The position numbers were made by a program, and so were the translations under genes. A stretch of 64,000 bases of DNA from Lepidodermella squamata (lineage: Eukaryota; Animalia; Gastrotricha). The notes under the pieces were generated by a model. The model was not told where the DNA came from, made no database searches, and worked only from the letters and a program-made list of their open reading frames with translations. The stretch is from positions 1,798,001 to 1,862,000 of the forward strand of contig JBLDXI010000029.1 of NCBI GenBank assembly GCA_047495785.1, read 5' to 3'. This document shows positions 1 through 64,000 of the stretch, in pieces (the first letter of the stretch is position 1; each line of letters begins with the position of its first letter).

Positions 1-1326
1 AAAAAATTGAAAAATTCAATGGCCCGAAATAATTCAAAAATAGCTAAACATATTTTAAATGAAACTTAATTTCAAATTTTCGGATTTTATTAAATACTAA
101 TAAATTAAAAATCCATTTTCATGGTTACCTGTGCCCGGCTAGACCAGCATGGGTGCCCTTATACATCCAATCACACTCGTGGTGGTGTTTGCACGGTTCA
201 TCGAACCCAGCCGTGTAGCAGGTACCATCGTGGCGTTCCAAGCTCGGCCACTGGCAATTGCACTGCTGCTTCGATGAGTCACAGGTGAGACCCTTCAATG
301 CGTTGCATTTCGCCGATGACCCGTGCTTCCCGCTACATTCTTCATATCGATCCAACAATTTGCCACTCGAATGCTCCTCATTGCGTCCTATGTTAAAAAA
401 AATTTATAAATATTTGAAACTAATTTGAAATTTGAAAAAATCATCAAAGAACTGTTCGAGAAAATTTATTTACGTTCGACTAAAACTTAACATTTGAAAT
501 TGAAATTCTATTTAAAAATTTTTAAATATTTAAAAAAAACCTGGAAATTATCCAATTTTCCATTAAAATTTTGAAAAAATTCAGAATTTTTTTGCTTATT
601 AAACATTGAAAAAAAATTTACCTTGACTTTCGCTTTGCCATTGCCGCTCATTTTGCTCTTTGGCGCTATTCGGATACTCCATCGCAGCTCCACCGCCGTT
701 GCACAAACTTCGCTTCCTCTTATTATTAAAGTCATCGGCACTAAAACCACATGGGTTAGTACGATGGCGCCAGTGGCGAGGTGGAGCCGGCGGCTCTTCG
801 CAGTCGAAATTGTTGCGCATCGAGGGCTGATAATTGCCGTTCGGGTTGCAGACGCACACGCCGAGTTGACACCGAGGAACCCGGGCGCAAACTGCATTCT
901 TGCCACATTGTGTTATCAAGGCGTCAGGATTGCACGCTATAAAAAAAATGACAAAATATTCAAAAATATTAAAAATAATCAAAATTCAAAATTATCATTT
1001 TTCGAAATTTTAAATTAAAATAAGAGTTCGAAAAATCAGAAAATACCTACGACAGAATTTTGGGATTAAGGGAAAGCAATAGAAAGTATTGGTTTTAATC
1101 TTTATCGTGTCGTTGAAATCGACGAATTTTGAGGTTCAGATAGACAAATTTTGACTATAATAATCTTAGTTACCTCTGTAAAGCTGTTTTATTGTTATTG
1201 CCTCGGCGTTGATTGAGCACGAAAATGCGAGAAACACCTTTGAAAGCAATATTATTGATTAAACGGAATTATCTGGAGAAAAAATCTAACCAAGGTCCCA
1301 AATATTGATCTTGTCCAACGAGTCAT
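1..1326 (-). CDS. Secreted Cys-rich EB-module-like protein, paralog 1 (3' end runs off the window)
   Basis: ATG at 1326. Two signal-peptide exons (MTRWTRSIFGTL|VFLAFSCSINAEAITIKQLYR) join in phase 1 to exon ~936-621 (ACNPDALITQCGKNAVCARVPRCQLGVCVC...FDC), followed by exon ~388-129 (CNALKGLTC...CNC...FDEPCKHHHEC). The Cys spacing matches five other genes in the window. Confidence 0.8.
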
Positions 1327-1727
1327 TTTGAAAAAAAATTCAGCCAGCCAATTCGCACTGATATCAACTTGGAAATAGGTGTTATACCCCACGCACCTAA
1401 ATTACCGGAGACCCAACCTGCGAAAAATCACTCGAGCGCGTCGAGCCGCTATTTTTAATAAAAAGCACTGATGATCTGCGAACAACAACACGCACTCTGC
1501 ACCCGGCGAGATTACATTTACAAACTTTTATTTTCCGATTTTTTTCCAAAAAAAACAACAACAAAATGTATCTTCAAGATTGTTCAGATAATTAAAGTAA
1601 ATAAGAGCCGTTACCGAATCAATTTACAAATTATATAGCGCAAGGTGTTTACAAACAATTAGGTTAAAACGGCACGTGTGAGCAATTTATGAGAATTTTT
1701 TACAAGGACTTCAAACTAGTTTCATCA

Positions 1728-2096
1728 TCAGCCTTGCGTCCTGTTAGGCGGCACCGTAGTCGGAGCAGCGATTGGTGGAGCTGGTGACGGCGGCAGGTAG
1801 ACTGGTTCGAACTCGCCAGGAGCCCCACTTAACACGAGGCCCCACCTATTCGCTGAGCCGCCCTGCGCGACCCGGCCTACAACTTGGCCCCGGGTTGGAA
1901 CTGGGGGCGTTGTAGTAGGCGGCCGGGAGGGTGCGGCGCGGGCTGTGGGTGGGGGCGGGGCGGTTGTAGTCGGATCATCGGGCGCTTTGTAGTTGATGTG
2001 GTAGACGAGCCGGCAAATGCCGTAGAAAATTATGCAGAAAATGAACACTGTCACGGTACTCGCTAGCGACATACAGGGGTCTCTGGACCACGCCAT
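1728..2096 (-). CDS. Small single-pass membrane protein with Pro/Thr-rich tail
   Basis: 122-aa ATG ORF with a hydrophobic segment (LASTVTVFIFCIIFYGICRLVY) and a PTTTAPPPP-rich region. It is a GC-rich coding island within AT-rich flanks. Confidence 0.65.
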   Translation of the reverse strand: MAWSRDPCMSLASTVTVFIFCIIFYGICRLVYHINYKAPDDPTTTAPPPPTARAAPSRPPTTTPPVPTRGQVVGRVAQGGSANRWGLVLSGAPGEFEPVYLPPSPAPPIAAPTTVPPNRTQG

Positions 2097-4591
2097 TTTT
2101 GCACAAAAAGATTCTATAAAAATAAAAAAATTATATTTACATTCATATTCTTTAGTTAATTAAAATTGCTCATTAAAAAACCGAGCCAAACAACTTAAAT
2201 ATTAGGAACAAATTTAAATCGCTAAAATGCTTGAATATTTTTGAAATTATCGATTTTAAGGCCAGAAAAATTTAAATGCTTCTTAATGTCGTGGAAAAAG
2301 CAATTTTAAAAGGACATGAAATATTTCGGGAGAAAACGGGTTCAACCTGGTCAATTACCTATAATTACCGAAAAAGTTACCATCGGGGTTTTCCCGGGAT
2401 TTCTCGCGTTTTTATTCTTCGTTGAAGTCGCGATAAAGTGGAGAGATGCCCCCGATAGGTTTAATTTCGGAATATAGGTCAATGTCCTGGAAAATTATGA
2501 AAATTTCAAAATGGTTGCGCATGTTATGGGACACTCTGTAAAAAGTGAGTCACGTCCCTTCCAACTCATCCTTGGAATTTGTTAATTAGATCAGAGAAAG
2601 ATTGTTCTAAAGATAATCAAGCTATTCGGCTATTTTTTATCAGGGTGTTTGAAGCCAAGATTCAAGGTAGGATCCGAAATAAGGACAAGCGCTTGAAATT
2701 AAGGAAGATACATTGTGCGTGAGAGATTTTCAGCAATGATAGCCATCTTCCGGCATGTATCTCTCGGCATCTTCTAAACAATGATAATATTATTAACAAA
2801 GTCTTAACTTGAGTATGTATCAATGTAACAAAGAATGTTAACGATAATTATGTAGAAGCCACGGATTTTTCCACTCCAAAAATTATACCCGCTCTCATGC
2901 CGGCTAATGCGCACGCTGCGGCGGCGGCACTTCATCAGCCATTCAAATATTATAATAACATTTTTATTTTCAAAAACAGTAGGGATAACACGCGGTTTTT
3001 GAAACGGTCCAAACAAAAAGCAGCGCGCGATACCGTGTTGCGCGCGCGCATAATAGCCATGCGCGCAAAACACAAAGCGCGCGCGCACTTTTTTTCCGCG
3101 CATCTTTGCGCGCAATGACCCGTCGCGCGCGCGCATAATGAGCTCACCTGGCTAGTTGTTATTATTATTTGTTTTCTCACAGTATGTCATGGGAGATATT
3201 AGTAGGCTGCAATTATTTTCATTTATACCCGCGCTTTTGTTTTCTATTTCACTCCGAAAAAGAGTCCGCGACTTTCATTGTTGTTTTTGTTTAGCTGCTG
3301 ATACGCAGTTCGATACAAGCACGGTATGGTAATATTATATGGACTCAAGTTAAATCATGCGTGAAATTTCGTGATGAGAATGAAGAAAAATTGGTTGTAA
3401 CGGAAAAAAACGCCGTGTAATTATCGCGCGCTATATGTTACACGCGGCTCGTGTCTCACGTCGCGCTATTACATATACAATGAATTTTTACAATGAATGT
3501 AGATGACGTGTTTGACAAAAGATGATACAAGAAGATAAGCGTAATTAAAATGCGATTAACACGCTATGCGCTCGCGCGAGTTCAATGCCCCGCGTAACAC
3601 TGTAACGGGCGCTGCTTTGCGAGGTCATCGCGCCGTCTTCGCATTGATGTCATTCGCCGTTATTCGCCCTTTTCTTCATCGTTTATCTTACTTGGTAATA
3701 TTTGCGAACTGCCCTCTAGTCAAGCATGCATGTTAAAGTAACACGGTTCACAGATTTTCCTTGTTTTTCGCTAGCTGAAAATAATATTCGATATAAGCTA
3801 CCCTTCTAACATTTTAAATTTTACTGAAAATTTTTCAAGTTATTCATTAGCAAAATATTCAAACAATTCGATTGATGACTCTTTTCCAGCAGCTATATAT
3901 CAATTCAAACTTTCACTGCCATCGAAAATTCTATTTAATAATTGATTCTCCTATAAACCCAACTCAAGACATGCGCGAATTTGTGACCTTTGTCGGCGGT
4001 GGACTAATTAAAATTGCCGTATTTACTAAATATTTTGCATAAAATTGAAACTTGCAAATTTCTGCTCGATTTGATGTCTAAAAATAATGTCAGCCTCAAA
4101 TAAGTGGCACGTTCATTTACATTTTGGGAGCCTCTTTTTCTGAACTTCATATTCGCTAACTAACTTTAGTCGCCGGGTCGATAAATTCGTGCAAAACTTC
4201 TTCAAAATTTGGCAATTAAAGCATTAAAGCCCAGAATGTTTTCGAAAAATATTTTAATTTTTCTTTCCCTATTGACGCGTGTCTTTCCGATAAAGAAAAA
4301 TTAGGGTATTAAGAATCTGAAAACCGCATATTTTTATCATCTACCGTTATTGAGATATTCCAGTGACAAATTGTCACGTGACCTTACTTGTTGTCACACC
4401 TGGACGATTATCTCAAGATAGCTAGAAAGACGCTCTTTAAGAAAATGTTCATCAGGGAAGAAATGCTGACAAATGCGTTATAGAAACATTTTTGTTTGAA
4501 GTTTTGTTTGAATTTTATGTTTTTATTTTATTTATAATTATTTATAAATAAAATTATTATGCTGCCTAATTAGCTTGAAATTTAAGAAATA

Positions 4592-5027
4592 TACTTTAAC
4601 TTGCATCTAATTTACTTTTTTCCACATCTAATTCATTTTTATCTGCATCTAACACACTTTTTTACGCATCTTTTGAGTTCACACTTAGGCAATAACTCCA
4701 TTTAAAAATAATGTTACGCCAATAGATTGGCAATGATGAGATGCAGCTATGGACCACAAGTAATTTACCAATATGTGAAAAATCAAGTAAAAAATCGGGT
4801 TCAAAAATTAACTTTCGTAGTGACTTTCCAAAGCACACGTGAATTGTGCATGGATTAGGAGGTCGTTTGTAAGTAGGGGAGACATAACTTGAGCGACCCT
4901 CAACTTTTGGCCCCGATATTAGATTCCATATTCACGCAGGATTGATAATGCCGAATAAAGTACCGTTAGATGCAGAAAAAAGATATCAGATGTGAAAAAG
5001 AGTAAACTAGATGAAAATTAAAGTATG
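4592..5027. mobile_element. Degenerate MITE-like inverted-repeat element
   Basis: ~4592-4660 (atactttaacttgcatctaatttac...tctgcatctaac) is the imperfect reverse complement of ~4955-5027 (gttagatgcaga...agtaaactagatgaaaattaaagtat). Confidence 0.5.
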
Positions 5028-5320
5028 GTCCAAATTTAATATCGCAAAAAATATTTTGAAAATTTGAGAAAATAATTTTTGTAAATCTTTCGAAATTTCT
5101 TTATCCACAGAAACATTTTTCGAACATTTTGGAAATTTCTTTTTAGCCGAAGAACGGCTGAAGTTAAAATTTTGTTAAATTATTTGTTCTTCCTCGGCCC
5201 AAAAATATGTTGCCGGAACGTTTATACGGCATTTTTGATGCTTATTATTTTAGATTTTATTTGTTCGTGGCTTGTGATTTGTACCGACCTAATACCAGCC
5301 TGTTCGAAATTGGTTAAAAA

Positions 5321-6127
5321 ATGACGTACCCAACCGGCGGCAGTTGCGTGTCGATGGTCACCATCGCCATCGTGCTCGGCTTCATTTCCGTCATAGTCGG
5401 CTTCATCCGCATGCTGATGACGCCCTGGGTGCACTCCTACTTCGGCATGGACAAAGAAGGCGAGCTGAGCGACGAATACCAACTCGCTATCACATCGTAC
5501 CATTTAGCCACCGAACCTTCAGTCACGCAGCGAATGTTGACAGAATCCCCGGGAACTACCCCTATTGCAAATGCAACCCTGGCCGCGTTGACTTCCGCGA
5601 CTTCGTTAGCGGTTCTATTACAAAAAGCTGCGGCGAGAAGTGCGGCTAATTCTAACCCTGTAGCCACCCTGGCGAAGCAAATCATCGCGAAACAGGCGAG
5701 TAAGGTCCTTGACAGTGTTATGGACCAATTTTTCACCGCGGAGACGAGTTTTATCGAGCAAAATCCAACTACGGCGGCTCCGGCGGTTTCATCGAATGTT
5801 GACCTCCCTGCGTTTCTACGCACCCTGTCTGTTATGAACGTTTTAAATGATAATGTTAACACGAAAAACAACTCTGGGACAACGAATGAGCCGGGAATAG
5901 TTCCGAGGCGGTTGAAAGGATTTTCGATTAAAAAAGTTAAAATTTTCGATTTTAATTCAACTTCGAGTTCTTCGACTACGACAACTACAACTACTACGAC
6001 TACAACAACGAGTACTACGACGACTACAACGGAATCTACGCCCGTAGCAGGGAAATCGGCGGAGAAATTGTTCGAACTTGGCGATCCTGTTCAAATGCCT
6101 GTGAAACGATTTACGCTGTGGTGGTAG
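5321..6127 (+). CDS. Membrane protein with N-terminal TM segment and Thr-rich (mucin-like) tract
   Basis: 268-aa intronless ATG ORF with hydrophobic VSMVTIAIVLGFISVIVGFI and a poly-Thr tract near the C-terminus. AATAAA lies at ~6270. Confidence 0.7.
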   Translation: MTYPTGGSCVSMVTIAIVLGFISVIVGFIRMLMTPWVHSYFGMDKEGELSDEYQLAITSYHLATEPSVTQRMLTESPGTTPIANATLAALTSATSLAVLLQKAAARSAANSNPVATLAKQIIAKQASKVLDSVMDQFFTAETSFIEQNPTTAAPAVSSNVDLPAFLRTLSVMNVLNDNVNTKNNSGTTNEPGIVPRRLKGFSIKKVKIFDFNSTSSSSTTTTTTTTTTTTSTTTTTTESTPVAGKSAEKLFELGDPVQMPVKRFTLWW

Positions 6128-6682
6128 TTGAATTATATACTCAGTTTTAGCGGTGTTATATGCGCTTAGGGACATGTGTAAATATCGGATCTCAATCTCT
6201 GTAGATAGTGTAATATGCTGTTAAGGATAATGTACTATCCTACTTCAACTATCTATGTCGGAAAATCTGAATAAATCGGTTCTTTTTGACATTTTGGGCT
6301 TTATTGCTTGGAATTGTCGGAGACAAATTTCGGAAGTCAGAAAAATGATTCAAATTAATGGTTGAATATTAAAAATATCGAAGCATCGGCCTGTTGCTGA
6401 ACGTGAGCAGGATTAGTCCTATCATGAAGTTTCGGGTTCCAGCACTAATTTTGAGGTTCCGTCATTGTATCTCATCGGAATTTGGTTCGAGTTAACTTCC
6501 CCCTAGAATCTCCTTAGAATCTCACAAACCGATATAGATAGATCTCATTATTACGCGTGTTAGTGGTTTATCGATTATTCTCGATTATCGATTATCGATT
6601 TTACAAATCAGTGATATTATCGATATATCAGAAATCTTGGAGGCAAACATTGAAAGTTTCCTAATTCTTTTCTTTTCATGAT

Positions 6683-9600
6683 TCAATGAAATGATTTATT
6701 GGATATTGAGATACTTTCTACATAGAAAATACAAAACGTAGCCAGAGTGAGGATAAACCAGGCGAAATTTGCCATTGGACGTGCGGCATAATTCAAAGGA
6801 TCAGCTTCATAGCAATATCCATGAGTCTTACATACACATTGAAGATGTGCGATTTCAGTCGCAGATAACACTTGAGCGAACAGTACAAAGCATTTCACTC
6901 TAGCTGTCGATGCAATTTCCAAGTCCGAATTCGCCCATTTTGCTAAATCTGGCAAAGCGGTGGACACAGAATCAAGCTGAAAACCTGTTTCGTTGTAGCT
7001 CTTCAGCTCAGATGTTTCGCCAGACAGGGCCACTACAACAGCATTTTTCGCTATTTTGGAAAATGTGGCAGTGGTTGATCCTAGCGACAAAATCAATGTT
7101 CTTTTCTCTCCCAAACTGATTTCTAGGTCAGCATCTTCCGACTTCAAACTTAGGGATCCAAAGACTCCATCAAAAAGGACAGCTATCGTCCAGTTACTGC
7201 TTCCAGAACCAGAGTTAACTACCTTTTCGCCATTTAGGTCCTTTAGATAAGACCATTTATCTTCTTCAAAGTTATAAGCAGACTTTAGATAGACTAAATC
7301 ATCAGGGGCAGGGCCGAAATAGGGCCTTCTCATCTCGCATCTGCCAAAATTTCTACAAACGCATCGAGCCATCGCGATTTCTTCACTTCCCAACTCCACA
7401 TTGTGAATGGACAAGCAAGCAACAGCGCCGTCATGATCAGGATCAGGAAAACCGATTGAAACATCTGTCGGCTGTTGGCTAATTAGCAGTTCCATTGCTT
7501 CTTCAGTTATAGTATATCCTAATTCATCGTAAACTTGAATATGAGTTCCGTTGTAGGTTAAACCTATGAATAACCATTGAGGGTCATCGCCATGCCACCA
7601 ACTTTTAGCTCTTTCCATCATATAATTAACAACATAAAGAACGTAAGAGAACTCGGATAAACTTTTTAAATACGCGTTAATTTTAAATAAAAATAATTCT
7701 ATAATTTTTATTTTACTTTAAAATTACTAACAATCAAATTTTTAAATAATTCAGGTTGAAAACTAAATTGACGCGGTTTTACGGGGGCGCGCGAGTTTCA
7801 AGTTAACCAGCGCGCAGTCAACTTCTGCGCTTATTGATGTTCGGTGTCTGACTGAAAGATGTTCGTGAATCACGATCAATAGGACATTCATTTGCTTTAG
7901 ATACATCTTTCGCTGAGATCTGTTAATGCTTGAGTATATGAACATTACATATATAGATGCTAACTAACATATAAGTCTAATCTCCAGTTAGATCAACTTA
8001 GAGCTTAACCTCAACCTACCTCATTCTTAAGAATAAGTAGATCTATTTAACTCAATCTCAATGTAGATCTATGTCAATCCACAACATCAACATTGAGTAT
8101 GGATCTATGGTTGCTAAGTAACATACTTTGATCTCAAGTTAGATCTCACTCAGATCACATTCAGAGTACGTCGAGTAAGGATCTATGGATCTATGAATGG
8201 AGTCAACTTAACTTACTTAACTTAGATGAATGTCGTATATCATTGCACAACATCAACATCAAGATGCATAATAGTAGTAGGATCTCAAATCCTAACATCT
8301 TCTTTTCATTGAGATGGAGACTGGAGTTGTAAGTCTCAATCCTACTCAATCTTAACTCCCAGATATAGATGATATGATCGACTCATGTTAACTTAATCTT
8401 CCCCGGAAAGATACTATACTGAGATGCATATGAATCTTTAGGATGTTAGAATCATCTATAGCAAGAGATCTAAATTGTGATTAAGATACCTACCTATCGC
8501 TCAAATTCATGCCGGGCTCATCTTTTCAGCATACAGATCAGCTGAGCTTTAGCCTTTAGCTCCAACTCATGCAGGTCTTATGGTCAAGCAGCAGATTTTC
8601 ATGTCTGATGTCGGATGTTAACTTGATATTTCTTACTTATATCTTAAAGCTTAATATTTTAGGTCCACTGAGAAGGGAGATGTCAGTTCAAATTGATAGA
8701 CGATAGACACTGAGAGCTTATCATTAGTTTTGCATTAGTTCTGTGAGAGATAGCTGTTTAAAGACGATGAGATTCAATCTTCGATATCTTTGCATAAATT
8801 CTATTCAGTGAGATAATGTAATGTGAAATGAAGAATGGGTAACTTGAGTGACATTCATAAGTTTAGAACCGTCATCTGAACGGTGTCTTACAAGTACCAA
8901 CAATCCATTGGCTTTAATGTGTTTCGTTTCAAGTTATTTTCGAATCCGCTTTATTATTAAGTTCCTTGGCATGGAAGCATTGCAGCGTACATGTTACGAG
9001 GCGCGCGGTACGCGCGCCCGTCTTTTCTAGTATTGGTTGTAATCGCCATAGTCTTTTCTCAAATCAATCAGTTCCTGCAATTCTTCCGTAACTTTGCTTT
9101 GAATCGAGACAAACTCCTCGGAGATGAGAATTACGAAACCAAGTTCCCCGCCAACCTCAAGGACAGGTTTGGACGTAAGCGTAGTTATCCGGCCTGAATA
9201 GACATAGAAAGAAACCGTCCACTGATTGCTGAAAGTGTAGTCTGCTGTTGTAACTAGAGGGTAATCCGTGGTCGGAGAGCCATACTTCGCGAATAATTTC
9301 ATCCCAGCAGTTTTGAAGGGACCTTTCGTAGCTGAAAGCAACCGTCGGGTTGAAATTGTCTGCATTCTTCCTCCCCACGCCATTTCGTTTGCCCAAGGTT
9401 CAGAATCACTCTGTTCGACAAGAGGCCAGAATCCGATCAAGTTATCGATCCCTGGGCCGTTAAAGGAATCCTGTCTTTCCTCATTCTCACAAGATCTACC
9501 ATATTTGCAGACGCAAGTAAGTTGGGCGATATTGGGACCGGAAAGGGCACCACTTGTCAAAGATAGGCATGTTATGGCATCACCTGTAACATAAAGACGT

Positions 9601-12600
9601 ACAGACTACATACTGGAAACCTGATCGTAAATACATACCTATGTTAAGCATTCCGAACCTGAAGACATCAGCTTGAACGTTTTTACACGACTGTTCCGAT
9701 GATTCCACTATGCCGTCAAAAGCCCTTGCGTTACCAGCCAAGTGTCCGACGAGATTGCCGGATGGTGAGAAGACATTCCAACGACTTTCCGCGATATCGA
9801 AAACAAGAGCACGATAGATCCATTCTTTTGATGGCCAAAGCTCCTCGTCGTTACAGTAATTCAAGGATTGAACTGCACCTGATTCGGACCAGAATTCAGC
9901 AATGGTTCCAAATCTACTGTTCCGTCGTAAGAAGAATCCAATTGAGTAAGCGTTCTGCTTCTTTTCAAATTTGTACTCGGCAATAGGGCTGAAATAATTT
10001 GTGGATCCAATACTGCTCCTGGGATAGGTCGAACTAGCAGGGTGGATTAGTACTTCAACATCCTTGGCCTCAGTAAAGGTGGTAAGTCCGAACTTCAGAT
10101 CAGGACGAAGCAGTTTCGTGAAGTTAAGTTGCCACAATCCAAGAACTTGATTTGGCTTCTAAAAAATCATTAAAATAGTTCAGACAACAAGAAAGTTAGT
10201 CTTACATCGCAATTAACGCCCGACCAGCCAGGCTTGCACAGGCAATGGTAATTGTCCGGCCCATTCGGTTCGCAAATGCCCATTTTACACGGTTTGTTCC
10301 TTTCGCAATCATACGCCCATCGTTTCGCGCAAACTCTTCCTGAGTAAACAGACCTACAGACGCACCGTCCATCAACGATTTCAGCCGTATTTTCGGGTAT
10401 ACATGGCATTGGAATTGGGCCTGGACTATCGATTTCGCGACAAAGACCGCCATTTCGGCAGACGCAAGGTATACGACTGATTTCAAGAGGAGTCAAAGCA
10501 GTGCCGTAGATCATCAAGCAGCTTATCGCATCATTTGTGGGCAATTGGATTGGACTAAGTTTCCAGAATCCAGCAGACACCGCTGTAGCATCGAATGAAT
10601 GATTTCGTGGGTCAAGAACTTCACCAAACTCTGAAACGACCATCAATGTTGCTGAATTAACATCCATTTGGGCAACGAGGGATACAAAATGCCAATCGTC
10701 CCTTTCGTACAGCTGAGCTTCCATTTCTCCAACAGTGATGTTTCCGACCGAGAAGGTTATGTAAAGAGACGAATGGCTGATATGGAAGGCGATATTGAAA
10801 AAAGGCCCGGAAAACGTGAATATCTCTGCTGTTCGTTGAGGATATGCCAGTGAATTTCGGCGCAAATAAAACGAAATCGTTACGCTCATCATACCGGGTA
10901 GTTCGGATCTTGTGATATGCTCTGGAATATGTGCGGAATGATTCTTTTGCCGATAGACGTAACGTTCCATCCCGAATGGCCCTTTCATTCGTTCCACGGT
11001 ATGCTTCTTCGATCTTGTTCGCAGGTACAGGGAGTTGTAGCCCTGTACAACATTCGTCTCTAACGGCGAGTCCAAAGGTAGAAATGCCATCAAATCCAAC
11101 GGTTTCGGAGCCAAAATTGGCCTTATAGGGCGAACACGCCTGCATTTTCGGGGGTTAGCACAACCCCATCCACCATCATATAGACGGCATTCACAAGATG
11201 ATTCACGAACACAATCAATCGGAACGGCTGAATGTATCCTGTGGACATCATCCGCCTCGGGACAGTCTCCGCTCTTCTTGCAAACGCAGTGCAGCGACCC
11301 GACCTGAGATGGAGTTAAAACGGCTTTGTAAATCGTGAGACAAGTTATCGCGTTATTTAGAGGTAGTCTTATAGGATCCAACGTCCAAGGGCCAGAAATG
11401 CGTCTGACACCTTCACTTGGGAATTTATAACTGCCGCTTGCAACTAAAGTGCCCGATTCTGAAACAACATTGATTGAAACCAATTTTCGCAAGGAGATTG
11501 TTGCTGCAAAGAAGTTCCAATGATTGTCGATCATTTGTCGAGGAGACTGAAGAGTGAAGTTCATTTCCTTTCCTTCGGATGATTTGTAGATAAGACTGAA
11601 AGTCAAAGTGTTCCCCAGGGATTCAACCGTGAATTCAGCATTTTGACCGCGGAAACTAACCAGCTTTTGCTGCCAAGATTCAATTTGAAAACAGTTCCGC
11701 TGGAGATAAAACGATATTGTAAAATCAATTAGTCCACTTCCATTGTAGACATATTCAGGCGTGGAATAGTCATTCCCACTTTGAACATAAACTAAACGTT
11801 CATCTCCGAATGGGCCAGTTAATTTTTCTAATTTAAGCATTCCAGATTCCGGCTTTACGACCAAGCTGTCGTATCCATGAGCAACAAAAGTCTCATGGAC
11901 TCCATCCAGGGGAAGAAACGCCATCATGTCTGAAATCCTTGGACCAATGAAATGTCGGCTAAGTTTCTCTCGTTTACATTCATAATCAAATTTCTTCGCA
12001 CAAATTCTTCCCTCATAGCCAGATCGGCACTTGCATTCAGTTGAAGAAGGGCTGATACTATTCTCAGCATTACATGGTAAAGCGGGCCTTTCCTCACCGC
12101 AAGTTTCGTGATCTTTGCAAAAGCAGTGTAAAAACCCAATCTCAGCTGGTTCAAGAGCAACCTTGAATATCAACAGACAGCTCAGACCATCACCTTGTGG
12201 TAAGGAAATGCGGCTCATTGTCCAGTTACTTGATGGCGTATCACTCGTTACGAGGTTAACCGAGAAACTTTGTAACAGCAATCCGCTCTCGGATATGAAC
12301 CTGAGATTTCCTGAGCCTGCTGGTGAGAATATTACCCCGACGAAGTTCCAATCACCATCAACTAATTCCGAAGAGTATTCAAACGAATGGTTGGTTTTCT
12401 CACAAGAGCTACAGTAAATTGTTACTTCAATTGAGTTGCCAACATTTCCGATAATCAGTGTATACAAAGGACCAGCCAAGCTGAATAGCTCACGTTTGTA
12501 TTTGACATCGGTTGAAGTGCAGTTCCGGAACAAATAGAACGAAACAGTTAATTCTGACCAGCCTGATATAGCACCGTCGGACATGTGCTCAGGGAAATAG

Positions 12601-15600
12601 TCTGTTGGATGTTTCTGGTAATAGATCAAGTTTTCAATTCCAAACGGGCCAGTTTGTTTTTCCATATTAGGCTTGGAAGAGCCGACCTTCTGAAGGGTCT
12701 GATGACCCCTCAGGGCGTTGGTATATCGCTCTGAATCGAAAGGAAAGTAAGCGAGTAAGCTTCCAACGCGCGGATGGTTAAATCGCCGCCTGGCTTTGAG
12801 ACGATTACATTCTTCTGTTACGCTTTTCGCGCAAATTCTACCGCTGAAACCTTTCTTGCAAGTGCACGATGATGACGATGGAGATGAATTTGATTCAGAG
12901 TTGCTTTCATCACATTCAACAGGAATGGGTTCAGTTCCATCGGCATTTGAACATATTCCACCGTGTTTGCATATGCAATGCAATATGCCGACTTGATTAG
13001 GCGTCAAAGTGGCATTGAACAGAAGAAGGCAGCTGAGAGCATCGCCTTCAGGTATTGAGGTGGCCAGGTCCCATGAATAATCTTGATCATAAGGTACAGG
13101 CGTTCCGTCTTGAAAGATTTCACTTTTCAGAATTTGGCCTCTTTCAGTGAGGAAATTCAGCGTGACTTCAACGCCAATCATGGCAGTTACACCAAAGAAA
13201 TTCCAATCTCCATCCTCGAGATCTTCCGGAGAAATGATCGAGAAAACTCTGCCGCGTTTAATCACGCTGAACCGAAACATATTCTCGATAACATCAATTT
13301 CAAAACTCAACCCAGATCCTTTGAGCTTCATTAGATTGCTTTCGTGGAGTAACTTGGCTGTAGAGCAATTGCGATACAAATAAAAAGCAATCGTCAATCT
13401 AGAAAAGATTAGATCTGAACCAGTCATTTCGAAATGGTAATTGGGCCTCTGCTCGAAAACAAGTCCCATTAGCCCGAAGGGATTCATCTTTACAGAAAGA
13501 GCAGGCTGTTTCCTTACTTGCATTGTACTTGGGCCAACTATAGGATTCCCTTCTCCCTCGGTATCAAAAGGGATGTACGCGACCATTTCGCCAATAGGGG
13601 GGCTAATCATTCTGCTGACTTTACGTCTCTTGCATACTGCATCTGTTCGTTTGGCGCAAATTCTGCCACTGAATGGTTTCTTACAGATGCAGAGACCTGT
13701 AATGGTCGAGGCAGTATTTTCAGGCTGGCAGTCCAATGGAATCGGCTCAGGCTCTCCATTTAACGGATCTGCAGCCAAACAGTTACCGCCGTGTTTACAA
13801 ATGCAATGGAGCAAGCCGACTTGGCGAGGCGACAACGCGGTTCTGTAAATTATCAAACAACTGAGAGCGTCATTAACTGGCAGTAGGATTCGGCTCAACG
13901 TCCATGAACTGTTTTCGGTCGGAATTTTCCAGGCTATTTGCGAAGTATTACGCGCTAGTACCTTGCCACTCTCTGAGATTAATTTAAATTCAACAGACTG
14001 ATCGGTCAGATTTGCCGTTGCTGCAAAGAAGTTCCAATCGCCATCAACAAGCGGTTTTGGCGTATCCACGGATAACTCAGAGCCAGATGAATTGTGAGCA
14101 AAGCTGAAGGCTAATCCTTTCATTGTTTTAACAATGCGAAAGCTGACCTCACTGCTTTGAAATCGAAGAAATTCCTCTTCCTTCGAGAGCTCAAATGATG
14201 GCTCGCATGTCCGGTACCAGTAAAATGCAATCGTGAAATTAATGGCTGCTGGCATCCCTCTGTCAGCGTGATGTTCAGGCAGAAAATCGATGAATTTATT
14301 CTGAAAATAGGCATGAATCAGCGAGGATGGGAAAAGGCTACGCCGTGTGAAGGCCAAAATGCTCAGCTCTTGCGAATTTGGCCCAGGGTGGAGTGTACTG
14401 CGACCTCTCACAATGTTAGTCGCTGAGAATGAATCGAAGTGAAGGAATGCTATCAGACTTTCGGGATCCGGGCCAAAAAACGGTTTAGATACCATGGTTT
14501 CACTGAGAGTTTTGCAGGCGAAGCGCATAGTACCGATCCGCTCGTTGGTCAGCGTTTCTTTATAAACTGTGAGACAGCTGAACGGATCGTGCCTAGGAAG
14601 CAATTTGTCGCTGATGTTGTAGCAGCCATTCTCGAGCTTTATTACGCGACTTTCGGAGATTTCTACGCCCAGCTCATTTCTCCCGACCAATGCTGTTCTG
14701 TCGGCAATGAAGGAATAAGAGACAAAACTCCATTCAGCGTTGAATTTTTCCATATCGTATTGGTAATACGCGATTGTGAATTCGCTATTATCATCAAAGC
14801 ATGAACCTCCCTCAACGGCACTGCCTCCCTTTGAGTCATAGTCTCCGAGTAGATAGAATTTCGAGTTCAATTTACTGAATGGACCTCGACTTCTCGGCTC
14901 GACACGATTAGCGGAAAAGTTTTCAAGGGGTGTGCCATCTTTCCAGTCATAGACTGATGGAGTCAAAAGGTAGAACTCAACCATTGGTGCAAATATCAAC
15001 AAGTTCGACCTTGGCAATTCAGGTGCCTTATACGTTGGGTATTTACATGGAGATTCATCGCGGCACAAACAAGGAACCTGGGAAATCTCATTAGCACTCA
15101 GATGCACGTCGAATAACATAACACAAGCAAGTTTGTCATCTATGAAAGGGATAAAAATTATTGTCTGCATAGTTGCAGGTAATAGAAGCTGTTTACCCGG
15201 ATGAATTCCTCCAAAGCGCACACCGGTAAATCTATCACGACTAAATGCCCTGAAAAATATGAGCTAGATAGAAAGCCGAGTTCGCGAAGGCCGAATGAGA
15301 TTAACTTACGTTTTATTGTGTAAGGGAGTGAACTGGACTCCCGAGGCAGAATATGTCCTGACCGGCTCGCCTTCAAAAACGGAAACATGTTCTGCGTAAA
15401 AAATCCATGTATTGAGTTTCGAGCCTGGAACATCAGCATTATTAGCGTAAAAAACCCGCGTTGCCACATTGGTAGTATACAACGGAAGGTCATGAAGTTT
15501 CTTATCTTCGGCCGTCATTTCATAGATGACGCTTTCCGACGTGTCATTCCGATGCTTACGCTTGCTCCGATACAAGAAATATGTGATTGTTAATGACTTG

Positions 15601-15884
15601 AATTCATCAAGGCGATCCATGACATAGTTTTTCATGAATTGACCCTTGCCATCACGACTCAACAATTCAGAACAGCCTCGGCCGAAAGGTCCGCTGTTAG
15701 TCTTACTCAGACTCACCTGCGGTTTAACTTTGTGAAATTCATAGAGATCAGTGAATCCGCCGTCTCCTAATATGTCAGCGTCGGGAGCATAATCTTTTCT
15801 GCCATCCAGAGGCCAATACGCAAGCGGAGCTCTCAGTGTCGCAATTTCCGAAACGAGTACAGTTAAAATGATGAAATATACCAT
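6683..15884 (-). CDS. Large type I membrane protein with ~10 LamG/ConA-like lectin-fold repeats interspersed with EGF-like modules; interrupted by an insertion at ~7618-9031
   Basis: ATG at 15884 with a signal peptide. Phase-compatible introns at ~15309-15250, ~10205-10159 and ~9638-9584 join the long ORFs. The recurring unit is F/W-P-L/F-D...GPFG...TISFYL...WNFFA...DALSCL.IY..AL....C.CK, followed by C.C..GY.GRICAK. The 6683-7621 ORF completes repeat 9 (WLFIGLTYNG) and ends with a TM helix (FAWFILTLATFCIFYV). Confidence 0.8.
7618..9031 (+). mobile_element. Non-autonomous Helitron-like insertion (~1.41 kb)
   Basis: It begins A|TCATATAATT and ends with a GC hairpin (CGAGGCGCGCG-GTA-CGCGCGCCCG) a few nt before CTAG|T. 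There are no TIRs or TSD, the interior is non-coding and AT-rich, and it splits one LamG repeat. Confidence 0.7.
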
Positions 15885-16228
15885 AGTTGATAAAATATGA
15901 TGAATAATAATGAGTCAAGTTCTGCTTTATTAATCTCTTTAAGGTGGATTTCTTCAATTTTTTTAGGAACTTCATTAACCAGCCGACTTGCACTCGCTCA
16001 AGTTATGTTTACTTGTCGGCCATTAATATGCATACATCGCTATACTTCTGCTCTTAAAAGGAATCGATACTGGTCTCAATTTTTCACAACTTCTTTTTCT
16101 CGGTGCAAGTATCGTTTTTGCAAAAAGGCATTGTCTTACTGCCTCCGTTAAATATAAATGAACCTGATCGTTCAGCCAACTTTCTTGGTTAGAATAGGCC
16201 CTATAATAATGAGCTTTAGTCGTGTGAA

Positions 16229-17448
16229 ATGGTTGAAATAAATATCAAATTTATCTTTTTCACGCTTCTCAGTGTGCTTTCTATAACGTATCTCGCCTTT
16301 TACCTCCCTATCATGACCAGTGAACGGCCTAAATTTTACCTTGAGTTCATTAAACCACGACGAAACCAAATTTCTTACACTAACCAAAATCACTCACGAT
16401 CTACAAAGCCTTCAACTACGGCAGCGACCGAGACGGGACCAACATCCCCTGCCCTAACTTCTATTTGCCCATTCGTTCCAAAAGGATTGGTGGGCGATAT
16501 GAAAGTCGACCTAGAAACTAATTTGACATTCGACGACATTGAAAAAGCGAATCCCAACATTCAAATGGGCGGAAAATACCGACCCTCTTACTGCCTATCG
16601 ATTCACCCAAGAATCGCCTTCATTATCCCCTACCGAAATCGCGAACCTCATTTACGAGCCTTCATCAACCATTTGCACCCAATTTTACAACGGCAGCAGC
16701 TGAATTACGTGGTCTATGTGGTGGAGCAGGCGAACAATGAAACTTTTAATAGGGCTGTACTATTGAATGCTGGCTTTCTTGAGGCGGTAGCTGATGAAGG
16801 TCAAGGATTGGATGAAGTGTTCCAGTGTTTCATTTTCCACGACGTTGATAAATTTTCTGAGGATGACCGGGGCATCTACGCGTGTCGGGACCAGCCGTTC
16901 CACTTCAATGACTACATGAAGCATATGAATTACAAGCCTTATACCTACGTCGAGGTCCAATTTGGTGGAGCAGTTGCTCTGCTGAGACGCCACGTTAGTT
17001 AACATTCATTCCTATACTGTGTACAACTTTTTTTATTCATTTGTTCATTGTTCTGCATTAGTTTTGTTCCAGTGAGCGATTTTGAAATTTCTCACTCTCT
17101 TCTTTTCAGTTTCAATTAGCGAACGGCTATTCTAACGTCTACTTTGGTTGGGGCGCAGAGGACGATGATTTGATGTATCGCCTGCAGCATTTAGGCTTCA
17201 AATTGATCAAGTCAGACATCGAACGGTACCACTTTCAGATGATCCTACATCCCAACGATAAGGGCAACGAAGTGAACAAATTGCGGATGAAGCTGCTGGG
17301 CGGGGCGACGAAGCGAATGCATCAGGATGGACTGAATTCGCTGAAATATCGAGTGGTTGAACGCGTCGAGCACAGGCTGTTTACGCATATTATGATAGAT
17401 TTCGATCGCAGACAAGTTCTTGCAGATTCTGGCGTTGACTTTTATTGA
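16229..17448 (+). CDS. GT7 family beta-1,4-galactosyl/N-acetylgalactosaminyltransferase, copy 1
   Basis: N-terminal TM anchor; motifs IIPYRNRE, FNRA.LLNAGF, FIFHDVD, FGG and GWGAEDDD; phase-0 intron 16994-17109. Confidence 0.92.
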
Positions 17449-17820
17449 CATAAGGCTAGGACAATAACCGAGTGATATTGAATGGGATACCGGTGTTTTT
17501 CTGTTATTTTTTCCTGAAGTAAATTACTGCCCACGACCCACGACTGTTCAATGCTTCATCCTAATATATGCTTATTATATATCTTTGACAAAGGAAAAAG
17601 CTGTATGTTGAACCAAAAGGGAAGCGGAAGAAAAAACTAGAATGTGAAACAATAAGCTTGCACTTGGCTGTACAGCTAAACTAGTCAAGTGTGATCAAAC
17701 GGGAAAGGAGCAACTTCGCTCTCTCGTCTAAGGTGTGATCAAGCCTTGGAAGTTTAATTAACATCACATAAAGATCTCGAGACATGCACCTTCCCCGAAA
17801 TACGTTTATTAAAGCTTGAA

Positions 17821-18925
17821 ATGAATAGCAGCATTATCAGGAATATCAAATTTTTGCTCTTCACATTCTTGGTTGCTATCAGCATAGCTTACTTCTCAAT
17901 TTCCTCGATATACTTTCCGATTTTGCTGGACACAAGGCCGAAATTCATTCAGCGAGAGCTCCTGGAGGAAAGAGGTTCCAACAACATCCCGATATGCCCG
18001 TTCAAACCTCCTGGGCTCGTTGGCCAGATGAAAGTTGTGATGGATACACCACTGACAATGAAACAAATCGAAGAAGCGAATCCAAACATCCGGATAGGTG
18101 GTAAGTATCGACCGTCCGGGTGCTTATCAATTCACCCGAGAATCGCCTTCATTGTACCATACCGGAATCGCGAATCGCATCTGCGTGCATTCTTGCACCA
18201 TTTACATCCGATTTTACAGCGTCAGCAATTGAACTATGCTGTCTACGTGGTTGAGCAAGCGAACAACGAGACTTTCAACCGTGCCATCTTGCTTAATGCC
18301 GGTTTCCTCGAGGCTATAGCCGATGAAGGCCAAGGATTGGATGAAGTGTTTCAGTGTTTCATTTTTCACGACGTGGACAAATTTTCTGAGGATGACCGGG
18401 GAATCTACGCCTGTCGCGACCAGCCATTCCACTTCAATGATTACATGAAGCATATGAATTATACACCTTATCGATATGTGAAAGTTCAATTCGGTGGGGC
18501 TGTGGCGGTTTTGAGACGCCAGGTAAGCTTATTGATTCAATACTCAACCTCTCCGAGCCTCTGCATTCAATTTTTTCATGCGATAGTTTCAATTGGCTAA
18601 TGGCTACTCAAACGCGTATTTCGGCTGGGGCGGAGAGGATGACGATTTCGGATGGAGGCTACAGCACGTAGGTCTTGATCTTATCATGTCAGAAAAAGAA
18701 CGCTACCGCTTTCAAATGATACTCCATCCTAATGACGAAGGCAATGAGCGGAATTGGTCTCGCCATGGTCTGTTAAGGAACGCAACCAAACGTATGTTTG
18801 ACGATGGACTCAACTCGCTGACGTACAAAGTCATCGGCAGGACGGAGCATAGACTTTACACTCATTTGTTAATCACATTCGATCGCGATGAAGTTTTTCG
18901 AGCATCAAAAATTGATCCGTATTGA
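17821..18925 (+). CDS. GT7 beta-1,4-Gal/GalNAc-transferase, copy 2
   Basis: Same motifs, with GWGGEDDD; phase-0 intron 18523-18586 at the same position as copy 1. Confidence 0.92.
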
Positions 18926-20481
18926 ATAAACCAGAGATTTTGTATATTTCATGCCTACTATATATAAATTGTATTATGCCCATAGCCGACGGAAATTTCG
19001 CTCTTGTTAATTAGAAAATAGCTGCAATTACCTCTCACCTTATAGGCACGAAACTCGTCAAATATTTGTCCGCTGCCGCGAAGAAAATACTCCAGTCCGG
19101 ATAAACAAGCAAACAAGCTTAATGATTTTCATTTCAGCGAGATTTTTTTCGGACCAATAAGACGCAATGAATCGATTATTTACCGCAAATGCAGAGTTGA
19201 CTGATAATTCTGATCGGGATTCGAAACCAGTTCATCCTAATTTATTTCCAGCTGGAAGCTATCGATGGTTCAGACGTTTATCGGTAAGGATCAGATGTGC
19301 TTTTTGAATTTAGCGCGCATATCGCGTGCATCTACACAACATGGCAGTATCAGTAAATTAGATGCTCGCATAACGGGTCATGTTTCATAAATTTGACACC
19401 CCCTGCGGAAGCTAATGCTTTAGCTTCCTTTCGCGCGACGATAATGTTTATTAAAGGTGAATCTCGGCTTTCTGCTCAACAGCTCGCCATTCATTATGGT
19501 GCCTCTCGATAATAGCATGCATAGCGAAAATACCTTGTATCTGCAGTTCTTTCAGATTGATTGTTCTTAATTTATTGTTGTCAAACCGAAATTTCCATAA
19601 ATTCTTATCAAAACTGCGAGTCACTTATTGCTCGCGGTGCAATGCCTTCAACGTATTCACCCGAATACAAGCAGGGAGTTTTCAAAATTTCAGCGTTTTT
19701 TACAAAAATTTTCTTATGCTTCTATTTTTCGTCATTAAATACCGAGAGAATGACGGTAATTGAGATCGATGCTTTTCCTATCAGAATATTCTGATAGCAC
19801 TGATTGATAGCAACGAAGTGCCTCGTAACAAAATATCAGCTATCTGTTTTCCATTTCAATTTCAGTCAACAAATTTATAAATAGTCATCGTCGTGCCTGA
19901 TATAACGACGAGAGCGAGTGTTCATTTCTATTTTTCCATGTATCTCAGGGAACTGTTACTATCAAATTATTTCATCAATGATTTCTTGGAGCTGCAAAAA
20001 CACGATAATAGACTGAACGAGTACACTCTCACTTTCCTTTAGGTATATAACGCTAATAGATTTTATTCAACTAATACCATGAAGGCTCAATTAGAAATAG
20101 ATTGAGCCTTCTACCTTAAGAATCATGATTAATCAGAGCCATATTTTAGCATTTAGAGTCAAACCCATCACACTCAGGGTTGTGATCGAAGGAAAATTTC
20201 CTCTCCTTCATACTTTTCGCCTACATTAAGCCCTTAGCTTTACAGAAAGCATTTGCTGCGAGTGAAATCATCAAGAATCAGACCCAAGACCGACGTGATA
20301 AGCGAATAGCATAGCTGTTATCGTGTCCCCATTGTTGATATTGCGTGGTTAACTATTTCTCATACCACGAATAGCGGCATTTCCTCGAAAAAGATAAAAA
20401 CGCAGCCAATTATATGTCCAAATTAATCAGTAATTACAACAGCAGGACAAAGATTTAACACTAAATGTGAGCACAACTCGG

Positions 20482-21899
20482 ATGAAATTATTTATCTGGA
20501 GAAACTACCGGTCAACTTTCTTCTCGCTGCTCATCCTACTAACTATCTACCTATGCGTGAACTTTCTATACATACCTTCCCGTCCTGTTATTGTTAAGCG
20601 TGTAAAATGCTTCCCTCCTGCGACGTCGAATGAATCATCAAAAAATGGAAAATCTCTCGCTGAACTGACAATCCCTATCTGCCCGTTCAATCCTCCCAAG
20701 TTAGTCGGGCCGCTGTATATGGACCTCGCCACAATTCCCTCCTTTGAAGAAATTGTTGAGAATAATCCCGATATTGAGATTGGCGGGAAATTCAAACCGA
20801 CACACTGTTTACCAGTCCTGCCGCGAACTGCTATTATCATTCCTTACCGGAACAGAGAGAGCCATTTAAAGGTCTTCCTCAACCATATGCATCCTATCCT
20901 ACAACGGCAACAGCTCAATTATGTGATTTTCGTTGTCGAGCAGGCTGGCAATGGTGTTTTTAACAAGGCTGTTCTCATGAACGCTGGCTACCTAGAGGTG
21001 CTCAAAGGTGAAGATCAAGCCGATTACGACAGCGTCTTTCAGTGCTTCATCTTTCACGACGTGGATCTTCTCCCGGAGGACGATCGGGGCATGTACGCTT
21101 GCAGGGACTATCCGTTTCATTTTACCGAGTACATGAAACACCTCAATTATCAACCATATGACTATATCGGTGTACTCTACGGGGGTGCGGTCTCCATTTC
21201 TAGGCGGCAGGTAATTTGTACTACGTAATATAGGGTCAATTCAAAAGCAAAAAACTGACGTCTTATTTGCTAGGTCGTATTAGTTTTGTAAGTCACTTTG
21301 TAAAATCCGCACATATTACCTATACCCTGGCTAGACCTAAATTTGACTTTGGGAAAAACCAGATGGTGTATCGTAAAATTAGGACCTACGATCGATGCCC
21401 ATGGATCCTATATAATAGATCAGCACTGGGTTATAAAACAGCAATTTAAGAAGACTATTTTGTCTTCTGAATCTTCACACGATACAATGAGCTCTAAATC
21501 TACTATTTCCGTTTTTCATTTCTCATTTGTATCAATTTTTTACAGTTTGCATTGGTGAACGGATACTCGAATGCTTATTTTGGCTGGGGAGCGGAGGATG
21601 AAGACATGGGAATTCGTATTTATAGCAAAGGAATGTACGTGATTAAATCGGAGAATGAAACCTATCGATACCAGATGATGGATCACGCGTGGGACGAGGG
21701 CAATCCGCGCAATGATATCAGACTCGAGCTGCTCAGTAACGCCACGCTGCGAATGCACGAAGACGGTCTTAATTCACTGCCATACCGTTTAGTTAGTAGA
21801 ACAGAACATGAACTTTTCACTCACCTGCTTATCGAGTTCAATCAAACTGAAGTGTTGAAAGCCTCAAAAATCGATGTTACCTACAGATGGTATATTTAG
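20482..21899 (+). CDS. GT7 beta-1,4-GalNAc/Gal-transferase, copy 3
   Basis: ATG at 20482; TM anchor; HDVDLLPEDDR and GWGAEDED motifs; intron 21211-21545. Confidence 0.92.
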
Positions 21900-21963
21900 A
21901 GGATAATGAATACATTTTGATAGTAAAAAGAGTAACTGGTAACTGGTGGCACATTTTTCTTTT

Positions 21964-22065
21964 TATGATACTTCAAAATTAGTAGAAGCTAAATAATGAG
22001 TGCGGCGTAAACGCAACCTGTTTTCGTGTATCAGCTTGCGGTCTCGGATTTTCCTATGCCGAAGC
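21964..22065 (+). pseudogene. Decayed remnant of an EB-module gene exon
   Basis: Translates as NECGVNATCFRVSACGLGF with frameshifts. It aligns by eye at the DNA level to 25932-26030 (ECGVNATCFRVPACGLGLCLC). Confidence 0.75.
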
Positions 22066-24154
22066 AGTAATTAGAGAATGAACTAGGCCTTTCATATCAT
22101 CGATATCATCAATTCCTAAAATGATAACTATTTTGTGATGTTTGAGGGCATTCGTCTCATGTTTTTTGCAGCTACAAGAAATCATTGATGAATTGGCTTG
22201 AAGTAGCAGCCGATTACGTTGTTATTAAGGGAAAATTAGACATGAACGTACGCTCTCGCCGCTAAATTAGGCACGACGATGATTATTAGTACATTTGTCG
22301 ATAGAAATAGAAATGGATACTTGGCTGTTTTTTTTTGTACGAGGCACTGCTTAAACAACTATCGATAAGATGTGCAACAGATGTTCGGTCTGGTCACTCA
22401 ATTGAGACCAAGACCATATATAATTTGTCGTAACCTTATCGCTGATTCGGTATGACCTACAGTTTAGGACTTAATTTTCGTTATTGGCGATTTTGCGTCT
22501 GTAATACAATTTTATAGGTATATAGGTTTCATTGTATCATAATATCTGCTGTATTAGCCAATGACAGCCAGTTAACGATTATGGGGTTAACATTAATATA
22601 ATCTGTCAACATCATTCAGATCCTTTTTGAAACCCCTTTTCCGCTATTCCTAAAATTATTCAATGACTAAAATTCAATTTAGGCTTAAGGTTGTCAAAGT
22701 AATGAGTTCAGTGAGCTGGCTGTCTCTGCCTATTTCATAAACATCTGCATAATTTACGTATGCATACCCCTAAAAATCGCATCATAGAGAGAGTATAACG
22801 ATTACTTTAATCTACCTGGTCGTTGGCGCCTAAGTGTTAAAATTCAAGTCAACAACTGCCAACTCATTTGACTGATTTGGGTGCGGTACTCTGCTTGACT
22901 CTGGCCTAACGTCATTTGTTTGCACTCTCGGTAGGTAGTGTCAATTTCATGCTCAGTTCGCTCTTGTTGACTCAATCCTTAATCCATTGCTTAATCCTGT
23001 ATGCTAGGTGCGGTTAATAAAATTATTAGATGCCAGCCAGCTTAGTAAGACGCGAAGCTAGAGAAATCACAGCGATAATTATAAAATTTTGCTTCTTCAA
23101 CTTTCAAAATAATAATGAATAGAAATAGCGCAAAATTAACAATAAAATAATGCGTAATAACTACTTAATTGGTCATTATCCCTCATCGTTCTTTCGTCTT
23201 TAGTCTTGAACGAAAGTCCTCCATGGGATTTTGGCCTTGCTTTTGGTTTTAGGTTCAAGCAGAAGCTATGGTCTGCGTAAAAATTAGTAGAGCGGAAGTC
23301 TCAATCGCAATCAGATTATAGCGTAACATATTTTTTGCAACTGCTCCATTAGTTCCATAAGTTCCTAATGCTCCATTAGATATTACCTGGATTCCTCCCT
23401 TATTCAAAATTGATTTTTATTCAACGCAGCCATATTTTAGCCTGACATTTCAGAGTCAAACCTAGCACATTAAATTCTCAACTGGTGTTAGTTTTGGAGG
23501 CTAGCAAAGCAATCTTCACATTTTGGCTTTGAGACTTTCGATATACATAGAATTAATAGCTTCAGGCATGAAAAAGATATTATAGTTTACAATCTATTGA
23601 CCCGCGGCACTCATTGACCCGCTTTTTCTGAATGAAAGAGCTGTCGCAACTATTAGTCGCTTTCTCAGGTTGCTTTTCAATTTATGGAGATTTTTTTCGA
23701 TTTTGGTATTAAAGCAGCTATTTGAAATCAGCCTTTATAATCGCTTGTATTTCTTATTTATTTGATCCGTCCTCTCTAACTGCAAGCGTGCTGATCTCGC
23801 GGAAGATTTTTTGCGGTTAAATACAATAAAATGGCCAGCCTATTGTCTCAGTACTACGAGATACTCGCTTGGAAGGACTAACGGATATAATTTTCTATCT
23901 GCCTTAATTCATAATGCGCCCTTAGCTTTACGGGAAGCATTTACTTAGGAATAAAATCATTGAGAACCAAACCAGCACGATGTCCAGGTGAGTGTGTGGG
24001 TAGCTATTTCTCATGCAGCGATTAGCGACTATGATTAGCGAGACTTTCGCAAAATTATTAACATAACAGCAGATAATATGTTTGAGTCCAAAATAATTAC
24101 TAATTTACAATATTGCAGGATCAAGATATTACAGTAAATGTGAGCACCACTCGG

Positions 24155-25439
24155 ATGAATTCGATTCTCTGGAGAAACTACCGGTCAATTTTCTTCCCGC
24201 TGCTCATCCTACTAACTATTTACCTATGCGTGAATTTGCTATACATACCTGCCACTCCTAAGCGTGTTATTGTTAAATGCTTCACTGCAACGGCGTCGAA
24301 TGAATCATCAAAAAGTCGAAAATCGGCGTTGAAATCAGAACTGACAACGCCTGTTTGCCCGTTCAATCCTCCAAAATTAGTCGGGCCGCTGTTTATGGAC
24401 CTCGCAACTGTTCCATCTTTTGAAGAAATTATCAAGAAGAACCCTGATATCGAAAGCGGCGGGAAATTCAAGCCAGCAGACTGTTTACCAGTCCGGCCAC
24501 GAACTGCTATTATCATTCCTTGTCGAAACCGCGAGAGCCATTTAAAGGTCTTCCTCAACCACATGCATCCTATTTTACAACGGCAACAGCTCAATTACGT
24601 GATTTTCGTTGTCGAGCAGGCTGGCAATGGAGTGTTTAACAAGGCTGTTCTCATGAACGCTGGCTATCTAGAGGTGCTCAAAAGTGAGGATCAATTCGAT
24701 TACGACAGCGTCTTTCAGTGCTTCATCTTTCACGACGTGGATTTGCTCCCGGAGGACGATCGGGGCATGTACGTTTGCCGGGACTACCCGTTTCACTTCA
24801 CAGAGTACATGAAACACCTCAATTATCAACCTTACGAGTATATTAAAGTACTCTACGGAGGTGCGGTCTCAATTTCTCGGCGGCAGGTAATATTTTGATT
24901 ATTTAGCACCATTAATATCATTTTAATCCAGTTTAATGTTAAAAAATAATATTTGCAATTTTAATGTTACAGTTTACTGTAGCTAGATATTTCTTTCTAC
25001 CTTCTATTTGTTTTAGTGAAATGTTTTAAATCAGTTCTAGTTTTAAGCTTCAATTTGGGATAATAACCCACATTTTCCAATATTTATTTAGTTTGCATTG
25101 GTGAACGGATACTCAAATGCGTATTTTGGCTGGGGAGCAGAGGATGAAGATATGGGCCGTCGAATTTACAGCAAAGGAATGCACATAATCAAATCGGAGA
25201 ATGAAACCTATCGCTACCAGATGATGAACCACGGTTGGGACGAAGGCAATCCCCGCAATGAAATCAGAGTCGAGTTGCTCAGGAACGCTACGCTGCGAAT
25301 GCACGAAGACGGTCTTAATTCACTGCCATACCGTTTGGTCAGTAGGACGGCACATCAGCTATACACTCACCTGCTCATTGAATTTAATCAAACTGATGTA
25401 TTAAAAGCCTCAAAAGTCGAGGTAAACTACAAATGGTAG
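24155..25439 (+). CDS. GT7 beta-1,4-GalNAc/Gal-transferase, copy 4
   Basis: ATG at 24155; close paralog of copy 3; intron 24887-25091; carries IIIPCRNR instead of IIIPYRNR. Confidence 0.9.
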
Positions 25440-25722
25440 ATTTAAAGAATAACGAATATATTTTGAAATAAATTGTAACTTTGGATAAATTGAAGTCGAC
25501 TTCTTCTGTACGGTGAATGAATCCCTTTGATCATTTTCAGCGATAATGCAAGTGTTTCCTGTTGATATTTACCCAAACACGCCTTGGTCTGAGTCACTTC
25601 CTGCACAGAAGCATGCATAACGCAAACCATCCGCTGAATAAGGACAAACAACCTTGTGTATCTCTCAGTGGTTTTATTTAACCACATATTGTCATACCTT
25701 TACTGATGCTTGTTCCGATGTG

Positions 25723-26938
25723 ATGAAGATGGGAGCCACTTCTTGCTTCTTAATAACAGCTGTATTGCTTGCAATCTCTGCGGTAAGAAAACTACGAATT
25801 TAGGATCTATGGAATTTTCATTAAATTATTCTATTTTAGGAACTCTCGCTATGTTTCCGCGAGATTGGAGCAGGTCAGTCTTGATAGAATTTAAGGATTG
25901 CGAGTAACTGTAATTTTTTCATCTAAAAGCCTGTGATCCGTCGAAATTTGGAGAAGCAAGCGAGTGTGGCGTTAACGCGACATGTTTCCGCGTTCCAGCT
26001 TGCGGTCTTGGACTTTGCTTGTGCCGAACCCCTAAACATCGCCAATTGTGGCGGCGAAGGACAGACTGCGGTTACGTACTCAACGAAGGCGATTCTTGCT
26101 CCGGAGACACAGACCCTGGACTGCTACCAGCCGGCGCTGTCTGCTCGATTTCTCGAAGTGTCAAATGCATGAAGCGGCTGGTTGCGCCAGATGGAGTTTG
26201 CTCTCCGAAATTGAGCAGTTTCAGCAAGTTGGGCGAGCCTTGCGACAATTCAACAAGAAAATGCAATATTTACGACGGACTTCGTTGTATGACGAAGAAA
26301 GACAAGGAAGAGGGTAGGTGTGAATGCATGCCGAGTTACCAACTCGCAAAATCTACCAATCGATGCCATTTAGGTAAAAATCCTCAAAATTAAAATAAAA
26401 TTGAATCTTAACCCAATTACTTTCAGCTAAACTAGAAGAAGGGTGTGAAACAGACGATGAGTGTAATGCCCCCTACGATTTGGGAAATCACGTCGTGAAA
26501 GCAGCGAGATGTCGCCGTGAAGGTTCGCTAACACCGACTTGTAACTGCAATACCTCCAGCAACTACACCTCCGTCAATTATTTGATCTTCGACCCTTTTT
26601 ATCGAGTATCTACCGATAGCCGAATTACCTACGGAAAGCACTGCGTTCATATCGCGTCTGGCATGTCTGTCTACCGATTTGCGAAATTAAGCGAAGAATG
26701 CAGCCTGGCAATCCCGCAACAACTGGTTACAAGGCAAAGGAATGTCCCAGCGGCTTTTTGTGAGAAACATTTGGTTTGCCATCGATGCCCGGAGTACGGG
26801 CAGGCCGAGCCTATGATAGGAAGATGCTTTGATCCTATTTTCATCGGAAACTCAGCTGGCAGACTGAACTCAATTCACTTCTCAATCCCAGTTGTCCTCT
26901 TCGCAATAAACGTCTTACATTTTAGATTGAATGAATAA
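25723..26938 (+). CDS. Cys-rich EB-module-like surface protein, paralog 2
   Basis: Signal exons MKMGATSCFLITAVLLAISA|ELSLCFREIGA, then CDPSKFGEASECGVNATC...; short introns; hydrophobic C-terminus (SIHFSIPVVLFAINVL). Confidence 0.8.
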
Positions 26939-28474
26939 ATAATATTGAATGGTGGATTCTAAAGGAATGAATAGAATTTTTGTATCATATCAATTCGTGA
27001 TTGAGCGGCAATGAGTGTCAAACGTTGCTGTGGGTCAGCTGAGCAGTAATGCAGAACATGGCTTCATGACTCATCCCGCTTTTCACCTTATCACCTGATC
27101 ATCATACTTCCAGGCAAAAAATTCTCACATAATATAAGCCAGTGAAAAAGTTTAATTTAACAGCAATCATAAACTACGGCAGGAGTGATGTTTTGTTAAA
27201 TATCGCCTTTCTTAAGAAACAATGCGTGCTCTGAAACAACAATGCACCTGTTCACCCGTTACGAATAATTTTTACCCCTCTGCAATTTTTTTTATTTAAT
27301 AATAATTGAACTTGAGGCTCGAGCGGCTCACGTTAAACACGTGAATTTCTTCACCTGTTATGTTATTGCTACTGCATTTGCGTCAGGCATCAATGAAGCG
27401 GCCGCTCGCGTCACGGTGTCTAAAAGCTTGACGACCATTAGGAAGATGCGCAAGATTGACTCACGCTACATTACTACGACTGCTACTACTACTACTACGA
27501 CTGGCGTCTCGCTGCCGGTAAAACTTGATGACCCTGCCTGTTATTTTCTCTTCATGGAGATAAAACACCGTCTCCTGCTACGCCGGCTCAAAAACGACAA
27601 CGTCGACGATGAATGGCCTCATGGAGATATGCCGCTATGATGATGATATTTTTCTTCAAAATTTAGCTCTCTCTTTTTGTTGTGAGTGTTTGCTTACCGC
27701 TTTTTAGTCACGCGCGTGCTAGGCTTAGTTTGTGCCCGTCCATTGAGCTCGCAAAAATTGTTGCCTATTGAGTCGTTGTCAAGCTTAATAGTGAGTTTAT
27801 ACCTACTCGCGAGCGCTTCAATACAACAAAACTTTCTGGCGGCGCCATGTCCTGAATACCGTCACTCGTAGTGTCCGCATTTTTGGCAGTCACGCTCCGC
27901 TGATCATTACTCACGAATTTTATTGCGTTTAATCGCTGCGCACTTAACTCGCCCGTTCTATCAAGATTATACCTCCCTTTTCTTCAAGATTTAGCCCGCC
28001 TAAGACGAGACCTTGGGGTTATTAATCACGTCTTGGCGACAGGCCATGTAACAGAAGATTTTATTAGGATTATTTCGATTGCATGCCTTGGTAGTAGTAT
28101 CATGAAAAAACGCGCTATTTCATCACTTCAGCAGAGGTGTGTGTAAAAAACTCAATTACACGGGAATGGCATTTGCATCATCCAGTGAGTCGGCTTTACC
28201 TTGAATTGAAAGGCAAATATTTGAAGAATGCAAATAATTGTGCGCGTAACTACCTGGGTAAATATTACTATTTGATGACCTAATGCGCCAATGAAAAAAA
28301 CACAAGAAATCCTGATAATTCAACATCTTTGATTTGCAATATCCCTCTTCAATTTCGCTTTTCCGTAATCCCATATATTCTCAAAGATTCCTTTTCTTCT
28401 ACTTTTAGGATAGGACCCCCAAAGAATCAAAGAATCAAATGTTTAAATTTTCTAATTTATAGATCCTCCTTAAA

Positions 28475-30689
28475 ATGCGGGTTACTTTGTTCGCAGTTTT
28501 ATCGGTTGCGGCCGTTTGTTCGATGGCCAACGCCCAGGCCCAAACAACAAGAGCGGCCCCAACAACACGCGCCGCCCCAACAACTCGTGCCGGCCCAACA
28601 ACTCGAGCTGGCCCTACAACGCGTGCTGGCCCAACCACCCGATCAGCTCTTACAACAACCCGAGTGGCAGCCAATGCCACGGCAGCCAACACAACGGCAG
28701 CTAATGCCACGGTAGCCAATCCAACTACTGTCGCAGCTACAACTCGGGCACCGGCTACAACGGTAGCTGCTGCTGCGACGATCACTGCCAAGGTAGCAGC
28801 CGCGACTACTACGGTTAAGGTAGCAGCTGCATCTACCACTGTAGCCGCCGGAACAACTACCAAACCTGCAGCTGCCGCCACTACAGCTGCAGCTACAACA
28901 GTCGGTGTTACCACCGTGGCAGCTCAGGTTACGACCGCCAATGCATCTGCCGCCTCGGATAAGGAGAATCAAGATTACGACGCAGAACAGGCTAAAATCA
29001 GAGCTGGTCCAGTCCGTCAGCTCGCCCCAAGTGATCGTAAGGAGAAGAAGTTGAACGAAGCTTGCGATACCGCGAAGAGTGAATGCAGCGCAAACGCGAC
29101 CTGCTCCCGCATTTCCGGCTGCTCGATGGGCGTTTGCGCTTGCAAACCCGGCTTCAAGCAGAACAAGCGTGATACTAGCAATTTATGGGACTGTGTTCGC
29201 ATGATGGACATTGGCCAGGCCTGCGAGCGTATTGATAACCTCAGTGATTTGATGCCTGATGGCGCTATGTGCCACGTTGGTACCAAGAAAGTCACCTGCA
29301 TGGGAGGCGCTGCCTCTGGCCCTTGCTCGGCTAAGGACGCCCTGCAGCAGCCATCAACTGGTAAAATCGCAGGTTACGCCCAGCCTTGTGACGCAAATGT
29401 TGGCTGCAACTCCCTCCTCGGCCACGTTTGCCAGGTTTTGCCAGGCCAAACTGGAGGCAACCGCTGTTCATGCCCGTCCCAGCTGCGCAAGTCGACGCAA
29501 TCCGACCAGTGTGTTCCGGTTGGTTACGGTGAGCTCTGCGACAACGACCAACAGTGCCAGGGCAGCTATGGCCCAGGTTCGTTGGCCATCGTCTGCGCCA
29601 AGGGCAGCAGCCTTTGCCTGTGCAACTCTGATGCGGGATATTCGCCGGCCAGCTTCGCTGTTCTTTACAACGGCAAGATGATGAACGTTACACAATGCGT
29701 CAGTAAGTGATGTCAATTTTATTCATATAACAAAAGGCGGATTCGATTCGCATGTTCCCGAATTCCAAATTTAACCGTCTGTACTACCAAAATCCGAACT
29801 TCTGTTTCCTAGGTACAGAAAGTCGTCCCATAACCTTTCGTTCCCAAATCTACCCTTTTGACCATAAAACATATTTTTGGAGCCCAAAATCACAAAATCG
29901 TTTACTTTGGTCTCGCAAAACTGTTTCGGAAATAGGTCTTGAATGAACTCGCTTTAATGATTTGGTTGTTTGCAATGCCGGAAGCTTGATTCGTGAAAGT
30001 TTCTGGCTTCGTGTATCCCAGAGCAAACTCTCCATCGCCACAAGTGTCCCCAAATTCTAACATTTACACCTTGACTCCAAAACTGACTTTTCAGCCACAA
30101 GTCACTGAATCGAGTACTTAACGGTCCCAAATGTTCTTCTCACAAACTGATTCGGAAATAGATCTTGCGTGTACTCGATTTAGTGATTTCGGGCGGAAGA
30201 GTCAGTTCTGGGGTCAAAGAGTTAGATTTGGGCACGAAAGGTTAAAATTTGGGGACCTCTTGTGTAATGCAACTTTGGAGGTGGAAAGATACCTCCGGGG
30301 TTAAAGAAGCTAGGAACTCTAACAAAAAGATGAGTGAAGCCTATCAAGATTCCAGTACTGCAAGCTTCAAATTTGCAAACTAATGTACCAGGATCATACT
30401 CTAGCCTCATAAAAGTTGAGCTCTTAATACTCTCATGAATTTTGTATTTTCAGAGGACAACTCCAGGGTTGCTGCTGGCGAAGTATGTGCTCTTGGAGAT
30501 CAAGCTCTCGGAAATATCAAGCTTTGCGACATCAAGAGCCGCTGCCTACGCTGCCCAGAGTTCACTACGGCCGACTCTCAAGGGAAGTGCTTCAAGCTGC
30601 CTGATAGCGACATCAAGGTGAACGCCGCGGCGATCCTGTCCTCTGGCTTCATTGCTGTTGTCATCGCCAGCTTTGCTGCTCTCCTGTGA
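28475..30689 (+). CDS. Mucin-stalked Cys-rich EB-module-like protein with GPI-signal-like C-terminus, paralog 3
   Basis: Signal peptide; (A/G)PTTRA repeats and an Ala/Thr stalk; EB-like Cys modules; intron ~29702-30453; ends NAAAILSSGFIAVVIASFAALL. Confidence 0.85.
29740..30420. mobile_element. Intronic transposon remnant with internal direct and inverted repeats
   Basis: aaactgtttcggaaataggtcttg (~29918) is repeated at ~30144, and ~30047-30092 is inverted at ~30198-30234. Confidence 0.45.
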
Positions 30690-32894
30690 ATATTTGCTCT
30701 ATAAACAAGGATGATTCGCTAATATCGATGCAAACACAATACAGGACTGATGTTGGTAAATGTTCTATAGAGATTTGTATGAAGTGAGACGCTCTTCTGT
30801 TCTGCTCCGAGTGATGGCCGTTGTGTAGATATATTCCAGATTGTTATTTATTGCCAACAGTAAAATTTAGACAGTTATGATGTTTCTTCACATGTCACGA
30901 GAGTTGTAATTACTTTAATATATATGTTTGATCACTAATTTTTCGGCAAACAAAGGCTGGACGGTGTTAAACATGAGAATGGAAGAATAAAATCGATCTT
31001 TTTGCAAGGTTTTACTTGAAAAATAATCAAGATACCAGCTGCTCCAAAGTTTTAGAAAAAACTAGGTTTCCGTAAATCCTTATCCGTATTGGTATAAGTC
31101 GTTCTGGATATCTTAAGGCTGGGTAATTAAGGCCCACGGCAACTATAGGGTACTATAACAGCTGTAATAGGGTTTGCTTCTGGTTACAATTTCAGGGTTG
31201 AGCGATAAAATCATGGACATTTTCGTTTCGATTGCTATCATACAGCTTGTCCCAAAAGTAACGCAAGCAAACGAAATGCACGGAACAGGGATCAGAAACA
31301 CTAAAATGAGAGGGGAAGTCATGACAAGAAAAATCTAAGAAAAATCTAAAATGCCAAAAGAATAGTAATTAATTAAAAATGTCTCTTGTGAATGTGATTA
31401 AAAAATCCGAAGAAACTGGCTCTTTAAAATTTAGTGCTTTCACCCCAATAATTACCGGCAAAATGCCAGCTTCATTTTGATAAAAAAAACTCCATCTAAA
31501 ACCGCACAGATGAAGAGATCGAGAGGGCAAATTTTAGGGTTTTCGAGGGTTCGATTCCAAAAATTAGCAGTCAATAGTGGAATTGAATTCGCTCCCTAAT
31601 TCCGGCCGGTTGTCTGGGTGACAAAAAAATTAGCCGTAAATCAAGGTAAAATCGTCCGGACTAGCGGGAGGCGGCATTGGATACCATAAGAACTCTTTAA
31701 TTCTGCTTTTGCCGGATATTTTCTACAAATTCACCTGGCTGGCAAAGTAGGGAATACCTGAAAAGCAGCGGAAATTAGGGCGGGGTGCTCTATATTGACG
31801 TGCTTAAAGCTTAAATATATAATTTAGAATTTCGTCGGAAATATTATTGTCTCTTTCGATTTTAAATGTCCCAAAGGTCAAGTTTTCAAGAAATTTGTCG
31901 GGAAAGATTGTTTTCCTTGGTAAAAATGAGCACGAAATAGCGTTGCAGTGGCTTTAAAGTTTTCGATGATATCGATTCATGATTTTCATCGTGATTTTAC
32001 GTTTTTATTTTTAGAACCTTGTTCAGTCGAAGTCGATTTCCTGTAGCCCCTATTCAATAAAACCATTCAATAATATGGCCCGTAATCAGAATTTTCGACA
32101 TGTTTCTTATGATTTTATGCATGTGTAATATTTCTTCTAGTTTTGCTGATTTTTTTTAGCAGCTTGGACATTTTCTTTCTTCACTCGGTGCGCACAAAAA
32201 ACCTAAAACAATAAACCTATATATGAGTTGAAGCTATCGATATGGCACATTTCATCCGCCAAAAAAACCAGTTCGTTCGGTGTGATCAGCAATAATTTAC
32301 ATTATTAGATATAGCCTGAAACGCTCACTCGTCGGGCGTTGTTGTTTATTTACATTTTTTTCCTCGTTTTGACCAGTGTAAAATTATTAGCCCCACTAAT
32401 AAATATATCCCGCGATATGTCAGCGCGGCGCACAAAAAACAGCACCGCGTCGACGGCAACAAAACAAATGCGCGTCCCAGTCGATAAAATCCCAAAAAAT
32501 ACTCCGATTTTTAAAGTAATACATATTACAACTCACGATCGGCCGCTAGCCTCCCCCGGCGATCCAAACAACGCCGCGCAGTATATAATAATAAAAATCG
32601 TAAGACGGCATTACAATACAGCACAATAATTCCGATTCATGCCTTGGAGGAGAGCCGGAAACGGAAGACAGGCGTTCGGTAAAACCGCGGACCAGTGCGT
32701 GTAAACAATAGTAGGATATAAGTATATATATTGCTTCTTAGACCACCCAGGTGCGCTTTGTTCGCGCAAATATCAGACAGCAGCTATTATTATTAAGGCG
32801 GCCGCTCGCGTGTTATTATCATATACGCCTTGAAACAAGAGTAGATCTCGCGCAGCAATTCGGCGTGTTTCTTCCGGGTTTTTAACCCGCCCTG

Positions 32895-32929
<35 letters not shown>
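32895..32929. repeat. (TAA)n microsatellite
   Basis: About 11 tandem TAA units. Confidence 0.9.
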
Positions 32930-32930
<1 letters not shown>

Positions 32931-33315
32931 CGGGCCCCGTGGTTATACTTGTGTAGTATAACATTGATAAACGCCGCATGTGCTGCCAGGCGTTCGATTT
33001 TCTCGCGTGGCCCTAAGACTTGTTGTCTGTTTTGCAGTATCTAATCGCGTTTATTCGCATGCTTATTACACGTGTGTGCGCCGCCGTAAATAATGCGCGC
33101 GCGCGCCTCACTCTCTCGCGCGCGCATCGCCTCGCCTTGAACTTGTTAACGCGCAGGCCGCTCGATACAATTCGCAGCGCGAAAATAGATACCTATAGCT
33201 GCTGCTTTTTTTTGCTGTCTATCTCCGAGTCTATCTGCTCGCCATTCTGTGTTACGCACCACTCTTTCCCGTTTTTTCTGTTATCGATAGTAGGGTTTTT
33301 TATATCGATATCTCG

Positions 33316-36300
33316 ATGCCGCCGCGCAAGAACGACGACGACAACGGCAAGCCGAAAAAGGCGGCGAAGAAGACCCCGGGCGAGGCGTTGAAGGACGCCG
33401 CGGCTGGCCTCGTCAAATCGGCGGTTGAGTTCTTGCCGACCCCAGCCGGCCTGCTGCTCATTCTTGCCGTGTTCACCCTCATCGGAGCCGCTATGTTCTA
33501 CGGGATAGAGTCAAAATACGAAAAGTATGCGAGAAAAATCCAAAATTTTAAGCCGGATTTTTTTACAATTTTAAATTTAGACAAATCGTGCGTCAATCGA
33601 AAATGGCCAGTACTAAGCTGCGCATGTTTTTCGCCACCGAATTTTTGAACGTGTCGAAAAAGCATCAGAAGAACAATGAAGCGTTCATGCAGCGGGCCAT
33701 GTTGTTATTGCAGGAGTATGATAAGTTGCGCGATCAAACTGCGGCGCCTGTTCCGACGCTGTGGAGCAGTTTTGTTGACGCCATTTTCTACTCGGCAACC
33801 GTTTACACGACGATTGGCTACGGCAACGCCTATCCGCGCACCAAGGAAGGCAAAATTCTTACCATCATCTATGCCTGTATAGGCATTCCCCTTTGTCTTG
33901 TTGTTTTGGCGCAGGTATGTCATAAAATTTATCAATTTTGAATATCGAGATATTGGACCATAGGAATATGAACAGTGGGATAGGAATATAGGAATAGGAA
34001 TATTTTTCCATAGGAATTTCCAGATTTCCAGAATTTATTAATATTTTTCTGAAATATTTTTTTAGTTGGGAAAAAGTTTAACGCGAGGCATAAAAACGTT
34101 GTTCCGGCGCATCCAAACCAGCCTCGACGACAACAATTTCCCAATCAACGATGAGTTCGATTTTTCGTTACTTTTCGCCGTCGGCATCACCCTGCTGTAC
34201 CTGCTGATCGGCGCATTTGTCTACCGGCAACTCGAGCCGGGCTGGAGTTTACTCGACGCCTTCTACTTCATCTTCATCTCCGGCTCAACAATCGGATTCG
34301 GCGATTTGGTGCCCAGCAATAGCCGGTGGTTTTTCCTAGGCGGATTCGTCTACACTGGGGGCGCGTTGGTTCTCGTCTCGGCCATTGTCACCATCATCCA
34401 GGGCAAATTAGACGGCGCAGTTGCGGCGACTCGGGATTTTTTCGTCAATCGAGAAAACCGCTTAAATGGAGCTGAAACTCGTAAAAAGCGGACTAAGCCC
34501 ACGGAGGAAGAAGTCGCCGATATCTACGGCCGGGCTGTTAATGAAAAATTCAAAGCCCTAGAAGCTGCGAGGGAGTCTCAGCCTGAAGCTGAGGCGGAGA
34601 GTGACGCGCCTGTTAGTTCGTCCAGAACTGGGTCAGAGTACGAAAATGAAGTCGCGCGCATTTATGGCCGCGCACCCAATTCGTGGCAGGGCGCCGGGGC
34701 GTCGAAAGCAGCCCCTGAGACGCCCACTCAAGCGAAACCCGCAGCTGCTCCAGCCACCCTAAAAACTCCTGTCCTAGCTAAACAGGTGAAACAGGAGGAA
34801 GCGAAAGGTGAGGAATAATCAGTCAAAAAACTTCTCGATACTACTATATTTCGCGTGGTGCTATTTACCCCTTATTTATTAGTCATTTTGTTGCACGTTT
34901 AATTACCCACTACTTTGAAACAGCGCAAAGCTAAGTAGAGCTGGTGCTTAAAAACTCGTTTTATTCAACTGCTGTGGCAATTAATTTTTTTCATCTCAGT
35001 TTGCAGCTATAAAAAACATTATTGTTTATTGATTAATTTAATTCAAACCCTTCTAATTTGCCGATCGGCTGAAAAAAATTGTATTGTTTTCGTTGCCAAA
35101 AACTTGAACCGAGTGCCCTTATCTCATATCATTTTATCGAGCTGCTATAAAAAATCAAACCTTTAGTTACATTAATCTTTTGTGTTGATGATGAAATGAA
35201 CAAAAAAACCTGAAACGATTATTAATTGATTGTGCCGCAAACACACTTCGAAAATCACACAGCTGGAATTGTGAGAGATGTGAATAAATAAATGCACGAA
35301 ATTTTTTACGTATAAATAACGGATTTTTTTCTATATATGTTGCGCTTTTCACAACTTTCGAAACATATGTACACGGTTTCATGCATCCCCCGTTAGATGG
35401 TAATCGTGATGATGATTAAACAACGATCTGGACTTTAATGGCTTGGCAGATCGCGCATGACCAAGCACCGTGCTATGCCCTGCTCTTCGCACCGCATCGT
35501 GAAAACTCCGGAATGCAGACGCGGATACATTTATTTATGGATGAAAGCTGAAAGATGAGACAAGCATTCAAATTTTCTTCTAATTTACAGTTTTGACTTC
35601 TTCAATGGTCGACGAGGTGATTAAAAGCGTCCTTAATGTCGATAGCTCCATGTCCTCCCCATCACCGGAGGATACAGAAGTTAGCAACTTACTGCTGTCT
35701 GTCAGCAGTTGTTCAAGTCTAGCTTCAAACCCGGCTCAAATGGCTCAACCTCAAGGGGCGAAGGTTCAGTTTGAGAAGGGACCTACATCCCTATTAGCAG
35801 CTCCCGCAGCTGAGCCTCAAATTGAACGGGCTGATGTTGTAGCTGTTCAAGCTCAAACTGTTCAACAACCCGTCGAACCGCAGAAGAAGAAGCTAGAAGA
35901 AGTTCCGCCTAAACCGAAAGATTCGCCGCCAAAGCCGAAAGACTCGCCGAAAAAGCAGCAGGAAGAGCAAAGGAAGAAAGATGCGCCAAAACCTCCAAAG
36001 CTACCCAACCCTCCGAAACCATATGATCCCGCGTCGGAACAACTCAACATTGAGACAAATATGAAAGAGCCTCCTTTGCCTCAAATATCACCTCAGCCTC
36101 AAAACTCCCCGTCCACGAAGCAAGAACGTCTCGCTAATCTCGCGCAGAGGTTTTGTTTTTGATTGGGTTAAGGTTTGATTTTTCACTGATTTTTCTAGGT
36201 GTAAAAGTGAGGTAGTGCCTGGAAGTTTGCCGCCGATAGTTCCTATTCCAGGGACACTGCCTCCGTTGTCCAGCGTTGAGACGCGTTTCAGCCCAGGCGC

Positions 36301-38786
36301 GTCCTTGCATACGCCTAACTCGGCCTTCACGCCGATCTTAGGCGGAGGCCGGAGCCGCGAGTCGTCGCAAACTCGCGACCATAACAAACCTCGCGCTTCT
36401 CTTCCTAACGACGAAATAACCCTAGGTGACAGGTACCAATCTTACCTATTAGTGCGCCTCCAGTCTAACAACTTATCCCCCGGTGATTTTAGTGCTAACA
36501 CTGCGCCGGACCCGCAGGCGATTGTGTCGCCGCGCAGCGTGCGCGTGACTTACAAAACCGACACCGGCCACTACCAGCCTAACATGGCCACGTCGATAAC
36601 CAGCGTGCACCAGGACCACGTCAGCCCAGCTGGGCCTGATTCGATTGTCGAGAAGTCGGCAATGTTGGCAACTGGCGTTTCAATGCCATCCTACGCTACG
36701 CTACTGGCAGATAGCAAGACCCCATCTGCTCCGAGGGCGTCAGCTTTCAGCTCAGTGTCAAGCTCTTCAACGACACCGCCTGCAACCCTTAACCCGCCCA
36801 AGGCGTAAGTTTTTATAGCGTGATTTTAATTGGTAAGCCACGAAGTAAGCTACGAGCTTTAGGAACCCAGTCTAATAACTAGAACCCAGTGAGGAAGTTA
36901 AAATAATGACAGATGCATGGAAAATGAGACATGGGGATCATAAAGTTGACTCTCGAGTCTCAAATTTTTCGATTATCAGAAATTTGATGTAAGACCCCAT
37001 TGTAAAATTACTGCCCAGAATTACAAAGCGTGACTTGTGTAGTAACTATAGGTGACTTATAGAACATATTGTTCTCGCAGGCCTCAAGTGAAGCCCCTGA
37101 TGTTTTCTGTTTATTTTCAATGGGCTTTGCTGTTCGGATATCAACCTGAATCAAACTAGAGTTGAATCATTGAAACTCCGGGTTTCAGTTCTTGAGCATT
37201 TGTCCGACTTCGACTTCCTTGTGTTTGTGATTGTGAGATGGGAATCTTCCGCTCGCTGATTGGTCAGTTGGTCGTCTCCATGGCCCCGCCATGCTACACG
37301 AATCGCGCCATCAAATTCTTGCTGTTTTAATTTTGTGAAGGGCAATCCAACTACTACGTCCATTCATGAAATTATTGTCTTCGCAACATTTATTGAATCT
37401 CACGATTTATGTAGGAAGGCGAAGTCATGGAGACGACCAACTGACCAATCAGCAAGCAGAAGTTCTCCTATTTACTATCCTAAACACGATTTTGGCCTCA
37501 TTTATCCTCAGTGGGCAGCTGAATTTTGTCTTCCAAGTTCTTGGATGCTATCAATAGTTTATCAACGAGGTTGCACTTTGTAACAATGTGATACGAAATA
37601 TGTTTAAGAGGTACTCGGAACAGTTGACATTCCCATATAAGGACTTATGAGTGTGACTTGTAAGGAATCCTCGGTCATGAATCATCCATGCAAAGTTAAT
37701 CACGTATGATATCGAGCAATGACAAGGGTTATGGGTGCCAAATCTTTAGAACATACCATGTTTACTTAGGCCTACTCATAGCTCAAGCGTCATGAACACC
37801 CCGAATATTAGTGTTTGCGGCCCTACTAATAGACGATGTCACAAGGAGTGGTTTTTTCTACCTAGTCAGTAGCTGGGCTTGATGTTTAATAGGGTTGAAT
37901 CACTATTAGCATTGTTTGTTTGTTTTGCAAAAAATACAATAACCTGCCGCAGACGAAACGTGCGCGGATCATCGATGCAGCCATACCACCTTTACGAGCC
38001 AGAAGAAAGGCCAAATTATCTACTGAGCACACGAGCGCCCTCAATGAACCGAAGCACCTCACCACAGCCAGCCTACTCGCGAACCCTGACCAGCCAATAC
38101 GGCGGCGCCAGGGACTACACGAAGCCGAAATCTCGCGAGAACTTCTACAACCCCGGTCCGTCGGAGCGAGATCGATTGCCGCACTACAAAAGCGATTTGC
38201 TGAGGGATGCCGCGGAAATGGGCGCCTACGTAGGCCGCGCTAGGGCCTGTCGATCGGTCACCAGCTCGCCGACCCCGTCGAGTGCTGCGGCTACGGCAGC
38301 CTACTACGCGCAACCTCTTCACGCGTCGGCCTACATCCCGAGCTCGACGAGCTACACGCCGATGTCGTCGACGTACTCGCCAGCTCTTGGACGATCAGTG
38401 TTGGTTGACAAGAAAAAAATCAAACGAACTGTTTATGTTGTTGCTTGATTAACCCATGCGTGATTGATTAGACAAACGCCTCGAATTTGCATGCAGCTCG
38501 CACTTTCACTTCGGTTGCTTTTATATATTCAAGAGACCGGTTACACTTCTGTAAGCTAATTCCACTGTGTTATGATGTCGATTGCAGGTTGACACCAACA
38601 GGCGGCCTCGTCGCCTCTCGGCCATCGCCAACAGCCGGCCTGTCGTCGGTCGCGCTGCTCGGCCGGCCGCTCGGCCTCTACAGCACAAGCAGCAGCGACT
38701 ATCCATCCTCGACGAGCTCAATCAAGTCATCCGCCTACAAGCCATCGACGCCGTCTTCAATATCGCGGCACAGTAGCCAAATGTGA
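33316..38786 (+). CDS. Two-pore-domain potassium channel (K2P/TWK-like) with long Pro/Ser-rich C-terminal tail
   Basis: Pore loops TTIGYG and STIGFGD, with four TM segments. Donor AAAG|gtgagg at 34808 is phase-compatible with the acceptor at 35590. Further introns 36150-36198 and 36805-37952 are in phase. The last junction (~38399/38587) is less certain. Confidence 0.8.
37221..37488. repeat. Intronic imperfect inverted repeat (~95-bp arms), probable MITE
   Basis: gctgattggtcagttggtcgtctccatg (~37255-37282) is matched in reverse complement by catggagacgaccaactgaccaatcagc (~37426-37453), with the similarity extending on both sides. Confidence 0.7.
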
Positions 38787-40232
38787 ACTTGTAGATGATG
38801 TGCATATATCACGTTTCCTTTTTCCTATGTATCAATGTTCCATTTAAGTATCATCCGTCCTTTTCAAACTAACTACTACGACTTTTGTACGTACATCTCC
38901 CGATGTTATAATTTAAGCTAGTTTTAGCCTGTAGAGAACTTGTGTTATTTATTTATATCACTTTTTCTGCGATTTCATACTAGAGGGCAGTTGATATAGG
39001 CGTCTTTTTATGCTCGTTTAAGCCGTCCAAGCCGTGTCGCAATTTTTTGAAGAACCAATAATGCGATCATTTCTGCGTGATCGGTGGTGCTGCATTTGAA
39101 CTTATTGTATAAATGATATTCAAATAAATGTTGGGATACCGAGTGATAACCAGGTCGGTCTGTGTCTGACATGAAATCCTAACCTGAGAGCTCGTAAAAT
39201 TCCTGAGTTCAGAAAACTGTTCCTTTAGAACTTAATTTTGGAACGAGCGGAGTGGTTTTTCGAAAGGTGCGTCCCTAATTTTTTGTTATCCCTAATGCCA
39301 ACACGATAGACCTTCATATTACAAGTATTCGCGCTATGAGCACTCAGTTTACGAATTTTACTTCATCCTATAGAGCCGATATCGATTCCAAATATCGATT
39401 TTACAAATCAGTGATTTTTCGGATATCAGCCGTCATGGAAGCCAACATCGATAATTTCTCTACGTAGCTTACGTAGTACCATGTAGCTAAAATAAAAATA
39501 AAATAAAAATCGCAAATAATCTAAAAACATTTAGTGCCAGGACGCTTAAATTTAGTGCTGGAACTTCATTTTTAGTGGTGGAATTATTTGGACCCATATT
39601 ATACTAAAGAAAGGGTGTAAATTTTTCTACCATCAATTTTGGGACTTTCACCAGGAAAATTCAAATTTCACCATCAATTTCGGGTTTTCTACCATCAAAT
39701 TAGAGCTTTCGCCAGCGAAATGGAAACCGTCATCAACTCAGGTACTTTTGCCAACAATAAGGATTTTTTTCTTATTTTTTCTATTAATTTAAATTTTCTA
39801 AATTAAATTTAAAATTATTATATATTGATTGGATTCTCTATTAATTAAAAAATCATCTTTGATTAAGCGGATAGTACAGGATATTTGAACCATCTTAGCG
39901 AGGCGAAGTTATTCGTGCAGTCTCCGTTGCTATGGAATGAGTCTCAAACGTTAACCATCTTATTATTAGAGTGTTTTTCGTTCCGTTCAACAATGGGAAA
40001 AATAATATTATTTCCAGCCGCACACCATGGTTAGTTTTTCACATCTCCATGAAAAATGAATAAAGCCTAAGTGAAGCAGCTCATACCACATAAACTATAC
40101 TACGCTTTGCCTTGGTCGACACGTGCGCATGTAGACTCGGGCTTGTTATGCCTACTACCACTACTACGACAACATCACTTCCCAACATGCTGCCTAATTA
40201 AAAAAGTCTTGGAGAAGAAACGTCACGAATTA

Positions 40233-42674
40233 ATGCTCAATACTTTCATTATTCGGGACATTTGCGCAGTTTTGGTAGGTCAATTGCCGAAAATTATTCA
40301 GGTCATTGAACAACTGAATCATTTTAATAGATAACACTGGTTTTGTGCTTTACCTATTTAACCCTGGCTCAAAGCGGGGAAACGAACTCTAGACCTCGAG
40401 CAACCGTCAAAGTTGGCCAGAGTAACCATAATCATAATTATCGATATTTTTTTATTATTTTATTACGCCTTTATTATAGAGTGTAACCCTAGAGAAAGGC
40501 GGCAGTGCGGGCTGAATGTCCGCTGCGCCCTGGCGCCTGGGTGCAATTTAGGCATCTGCAAGTGCATCTCGGGTGATTACAGGCCGGTGAACGATTTCGA
40601 CTGTGAGCAGGTGCTCCGTGAGGGTGAGCCATGCAGCGGGACGGACCGCGAGAGAAGACTCATGCCGCAAGGCGCAAATTGTGAAGCCATTAGCAGAAAG
40701 GTCACCTGCTTCAGCCGATTCGAAAGAGTAAGTTATTGAATATCTAATAAATGTATTATTTATTACGAAAATATAGAAAATCGATTTATTCAAATTTTAT
40801 TCAAGCCTATTTAAACTATTTTTTCCTCTAAAAATTATTTTCAAAAAAAAAATCAAATTATTTCCTCGAATTTCTAATTAAAAAATCCGCCTAACGACTA
40901 AGCCGCCCTTGACACTCCAGTCGCGACAACTCCGCACGGACAACTCCGCAAAATGAAATTAAAATTAATTAATTAATTATTTTGGCAACGACAACTCCGC
41001 AAGAGCCAAACTCATTCACATTTTTAAATTTTATTTAATTAATTGAAAAAAAATTTTAACGTCAACTCCGCAAATGACCATTTCAGATAACGACAAGTCC
41101 GTAAAATATTTATTTTTGCTTATTTGATTGATCTTTCGACTCCACGAGGCTACTTGAATTTGCTGAATCTAAAGCGATTTATAGTAAGAGTAAGATGGTT
41201 GTTAGGGTTTGCATTAGGTTTATGGTTTGGAATGGTTCGTTTTCGATTATTAAATAATTAATTTTGCGTAGGTATCGTTATCTGAGTTTGGCTATTGCGG
41301 AGTTGTCGTTGCCAAAATAATTAATTAATTAATTTTAAATTCATTTTGCGGAGTTGTCCGTGCGGAGTTGTCGCAATCTGTATTGACGCTGCGGTTTAGT
41401 CGTAGAACCAAAAAATCAGCTTATTAATTTATTCCGAAAATATTAAAACCATAATTTTAATTTATCAATTTTTTTCTAATTTTTTAATTACCTGATCTCT
41501 CAAACAAATTTATTCGATTTTTTCTAATTTTTTGGCTTCGATTCAAGACTGTGGATGGAATTTGCAAGCTGCAAAATGTAACCAGGGTCCTACTAAATTC
41601 GCCTTGCGATGATAAGCCACCTGGGTACTGCCCCTTTGATAAGGGCCTGATTTGCGAGCAAGACGCGACTACCGTATCCCCTGCCTCTACTTCAGCGACT
41701 ACAAATGCGACTAGTACTTCAACCACAACAATAGCAATGAGCACACGCCGGAGAAGAACGACGACAAGCAGCACTGTGACTGTTGCCAACGCTACGACAA
41801 CTAGGCCTATCTCGACTACGACGAAAAAACTTCGAAAATGCGTTTGCCAAGAAAGTTTGACTGCTCAAGAGGACGGAACTTGCAGATTACGTAAGTCTGA
41901 TGGAAAGCATAAATTAGCAAAAAATTAAAAAAATTTCAAGAAAATCTTTTTCAATTTTAATTTCAAAATTTCAACAATTTCAAAAATAAATATAACTTTC
42001 GTTTAATTTTCTAATTTAGCAAGGCATAATGATAAGTGCTTATTTGACATCGACTGCATCAACCCGTTTGACCCGAAAACCCGCGACGCCATGGTGTGTT
42101 CACGCGTCACGCGCCGCTGCGTTTGCAACTTCAACCACAACTACTACGAGGTCGGCTATATGACGGCCGATTTCACTGGACGCGAAAATTACGAAGTCAA
42201 GTGCTACGCGCGGTTCAATACCACAAAGGCGCGACAAAGTAAGGCTTTAATTGATCGAATTTTTATTTTTCCGGTGCTAATTTGTCTCATAGATGAGGGA
42301 TGCATGGACGGCTCTTTGGTCGGCATCATTACAGGCGCCGCTTTTTGCGCAGAAGGGACAATGTGCACGCGTAATAAAAAATTCGAATATTTTTTTCTGA
42401 AAACTATTGTTTCTATATCAAACAGAGTGTCCAGAGGATGGCGATCAGCCGTTATCGATATGCCGCAAAATGGCTGAGAAAAATGAAGACTCGGCTGGGT
42501 ATAATAGCTAAGAAATCAATTTGTCCCTTTCTAATTTTATCAAATTTATTCAGTGTTGAACTCAGCCTGAAACAAGCGACGTGGACTTCGGCTGCTGCCT
42601 GGATTTTATTAGCTCGACTTATATTATTGAGAGACACTGGCTTATCAATTGCTCTGAAATTTAACATTTTTTAG
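40233..42674 (+). CDS. Cys-rich EB-module-like surface protein with internal Thr-rich insert, paralog 4
   Basis: MLNTFIIRDICAVL|ITLVLCFTYLTLAQ...VKVGQ joins CNPRERRQCGLNVRC...; multiple exons; C-terminal WTSAAAWILLARLILL. Confidence 0.75.
40918..41380. mobile_element. MITE with long TIRs containing GACAACTCCGCA subrepeats
   Basis: Near-perfect ~80-bp terminal inverted repeats (gcgacaactccgcacggacaactccgcaaaatgaa... / ...ttcattttgcggagttgtccgtgcggagttgtcgc) inside an intron. No TSD is evident. Confidence 0.85.
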
Positions 42675-43410
42675 CTTTGGGGTGAAAAAATAAAAATGGT
42701 CCTTTCTTGAATAAAATTGATTTTTTTCATGAAACGTGTCATCGAGCTTATCTATAGCCAATTCCGATTTTAAATGTAGTTTGAAATCTCAGAGGACAAA
42801 CAATTCCTATATACTTATATGTGGGATGAATGAACAATTTTCGCCTCGCTGAAGTCGATGACCAATGGCTATAAAGAGCCGCGGCTTGTTTATTTATTGT
42901 TCATTGTCTCCGAAATGACTATGTTGTACAGCCGCTTCATAATTTTATTGGCCGTGTCCCGCCCTAATTTTCAATGAAATTTATTCATAAAAATAACATC
43001 TTTCAGCTTTCAGCCATCTTATATCCATTCTCACTATATGGTATAAAGTATGTAGAATGAGTTATTCTTTTTGCGAAACAGGGACTTATTCTGAGATAAT
43101 TATCATCTTTTAGATGTATGTGTGTATTTTATTGCCGTGTCGCGCTGTCATTTTTTATGCGCGCCTCGCCGCCCTCTTCACCTGTTACCCATTTTACGCG
43201 TTCACTGCTCGATTATCACGCATCGCAAACCAACAGAGTTTCACCCCCAGTCTTCTAGCCTTTATTCATAGCTGTAGGCGTTGAGCAGAATTCCCCACGT
43301 CACAGATTCTCGCAAAAATTTAATGGATACAATCTTACTACAATTAACGCCCGTTGTCCTCAATTGCTTTGCCATAAAATTCTTCATTTTATTAATTTAG
43401 GTCTTTCGCC

Positions 43411-45506
43411 ATGGTTTTGACTGCAGCTTCTTTGCTATCATCAGTAAGCAAATCCGAAAAATTGCAAATTTTTGATTTATTGTTGCTATGTTTTTGCAGA
43501 TTTTTTTCTTATCCTTATCCAGCCAACATATCGCTGCGGTGAAGCAAATCGGTGCAGGTAAGAATAGCTTGAATTCAAACATTCAAACTTAGAGCTAGCC
43601 ATAGATAATAATAATTATTATCTATGGAGCTAGCCTTTGGAAGAAATCTCGCTCTAACGATATAGAGGAAAATGTCTATGTTACCCATAATTTTATTATC
43701 TAATTTCATAAGCTTTAGAAAATTTGATTAGGATTAGAATATTTTTTTTCTTAATTGTGCAATTCACTCCCAAGATTTTGGAAACTCGAACCTCCATCTT
43801 TTAAGGTCTACATTTGTCCATCTTTAAAATTAAGGGCCAACACTCAATTTCAAGTTGTTTCCTTACTTGTTCAAAAATAATAGTCGATATCACCATGGAA
43901 TTGATAGCAGATATTGACAAATTTTGATCTTAAATTTTTAGCACGCTGATATTGGAAAATCACTTTTTTAATCGATTATTTAAGTCGATATTGGCCCCAC
44001 GGGCTGAAATACAACTCGTTCACTGACCATTAATATCGAAAAATGTGTTTAATATCGAAGATCTATCAGCCGAGTCGAGAGGTCGAGAGATTTAGGTCAA
44101 AATGATTTTTTCCATTTTTCAGTATGCGAGCCGGCTAAAAACGAGTGCGGCGTTTACGCGGTGTGCTACGTTCCTTACAAATGCGGCAAGGGCCGGTGCA
44201 CATGCGTGTCGAACGACTACCGCCCGGTGCCGAAGCAAGGCAGCGATAACGAACTGCCATCCGTTTTCAACTGCTCCCGCCTGCTGCTAATCGGCGACCC
44301 GTGTTCACCAACCGAAACACGCCTCCTCAACGTTGACGCCGGTTTCGTTTGCGTCAACTCAACCGTGACGTGTCGGGCAAATTTTGAGCCCTTGGGAAAT
44401 AACGCCTGCCGGCCGAAAGCGAACATTCAAGGCTCAGGGGCTGTGTGTAACGACACTGTCATGTGTAACCCACTTGTTGGGCTGACCTGTAATTTCGCGC
44501 CGGGCAATGCAAGCGTGAAAACGTGCCAGTGCCGGCAGGGCATGAAAATCGCGAAAAATGCTGATAAATACCCGTTTAGCGAGATTTGTACATTTCGTAA
44601 GTTATAAATAATTTAAAATTTTAATAATTTATGATTGATAAATTAATTCAATTTAAGGCGTTTAAAATTTAAAATTTGAATTCATTGACCTATTTCTTTT
44701 TCTATTTTTTTTAGCTGAGACTGGGGAAGCGTGTGACACTACGCCGCAATGCGTCGCGCAATATAACAATGTTCAGGACAAGAGCGTGTGTTCAAAGGCG
44801 GGTGTATGCGAATGCAGCCCTGGCTACGTCACAGCGCCCTATCCGTCGAATATCAACGACCTAATTAGCCCGACATTCAAGAAACCGGCATCGGTTAAAA
44901 ATTACTGCGTCAAAGGTACCTAATATTTCTCGCCATTCAGCGTGCCTAAATTTTTTATCAATATTAATTTAAATAATTTGCATAATTTATGCATGAGCTA
45001 ATTTTTGGGGAAATTCAGTAAATTATTGTTATAATTTTTTTTATTTTTTCTATAAAATTCCGAGGTTATTTTTCAATTGGAAACATTATGAATATTTAAA
45101 ATTCACATTTATTGATGGTCGAATTTTCTAGAAAATAAGAAAATAATTTTTCATTTTTTTCAGCGAAACAAAGTCGGGCGAAGCAGGGTGAGAAATGCAC
45201 TTTGATCGGGCCAATGATGGGCAGTACATCGGCTGAAGCGACGCTATGTGAAGACAATTTTCTATGCTACAGCTGCCCGGAATTCGACGAAGAAAATGGC
45301 AACGAAGCGCTAAGGTCCGGAAAATGCTTCCCAGATTACGACATCGCCGTAGTAGCGAACAAGCAAATTTGTAAGATTTTCAAAATTTATTTCAGAATTT
45401 TTTAATTTTTCAATTTATTTTAGCAAACGAGTCCTGGCGAGTGAGATCTGATTTTATCGGCGTCCATTTGGCGATTGCGGCTTCTATTTTAGTCATTATT
45501 TTCTAA
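43411..45506 (+). CDS. Cys-rich EB-module-like surface protein, paralog 5
   Basis: MVLTAASLLSS|IFFLSLSSQHIAAVKQIGA|VCEPAKNECGVYAVC...; last exon ends FIGVHLAIAASILVIIF*. Confidence 0.8.
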
Positions 45507-45955
45507 TTGATTTTTTTGACGAATTTTGAGAACATAATTCCTAAGCTATCACGCAACGGCTATGCAGCTTTCTATATGCTATTTTTCATCTCAACACACG
45601 AAAAAATTGTTGTGCTGTTTATTGTGAAAATTATATTATTATACTTATTATAATGTTATTATTTTCTTGGTGATTTTTCGAGCCGTTGCCAACCGCGCCG
45701 CTCTATTTGTGTGCGCATTTCCTTAGCAACGCGTCTCGCCTGAATTTCTGAATCAACACACACACAAAAACCTTAAATACCTGTAAGAAGCCAACTTATA
45801 AGTATAGTAGCATTAATCATTCGAAGGCAAACCATACTGATCGACTAGCACTCGCAAGATATACCTAGTCGTTAATCTGTTGTTTATTACTATCAATTAT
45901 TATCGAACAGTTGAACCAAGAATAAAAAGTCAAACTTCCGGTGCTTGAAAACAAA

Positions 45956-47523
45956 ATGAACGCCTATTTTTGCTCGATTTTCGTCTATTTTTTCTCAACG
46001 ATTTCGCTCGCAACTGCTGCTAAGCCTTATTTTTCACGTGAGTTGCCAATTAATTCCAGCTAAATTTGGGTTATTTTTTCAAAAATTAAATTTTGGAGAT
46101 TTTTGAGATTTTTAAGCTGGATTTTTAATTTTAAAAAAAATCCAAAATTTCCAATTTTATGATTTTTTTTAACAGTTTGCTCGCCAGCTCAAGGCAACTC
46201 AGATTGTGGAATAAACGCCGTTTGCCACGCCTCTACTCGATGCCAATACGGCCGATGTCTATGCAAAAGCGACGAATACCGACCGTTCAAAATCGAAACG
46301 CGAAACGGCACCGTTTACGGCTCAGATTGCGCTAAACTTCTGCGACTCGACGACAACTGCACCGGCGATTTCCTCGACCAGCACCTCATCCATCGCGAAG
46401 CCGGTCATGCGTGCATTGATGGCACTGTCCAATGCCTGCCGCCTTATTTCGTTCGGGGATTAGGGAATACTTGTGTTTTTGAGCCGTCGCTGAAATCCTA
46501 TGACCAGCCATGCGAGCCGGCTCAAAATGTTACCTGCAACCCTGTTTTGGGCCTGGTTTGCGTTAATGATACTATAAAACAAGCATGTGGATGTCCGCCT
46601 TACCAACGATGGTATCGAGATAGAAGGTTCCACTTTGGAGCCGGATGTGGTTATCGTAAGTAAAATTTACCAATCATATTTTTTTTAAATGAAAAAAAGC
46701 CATTTCTAGCCATTTCAAATTTTTCAAAATCTGAGAAAACTGCACGATTTAAAAAATTGCGAAAATTGCGACTTAATTTTCAATTATTATTCAAAAATGA
46801 TGATAAAAACATTGAAATTTCATTAATTTTTTTTCGAAATTCAGCCGAGCATGACGATCGCTGTGACGGAGACGATCAGTGTTCTGCTTCGAGGACGTTC
46901 GCAGTGGGCGCCCCTCTTGCACCGATCGGAGCCTGCCGCGGCCCGCCATTCACATGCAGATGCAATTTACCTAGCTACGTGCCGCTAAATTACCTCATTG
47001 CTTGGGAGAACAACACCTGGGAACGACCTAAGACACTTTGCGTACCGAGTAAGAATTTAAATTTTAATTAAATTTTAATTTTAAATTTAATTTAAATTTA
47101 TAATTTCAGATATGCCCGTAAAATCGAGCTTAGGAGGAACTTGCTGGATAACGCCGCCGTTCATGCTTGAAGCCGGTCGAATAACGGCTAAATCGACGAT
47201 CATTTGCAAAGATGATCTAGTTTGCCTTTCATGCCCTGATTTCACGCCAGACATGACCAAACCTCTACCTAACGACGGCATGCCACTGCCTGGAATTTGC
47301 GTCAATTTAAATCCAAGCACATGTAAGCTGCTCTTTTATAATTTTTCAAAATTTTCAATTGTTCGATAATTTTATTTTAGCTGGTGCGATCTCTACGATC
47401 GGTAGTCGATATTGGCAGATATGGATGCTGAATTGTTTGGCGATTTTCATGATTTTATTGAATTCTACCAAGCCCATTATCGTCGTATATGATGATTTAG
47501 CTATCTCGTCACCTCTGGTCTGA
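45956..47523 (+). CDS. Cys-rich EB-module-like surface protein, paralog 6
   Basis: MNAYFCSIFVYFFSTISLATAAKPYFS|LCSPAQGNSDCGINAVC...; five exons; hydrophobic WQIWMLNCLAIFMILL near the C-terminus. Confidence 0.8.
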
Positions 47524-48933
47524 TATTATTTCATTTTATTTTACTTTATTGCTCTGTGATAATTTGCGCTGTAAATAATTGGCTTGACAATGAACCATTG
47601 TCAAAAATGCAAAGATAAATTCCAATAAAATTGCTTTTTAGAATCTCGTCAATTTATGAATGCTGATAGCTGATCTGAAGAATACCGTAATTCTTTTCGA
47701 TTTTGAACATTTTCTCCGATCATTTTTTGGCTGAAATTAGGCCAATTGCAGGAGGGCACTTTCTGTTTACATTGGCCGAGTAAACTTTGAAAACGTGACC
47801 TTGCAGAAAAAAGCTCATGAAAGACGCGGATTTAGACTCGCTATGCTCCACTGCAATCTGCCGGGCCATTGTTTTCAGCCCACTGTCATTATTTTGCTAG
47901 ACTTCGCCCAGAATTACTTATTAGGTAGTAGATAATAGTAGTGGTGATGTTGGTTCCTTCCTAGAACAGTAAGGTGGCTAAGAGAATCCCGTGAAGTTTC
48001 TAGACACAATCTGAAAGGATTCTATCAAAAGACCCTGAATTTTTGAATCTTTTGGAATCTCGGGCATCGCCTAATCGGCTTAGGTTTTCGTTTTCATAGG
48101 CTTGAAGCCTACTAACCTGCCTCGAACGAAAATTTATGCATTATTTCTCGGGTATGTCTGCCCTAAAAAATAATTCCTAAAACATGCTTTTAACTTTGAC
48201 ATCGAAAGCCTCGGACATTTTTAGAGATTTCTGGCTGTTTTTTAGCGTTTTTACTGGCATTGTTCAGGGATTTTTGGGAAATTTCAAATTAATGGCAGAA
48301 ATACCCGGGAAATAATGTATAAATTTTCATTCGGGTGGCTTACTTGCAGAGTCCCTTGAAAAAGGAACTTTCCAGACGCTTTGAAGAGCGCGCGATAAGG
48401 GGCTAATGCCGAAAAATCAGCCGGTTTTTATTCCAAAATAAAATCTATATGCAGGTCTCTATTAATTGATATTTGGCGATTAATTCCTAGAATTCACCCG
48501 CTCTCTATCGGACCACGAAGACATTGGCGTTTAAAATTGCACCGGATTTGGGAGAATGGGGAAAGCAAAAAAAATACCAACATTAAAGCTTTCTACCAAC
48601 ATTTTATTTCTAAGTTCTATTTTTAGAGGTAATGCCGTGCGTTAGACAGGTTCCGCGCACTAGACCGCGTGCGCTTGCGGCATTTCGCGTAGGCGCCACT
48701 CACTCATAACAATGGCTCCACTACAACAGCTAAACACCGTCCAAGCAAGCAAGCAACTAAGGGCATCACGCCATTCATATTATTGTTCGCATACAAATAA
48801 CATTGCTGTTTGACTCAAGCTGCCGGTGGCCCCACTACACGATATACGCTACATTCATAAAAGCGTGCAACTTTCACATTGAACCTGCAACCTTAGACAC
48901 CCGCCTTAATTTTTTCTAGAAACTTACTCAATT

Positions 48934-50906
48934 ATGACAAGAAAAAATTACACATTCGAAGAGGTTAAGCAGGAAGTGAAAGCCGGCCGATGGCTGCTGA
49001 TCTACGAGCGGCAGGTCTACGACGTCGGTAAATGGAAGGACAAGCACCCTGGTGGTGAGCTGGTCATCCAGCACATGTTAGGCCGTGATGCCACCGACCA
49101 AATCCTAGGCAACCACTCGGCCGAAGTTGTCAACAAATACATGGGCAAGATGTTCATCGTCGGCGATTTGGTTGATGAAAAGAACCGCGGCGTGTGGTTC
49201 GACCGGCCTCAATCGATGGCCTACCGCGAGACGCATCGCAAGTTGACGGAGATGGGCGCGTTTGAGAACACCCTGACGTTTTTCGGCGTTCTCGCGCTCT
49301 TCATCCTCGCGCTTTGGTTTTCGTCCATTTTCATGCTGATGAAGTTTGGCGATACGTTTTTGGGGGTTACCGCAGCTGTACTCCTGCTTGCCTTCGCCTG
49401 GCAGAATACTGTCAGTTTTATGCATGACGGAGGCCATAACACCATTACGCATAATCGGATAGTGGATAATATAATTACTATAATTTTTACGAATTGCTTC
49501 ACCGGAATTGCTTGTGGCTATTGGAAAGCTACGCACTACCTTCACCATCTTGTCACTAACGATCCAGAGGTTAGTTTCAACTATTTTTCATTATTTTTCT
49601 CTCATTTGAGGAAATGAAAAGGTTCCATGCTAATTGAGCAAACGAAAATTGAGCAGCGAAAATAGAGCAAGGGCTTTTGAGCAACGACATAAGAGCAAAA
49701 TGAGATAAGAGCAAAACGACACAAGAGCAAATTTAATAATTAATTTTAGCTCTTAGGTATTTATTGTTAACAAAATTTGCTCTTGTGTCACTTTGCTCTT
49801 ATCTCATTTTGCTATTTATTCGTTTGCTCTTATGTCGTTGCTCAAAAGCCCTTGCTCTATTTTTGCTGCTCAATTTTCGCTTGCTCAATTAGCATAGACC
49901 AATGAAAAAGCAGCTAGCTTAAGAATTTTCTGGAAATGAAATTTCATATTTTAATAGTTCCCAATTTTTGAATTTTATTTGAAATTTCCAAAATAGCAAT
50001 TTCCGCAAATTATTTTGAAAATGTCCAAAAATTTGAAAATCGCAATCATTAAAATTATTTTTAAAACGTCAACAATAGTTATTTCAAAATTTCAAAAATT
50101 AGTTTTGAATCTTCAAAAATCGTTGAACACTCAATTTTTTTTATCTTAACGTCTGATGTCAATTTTATTTGATGGATATTGATTATTTCTAAGCTTTGTT
50201 TTTTTCGAATTTTCAGCATGACCCTCAAGCTCAAGTATTACCGCTCATCGCTCTTTCTGTTCGATCATTCGAAACGCTCTACTCAAGCTTCCACAAGCGT
50301 CCAATGCCGTATGACGACTTCGCCAGGCTGATCGTACCATTTCAACACATTTGCTACGTACCCTTCATGGGCCTATTCCGATTCGTCCTGTACAAGGAAA
50401 GCGTGTTGTACCTGATAAGGCACAAACGTGGTTACTGGAAGACCGAACTTGCTGCTATGTGTGTTTTCTGGATTTACCTCGGCTGGATGGTTAGTCTCAT
50501 CCCGACGCTCACCTACAAGTTCTACTTCTTCTTCAGCGTTCACTATCTGATGGTATTTTTCTACCTACTCTTCTTCGCGAGCCACTGGTCAATGTCCATG
50601 GATGAGATGGGCGAGAAGGAGGATTTCCTCGAGTACCAAGCCCGAACTACAGTTGACTTCCCTTGTCCGGAATACTTGGACTGGCTTCCTGTCGGGCTGC
50701 AATTTCAACTCGCTCACCATTTGTACCCGCGCATTTCGCAGCACAAGCTCCGGGCGGCGAATGACCTCGTTTTGGCCATGATGGATAAATTTAACCTGAA
50801 GTACAACACCATGGGTTATGTTGAGCTGAACCAAGACATCATTCGGCATCTGAAAGAAGTCGCAGAAGCTGCAAGGCAACTTGCTATGAAGGACAGGAAC
50901 AAGTGA
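48934..50906 (+). CDS. Cytochrome b5-fused (front-end-type) desaturase, most like sphingolipid delta-8 desaturases
   Basis: HPGG heme motif; His boxes HDGGH, HYLHH and QLAHH; phase-0 intron 49570-50217 joins TNDPE|HDP. Confidence 0.9.
49621..49900. mobile_element. 280-bp MITE with 8-bp TSD
   Basis: Long TIRs (ggttccatgctaattgagcaa... / ...ttgctcaattagcatagacc) with GAGCAA subrepeats, flanked by AATGAAAA at 49613-49620 and 49901-49908. Confidence 0.9.
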
Positions 50907-50923
50907 ACATAGAAGCAGATGGA

Positions 50924-51300
50924 TCCAATTTTGACCTAGATTCGGACAAATTGATTTCCTATCCTTTTCTTTATTCACCTATTTCCTTGAACCATCTGCA
51001 GAACATCAAATTTAACCAACATCAGGGTATTTTTCGGATATTACACGATGCAGAAAAATGACTCACTATTAAATCATGATGCTTGTAATAAAGGAGAAAA
51101 TTGCAAGATGACGACCAAAAGACCTATGATTAACATGAAATCTCATTTATTAGATGGAGCATGGAATGAATTACTTGGCAACCCGTGAAATTGCTACACA
51201 AAGGATGTCACTTATACATCAATCGCAGTGGAGGAGGTATGATAACCCAAGTATGCATTCGTTGTCATTCACTGGCTACATGAGGTATCATGCCCTGGGA
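50924..51300 (-). pseudogene. Decayed copy of the 3' end and 3' flank of the class C GPCR gene at 60817-63090
   Basis: Aligns by eye to ~60694-61110 (tccaattttgacc...; tgatgcttgtaataaag.agaaaa.tgcaagatga...; agacctatga.taacat), with indels. Confidence 0.8.
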
Positions 51301-51363
51301 AGCCCCATGCAACTCGAAAATGCCAGCTTTTAGCATACGTTCATTGAGGTAAAGATCCCTTTA

Positions 51364-51476
51364 GCTTATCATTGTAGCATGTGTTGAAGACATTCATTTC
51401 TTTTGCTAATAGTTTGTAATAGTTGAGAAAATAATAATTGAAATGAATGTCTTCAGCTCATGCTACACTGATAAGC
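51364..51476. repeat. Hairpin with 37-bp near-perfect stem
   Basis: gcttatcattgtagcatgtgttgaagacattcatttc (51364-51400) pairs with 51440-51476 with 3 mismatches. Confidence 0.8.
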
Positions 51477-51499
51477 ATCGCCAAGAAACAGGAAACAAC

Positions 51500-52300
51500 T
51501 TATTAACGGAACAACTAACTACTTATGAATCGGCGGAATAGGAGACCACGGAAAATGAATTATGAGCGGATATAACATGAACAGAAGGAAGAAACGGAAA
51601 GAACAGAGGGCAAAAGAAAGACTGGATCGAAGAAGAGAAGGAGCAGAGGGAGAGTGACGAAGACAGAGAGCGAGCCTGACGACTGGCGGTCATGGAGGAC
51701 GACTACTGGCGACTTCATCGTCGTTGGCGGACGTAAGCGGACGCCATCGATTTGCTCGCGAAGTGGCAGAACATGTCTACAGGCATTCTCGGCGTAGCGG
51801 AATTGAACTTGGGAGAAAAACTCATGAAAGCTGGGCAGGCGACACCGCCGCTCTAGATCGGTGATTCGAACGCGGTCAGCAAGGCGAACGTTGAGCATCG
51901 CACGCATGTACTTGTACTGGAGGACGTCGAGGCGGCGCAATTGTTGCTTTGCAGCTGACGAAAAGACGACGCAGCCGAAAGAGGCGATCGACCGGACGAG
52001 AGCGAGGTAGCTGGCACGACGCCAGCGGAAGGAGAGCCCAGGGTGCCGAACGTGGTACCAAGACAGATTTTACCCGCAGTGGCTCAGGGTGCGGTCCATG
52101 TGGGGCTTCCACGAGAGCTTCGCGTCTAAGTGAATGCCTAAGACGCGCAACACTGCAACCTTGAGGTATAGCGGAGCCGTTTAGCGTCAAATGCAAGGCT
52201 GGTGGTTGCCGCCCGAAAGCGAGTGCTTCACTTCTGGAGGCGTTGAACTGCTGACGCCAGCCACAGGAAGGCAGGAAGGCTGAAATAACCACAGGGATTG
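51500..52300 (-). mobile_element. 5'-truncated, frameshifted non-LTR retrotransposon (end of RT domain, thumb and 3' UTR)
   Basis: Fragments WRQQFNASRSEALAF...LTLNGSAIP and RRLDVLQYKYMRAMLNVRLADRVRITDLERRCRLPS are typical of the post-RT region of LINE ORF2. They are split across reading frames. Confidence 0.75.
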
Positions 52301-53323
52301 GAGGGGGCGCTTTTGTTTTTTACAAATTCGCATACTATACAAAAAGAATCATTTTTGGATAGGTTGGATCAACGGCAAGTCAGTTACTTTTATTCATCTT
52401 GAAGGTCACCGGGGAGGGGTTTCGTTGCTCCCTCGAAGCAGTTGTCGTCTCCGGCGCTTAGTTTTGGCGGAAGCCGCACAGCTTATCCGATTTTTCGAAC
52501 ACCAGTATTGGAAATAACATTGACATTTGGTGACAAGACTAAGGATTGATGAGCGGATCCTTATGAATTCACTCGATTATTCACTCCTCTCTTTCGAGCG
52601 TCTAGCAGTCTGACATTTCTGAGAAGGTAGCCTCGAAAACTACAAACAAACGAAACATTCGCCAGCATTATGGGAAAGCATAATAGCATGACGGCAGGCA
52701 GTTTATCACGTGAGTAGTTTATAGCTTATATTCGCTGACACGTTATGAACCGGCCTAACGTTTGATGCGTGAGAGCGCAGTTGAGGCTGTCCTGGAGGCG
52801 CATAGCTAACAAAACGCTCAGTTTTTACAGAAACCCGCTGGAGGGATGGCTCTGCACTCAACCTAAAACGGTTGCGAACGTTTGAAAATTATGTAATTAT
52901 CTCTAACCCCCACTCCATTAACGCTGTGGCAAATGCGTGGCAACAGCGGACGAAAGGTGCGCGGCCGAGCAGGCATCGAACCTTTGAGTTGAAACGAAGG
53001 GGGAACTTTCTCGATGTCACGCATGAGAATAATATAATGATAGCATGCCAGATGATGTCAGCCCAACACATGAACGCATTATAATTGCCAATTAGAAATG
53101 CAACCAACTCAATTGATTGCAACCACCATAAAAAAGATAGCGGGGACCAAGTTTTACAAAAAGTGCACATATTATGATAACATAATTTCCTACCATCGCC
53201 GATGTAATAAAAGAGAACCACTTTGGAACCCGGCTATAAAATGTGAGCTTTTTCCTTCTAAGCTAGTCAATTGCTCTTTTCAAACTCAACATTCAGCCTT
53301 TCTTGCAAACATTTCAGCCACAA

Positions 53324-54864
53324 ATGCCTTACTTTCACTTGACGATTCTCGCCGCGGCCCTTAGCTGTGTTGCTGCTTGCCCCGCTACGACAAATACAAC
53401 CCCATGCCCAGCTAGGTCGGTAACGGTTGCGGGCGCTTGTCCGACAGGTCAGAGCTGCCTAACCACTTCGAACCCATGTCCGATCGGTCAAAGCTGCCTG
53501 TCATCTGCTGTGACTTGCCCGGATGGTCAAATGTGTCTCACCGCATCGAATCCATGTCCAACTGATCAAAAGTGTCTCAATGCAGCTAATCCTTGCCCTT
53601 CTAGTAAAAGCTGCTTGCTAACATCGAATCCATGCGACACCGGTAAAGCCTGTTTGGACACAACCAATCCATGCCCCGCAGGCGAAACCTGTTTGGCCTC
53701 GGCTCCTCCTTCCTGCCCTGCAGGTCAAAGTTGCAAACTGGACTCGAACCCGTGTCCTTCTTCCCAAAGCTGCAAGGACAACACCAACCCTTGCTCCAGT
53801 GGTCTAAGCTGCTTGGCTTCGGCGCCACCCTCTTGCCCTGCTGGCCAGAGCTGCAAGGACAATTCCAACCCTTGCTCTAGTGGCCTAAGCTGTTTGGCTT
53901 CGGCGCCACCTTCTTGCCCTGCTGGTCAATCTTGCCAAGCGGCATCAACGGTACAATGCCTTGAAATATTTTTATTTCCGGAATTAATGCTCGTATTGTT
54001 GATTTGAGGGACAGGTAACAAACTTGGAGAGTTTTATTTCTATTTATATCAAACAGAATGCTACCGAAATCAGAATCGTTCTGCCATCGTGCTTAGACTG
54101 TTAACTATAAGCGATCACATTTTCACGTTTCATCTTGCGGGCAGAGTTTCAAATTTGCAGAATCCCAAAAATCGTTTTTCACTGGTCGCCTATATGACTT
54201 TGCCTATGATCTAACAAGCTTAAATATATGCTATGCTTATTTTAAATAGGTCCAATATCGAACCTGCATGATGACGACAAATGTGGGCACCTCGATTTAC
54301 TATTGCACAGGAAACGGTGGACAATGCAGTTCGCTCTTCACGTCGGGAGTAATGACTTTTCCTGTAAGTATCGATTGACTGAAGATGTAGGAATATATAG
54401 ATTTTCTTATTTCCTAAGATACCGGGAGCCGATGGAGCTAATTATTACTCGTCGTTTACAGAATGCTGCAATAATCTGAATGCGGATAAGACAAAAGTCC
54501 TGTACGATTACATACCTGGTTCCGCTGGCGCAGCCCCAACTGCAACTTGTGTATACCCCAAAAACACGACGCCTTACATATTGAGCAGTGCTGTGGCAAA
54601 CACTCTTCCTCTTTACTGCGTTCGCTTCCCGCACACTGCTGCTGCAAGTGGGTTCAAGGCTGCAAATTCGGGGGTGAGTGAAAAGCGTGGTAGAAGTTGA
54701 CATGAGACAGCATTTTACGGCTAAATTTCTTCTAGGGTGTTAATGCATTCGCATCGTTCGCTGAATGCTGTTCGGCTATTGCGCCAGCGGGCGTTTTTAC
54801 AATTGGTTCATTTGGTGTAGCTTATGGTAACAAACTCGAAGCTTGTTCGATAGCTGAATCGTGA
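53324..54864 (+). CDS. Secreted Cys-rich tandem-repeat (NPCP-x-GQSCL) protein
   Basis: TATA at ~53235; ATG at 53324 with a signal peptide; about 14 repeats of 13-14 aa. Phase-0 exons ~54250-54363, 54419-54674 and 54736-54864 give two SF.ECC modules. AATAAA lies at ~55102. Confidence 0.75.
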
Positions 54865-55141
54865 TCTCCTAACGGCGGCTTTATCAACCTTCGGTTCAAT
54901 GATTATCAAATAAGACCTGAACTGACGTTCCTTTGATTTGCACGCGACAAATTTCGAAATTATATATTCCACATATCAGACACTTCATTGCATTCAATTG
55001 CCCTTCAAATCGACAATTGCCCTTCAATTTTTCGGGCCCTTGCTAAGGTCGAAAAGTTCAATGCTTATCGTTTATCGTTGCATGTGTACTGTGTACAGCT
55101 GAATAAAATTGTTGAAAAATGCATACCGACTACCGTATACC

Positions 55142-56754
55142 TGTAGTGATTGAAAAAGACTAACTTAGCAAACTAATGACTTTTATTAACTATCTAACGT
55201 GCCTCCCAGAATAGGAATTTCTGGGCGTTTATAAACAGCTCTTGTTTACAACTGAAGGGCGAGGCGCGAGGCGGCACGCGACAAACAGGTGACGTTTGCA
55301 CCGCACTACAACACCTCCCCTTCTTATGAAAGAAATAGGACATCAATATTTACAAAAAATATTTACAAAATACAAACGGACACATGCGTAAGACATAGAT
55401 TAGGGTCAGCGTCAACGGTCGAATCAGTCTCGCCATCACCGGTATTTCGTTAACATCATCGCATTTAATCTCATTTGTTCGTCCTCCCAAGTAGCTTCCG
55501 ATTTTTACTATCCAAGTTCATTTCGGTATTCAAGTCACAAATCATGCAATCTTCAACATTCACGTAGCAATAGGAGACTTCAACGCTCGCCTGACGAAGG
55601 GTATATCCGCTTCAAGCGCTAACACCACCACATCAACGAGAAGTCGGAAAGGCGATAAAAGCGAATCAGCGAATTCAAAATTGAAGTAAAGCCATAAGTA
55701 GCAAGGATATCTTATGAATGAGCACGTGAAAAAATCAGCATTAATGGAGCGCACGTGGAAAAAGTGAATGGAACTACCTTCTCTTTCTATGATATAGTAT
55801 GGCGAAGAAGATTTTCAATGAATAGAGCATAACTTCGAGAGCAACAAGACACAATATTATGAAAATAATTTTCCTAAAGTTTTCATCATGAATGAGTTCG
55901 ATCAGTACCTTATAGAGCTCGCCTGGGCTTTGCTCAGTTGAAGAATTCGTCGGCGTACCGGACTGCGTGATTGCTTCCACCGGGGCAGCACCGGTTCGAC
56001 GGGCTTCGCAGCATTCCTGACATGCTTGACAACGGCGACGGATGTCACTGTACATCAGCGGGTACCAATAGCGAGTGCGAACGCGGCTTGTCGTTTTGCG
56101 TGCGTCGAGATGTCGACCGTTCGAAGTGACGTGGTGTCGAGACCAGACCTCGAATTTGAGTCGATCAGGAACCAGCAGGCAGGCTCGGGGTATCAATCGG
56201 TCATGAACCGTGATAAACCAGATGCCATCGTCGGCTTGGAACATGTCATCAGCTGATTGCGCGACAACGACTTCGGCCCAGTGAGTGGAGTGAGCTGCTA
56301 AATAATCGATGTGTTCAAAGTTGTTAATTTTCAAAAGTGAAAGAACTAAGCGGTAAGCAGGGTCTTCTTCTTGTAGCTGAGCCAGGATATCTGGTTTCCA
56401 CCAATCAGGGCGACGCCTCTTCCTCCAACGTTGACTGTCGTCGACACGGGATAGACAGGGCTCGACGGGAGCGTCGATAGAGCCGTAGCAGTACACGGGC
56501 CCGCTTGGTTGGCCAGCATAACCGTAGTCCATACCGACACGATTCCAGAGTCGAACGAAGGCCGGGCCCCCAGTGGCCACCAAAATGTAGTGATTGAAAA
56601 AGACTAACTTAGCAAACTAATGACTTTTATTAACTATCTAACGTGCCTCCCAGAATAGGAATTTCTGGGCGTTTATAAACAGCTCTTGTTTACAACTGAA
56701 GGGCGAGGCGCGAGGCGGCACGCGACAAACAGGTGACGTTTGCACCGCACTACA
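55142..56754 (-). mobile_element. Young non-autonomous Gypsy-type mini LTR retroelement (1613 bp)
   Basis: Identical 169-bp LTRs at 55142-55310 and 56586-56754 (TGTAGTG...CACTACA); 4-bp TSD TACC; PBS-like TGGTGGCCACTGGGG 3 nt inside the 5' LTR (minus strand); PPT AAGAAGGGGAGG next to the 3' LTR; TATA and AATAAA within the LTR. Confidence 0.95.
55774..56532 (-). CDS. LTR-element ORF: Gypsy integrase H2C2 zinc-binding domain plus C-terminal transmembrane anchor
   Basis: First ATG at 56532 (252 aa). Contains LQEEDP (pre-integrase motif) and LLVP...HH...GRHL..KT..RVRTRYWYPLMYSDIRRRCQACQEC, then a Ser/Thr linker and IIFIILCLVALEVMLYSLKIFFAILY-HRKRR. There is no DDE core. Confidence 0.8.
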   Translation of the reverse strand: MDYGYAGQPSGPVYCYGSIDAPVEPCLSRVDDSQRWRKRRRPDWWKPDILAQLQEEDPAYRLVLSLLKINNFEHIDYLAAHSTHWAEVVVAQSADDMFQADDGIWFITVHDRLIPRACLLVPDRLKFEVWSRHHVTSNGRHLDARKTTSRVRTRYWYPLMYSDIRRRCQACQECCEARRTGAAPVEAITQSGTPTNSSTEQSPGELYKVLIELIHDENFRKIIFIILCLVALEVMLYSLKIFFAILYHRKRR

Positions 56755-58015
56755 TACCCTAACGAAAATTTGTACAGAACAGTTTTGGTTTTTCCGAGTT
56801 TTCCGAGTTTGTTTTCGGAATTTTCTCGGAATGATATCGGAATGTTATAGGAATTTTAGATAAAAAAACGAATCTGAAATATCCCAATTTATGAAGAAAC
56901 GTTTCCATCCATTCAGTATTCAGATACTGACAAGTTTTGCTGAGGTTAAATACCGTAAAATTCAAAATAAGAGCGCGAGGGTCTCCATTTTCTAAGCCAC
57001 TAAAACCGAACAGTACGAATCTGCAAGGAAAAGCGACTGGTCCACCTGGCAACAGCCATGTGGAAGTGCAGCAGGGATCCCGAGGCCCCCGATGCACTCT
57101 CCTCGCTAGTCAAGCCGATTAACCAACAGCATGACCACAACACTCGTCTTGCAGCCATCACTCAGTCGAAATGCAGGATAAATGATCAAAGTTAGGTAAT
57201 TCATCCGTAGCAGGCTATATCCTGCAGTCAGTTCAAAAATTGTCACGCGCGGGAAAGTTCTACGTCCAATTTGATAGCATATAAGGTAGTTTTCAAAAGT
57301 TTGAAAAACTATTAGGGATGCTCAAATTTCTAGCCAAAAGTGACTCATCAGAAAGATCGCATGTACAAATATCACTTAAACCGCGTATTTATAGTCCATT
57401 GAAAGATCTAGATTAGAATCTTCCGGAATGTTGGCATAGTGCCAGTTTGGCCGGATGCCAAAATCGGTGCATTCTCGACAAATAAGGAACAATTAAAAGC
57501 CTTTAGAAGGTGCCTTAAGCATCACTATTGCTAAGGAATCGCAGAGAAAGCAATGAAATCAGATTTTATTTCAGGCTATGACTTGGCAATTCTCGATGCA
57601 TGTCTGCATGGAAGTTGAGATACCCACCAAGTTTTGTCGCAAAGTAAAAGAACATCAGTCGCGAGGTCAGCGCATGTTTCTCGTTACGTTGCAATGCACT
57701 GACACTACGATGGTCGCTGTCGATCAATCATTCGCAACAAAATCAGCTAATCAGTCGAGTCATAAAAGGTGATTAGGTAAGTCTAAGAACAGATAAAGGC
57801 ATAGTAGCGATATATAAAATTCTCGCTTTTACAGTTGATCATTTCCACCTGACATTAGCTATATTCTGGTTATAACACGAGTCTTGTTACTTGGCAATGC
57901 CTATCAGCATAGTAGGTGCTGAAGAAATACATTTCAATCGATAGTTCGCTACAAAATAAGCCATTCAAACATGTTATAGGTACATTTTTGTTGGGGATTG
58001 TCCAAGAACGCAAAA

Positions 58016-60415
58016 ATGAATCAACGATCTCAAAATGCACGCTTTCACAGTTCATCAGTTTCATTACATTTCCACATGTCATTTGCTATATTCTCCTATT
58101 TGCCGACAATAGCAAAGACTCAAATTCACTTTGCAATTATATATTTGCTGGGGTTTTGCGCTGGTGAAGCAACTGCATTGAAGCAGCAACGCCTTAGAAT
58201 TGTAGCATTATATCCGCTATCAGATGCCAGCCCTTATGGGCTAAAGGTTTATCCAGCCTCACAACAAATGCTTGTCGATATGGTGAACAACCGCAGCGAT
58301 ATACTGCCTGACTACCACGTAGAACTGGACTTCGTCGACGAAGGTCCGAATTCAGCGTTAGCAGCTTCTGTGGCTATTAATGCTTTGAGAAAGGTCGATG
58401 AACCAGGTGTTACGGTGTCACCGGTGGTGGTAGGAACGTGGGCCACGCCAGGCTGCAAAGCATTGGGGTCGACTGCCCACTTCATGAATGCTATCGTGGT
58501 AGCCATGAGTTGTTACTCGTCCATTCACACTGGCCGTCGCGATATCTACCCGAATTTATACCGAATAAAGTCAGACTCGCAAATCGATCAAATGGCCCGG
58601 CTTGTAGCGATGAAATCCCTCGGTAAATGGTCACGTATTGCGATTTTATCAACCGTAAGTGGAGGATCTGGGAATCCAGCTAGCTTCGACAATTCTCTCT
58701 CGCTGTTCAAATTGGCTGTAAAAGCTGGCTTGAACGTTGTGAGATTCGAAACGGCGGTAGATTTCAGTGCTGAAATTTATGATGCTTTGATCACGGAGAA
58801 CGTTCGAATTATCAGCATCGACCTATCCGATTACACCAATGTCGTCCGAACTCTTTGCCGTTTTCACAAATTCGGTATCAGAGGACCGAGATATAGATTC
58901 TTGAGTTCTCTTACTTACTTCAATGACCCCTCAGTATTACCTGCAACGTGGCTTCCCGATGGCTGTACGAAAGCCAATTACATGGATCAATTGGAGATAA
59001 CAATTTTCACTGGCGCTGGTTATTCATCACTCTTACCTTACAAAGGGAAAGATTCAATGGGGTTAACTGTTGCAGATTTCGAAGAGAGGCTAGGTAAAAT
59101 GACGAATTATTCAAAATGGATAGATTATCCATTCAGAGAGTCCAGTTACGACACAGCTTTGATGGGTTTGTTAATTCTCAACGATACCGAGAGAATTCTT
59201 AAAAATCGCAATATGTCTCTCAGAGATTATTTGCGAGATCCTCACACTGTAATGATGGCCGCTAATGAGAGCGCTAGCTCGATCAAATATAATGGAAGAC
59301 GATTTGGTCGATTCGAGTATAGCCAACGACTCGAAATGGACTACCAACCGCAAGTAATAGCTACATGGTCCCGAAAATCAGGCTTGGAAGAACGATATGA
59401 GGTCACATTTATGAAGAATGCATCAAACATCGAATCAGTTGATTCGTTTAGAGTTGACCCTGTCAAACCTTTTGACATCGATTCGCTGCCGCATGACAGC
59501 CCATTTTACGTAACCCTACAGTACGGAACTTCAGAGCCGGCTTTTGCTGTCATTGCTGCAATAGCTTCACTGGTTTCCGTGGTACAGCTTGGCTACAGTG
59601 TTCGTACAAGGAAAGTCGAGAGCGTGATAAAGGCAAAACCTCTGCTACTCGCTGGCTTCCTGGCAATGAATTCAGGAGCTGTCACTATTTTGGTCCCGTC
59701 ACTAAGTCTGAATGATGCTGTTTGCAACGCAAATGTTCTCCTGATCGCTTTCGGTATCTCTGGGGTTTACTCAGCGGTCATCTTTCAGCTCAAAGAAAGC
59801 TTTGATAATTTGAGTAGAATTGTTGTACCTAAAACAAAAACTACGTTGATTGCGAAAGCACCCAAGTTGGTTCTTAGCGAAAAGCGAATCCTTTATTCTG
59901 TCTTCATTTTCGTTGTTTTTAATGCTGTCGTCGTCATTGCATGGCTGATCGCCGATCCGATATCAGCCGAGAGAACTGATCCTGATAAGACAAAATGGTA
60001 TTCCGAAGAAACGGACACGTACTTCCGTAGTTACCAAGCTTTCTGCACTTCATATTTCGCTCTATATTGGCTAGCGCCTATTATGCTGTTCAATTTTCTT
60101 CTACTACTCTACGGGTCAGTATTGATAGTTAAACATCATGCGGATCGGCTGCTGCAATATTATTTCGATGTTAAGCGACTAATGGTTGCAACAATTTTTT
60201 TGTTCACCATTTTCTCTGCGACTGTTTTGATTTGCTTCATTGAGGCTCAAATCACAATGGTGGCTGCGACTATATCAATATCTCTATTGTTTCAATCCTT
60301 GGTGGTTTTCGGTATTCTCCATCTGCGAATTCTCCAGGAGACACAAAAACCAAAGCTAAGCATTCGGGCTAGTGTTAATCAGTTTGTGGGTCGCCCATCA
60401 TTTATTCACGCTTGA
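58016..60415 (+). CDS. Intronless class C GPCR, GABA-B-like architecture (Venus flytrap + 7TM, no Cys-rich domain)
   Basis: VNNRSDILPDYHVEL and YPNLYR ANF-receptor motifs; seven hydrophobic helices; WLIADP after TM4. The start could be 58016 or 58076. Confidence 0.85.
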   Translation: MNQRSQNARFHSSSVSLHFHMSFAIFSYLPTIAKTQIHFAIIYLLGFCAGEATALKQQRLRIVALYPLSDASPYGLKVYPASQQMLVDMVNNRSDILPDYHVELDFVDEGPNSALAASVAINALRKVDEPGVTVSPVVVGTWATPGCKALGSTAHFMNAIVVAMSCYSSIHTGRRDIYPNLYRIKSDSQIDQMARLVAMKSLGKWSRIAILSTVSGGSGNPASFDNSLSLFKLAVKAGLNVVRFETAVDFSAEIYDALITENVRIISIDLSDYTNVVRTLCRFHKFGIRGPRYRFLSSLTYFNDPSVLPATWLPDGCTKANYMDQLEITIFTGAGYSSLLPYKGKDSMGLTVADFEERLGKMTNYSKWIDYPFRESSYDTALMGLLILNDTERILKNRNMSLRDYLRDPHTVMMAANESASSIKYNGRRFGRFEYSQRLEMDYQPQVIATWSRKSGLEERYEVTFMKNASNIESVDSFRVDPVKPFDIDSLPHDSPFYVTLQYGTSEPAFAVIAAIASLVSVVQLGYSVRTRKVESVIKAKPLLLAGFLAMNSGAVTILVPSLSLNDAVCNANVLLIAFGISGVYSAVIFQLKESFDNLSRIVVPKTKTTLIAKAPKLVLSEKRILYSVFIFVVFNAVVVIAWLIADPISAERTDPDKTKWYSEETDTYFRSYQAFCTSYFALYWLAPIMLFNFLLLLYGSVLIVKHHADRLLQYYFDVKRLMVATIFLFTIFSATVLICFIEAQITMVAATISISLLFQSLVVFGILHLRILQETQKPKLSIRASVNQFVGRPSFIHA

Positions 60416-60816
60416 TTAATCAGCGTTTAAAACATGGCATCTATTAGGCTAGGAGTCAGTTATTAATTGTTGAGATATGCCTGGAAGTGTACGGATACTA
60501 ATGAATAATGAAATAAGAAATAAATTATAGACGTCCATTTTGGTTTCTACTACCATGAGACATGAGACTGCCTATTTCTGGATTGCTTCTCGGCACCCGT
60601 CCACTTGAACTCATCTAATGGGTTATTTTTATTTATTTTGGCTAATGATGTTCTTCCGAATTAGCTTTGCGTGAATCCTTCGGTAATGACGTATCCAATT
60701 TTGACCCATATTTGGACAGATTTAGATTAATTTCCTGTCCTCTCTTTATTCATCTATTTCCTTGAAAGATCTACATCACATCAGATTTAACAACCATCAG
60801 CGTATTTTTCGGAACT

Positions 60817-63090
60817 CTAGGTTGTAGAAAAACGACTCACTATTAAATAATGATGCTTGTAATAAAGAAGAAAACTGCAAGATGAAGAAAGTATCACAAG
60901 ACCTATGACTAACATTAAATCTTGCATGAGATTGGATGGAGCGATAAACTCCATGGCAACCGTTGCTACAAAAAAGGAGAACGAGAAAGTTGCCGTCAGC
61001 ATCAAGCGTTTAACGTCTGGATAATGCTCTATCGCTGAGGTATGCCGAAGTGTCAACGTTAGCGCAATGCTAGCTAAAAGAAACAAAGTGTTTAACGCAA
61101 TGAGTCCACTAAGCCAGTTTTTCGAATTCTCAGACGTGCATATGACCACTTCCTGCGAAGAGTATCTGTCCTCCTTAACGTCATAATATCGATTTACTAA
61201 GCTTCTCCGTGCTTCTAACGGATCTGCAATCAGCCAAGCTATCGAAATTCCAAAGCCTAGCAGGGTAAGAAGAGATGGCCACTTGACGTATTGTCTTTCA
61301 TCTAATTTGAAGGGCGGAATGCGTTTCACTTTGCCGAGAATGTCCTTGTCTATCCGCACGAATCGCAAAAAGTTGAGAGCTGCGTACAAGCGAGTGATCA
61401 ATCCTGAGTTGAATGCTGTAATACCCATGACCACGAAAAGCATACCCGCCCGACACATAGCGTTGGATCGATATGGCGAAGAACTAGCTGAAAGAATTGC
61501 GCCAATGTTGATGACGAGGAAACTCACGAAAAAATACAGGTCTTTCAGGTTGGAACGGTCTTTCCGTTTCAACAACGGCTCGAAAATAAATTTCCAGCCT
61601 ATAAACCATGTTTGGCGCAATATCATCACAGAAATAGCCACGGAAAAGAAGATGAAGACTGATGTTGGGATTCCACCCTCTGTGATAAGCTCAGTGGCGC
61701 GATCGCTAGGGAAAAATGTATCTGGAGATACTCCTTCGAAAATATAGCTTCCGAAATCCGAAGTATTGCCGGCACTTTTTGAATAGATCAATCGGTATTT
61801 TGTTTGAAGCCCTGATACTGATCTCCAGGACGCTACAACCTGAGTTTCCTCATCAACTTCAAGCCGCCATGAGTAGCGGAACCTTCCGTGCCGCAGATCG
61901 TTGAAATCGATAGCTGCAGCGCTGTAATTAACTGCGGATGCTATTTTCGAAGGATGCATGCTGTATTCTCTTAGGCTTGAATTCGTTCGTTGAAGAATCG
62001 TCTCCGCTTTATCGAGTATCAACAAGGCTTGTAAAGCTACGTCGTAGCATAAGTGCCGGAACTGTCTGTCTGAGGCGAGGGTATTCATCTCAATCCCCGC
62101 GTACATTGTTTCGAACTCATCGACAGAGTGCCCTAAACTTGTCCGAGATGAATCATTGAATCTTATAGGAGAGTACGGTGAACCAATAAATGAGGTGATT
62201 TCCAATTGTTCATTAAAGATATCTCGACCGCAGTCAGAGGGGAAGGTTGAGTCTGGCAGAGATTCTGGATCGACGTAGATAGTCATTTCAACTAGGAAGC
62301 GATATCGCGATCCGCGGAAACCATTGTTATAGGCTGCACAGAGAAAAGATAGCAGCTGTTTTAGGTCTCCCGATTCAAAATCTATAATCCGAACTTCAGA
62401 GTCTTTCAAAGCGTTGAAGACTTGAGTTTCCGACATCAATGTGCTGTCAACCTCTATCACCTCAATTCCAGCAAGATAAGCAAATTTGACGAACATAGCA
62501 GTCAACTCGTGACCCAAACCAGTGGATGTAACGGCGGCAATCCTTCCCCACTTAGCGATTTCTGTGATGTAGCGAACTCGTGTAAGCAAGGCCAAATCGA
62601 TAGGTCCTCGAGTGGAATACAAATTCGGGAATTCCTTCCTGTTAGCTGTGTTAGATGGCGATCTGCAGCCCATTGTCAGCATTACCATGCCAATCTGTGA
62701 GACAACTCGACCCCAGCTGTTGCAACCTGGGGTGTAATAAGGTCCAATATTCAGCGGGGATATGGTGGCATTAGGGTCATTCCAAGAACTTTGCAAGAAT
62801 GCAAAGGCTTTGCTAATGGCATAGCTGGACGACGGTCCTTCATCTTGGAAATCGAACTTCACATGGTAATTGGGCAAAATATCGGTCCGCTTATTGACGA
62901 TATTAGCTACAAGTTGTTGTGTCGCCATGCATGTTTGAAAGTTGATCGGACCAGAGCCAGTTAGGGGTAGAAATGATAGAACAGTCAATTTACTAGGTTT
63001 CTTTTGGACAGCCGACTCGCTCGAGGCAGTCAAAGCGAGTCCGGATAAGGTCAATAAAGCAGAGATCATTTCTAGTTCTATCTCTCGCAT
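60817..63090 (-). CDS. Intronless class C GPCR, GABA-B-like architecture, paralog
   Basis: Signal peptide; VNKRTDILPNYHVKF and FPNLYS motifs; 7TM region with WLIADP and DVKRLM. The start is 63090 or 63069. Confidence 0.85.
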   Translation of the reverse strand: MREIELEMISALLTLSGLALTASSESAVQKKPSKLTVLSFLPLTGSGPINFQTCMATQQLVANIVNKRTDILPNYHVKFDFQDEGPSSSYAISKAFAFLQSSWNDPNATISPLNIGPYYTPGCNSWGRVVSQIGMVMLTMGCRSPSNTANRKEFPNLYSTRGPIDLALLTRVRYITEIAKWGRIAAVTSTGLGHELTAMFVKFAYLAGIEVIEVDSTLMSETQVFNALKDSEVRIIDFESGDLKQLLSFLCAAYNNGFRGSRYRFLVEMTIYVDPESLPDSTFPSDCGRDIFNEQLEITSFIGSPYSPIRFNDSSRTSLGHSVDEFETMYAGIEMNTLASDRQFRHLCYDVALQALLILDKAETILQRTNSSLREYSMHPSKIASAVNYSAAAIDFNDLRHGRFRYSWRLEVDEETQVVASWRSVSGLQTKYRLIYSKSAGNTSDFGSYIFEGVSPDTFFPSDRATELITEGGIPTSVFIFFSVAISVMILRQTWFIGWKFIFEPLLKRKDRSNLKDLYFFVSFLVINIGAILSASSSPYRSNAMCRAGMLFVVMGITAFNSGLITRLYAALNFLRFVRIDKDILGKVKRIPPFKLDERQYVKWPSLLTLLGFGISIAWLIADPLEARRSLVNRYYDVKEDRYSSQEVVICTSENSKNWLSGLIALNTLFLLASIALTLTLRHTSAIEHYPDVKRLMLTATFSFSFFVATVAMEFIAPSNLMQDLMLVIGLVILSSSCSFLLYYKHHYLIVSRFSTT

Positions 63091-63455
63091 GAGAACTAGT
63101 AATGAGTTCGAATGTGAGATAGAGTCGTGAATTTGTAGGATCAAGTTTCCACCCGACAAATTTCCACTTAAGGATCTATTTCGACGCGTCTGTGATTACT
63201 CTGCAAGAATTTACTATCAGCAGCAACACAAGCGTCATTGGATAATCAGTGAATCGCCAGCTTATGAATTCACATTTCTGTCCGTGACTTTTTGCAATTC
63301 TTCTTCTTTATTTAAACTAATGTTCCCTTCTTTTCAGGATCTTTTTTCTTATATTTAAATCCTAGCTGAAACAGCATCAAGTTAGCTTTCTCATCATTAC
63401 AAACAGAAACAGAATCAGAGTGAAACGAAACAGAAGAATTACTTCGCAGTTATTT

Positions 63456-64000
63456 TTACGGCTGTTTGTGGTTGAAGCTCGCATTATTGCTCGCTACATT
63501 GTTTCCAACAAATCTCGACAGCGGGAAGTTCTTGACAGACGTCAAATCAGGATTCATCGGCGGCTTTAAGTATATGAGTGCACAGACGACAGAAGATTGC
63601 AAAAGGAACGCAATTGCCACTGTCAATTCCCACATCGCACTTAGCGAAACGACAAAAATTAGCACTATCGCAGCAATTAACAGACTCATGGATATCGTGA
63701 CTGCCAGCATGAGTCGCTTCACCTCAGGATAGATACTTAGTTGAGGATTCTTTCTTAATTGCACGGCGTAGACCACCCCGGCGAGTAGGATCACGAGATT
63801 GTAGATCAAGATGCTAGCCTGAAACTGCGCAGCATAATTTGACGAGCAAAATACGGAGTATTCCTCGAAATAAGCGTCATAAACGCCGACGTACCGCCTC
63901 GTTGCAGCTCTATCCGTCGTTACTGCTGTCAGCGGATCTAGAAAACTCCAGGCGATAAGCGCAACAACAGTAGCCGAGCAAAACAAGAAGATTGCAGCAA
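63456..64000 (-). CDS. Class C GPCR paralog, C-terminal part (TM4-TM7); 5' end outside the window
   Basis: AWSFLDP...FCSS...EVKRLMLA matches the two neighbouring GPCRs. Confidence 0.8.
   Translation of the reverse strand, partial: AAIFLFCSATVVALIAWSFLDPLTAVTTDRAATRRYVGVYDAYFEEYSVFCSSNYAAQFQASILIYNLVILLAGVVYAVQLRKNPQLSIYPEVKRLMLAVTISMSLLIAAIVLIFVVSLSAMWELTVAIAFLLQSSVVCALIYLKPPMNPDLTSVKNFPLSRFVGNNVASNNASFNHKQP

What the first reader, a model, noticed from the sequence alone, without database searches (positions are those of the whole stretch)
55142..56754. Recently active 1.6-kb mini LTR element whose only long ORF is a membrane-anchored integrase zinc finger
Seen: identical 169-bp LTRs, a 4-bp TSD (TACC), a PBS and a PPT, so all cis signals for retrotransposition are intact and the insertion is recent. 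The interior has one uninterrupted sense ORF: a short N-terminus, the pre-integrase QxxDP motif, a Gypsy HHCC zinc finger, a linker, then a ~25-aa hydrophobic helix with a basic tail (HRKRR). That end looks like a tail-anchored membrane protein. Gag, protease, RT, RNase H and the DDE core are absent. Established: small non-autonomous LTR elements (TRIMs) are usually non-coding, and the integrase HHCC domain mediates integrase multimerisation. Inference: this may be a satellite retroelement encoding a membrane-tethered integrase decoy or adaptor. It could hijack the helper's particles or integrase, or act as a dominant-negative regulator of the helper, rather than being a simple deletion derivative.
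Basis: partly seen in the sequence, partly recalled or inferred. Interest (0 to 1): 0.85.

Follow-up and report, generated by a model that had tools for sequence, protein, structure and literature searches.

The report
Mini LTR retroelement with conserved integrase-finger gene
A 1.6-kb retrovirus-like jumping element has lost all its enzymes but keeps, under natural selection, one small gene made of the integrase's zinc-finger front end fused to a greasy C-terminal helix, so it looks like a protein-coding parasite of a larger retroelement rather than a dead deletion copy.

Summary
There are two identical 169-bp LTRs, a TACC target-site duplication, PBS- and PPT-like sites, and one open ORF. 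The ORF is on the minus strand and is 252 aa from its first ATG.

The ORF has a disordered basic N-terminus, a helical QxxDP region, the integrase N-terminal extension, an HHCC zinc domain (Pfam E=1.8e-12; fold matches PFV and Ty3 integrase), a linker and a C-terminal hydrophobic helix. No gag, protease, RT, RNase H or DDE core was detected.

The key new evidence is one relative, P0001 on metagenome contig L001. It is an independent insertion with about 70% DNA identity. It has the same LTR signals, the same PBS and the same ORF, open from the same ATG through the same hydrophobic helix. Amino-acid identity is 48% and dN/dS is about 0.25 (tail 0.18). P(no stops under neutrality) is ≤1.3e-5.

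So the ORF is old and selected, not a chance frame. Membrane anchoring is plausible but unproven, because conserved charged residues interrupt the helix. The adaptor-versus-decoy role, the helper, the copy number and the host species remain unknown. L001 ends 79 nt after the stop, so whether that element is also miniature is unknown.

The parts
55138..55141 (.). Target-site duplication, left copy (TACC)
   Evidence: Read; identical 4-mer at 56755-56758.
55142..55310 (-). 3' LTR of the element (sense = minus strand), 169 nt, TG..CA ends with 7-nt inverted termini. It carries the AATAAA signal used for 3' end formation (55182-55187).
   Evidence: 100% identity to 56586-56754; signals conserved in L001.
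55311..55325 (-). Polypurine-tract-like site abutting the 3' LTR (12 purines, then TGT)
   Evidence: Read from then on the minus strand.
55326..55773 (-). 3' non-coding interior (about 40% GC). It has no detectable protein remnant, no Rfam match and no above-chance RNA fold.
55774..56532 (-). The only gene: an intact ORF of 252 codons plus stop, starting at the first ATG of the transcript. It has 0 stops and 0 frameshifts. It is an integrase remnant that keeps only the N-terminal part.
56395..56532 (-). ORF residues 1-46: low-confidence, probably disordered N-terminus with a conserved basic patch followed by two tryptophans. Synonymous sites are unusually conserved here.
56173..56394 (-). ORF residues 47-120: four helices containing the QxxDP motif, then the beta-strand N-terminal extension domain of the integrase
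   Evidence: pol hits align from about residue 54 of the 269-codon frame; pLDDT 85-92; PFV/Ty3 integrase N-terminal region.
55999..56172 (-). ORF residues 121-178: HHCC zinc-binding integrase N-terminal domain (H134, H141, C171, C174)
   Evidence: PF17921, 47.6 bits vs cut-off 25.5; the four ligands are invariant.
55792..55869 (-). ORF residues 222-247: C-terminal hydrophobic helix with a conserved acidic and a conserved basic residue on one face. It is followed by a copy-specific basic end (55777-55791).
   Evidence: dN/dS 0.18; confident single helix.
56533..56564 (-). Leader between the PBS-like site and the ATG. It is strongly conserved with L001 and contains no upstream ATG.
56565..56582 (-). 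Primer-binding-site-like sequence starting TGG, 3 nt after the 5' LTR. Its first 13 nt are identical in L001.
   Evidence: The tRNA match was not testable.
56586..56754 (-). 5' LTR, with a TATA box (56672-56677) conserved in L001
56755..56758 (.). Target-site duplication, right copy (TACC)
   Evidence: Read.

Best explanation
This is a protein-coding, non-autonomous LTR retroelement of Ty3/Gypsy ancestry, a satellite of an unidentified autonomous element.

Shown:
- The copy has intact ends, conserved promoter and poly(A) signals in its LTRs, PBS- and PPT-like sites and a target-site duplication.
- It has no detectable gag, protease, RT, RNase H or integrase catalytic core, so it cannot copy or insert itself.
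- Its single ORF is the first ATG-initiated frame of the LTR-to-LTR transcript.
- That ORF has been kept open and under purifying selection in a lineage old enough for synonymous sites to saturate.
- The selected parts are the integrase N-terminal extension, the HHCC zinc domain and a C-terminal hydrophobic helix.

Inferred:
- In retroviral and Ty3 intasomes this N-terminal module contacts the catalytic core of a partner integrase subunit and the element's DNA ends (established knowledge from the PFV and Ty3 structures that the fold search returned).
- The protein therefore most likely plugs into the helper's integrase assembly or binds LTR ends.
- The hydrophobic helix would then oligomerise it or tether it to a membrane.
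- A mobile lineage preserves an ORF only if the ORF raises the success of the copies that carry it. I therefore favour an adaptor that diverts helper machinery to the satellite's own RNA or cDNA over a pure inhibitor.

Roughly 0.8 for 'coding satellite element with a selected integrase-N-terminal protein'. Roughly 0.45 for the whole statement including the adaptor mechanism.
For: - Structure of the element.
- Domain identity: PF17921, E=1.8e-12; HHCC invariant; model pLDDT 79.5; PFV intasome integrase, 80 columns, rmsd 2.0 A, prob 1.0; Ty3 integrase 7q5b; foamy-virus Pol fragments.
- Gypsy-type relatives.
- Absence of other genes.
- Relative with the same architecture.
- Independent insertion: (flanks unrelated).
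- Selection: (codon-position identity 0.67/0.70/0.46; dN/dS about 0.25; zinc domain below 0.1; tail 0.18).
- Openness: (P of remaining stop-free ≤1.3e-5; 7 gap events per 219 nt in LTR and leader versus 2 in-frame gaps in the ORF).
- Nucleotide-level constraint continuous with the leader: (Fisher p=4.6e-4).
Against: - Only two family members exist in all the collections searched, so selection rests on one pairwise comparison.
- The relative's contig stops 79 nt after the ORF, so its element may be long.
- No helper, no copy number and no host species are known.
- No expression evidence is available.
- The hydrophobic helix carries 2-3 conserved charged residues and has at most 12 uncharged residues in a row, which is atypical for a simple membrane span.
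- Nothing shows binding to an integrase or to DNA.
Confidence: 0.45

Rival explanations
1. The ORF is the normal first gene of a larger, possibly autonomous, element type in which it occupies the usual gag position. L001 would be the 5' end of such an element, and the window copy would be an internally shortened descendant that kept only this first gene.
For: - The L001 contig ends 79 nt after the stop, and those 79 nt show no significant similarity to the window's 3' interior.
- In both elements the ORF starts about 50-60 nt after the PBS, where gag normally starts.
Against: - Such an element would carry the integrase N-terminal module twice.
- None of the 232 HMMER hits other than P0001 matches the N-terminus or the tail, and no long protein contains them.
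- The window copy has perfect LTRs and a target-site duplication, so at least this short form was inserted, or was shortened very soon afterwards.
Confidence: 0.2
2. The protein is a self-limiting or helper-limiting inhibitor. As an isolated integrase multimerisation module, it would poison helper integrase assemblies and set copy number, analogous to truncated Gag-type restriction fragments.
For: - The same domain evidence as the main explanation.
- Isolated oligomerisation domains commonly act as dominant negatives. Retroelement-encoded truncated Gag inhibitors are known (own knowledge: Ty1 p22, Fv1, enJS56A1).
Against: - A satellite that blocks the machinery it depends on gains nothing at the level of the element.
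- Persistence as a mobile lineage, with independent insertions and identical LTRs, argues that it still transposes.
Confidence: 0.17
3. This is a functionless internal-deletion derivative. The open frame and the hydrophobic tail are chance products of AT-rich sequence read in frame.
For: - The tail DNA is 32% GC against 54-56% for the rest of the ORF, with T-rich second codon positions.
- There is only one copy in the window.
Against: - The relative keeps the same tail in frame, with dN/dS 0.18 and 74% identity at second codon positions, and with the same AT-rich composition.
- The probability of no stops under neutrality is ≤1.3e-5.
- Only 2% of shuffles of the tail DNA are open, and 5% of those are as hydrophobic.
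Confidence: 0.07
4. This is a domesticated host gene derived from an integrase, which merely looks like an element.
For: Purifying selection on the ORF.
Against: - Identical LTRs, a target-site duplication, PBS- and PPT-like sites and conserved LTR promoter and poly(A) signals.
- The two copies sit in unrelated flanks.
Confidence: 0.03

Closest known systems
TRIMs (terminal-repeat retrotransposons in miniature) and other small non-autonomous LTR elements
   Same: Very short LTRs (169 nt), PBS and PPT, a target-site duplication, no enzymes, and dependence on a helper.
   Different: TRIM interiors are non-coding and shorter. Here the 1275-nt interior carries a 252-codon ORF under purifying selection.
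Coding non-autonomous LTR elements such as TR-GAG and BARE-2 of plants (own knowledge; reviews listed)
   Same: Non-autonomous LTR elements that retain one structural gene and rely on a partner for the rest.
   Different: Those keep gag. This one has no detectable gag and instead keeps the integrase N-terminal extension and zinc domain fused to a hydrophobic helix.
N-terminal extension domain plus HHCC N-terminal domain of spumaretroviral (PFV) and Ty3 integrases
   Same: Fold match over about 80 residues, rmsd 2.0-3.1 A, prob 1.0. Pfam PF17921 is above its cut-off. The zinc ligands are invariant.
   Different: There is no catalytic DDE core and no C-terminal domain, and sequence identity is only 16-22%. 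A four-helix region and a disordered basic N-terminus precede the module, and a hydrophobic helix ends the protein.
Small transmembrane ORFs of bdelloid-rotifer LTR retrotransposons (Vesta4 ORF3; PMC5408684)
   Same: A short (about 220-250 aa) hydrophobic-segment-bearing extra ORF in an LTR element, of unknown role.
   Different: Those are third ORFs of full-length elements, are env-like with two hydrophobic regions and cysteines, and have no integrase domain. No homology was tested or found.
Retroelement-derived truncated-protein inhibitors (Ty1 p22, Fv1, enJS56A1; own knowledge) and helper-exploiting satellites of viruses (for example the phage satellites in PMC4619825)
   Same: A fragment of a structural or enzymatic retroelement protein, or a satellite gene, that acts on a helper's assembly.
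   Different: The known cases derive from Gag or Env or belong to phages. An integrase-N-terminal satellite protein was not found in the literature searches.

Membership tests
LTR retrotransposon (structural definition) | Direct long terminal repeats ending TG..CA | tested here: met
   169-nt repeats, 100% identical, with TGTAG..CTACA termini.
LTR retrotransposon (structural definition) | Target-site duplication of 4-6 bp | tested here: met
   TACC on both sides; the chance of a 4-mer match is 1/256.
LTR retrotransposon (structural definition) | PBS complementary to a host tRNA 3' end next to the 5' LTR | not testable with these tools
   A TGG-initiated 13-18-mer lies 3 nt after the LTR and is conserved in L001. 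The window has no tRNA gene and the host genome is not available.
LTR retrotransposon (structural definition) | Polypurine tract abutting the 3' LTR | tested here: met
   12 purines at 55314-55325 on the minus strand.
Ty3/Gypsy superfamily | RT phylogeny and the pol order RT - RNase H - integrase | not testable with these tools
   RT is absent. The only indirect evidence is that the nearest long relatives of the zinc domain are RVT_1 - RT_RNaseH - Integrase_H2C2 - rve proteins.
TRIM | Non-coding internal region | tested here: not met
   A 252-codon ORF with dN/dS about 0.25 and P(open by chance) ≤1.3e-5.
TRIM | LTRs of about 100-250 bp and a total length well under about 1.5 kb | tested here: inconclusive
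   The 169-nt LTRs fit. The total of 1613 nt is at or above the usual limit.
TR-GAG type elements | The single ORF encodes Gag | tested here: not met
   Pfam finds only Integrase_H2C2. The fold search returns integrases only.
Integrase_H2C2 domain (PF17921) | Score above the gathering threshold, with H-H-C-C ligands present | tested here: met
   47.6 bits against a cut-off of 25.5. H134, H141, C171 and C174 are invariant in 28 sequences.
Functional retroelement integrase | DDE catalytic core (rve) | tested here: not met
   No rve match at E≤1. The protein ends 74 residues after the zinc domain.
Tail-anchored membrane protein | Single hydrophobic segment within about 30-40 residues of the C-terminus and no N-terminal signal sequence | tested here: met
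   All of the top hydrophobic windows lie in the last 32 residues. The segment is a confident single helix.
Tail-anchored membrane protein | A hydrophobic span long enough to cross a bilayer (about 18-20 uncharged residues) | tested here: inconclusive
   Kyte-Doolittle 19-mer scores of 2.36 and 2.01 exceed the usual cut-off. However, the longest uncharged run is 11-12 residues, and a conserved acidic and a conserved basic residue lie inside. No dedicated predictor was available.

The most novel reading that the evidence does not exclude
This is a lineage of satellite LTR retroelements that discarded every enzyme and Gag. It has kept for a long time only the integrase's N-terminal extension and zinc domain, fused to an oligomerising or membrane-anchoring helix. 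That protein docks onto the helper's integrase assembly or onto LTR ends and steers helper machinery to the satellite. It would be a eukaryotic retroelement counterpart of the helper-hijacking proteins of phage satellites.
Probability: 0.3. Interest if true: 0.85.

Novelty: new variant of a known kind. Interest (0 to 1): 0.68.

Why it matters
Non-autonomous LTR elements are generally treated as passive RNA parasites whose residual reading frames decay. A miniature element that conserves an integrase N-terminal module plus a hydrophobic helix implies active, protein-mediated exploitation or regulation of a helper's integration machinery.

That would add a new type of player to retroelement ecology. 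It would also offer a natural probe of how the integrase N-terminal domain works in trans. On the practical side, short ORFs inside 'TRIM-like' elements should not be masked unexamined.

Tried and rejected
- Word-indexed protein search with the window ORF found nothing. With the two-sequence profile it found only P0001.
- A host-gene search with a neighbouring receptor ORF returned nothing, because I set too strict a threshold. That search was wasted.
- Exact look-ups of the window ORF and of three host ORFs found nothing on record. One further look-up failed for technical reasons. The host species therefore stays unidentified.
- Pattern scans for family members all returned zero. Protein patterns were tried in metagenome, viral and genome contigs. 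The LTR-end/PBS 21-mer and the PBS-leader pattern were also tried.
- Cluster look-up showed that P0001 is alone in its 90% cluster.
- Rfam found no match in the element or in the window.
- The RNA fold of the 3' interior is not above chance, z=+0.7.
- The consensus fold of the leader plus the 5' ORF kept 55 of 55 pairs with 7 compensatory changes. A column-shuffle control gave z=-0.1, so I rejected it as evidence.
- A two-sequence AlphaFold run was too weak, pLDDT 47, and was replaced by a 28-sequence run.
- A sequence search of PDB gave only a marginal PFV integrase hit, E=0.15.
- Literature searches for the PBS string, the JGI sample number and comparable elements gave nothing relevant.
- P0042, a second short HHCC protein with a hydrophobic end, could not be followed up because no DNA is held.
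- The count of structure pairs on the leader alignment was left out, because it would have needed a long typed structure string.
Full report
**1. The observation**

Two 169-nt direct repeats, 55142-55310 and 56586-56754, are 100% identical. They occur nowhere else in the window. They start TGTAG and end CTACA, and TACC flanks both sides.

The element reads on the minus strand:
- Three bases inside the right-hand LTR there is a TGG-initiated PBS-like site (56565-56582).
- A 12-purine tract abuts the left-hand LTR (55311-55325).
- The only long frame is 55774-56583 on the minus strand.

That 269-codon frame is mechanical, because its TTG start lies in the PBS region. The first ATG (56530-56532) gives 252 residues. 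It is also the first ATG anywhere downstream of the LTR's TATA box. Residue numbers below count from that ATG.

**2. Anatomy of the protein**

Pfam finds one domain, Integrase_H2C2, at E=1.8e-12 and 47.6 bits against a cut-off of 25.5. In an alignment with 27 relatives the only invariant columns are H134, H141, C171 and C174.

An AlphaFold model built on that alignment has a mean pLDDT of 79.5. Confidence varies along the chain:
- Residues 1-30 are below 50.
- Residues 40-185 are between 85 and 97.
- The linker is about 50.
- Residues 210-250 are between 87 and 97.

The model has four helices around the QxxDP motif (Q54-P58), then three strands, then the three-helix zinc domain, and finally one long C-terminal helix (217-251).

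Foldseek against PDB returns only integrases with probability 1.0:
- PFV integrase in the intasome: 80 columns, rmsd 2.0 A.
- Ty3 integrase in entry 7q5b: 79 columns, rmsd 3.1 A.

The viral library returns foamy-virus Pol fragments. So the folded core is the integrase N-terminal extension domain plus the HHCC N-terminal domain.

An exhaustive HMMER search of 1.84 billion representatives gave 232 hits. All but one cover only this region (about residues 54-215 of the 269-codon frame), at 40% identity or less. The long hits are Ty3/Gypsy-type polyproteins with the order RVT_1, RT_RNaseH, Integrase_H2C2, rve.

**3. What is missing**

- No gag, protease, RT, RNase H or integrase catalytic core is detectable in the ORF, in the 463-nt 3' interior or anywhere in the 64-kb window.
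- Gag, protease, RT and RNase H are absent without trace.
- Integrase is truncated once and keeps only its N-terminal part.
- The retained frame has no stops and no frameshifts.
- The element therefore cannot be autonomous.

**4. The decisive relative**

One HMMER hit stands apart. P0001 is 253 aa with E=2.4e-70. BLASTP aligns it from its own first residue to the window ORF's first ATG, and then on through the C-terminal helix. Identity is 48%, with two in-frame gaps.

P0001 lies on a 1213-nt JGI metagenome contig, L001. That contig shows an LTR of about 176 nt with the same termini, the same spacer and a PBS whose first 13 nt are identical, a conserved leader, and then the ORF.

The LTR alignment conserves the termini, a TATA box, an AATAAA signal and the U5 end. 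The p-distance over LTR plus leader is 0.256. DNA identity across the ORF is 69%. The flanks outside the LTRs are unrelated, so these are independent insertions and not one orthologous locus.

**5. Selection**

| Measure | Result |
|---|---|
| Codon-position identity (positions 1 / 2 / 3) | 0.67 / 0.70 / 0.46 |
| Nei-Gojobori dN | 0.41 |
| Nei-Gojobori dS | about 1.6 (saturated) |
| dN/dS, whole ORF | about 0.25 |
| dN/dS, N-terminal 60 residues | about 0.65 |
| dN/dS, pre-finger region | very low; synonymous sites too saturated for a ratio |
| dN/dS, zinc domain | below 0.1 |
| dN/dS, linker | about 0.65 |
| dN/dS, last 40 residues | 0.18, with 74% identity at second codon positions |

I also asked how likely the frame is to stay open without selection. 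Taking divergence no greater than that of the LTR and leader, about 11 stop-creating substitutions are expected. That gives P(none)=1.3e-5. The LTR and leader carry 7 gap events in 219 nt, whereas the 756-nt ORF has only two gaps, both in frame.

The ORF, including its tail, is therefore maintained by selection.

**6. The tail**

- It is AT-rich in both elements: 32% and 30% GC, against 52-54% for the rest of the ORF. The composition is a conserved property of the coding sequence rather than a sign of read-through into junk.
- Kyte-Doolittle 19-mer maxima are 2.36 and 2.01.
- The longest uncharged run is only 11-12 residues.
- An acidic residue at helix position 12 and a basic one at position 19 are conserved. 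Together with the other polar residues they fall within an arc of about 80 degrees on the helical wheel.
- This pattern fits an oligomerising membrane helix, or a strongly hydrophobic helix with a polar seam.
- The terminal HRKRR is specific to the window copy.
- Membrane anchoring is thus plausible but not established.

**7. Nucleotide-level constraint**

In the first 60 codons, 19 of 24 identical-residue codons use the same codon. In the rest the figure is 35 of 91 (Fisher p=4.6e-4). This constraint runs on from the conserved PBS and leader.

A cis-acting signal extending into the ORF is the likely cause, as packaging signals do in retroviruses (own knowledge). A consensus RNA fold is not supported: 55 of 55 pairs are kept, but the column-shuffle control gives z=-0.1.

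**8. What could not be found**

- No further family member turned up in any collection.
- No helper was found.
- No copy number is available.
- The host was not identified.

The window is metazoan with compact genes. It holds four tandem beta-1,4-galactosyltransferase-like ORFs, a two-pore potassium channel, a cytochrome-b5 desaturase, Laminin-G/EGF exons and class-C receptors. L001 ends 79 nt after the stop, and those bases do not align significantly with the window's 3' interior. The length of that element is therefore unknown.

**9. Interpretation**

Shown: this is a recently inserted, structurally complete but enzyme-less LTR element whose single gene is old and selected.

Inferred:
- In the PFV and Ty3 assemblies that the fold search returned, this N-terminal module binds the catalytic core of a partner subunit and the element's DNA ends.
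- The protein therefore most likely engages a helper's integrase assembly or LTR ends.
- The C-terminal helix would provide oligomerisation or membrane tethering.
- Selection in a mobile lineage acts through the success of the copies that carry the gene. On that basis I rank an adaptor (hijacking) role above a purely inhibitory one.

The main rival is that this ORF is the first gene of a larger element type and that the window copy is a shortened descendant. The 'functionless deletion' and 'domesticated host gene' readings are poorly supported.

**10. Comparison and novelty**

- The element resembles TRIMs in size and LTRs, but it fails their defining non-coding interior.
- It resembles TR-GAG or BARE-2-type coding non-autonomous elements in principle, but it keeps an integrase module rather than Gag.
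- Literature searches found no description of such an element. The nearest is the set of small transmembrane extra ORFs in bdelloid-rotifer LTR elements (PMC5408684), which lack an integrase domain.
- I rate it a new variant of a known kind.

**11. Conduct**

- No junction positions are given.
- The count of structure pairs control was left out, because it needed a long typed string.
- One slip: in my private working I recalled from memory the generic residue pattern that usually follows the zinc finger in integrases.
- A bench test of mobility is referred, not described.

Noticed in passing
P0042 (ENA ERZ27276473, 819-nt contig; no locus DNA): A 196-aa protein that starts shortly before a QxxDP motif very like the window's. 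It has an HHCC domain (34% identity to the window ORF) and then ends in a 19-residue hydrophobic stretch (KD 2.3) instead of a DDE core. It may be a second, independent 'zinc finger plus hydrophobic end' short ORF, or just a frameshifted pol fragment.
   Followed up: partly
window 56353-56532 (first 60 codons of the ORF): Synonymous sites are far more conserved here than in the rest of the ORF (19/24 versus 35/91 same-codon, p=4.6e-4). The constraint runs on from the conserved PBS and leader. No consensus RNA fold above chance was found. The cause is unexplained.
   Followed up: partly
window 55723-55770: Just 3' of the ORF stop on the sense strand there are two copies of a T-run followed by CACGTGC (E-box-like), about 25 nt apart (read).
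   Followed up: no
window 56755-60415: The element lies 1.24 kb upstream of a class-C receptor ORF (57998-60415, plus strand; ANF_receptor) and is transcribed away from it. A second receptor gene (60817-63159, minus strand) and part of a third (63456-63986, minus strand) follow, forming a receptor cluster.
   Followed up: no
window 16229-24898: A tandem array of four ORFs, each with the N-terminal region of glycosyltransferase family 7 (beta-1,4-galactosyltransferase-like), E about 1e-49 to 1e-51.
   Followed up: no
window 10170-15221 (minus strand): An uninterrupted 1683-codon frame with Laminin_G_3 and teneurin-type EGF matches. Very long exons and 42% GC point to a compact metazoan genome. 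The species was not identified.
   Followed up: partly
window 56790-56850: A short tandem TTTTCCGAG-like motif in the right flank of the insertion (read).
   Followed up: no
window 48934-50906: Two ORFs that together look like a front-end fatty-acid desaturase with a cytochrome-b5 domain, split by an apparent intron of about 580 nt.
   Followed up: no
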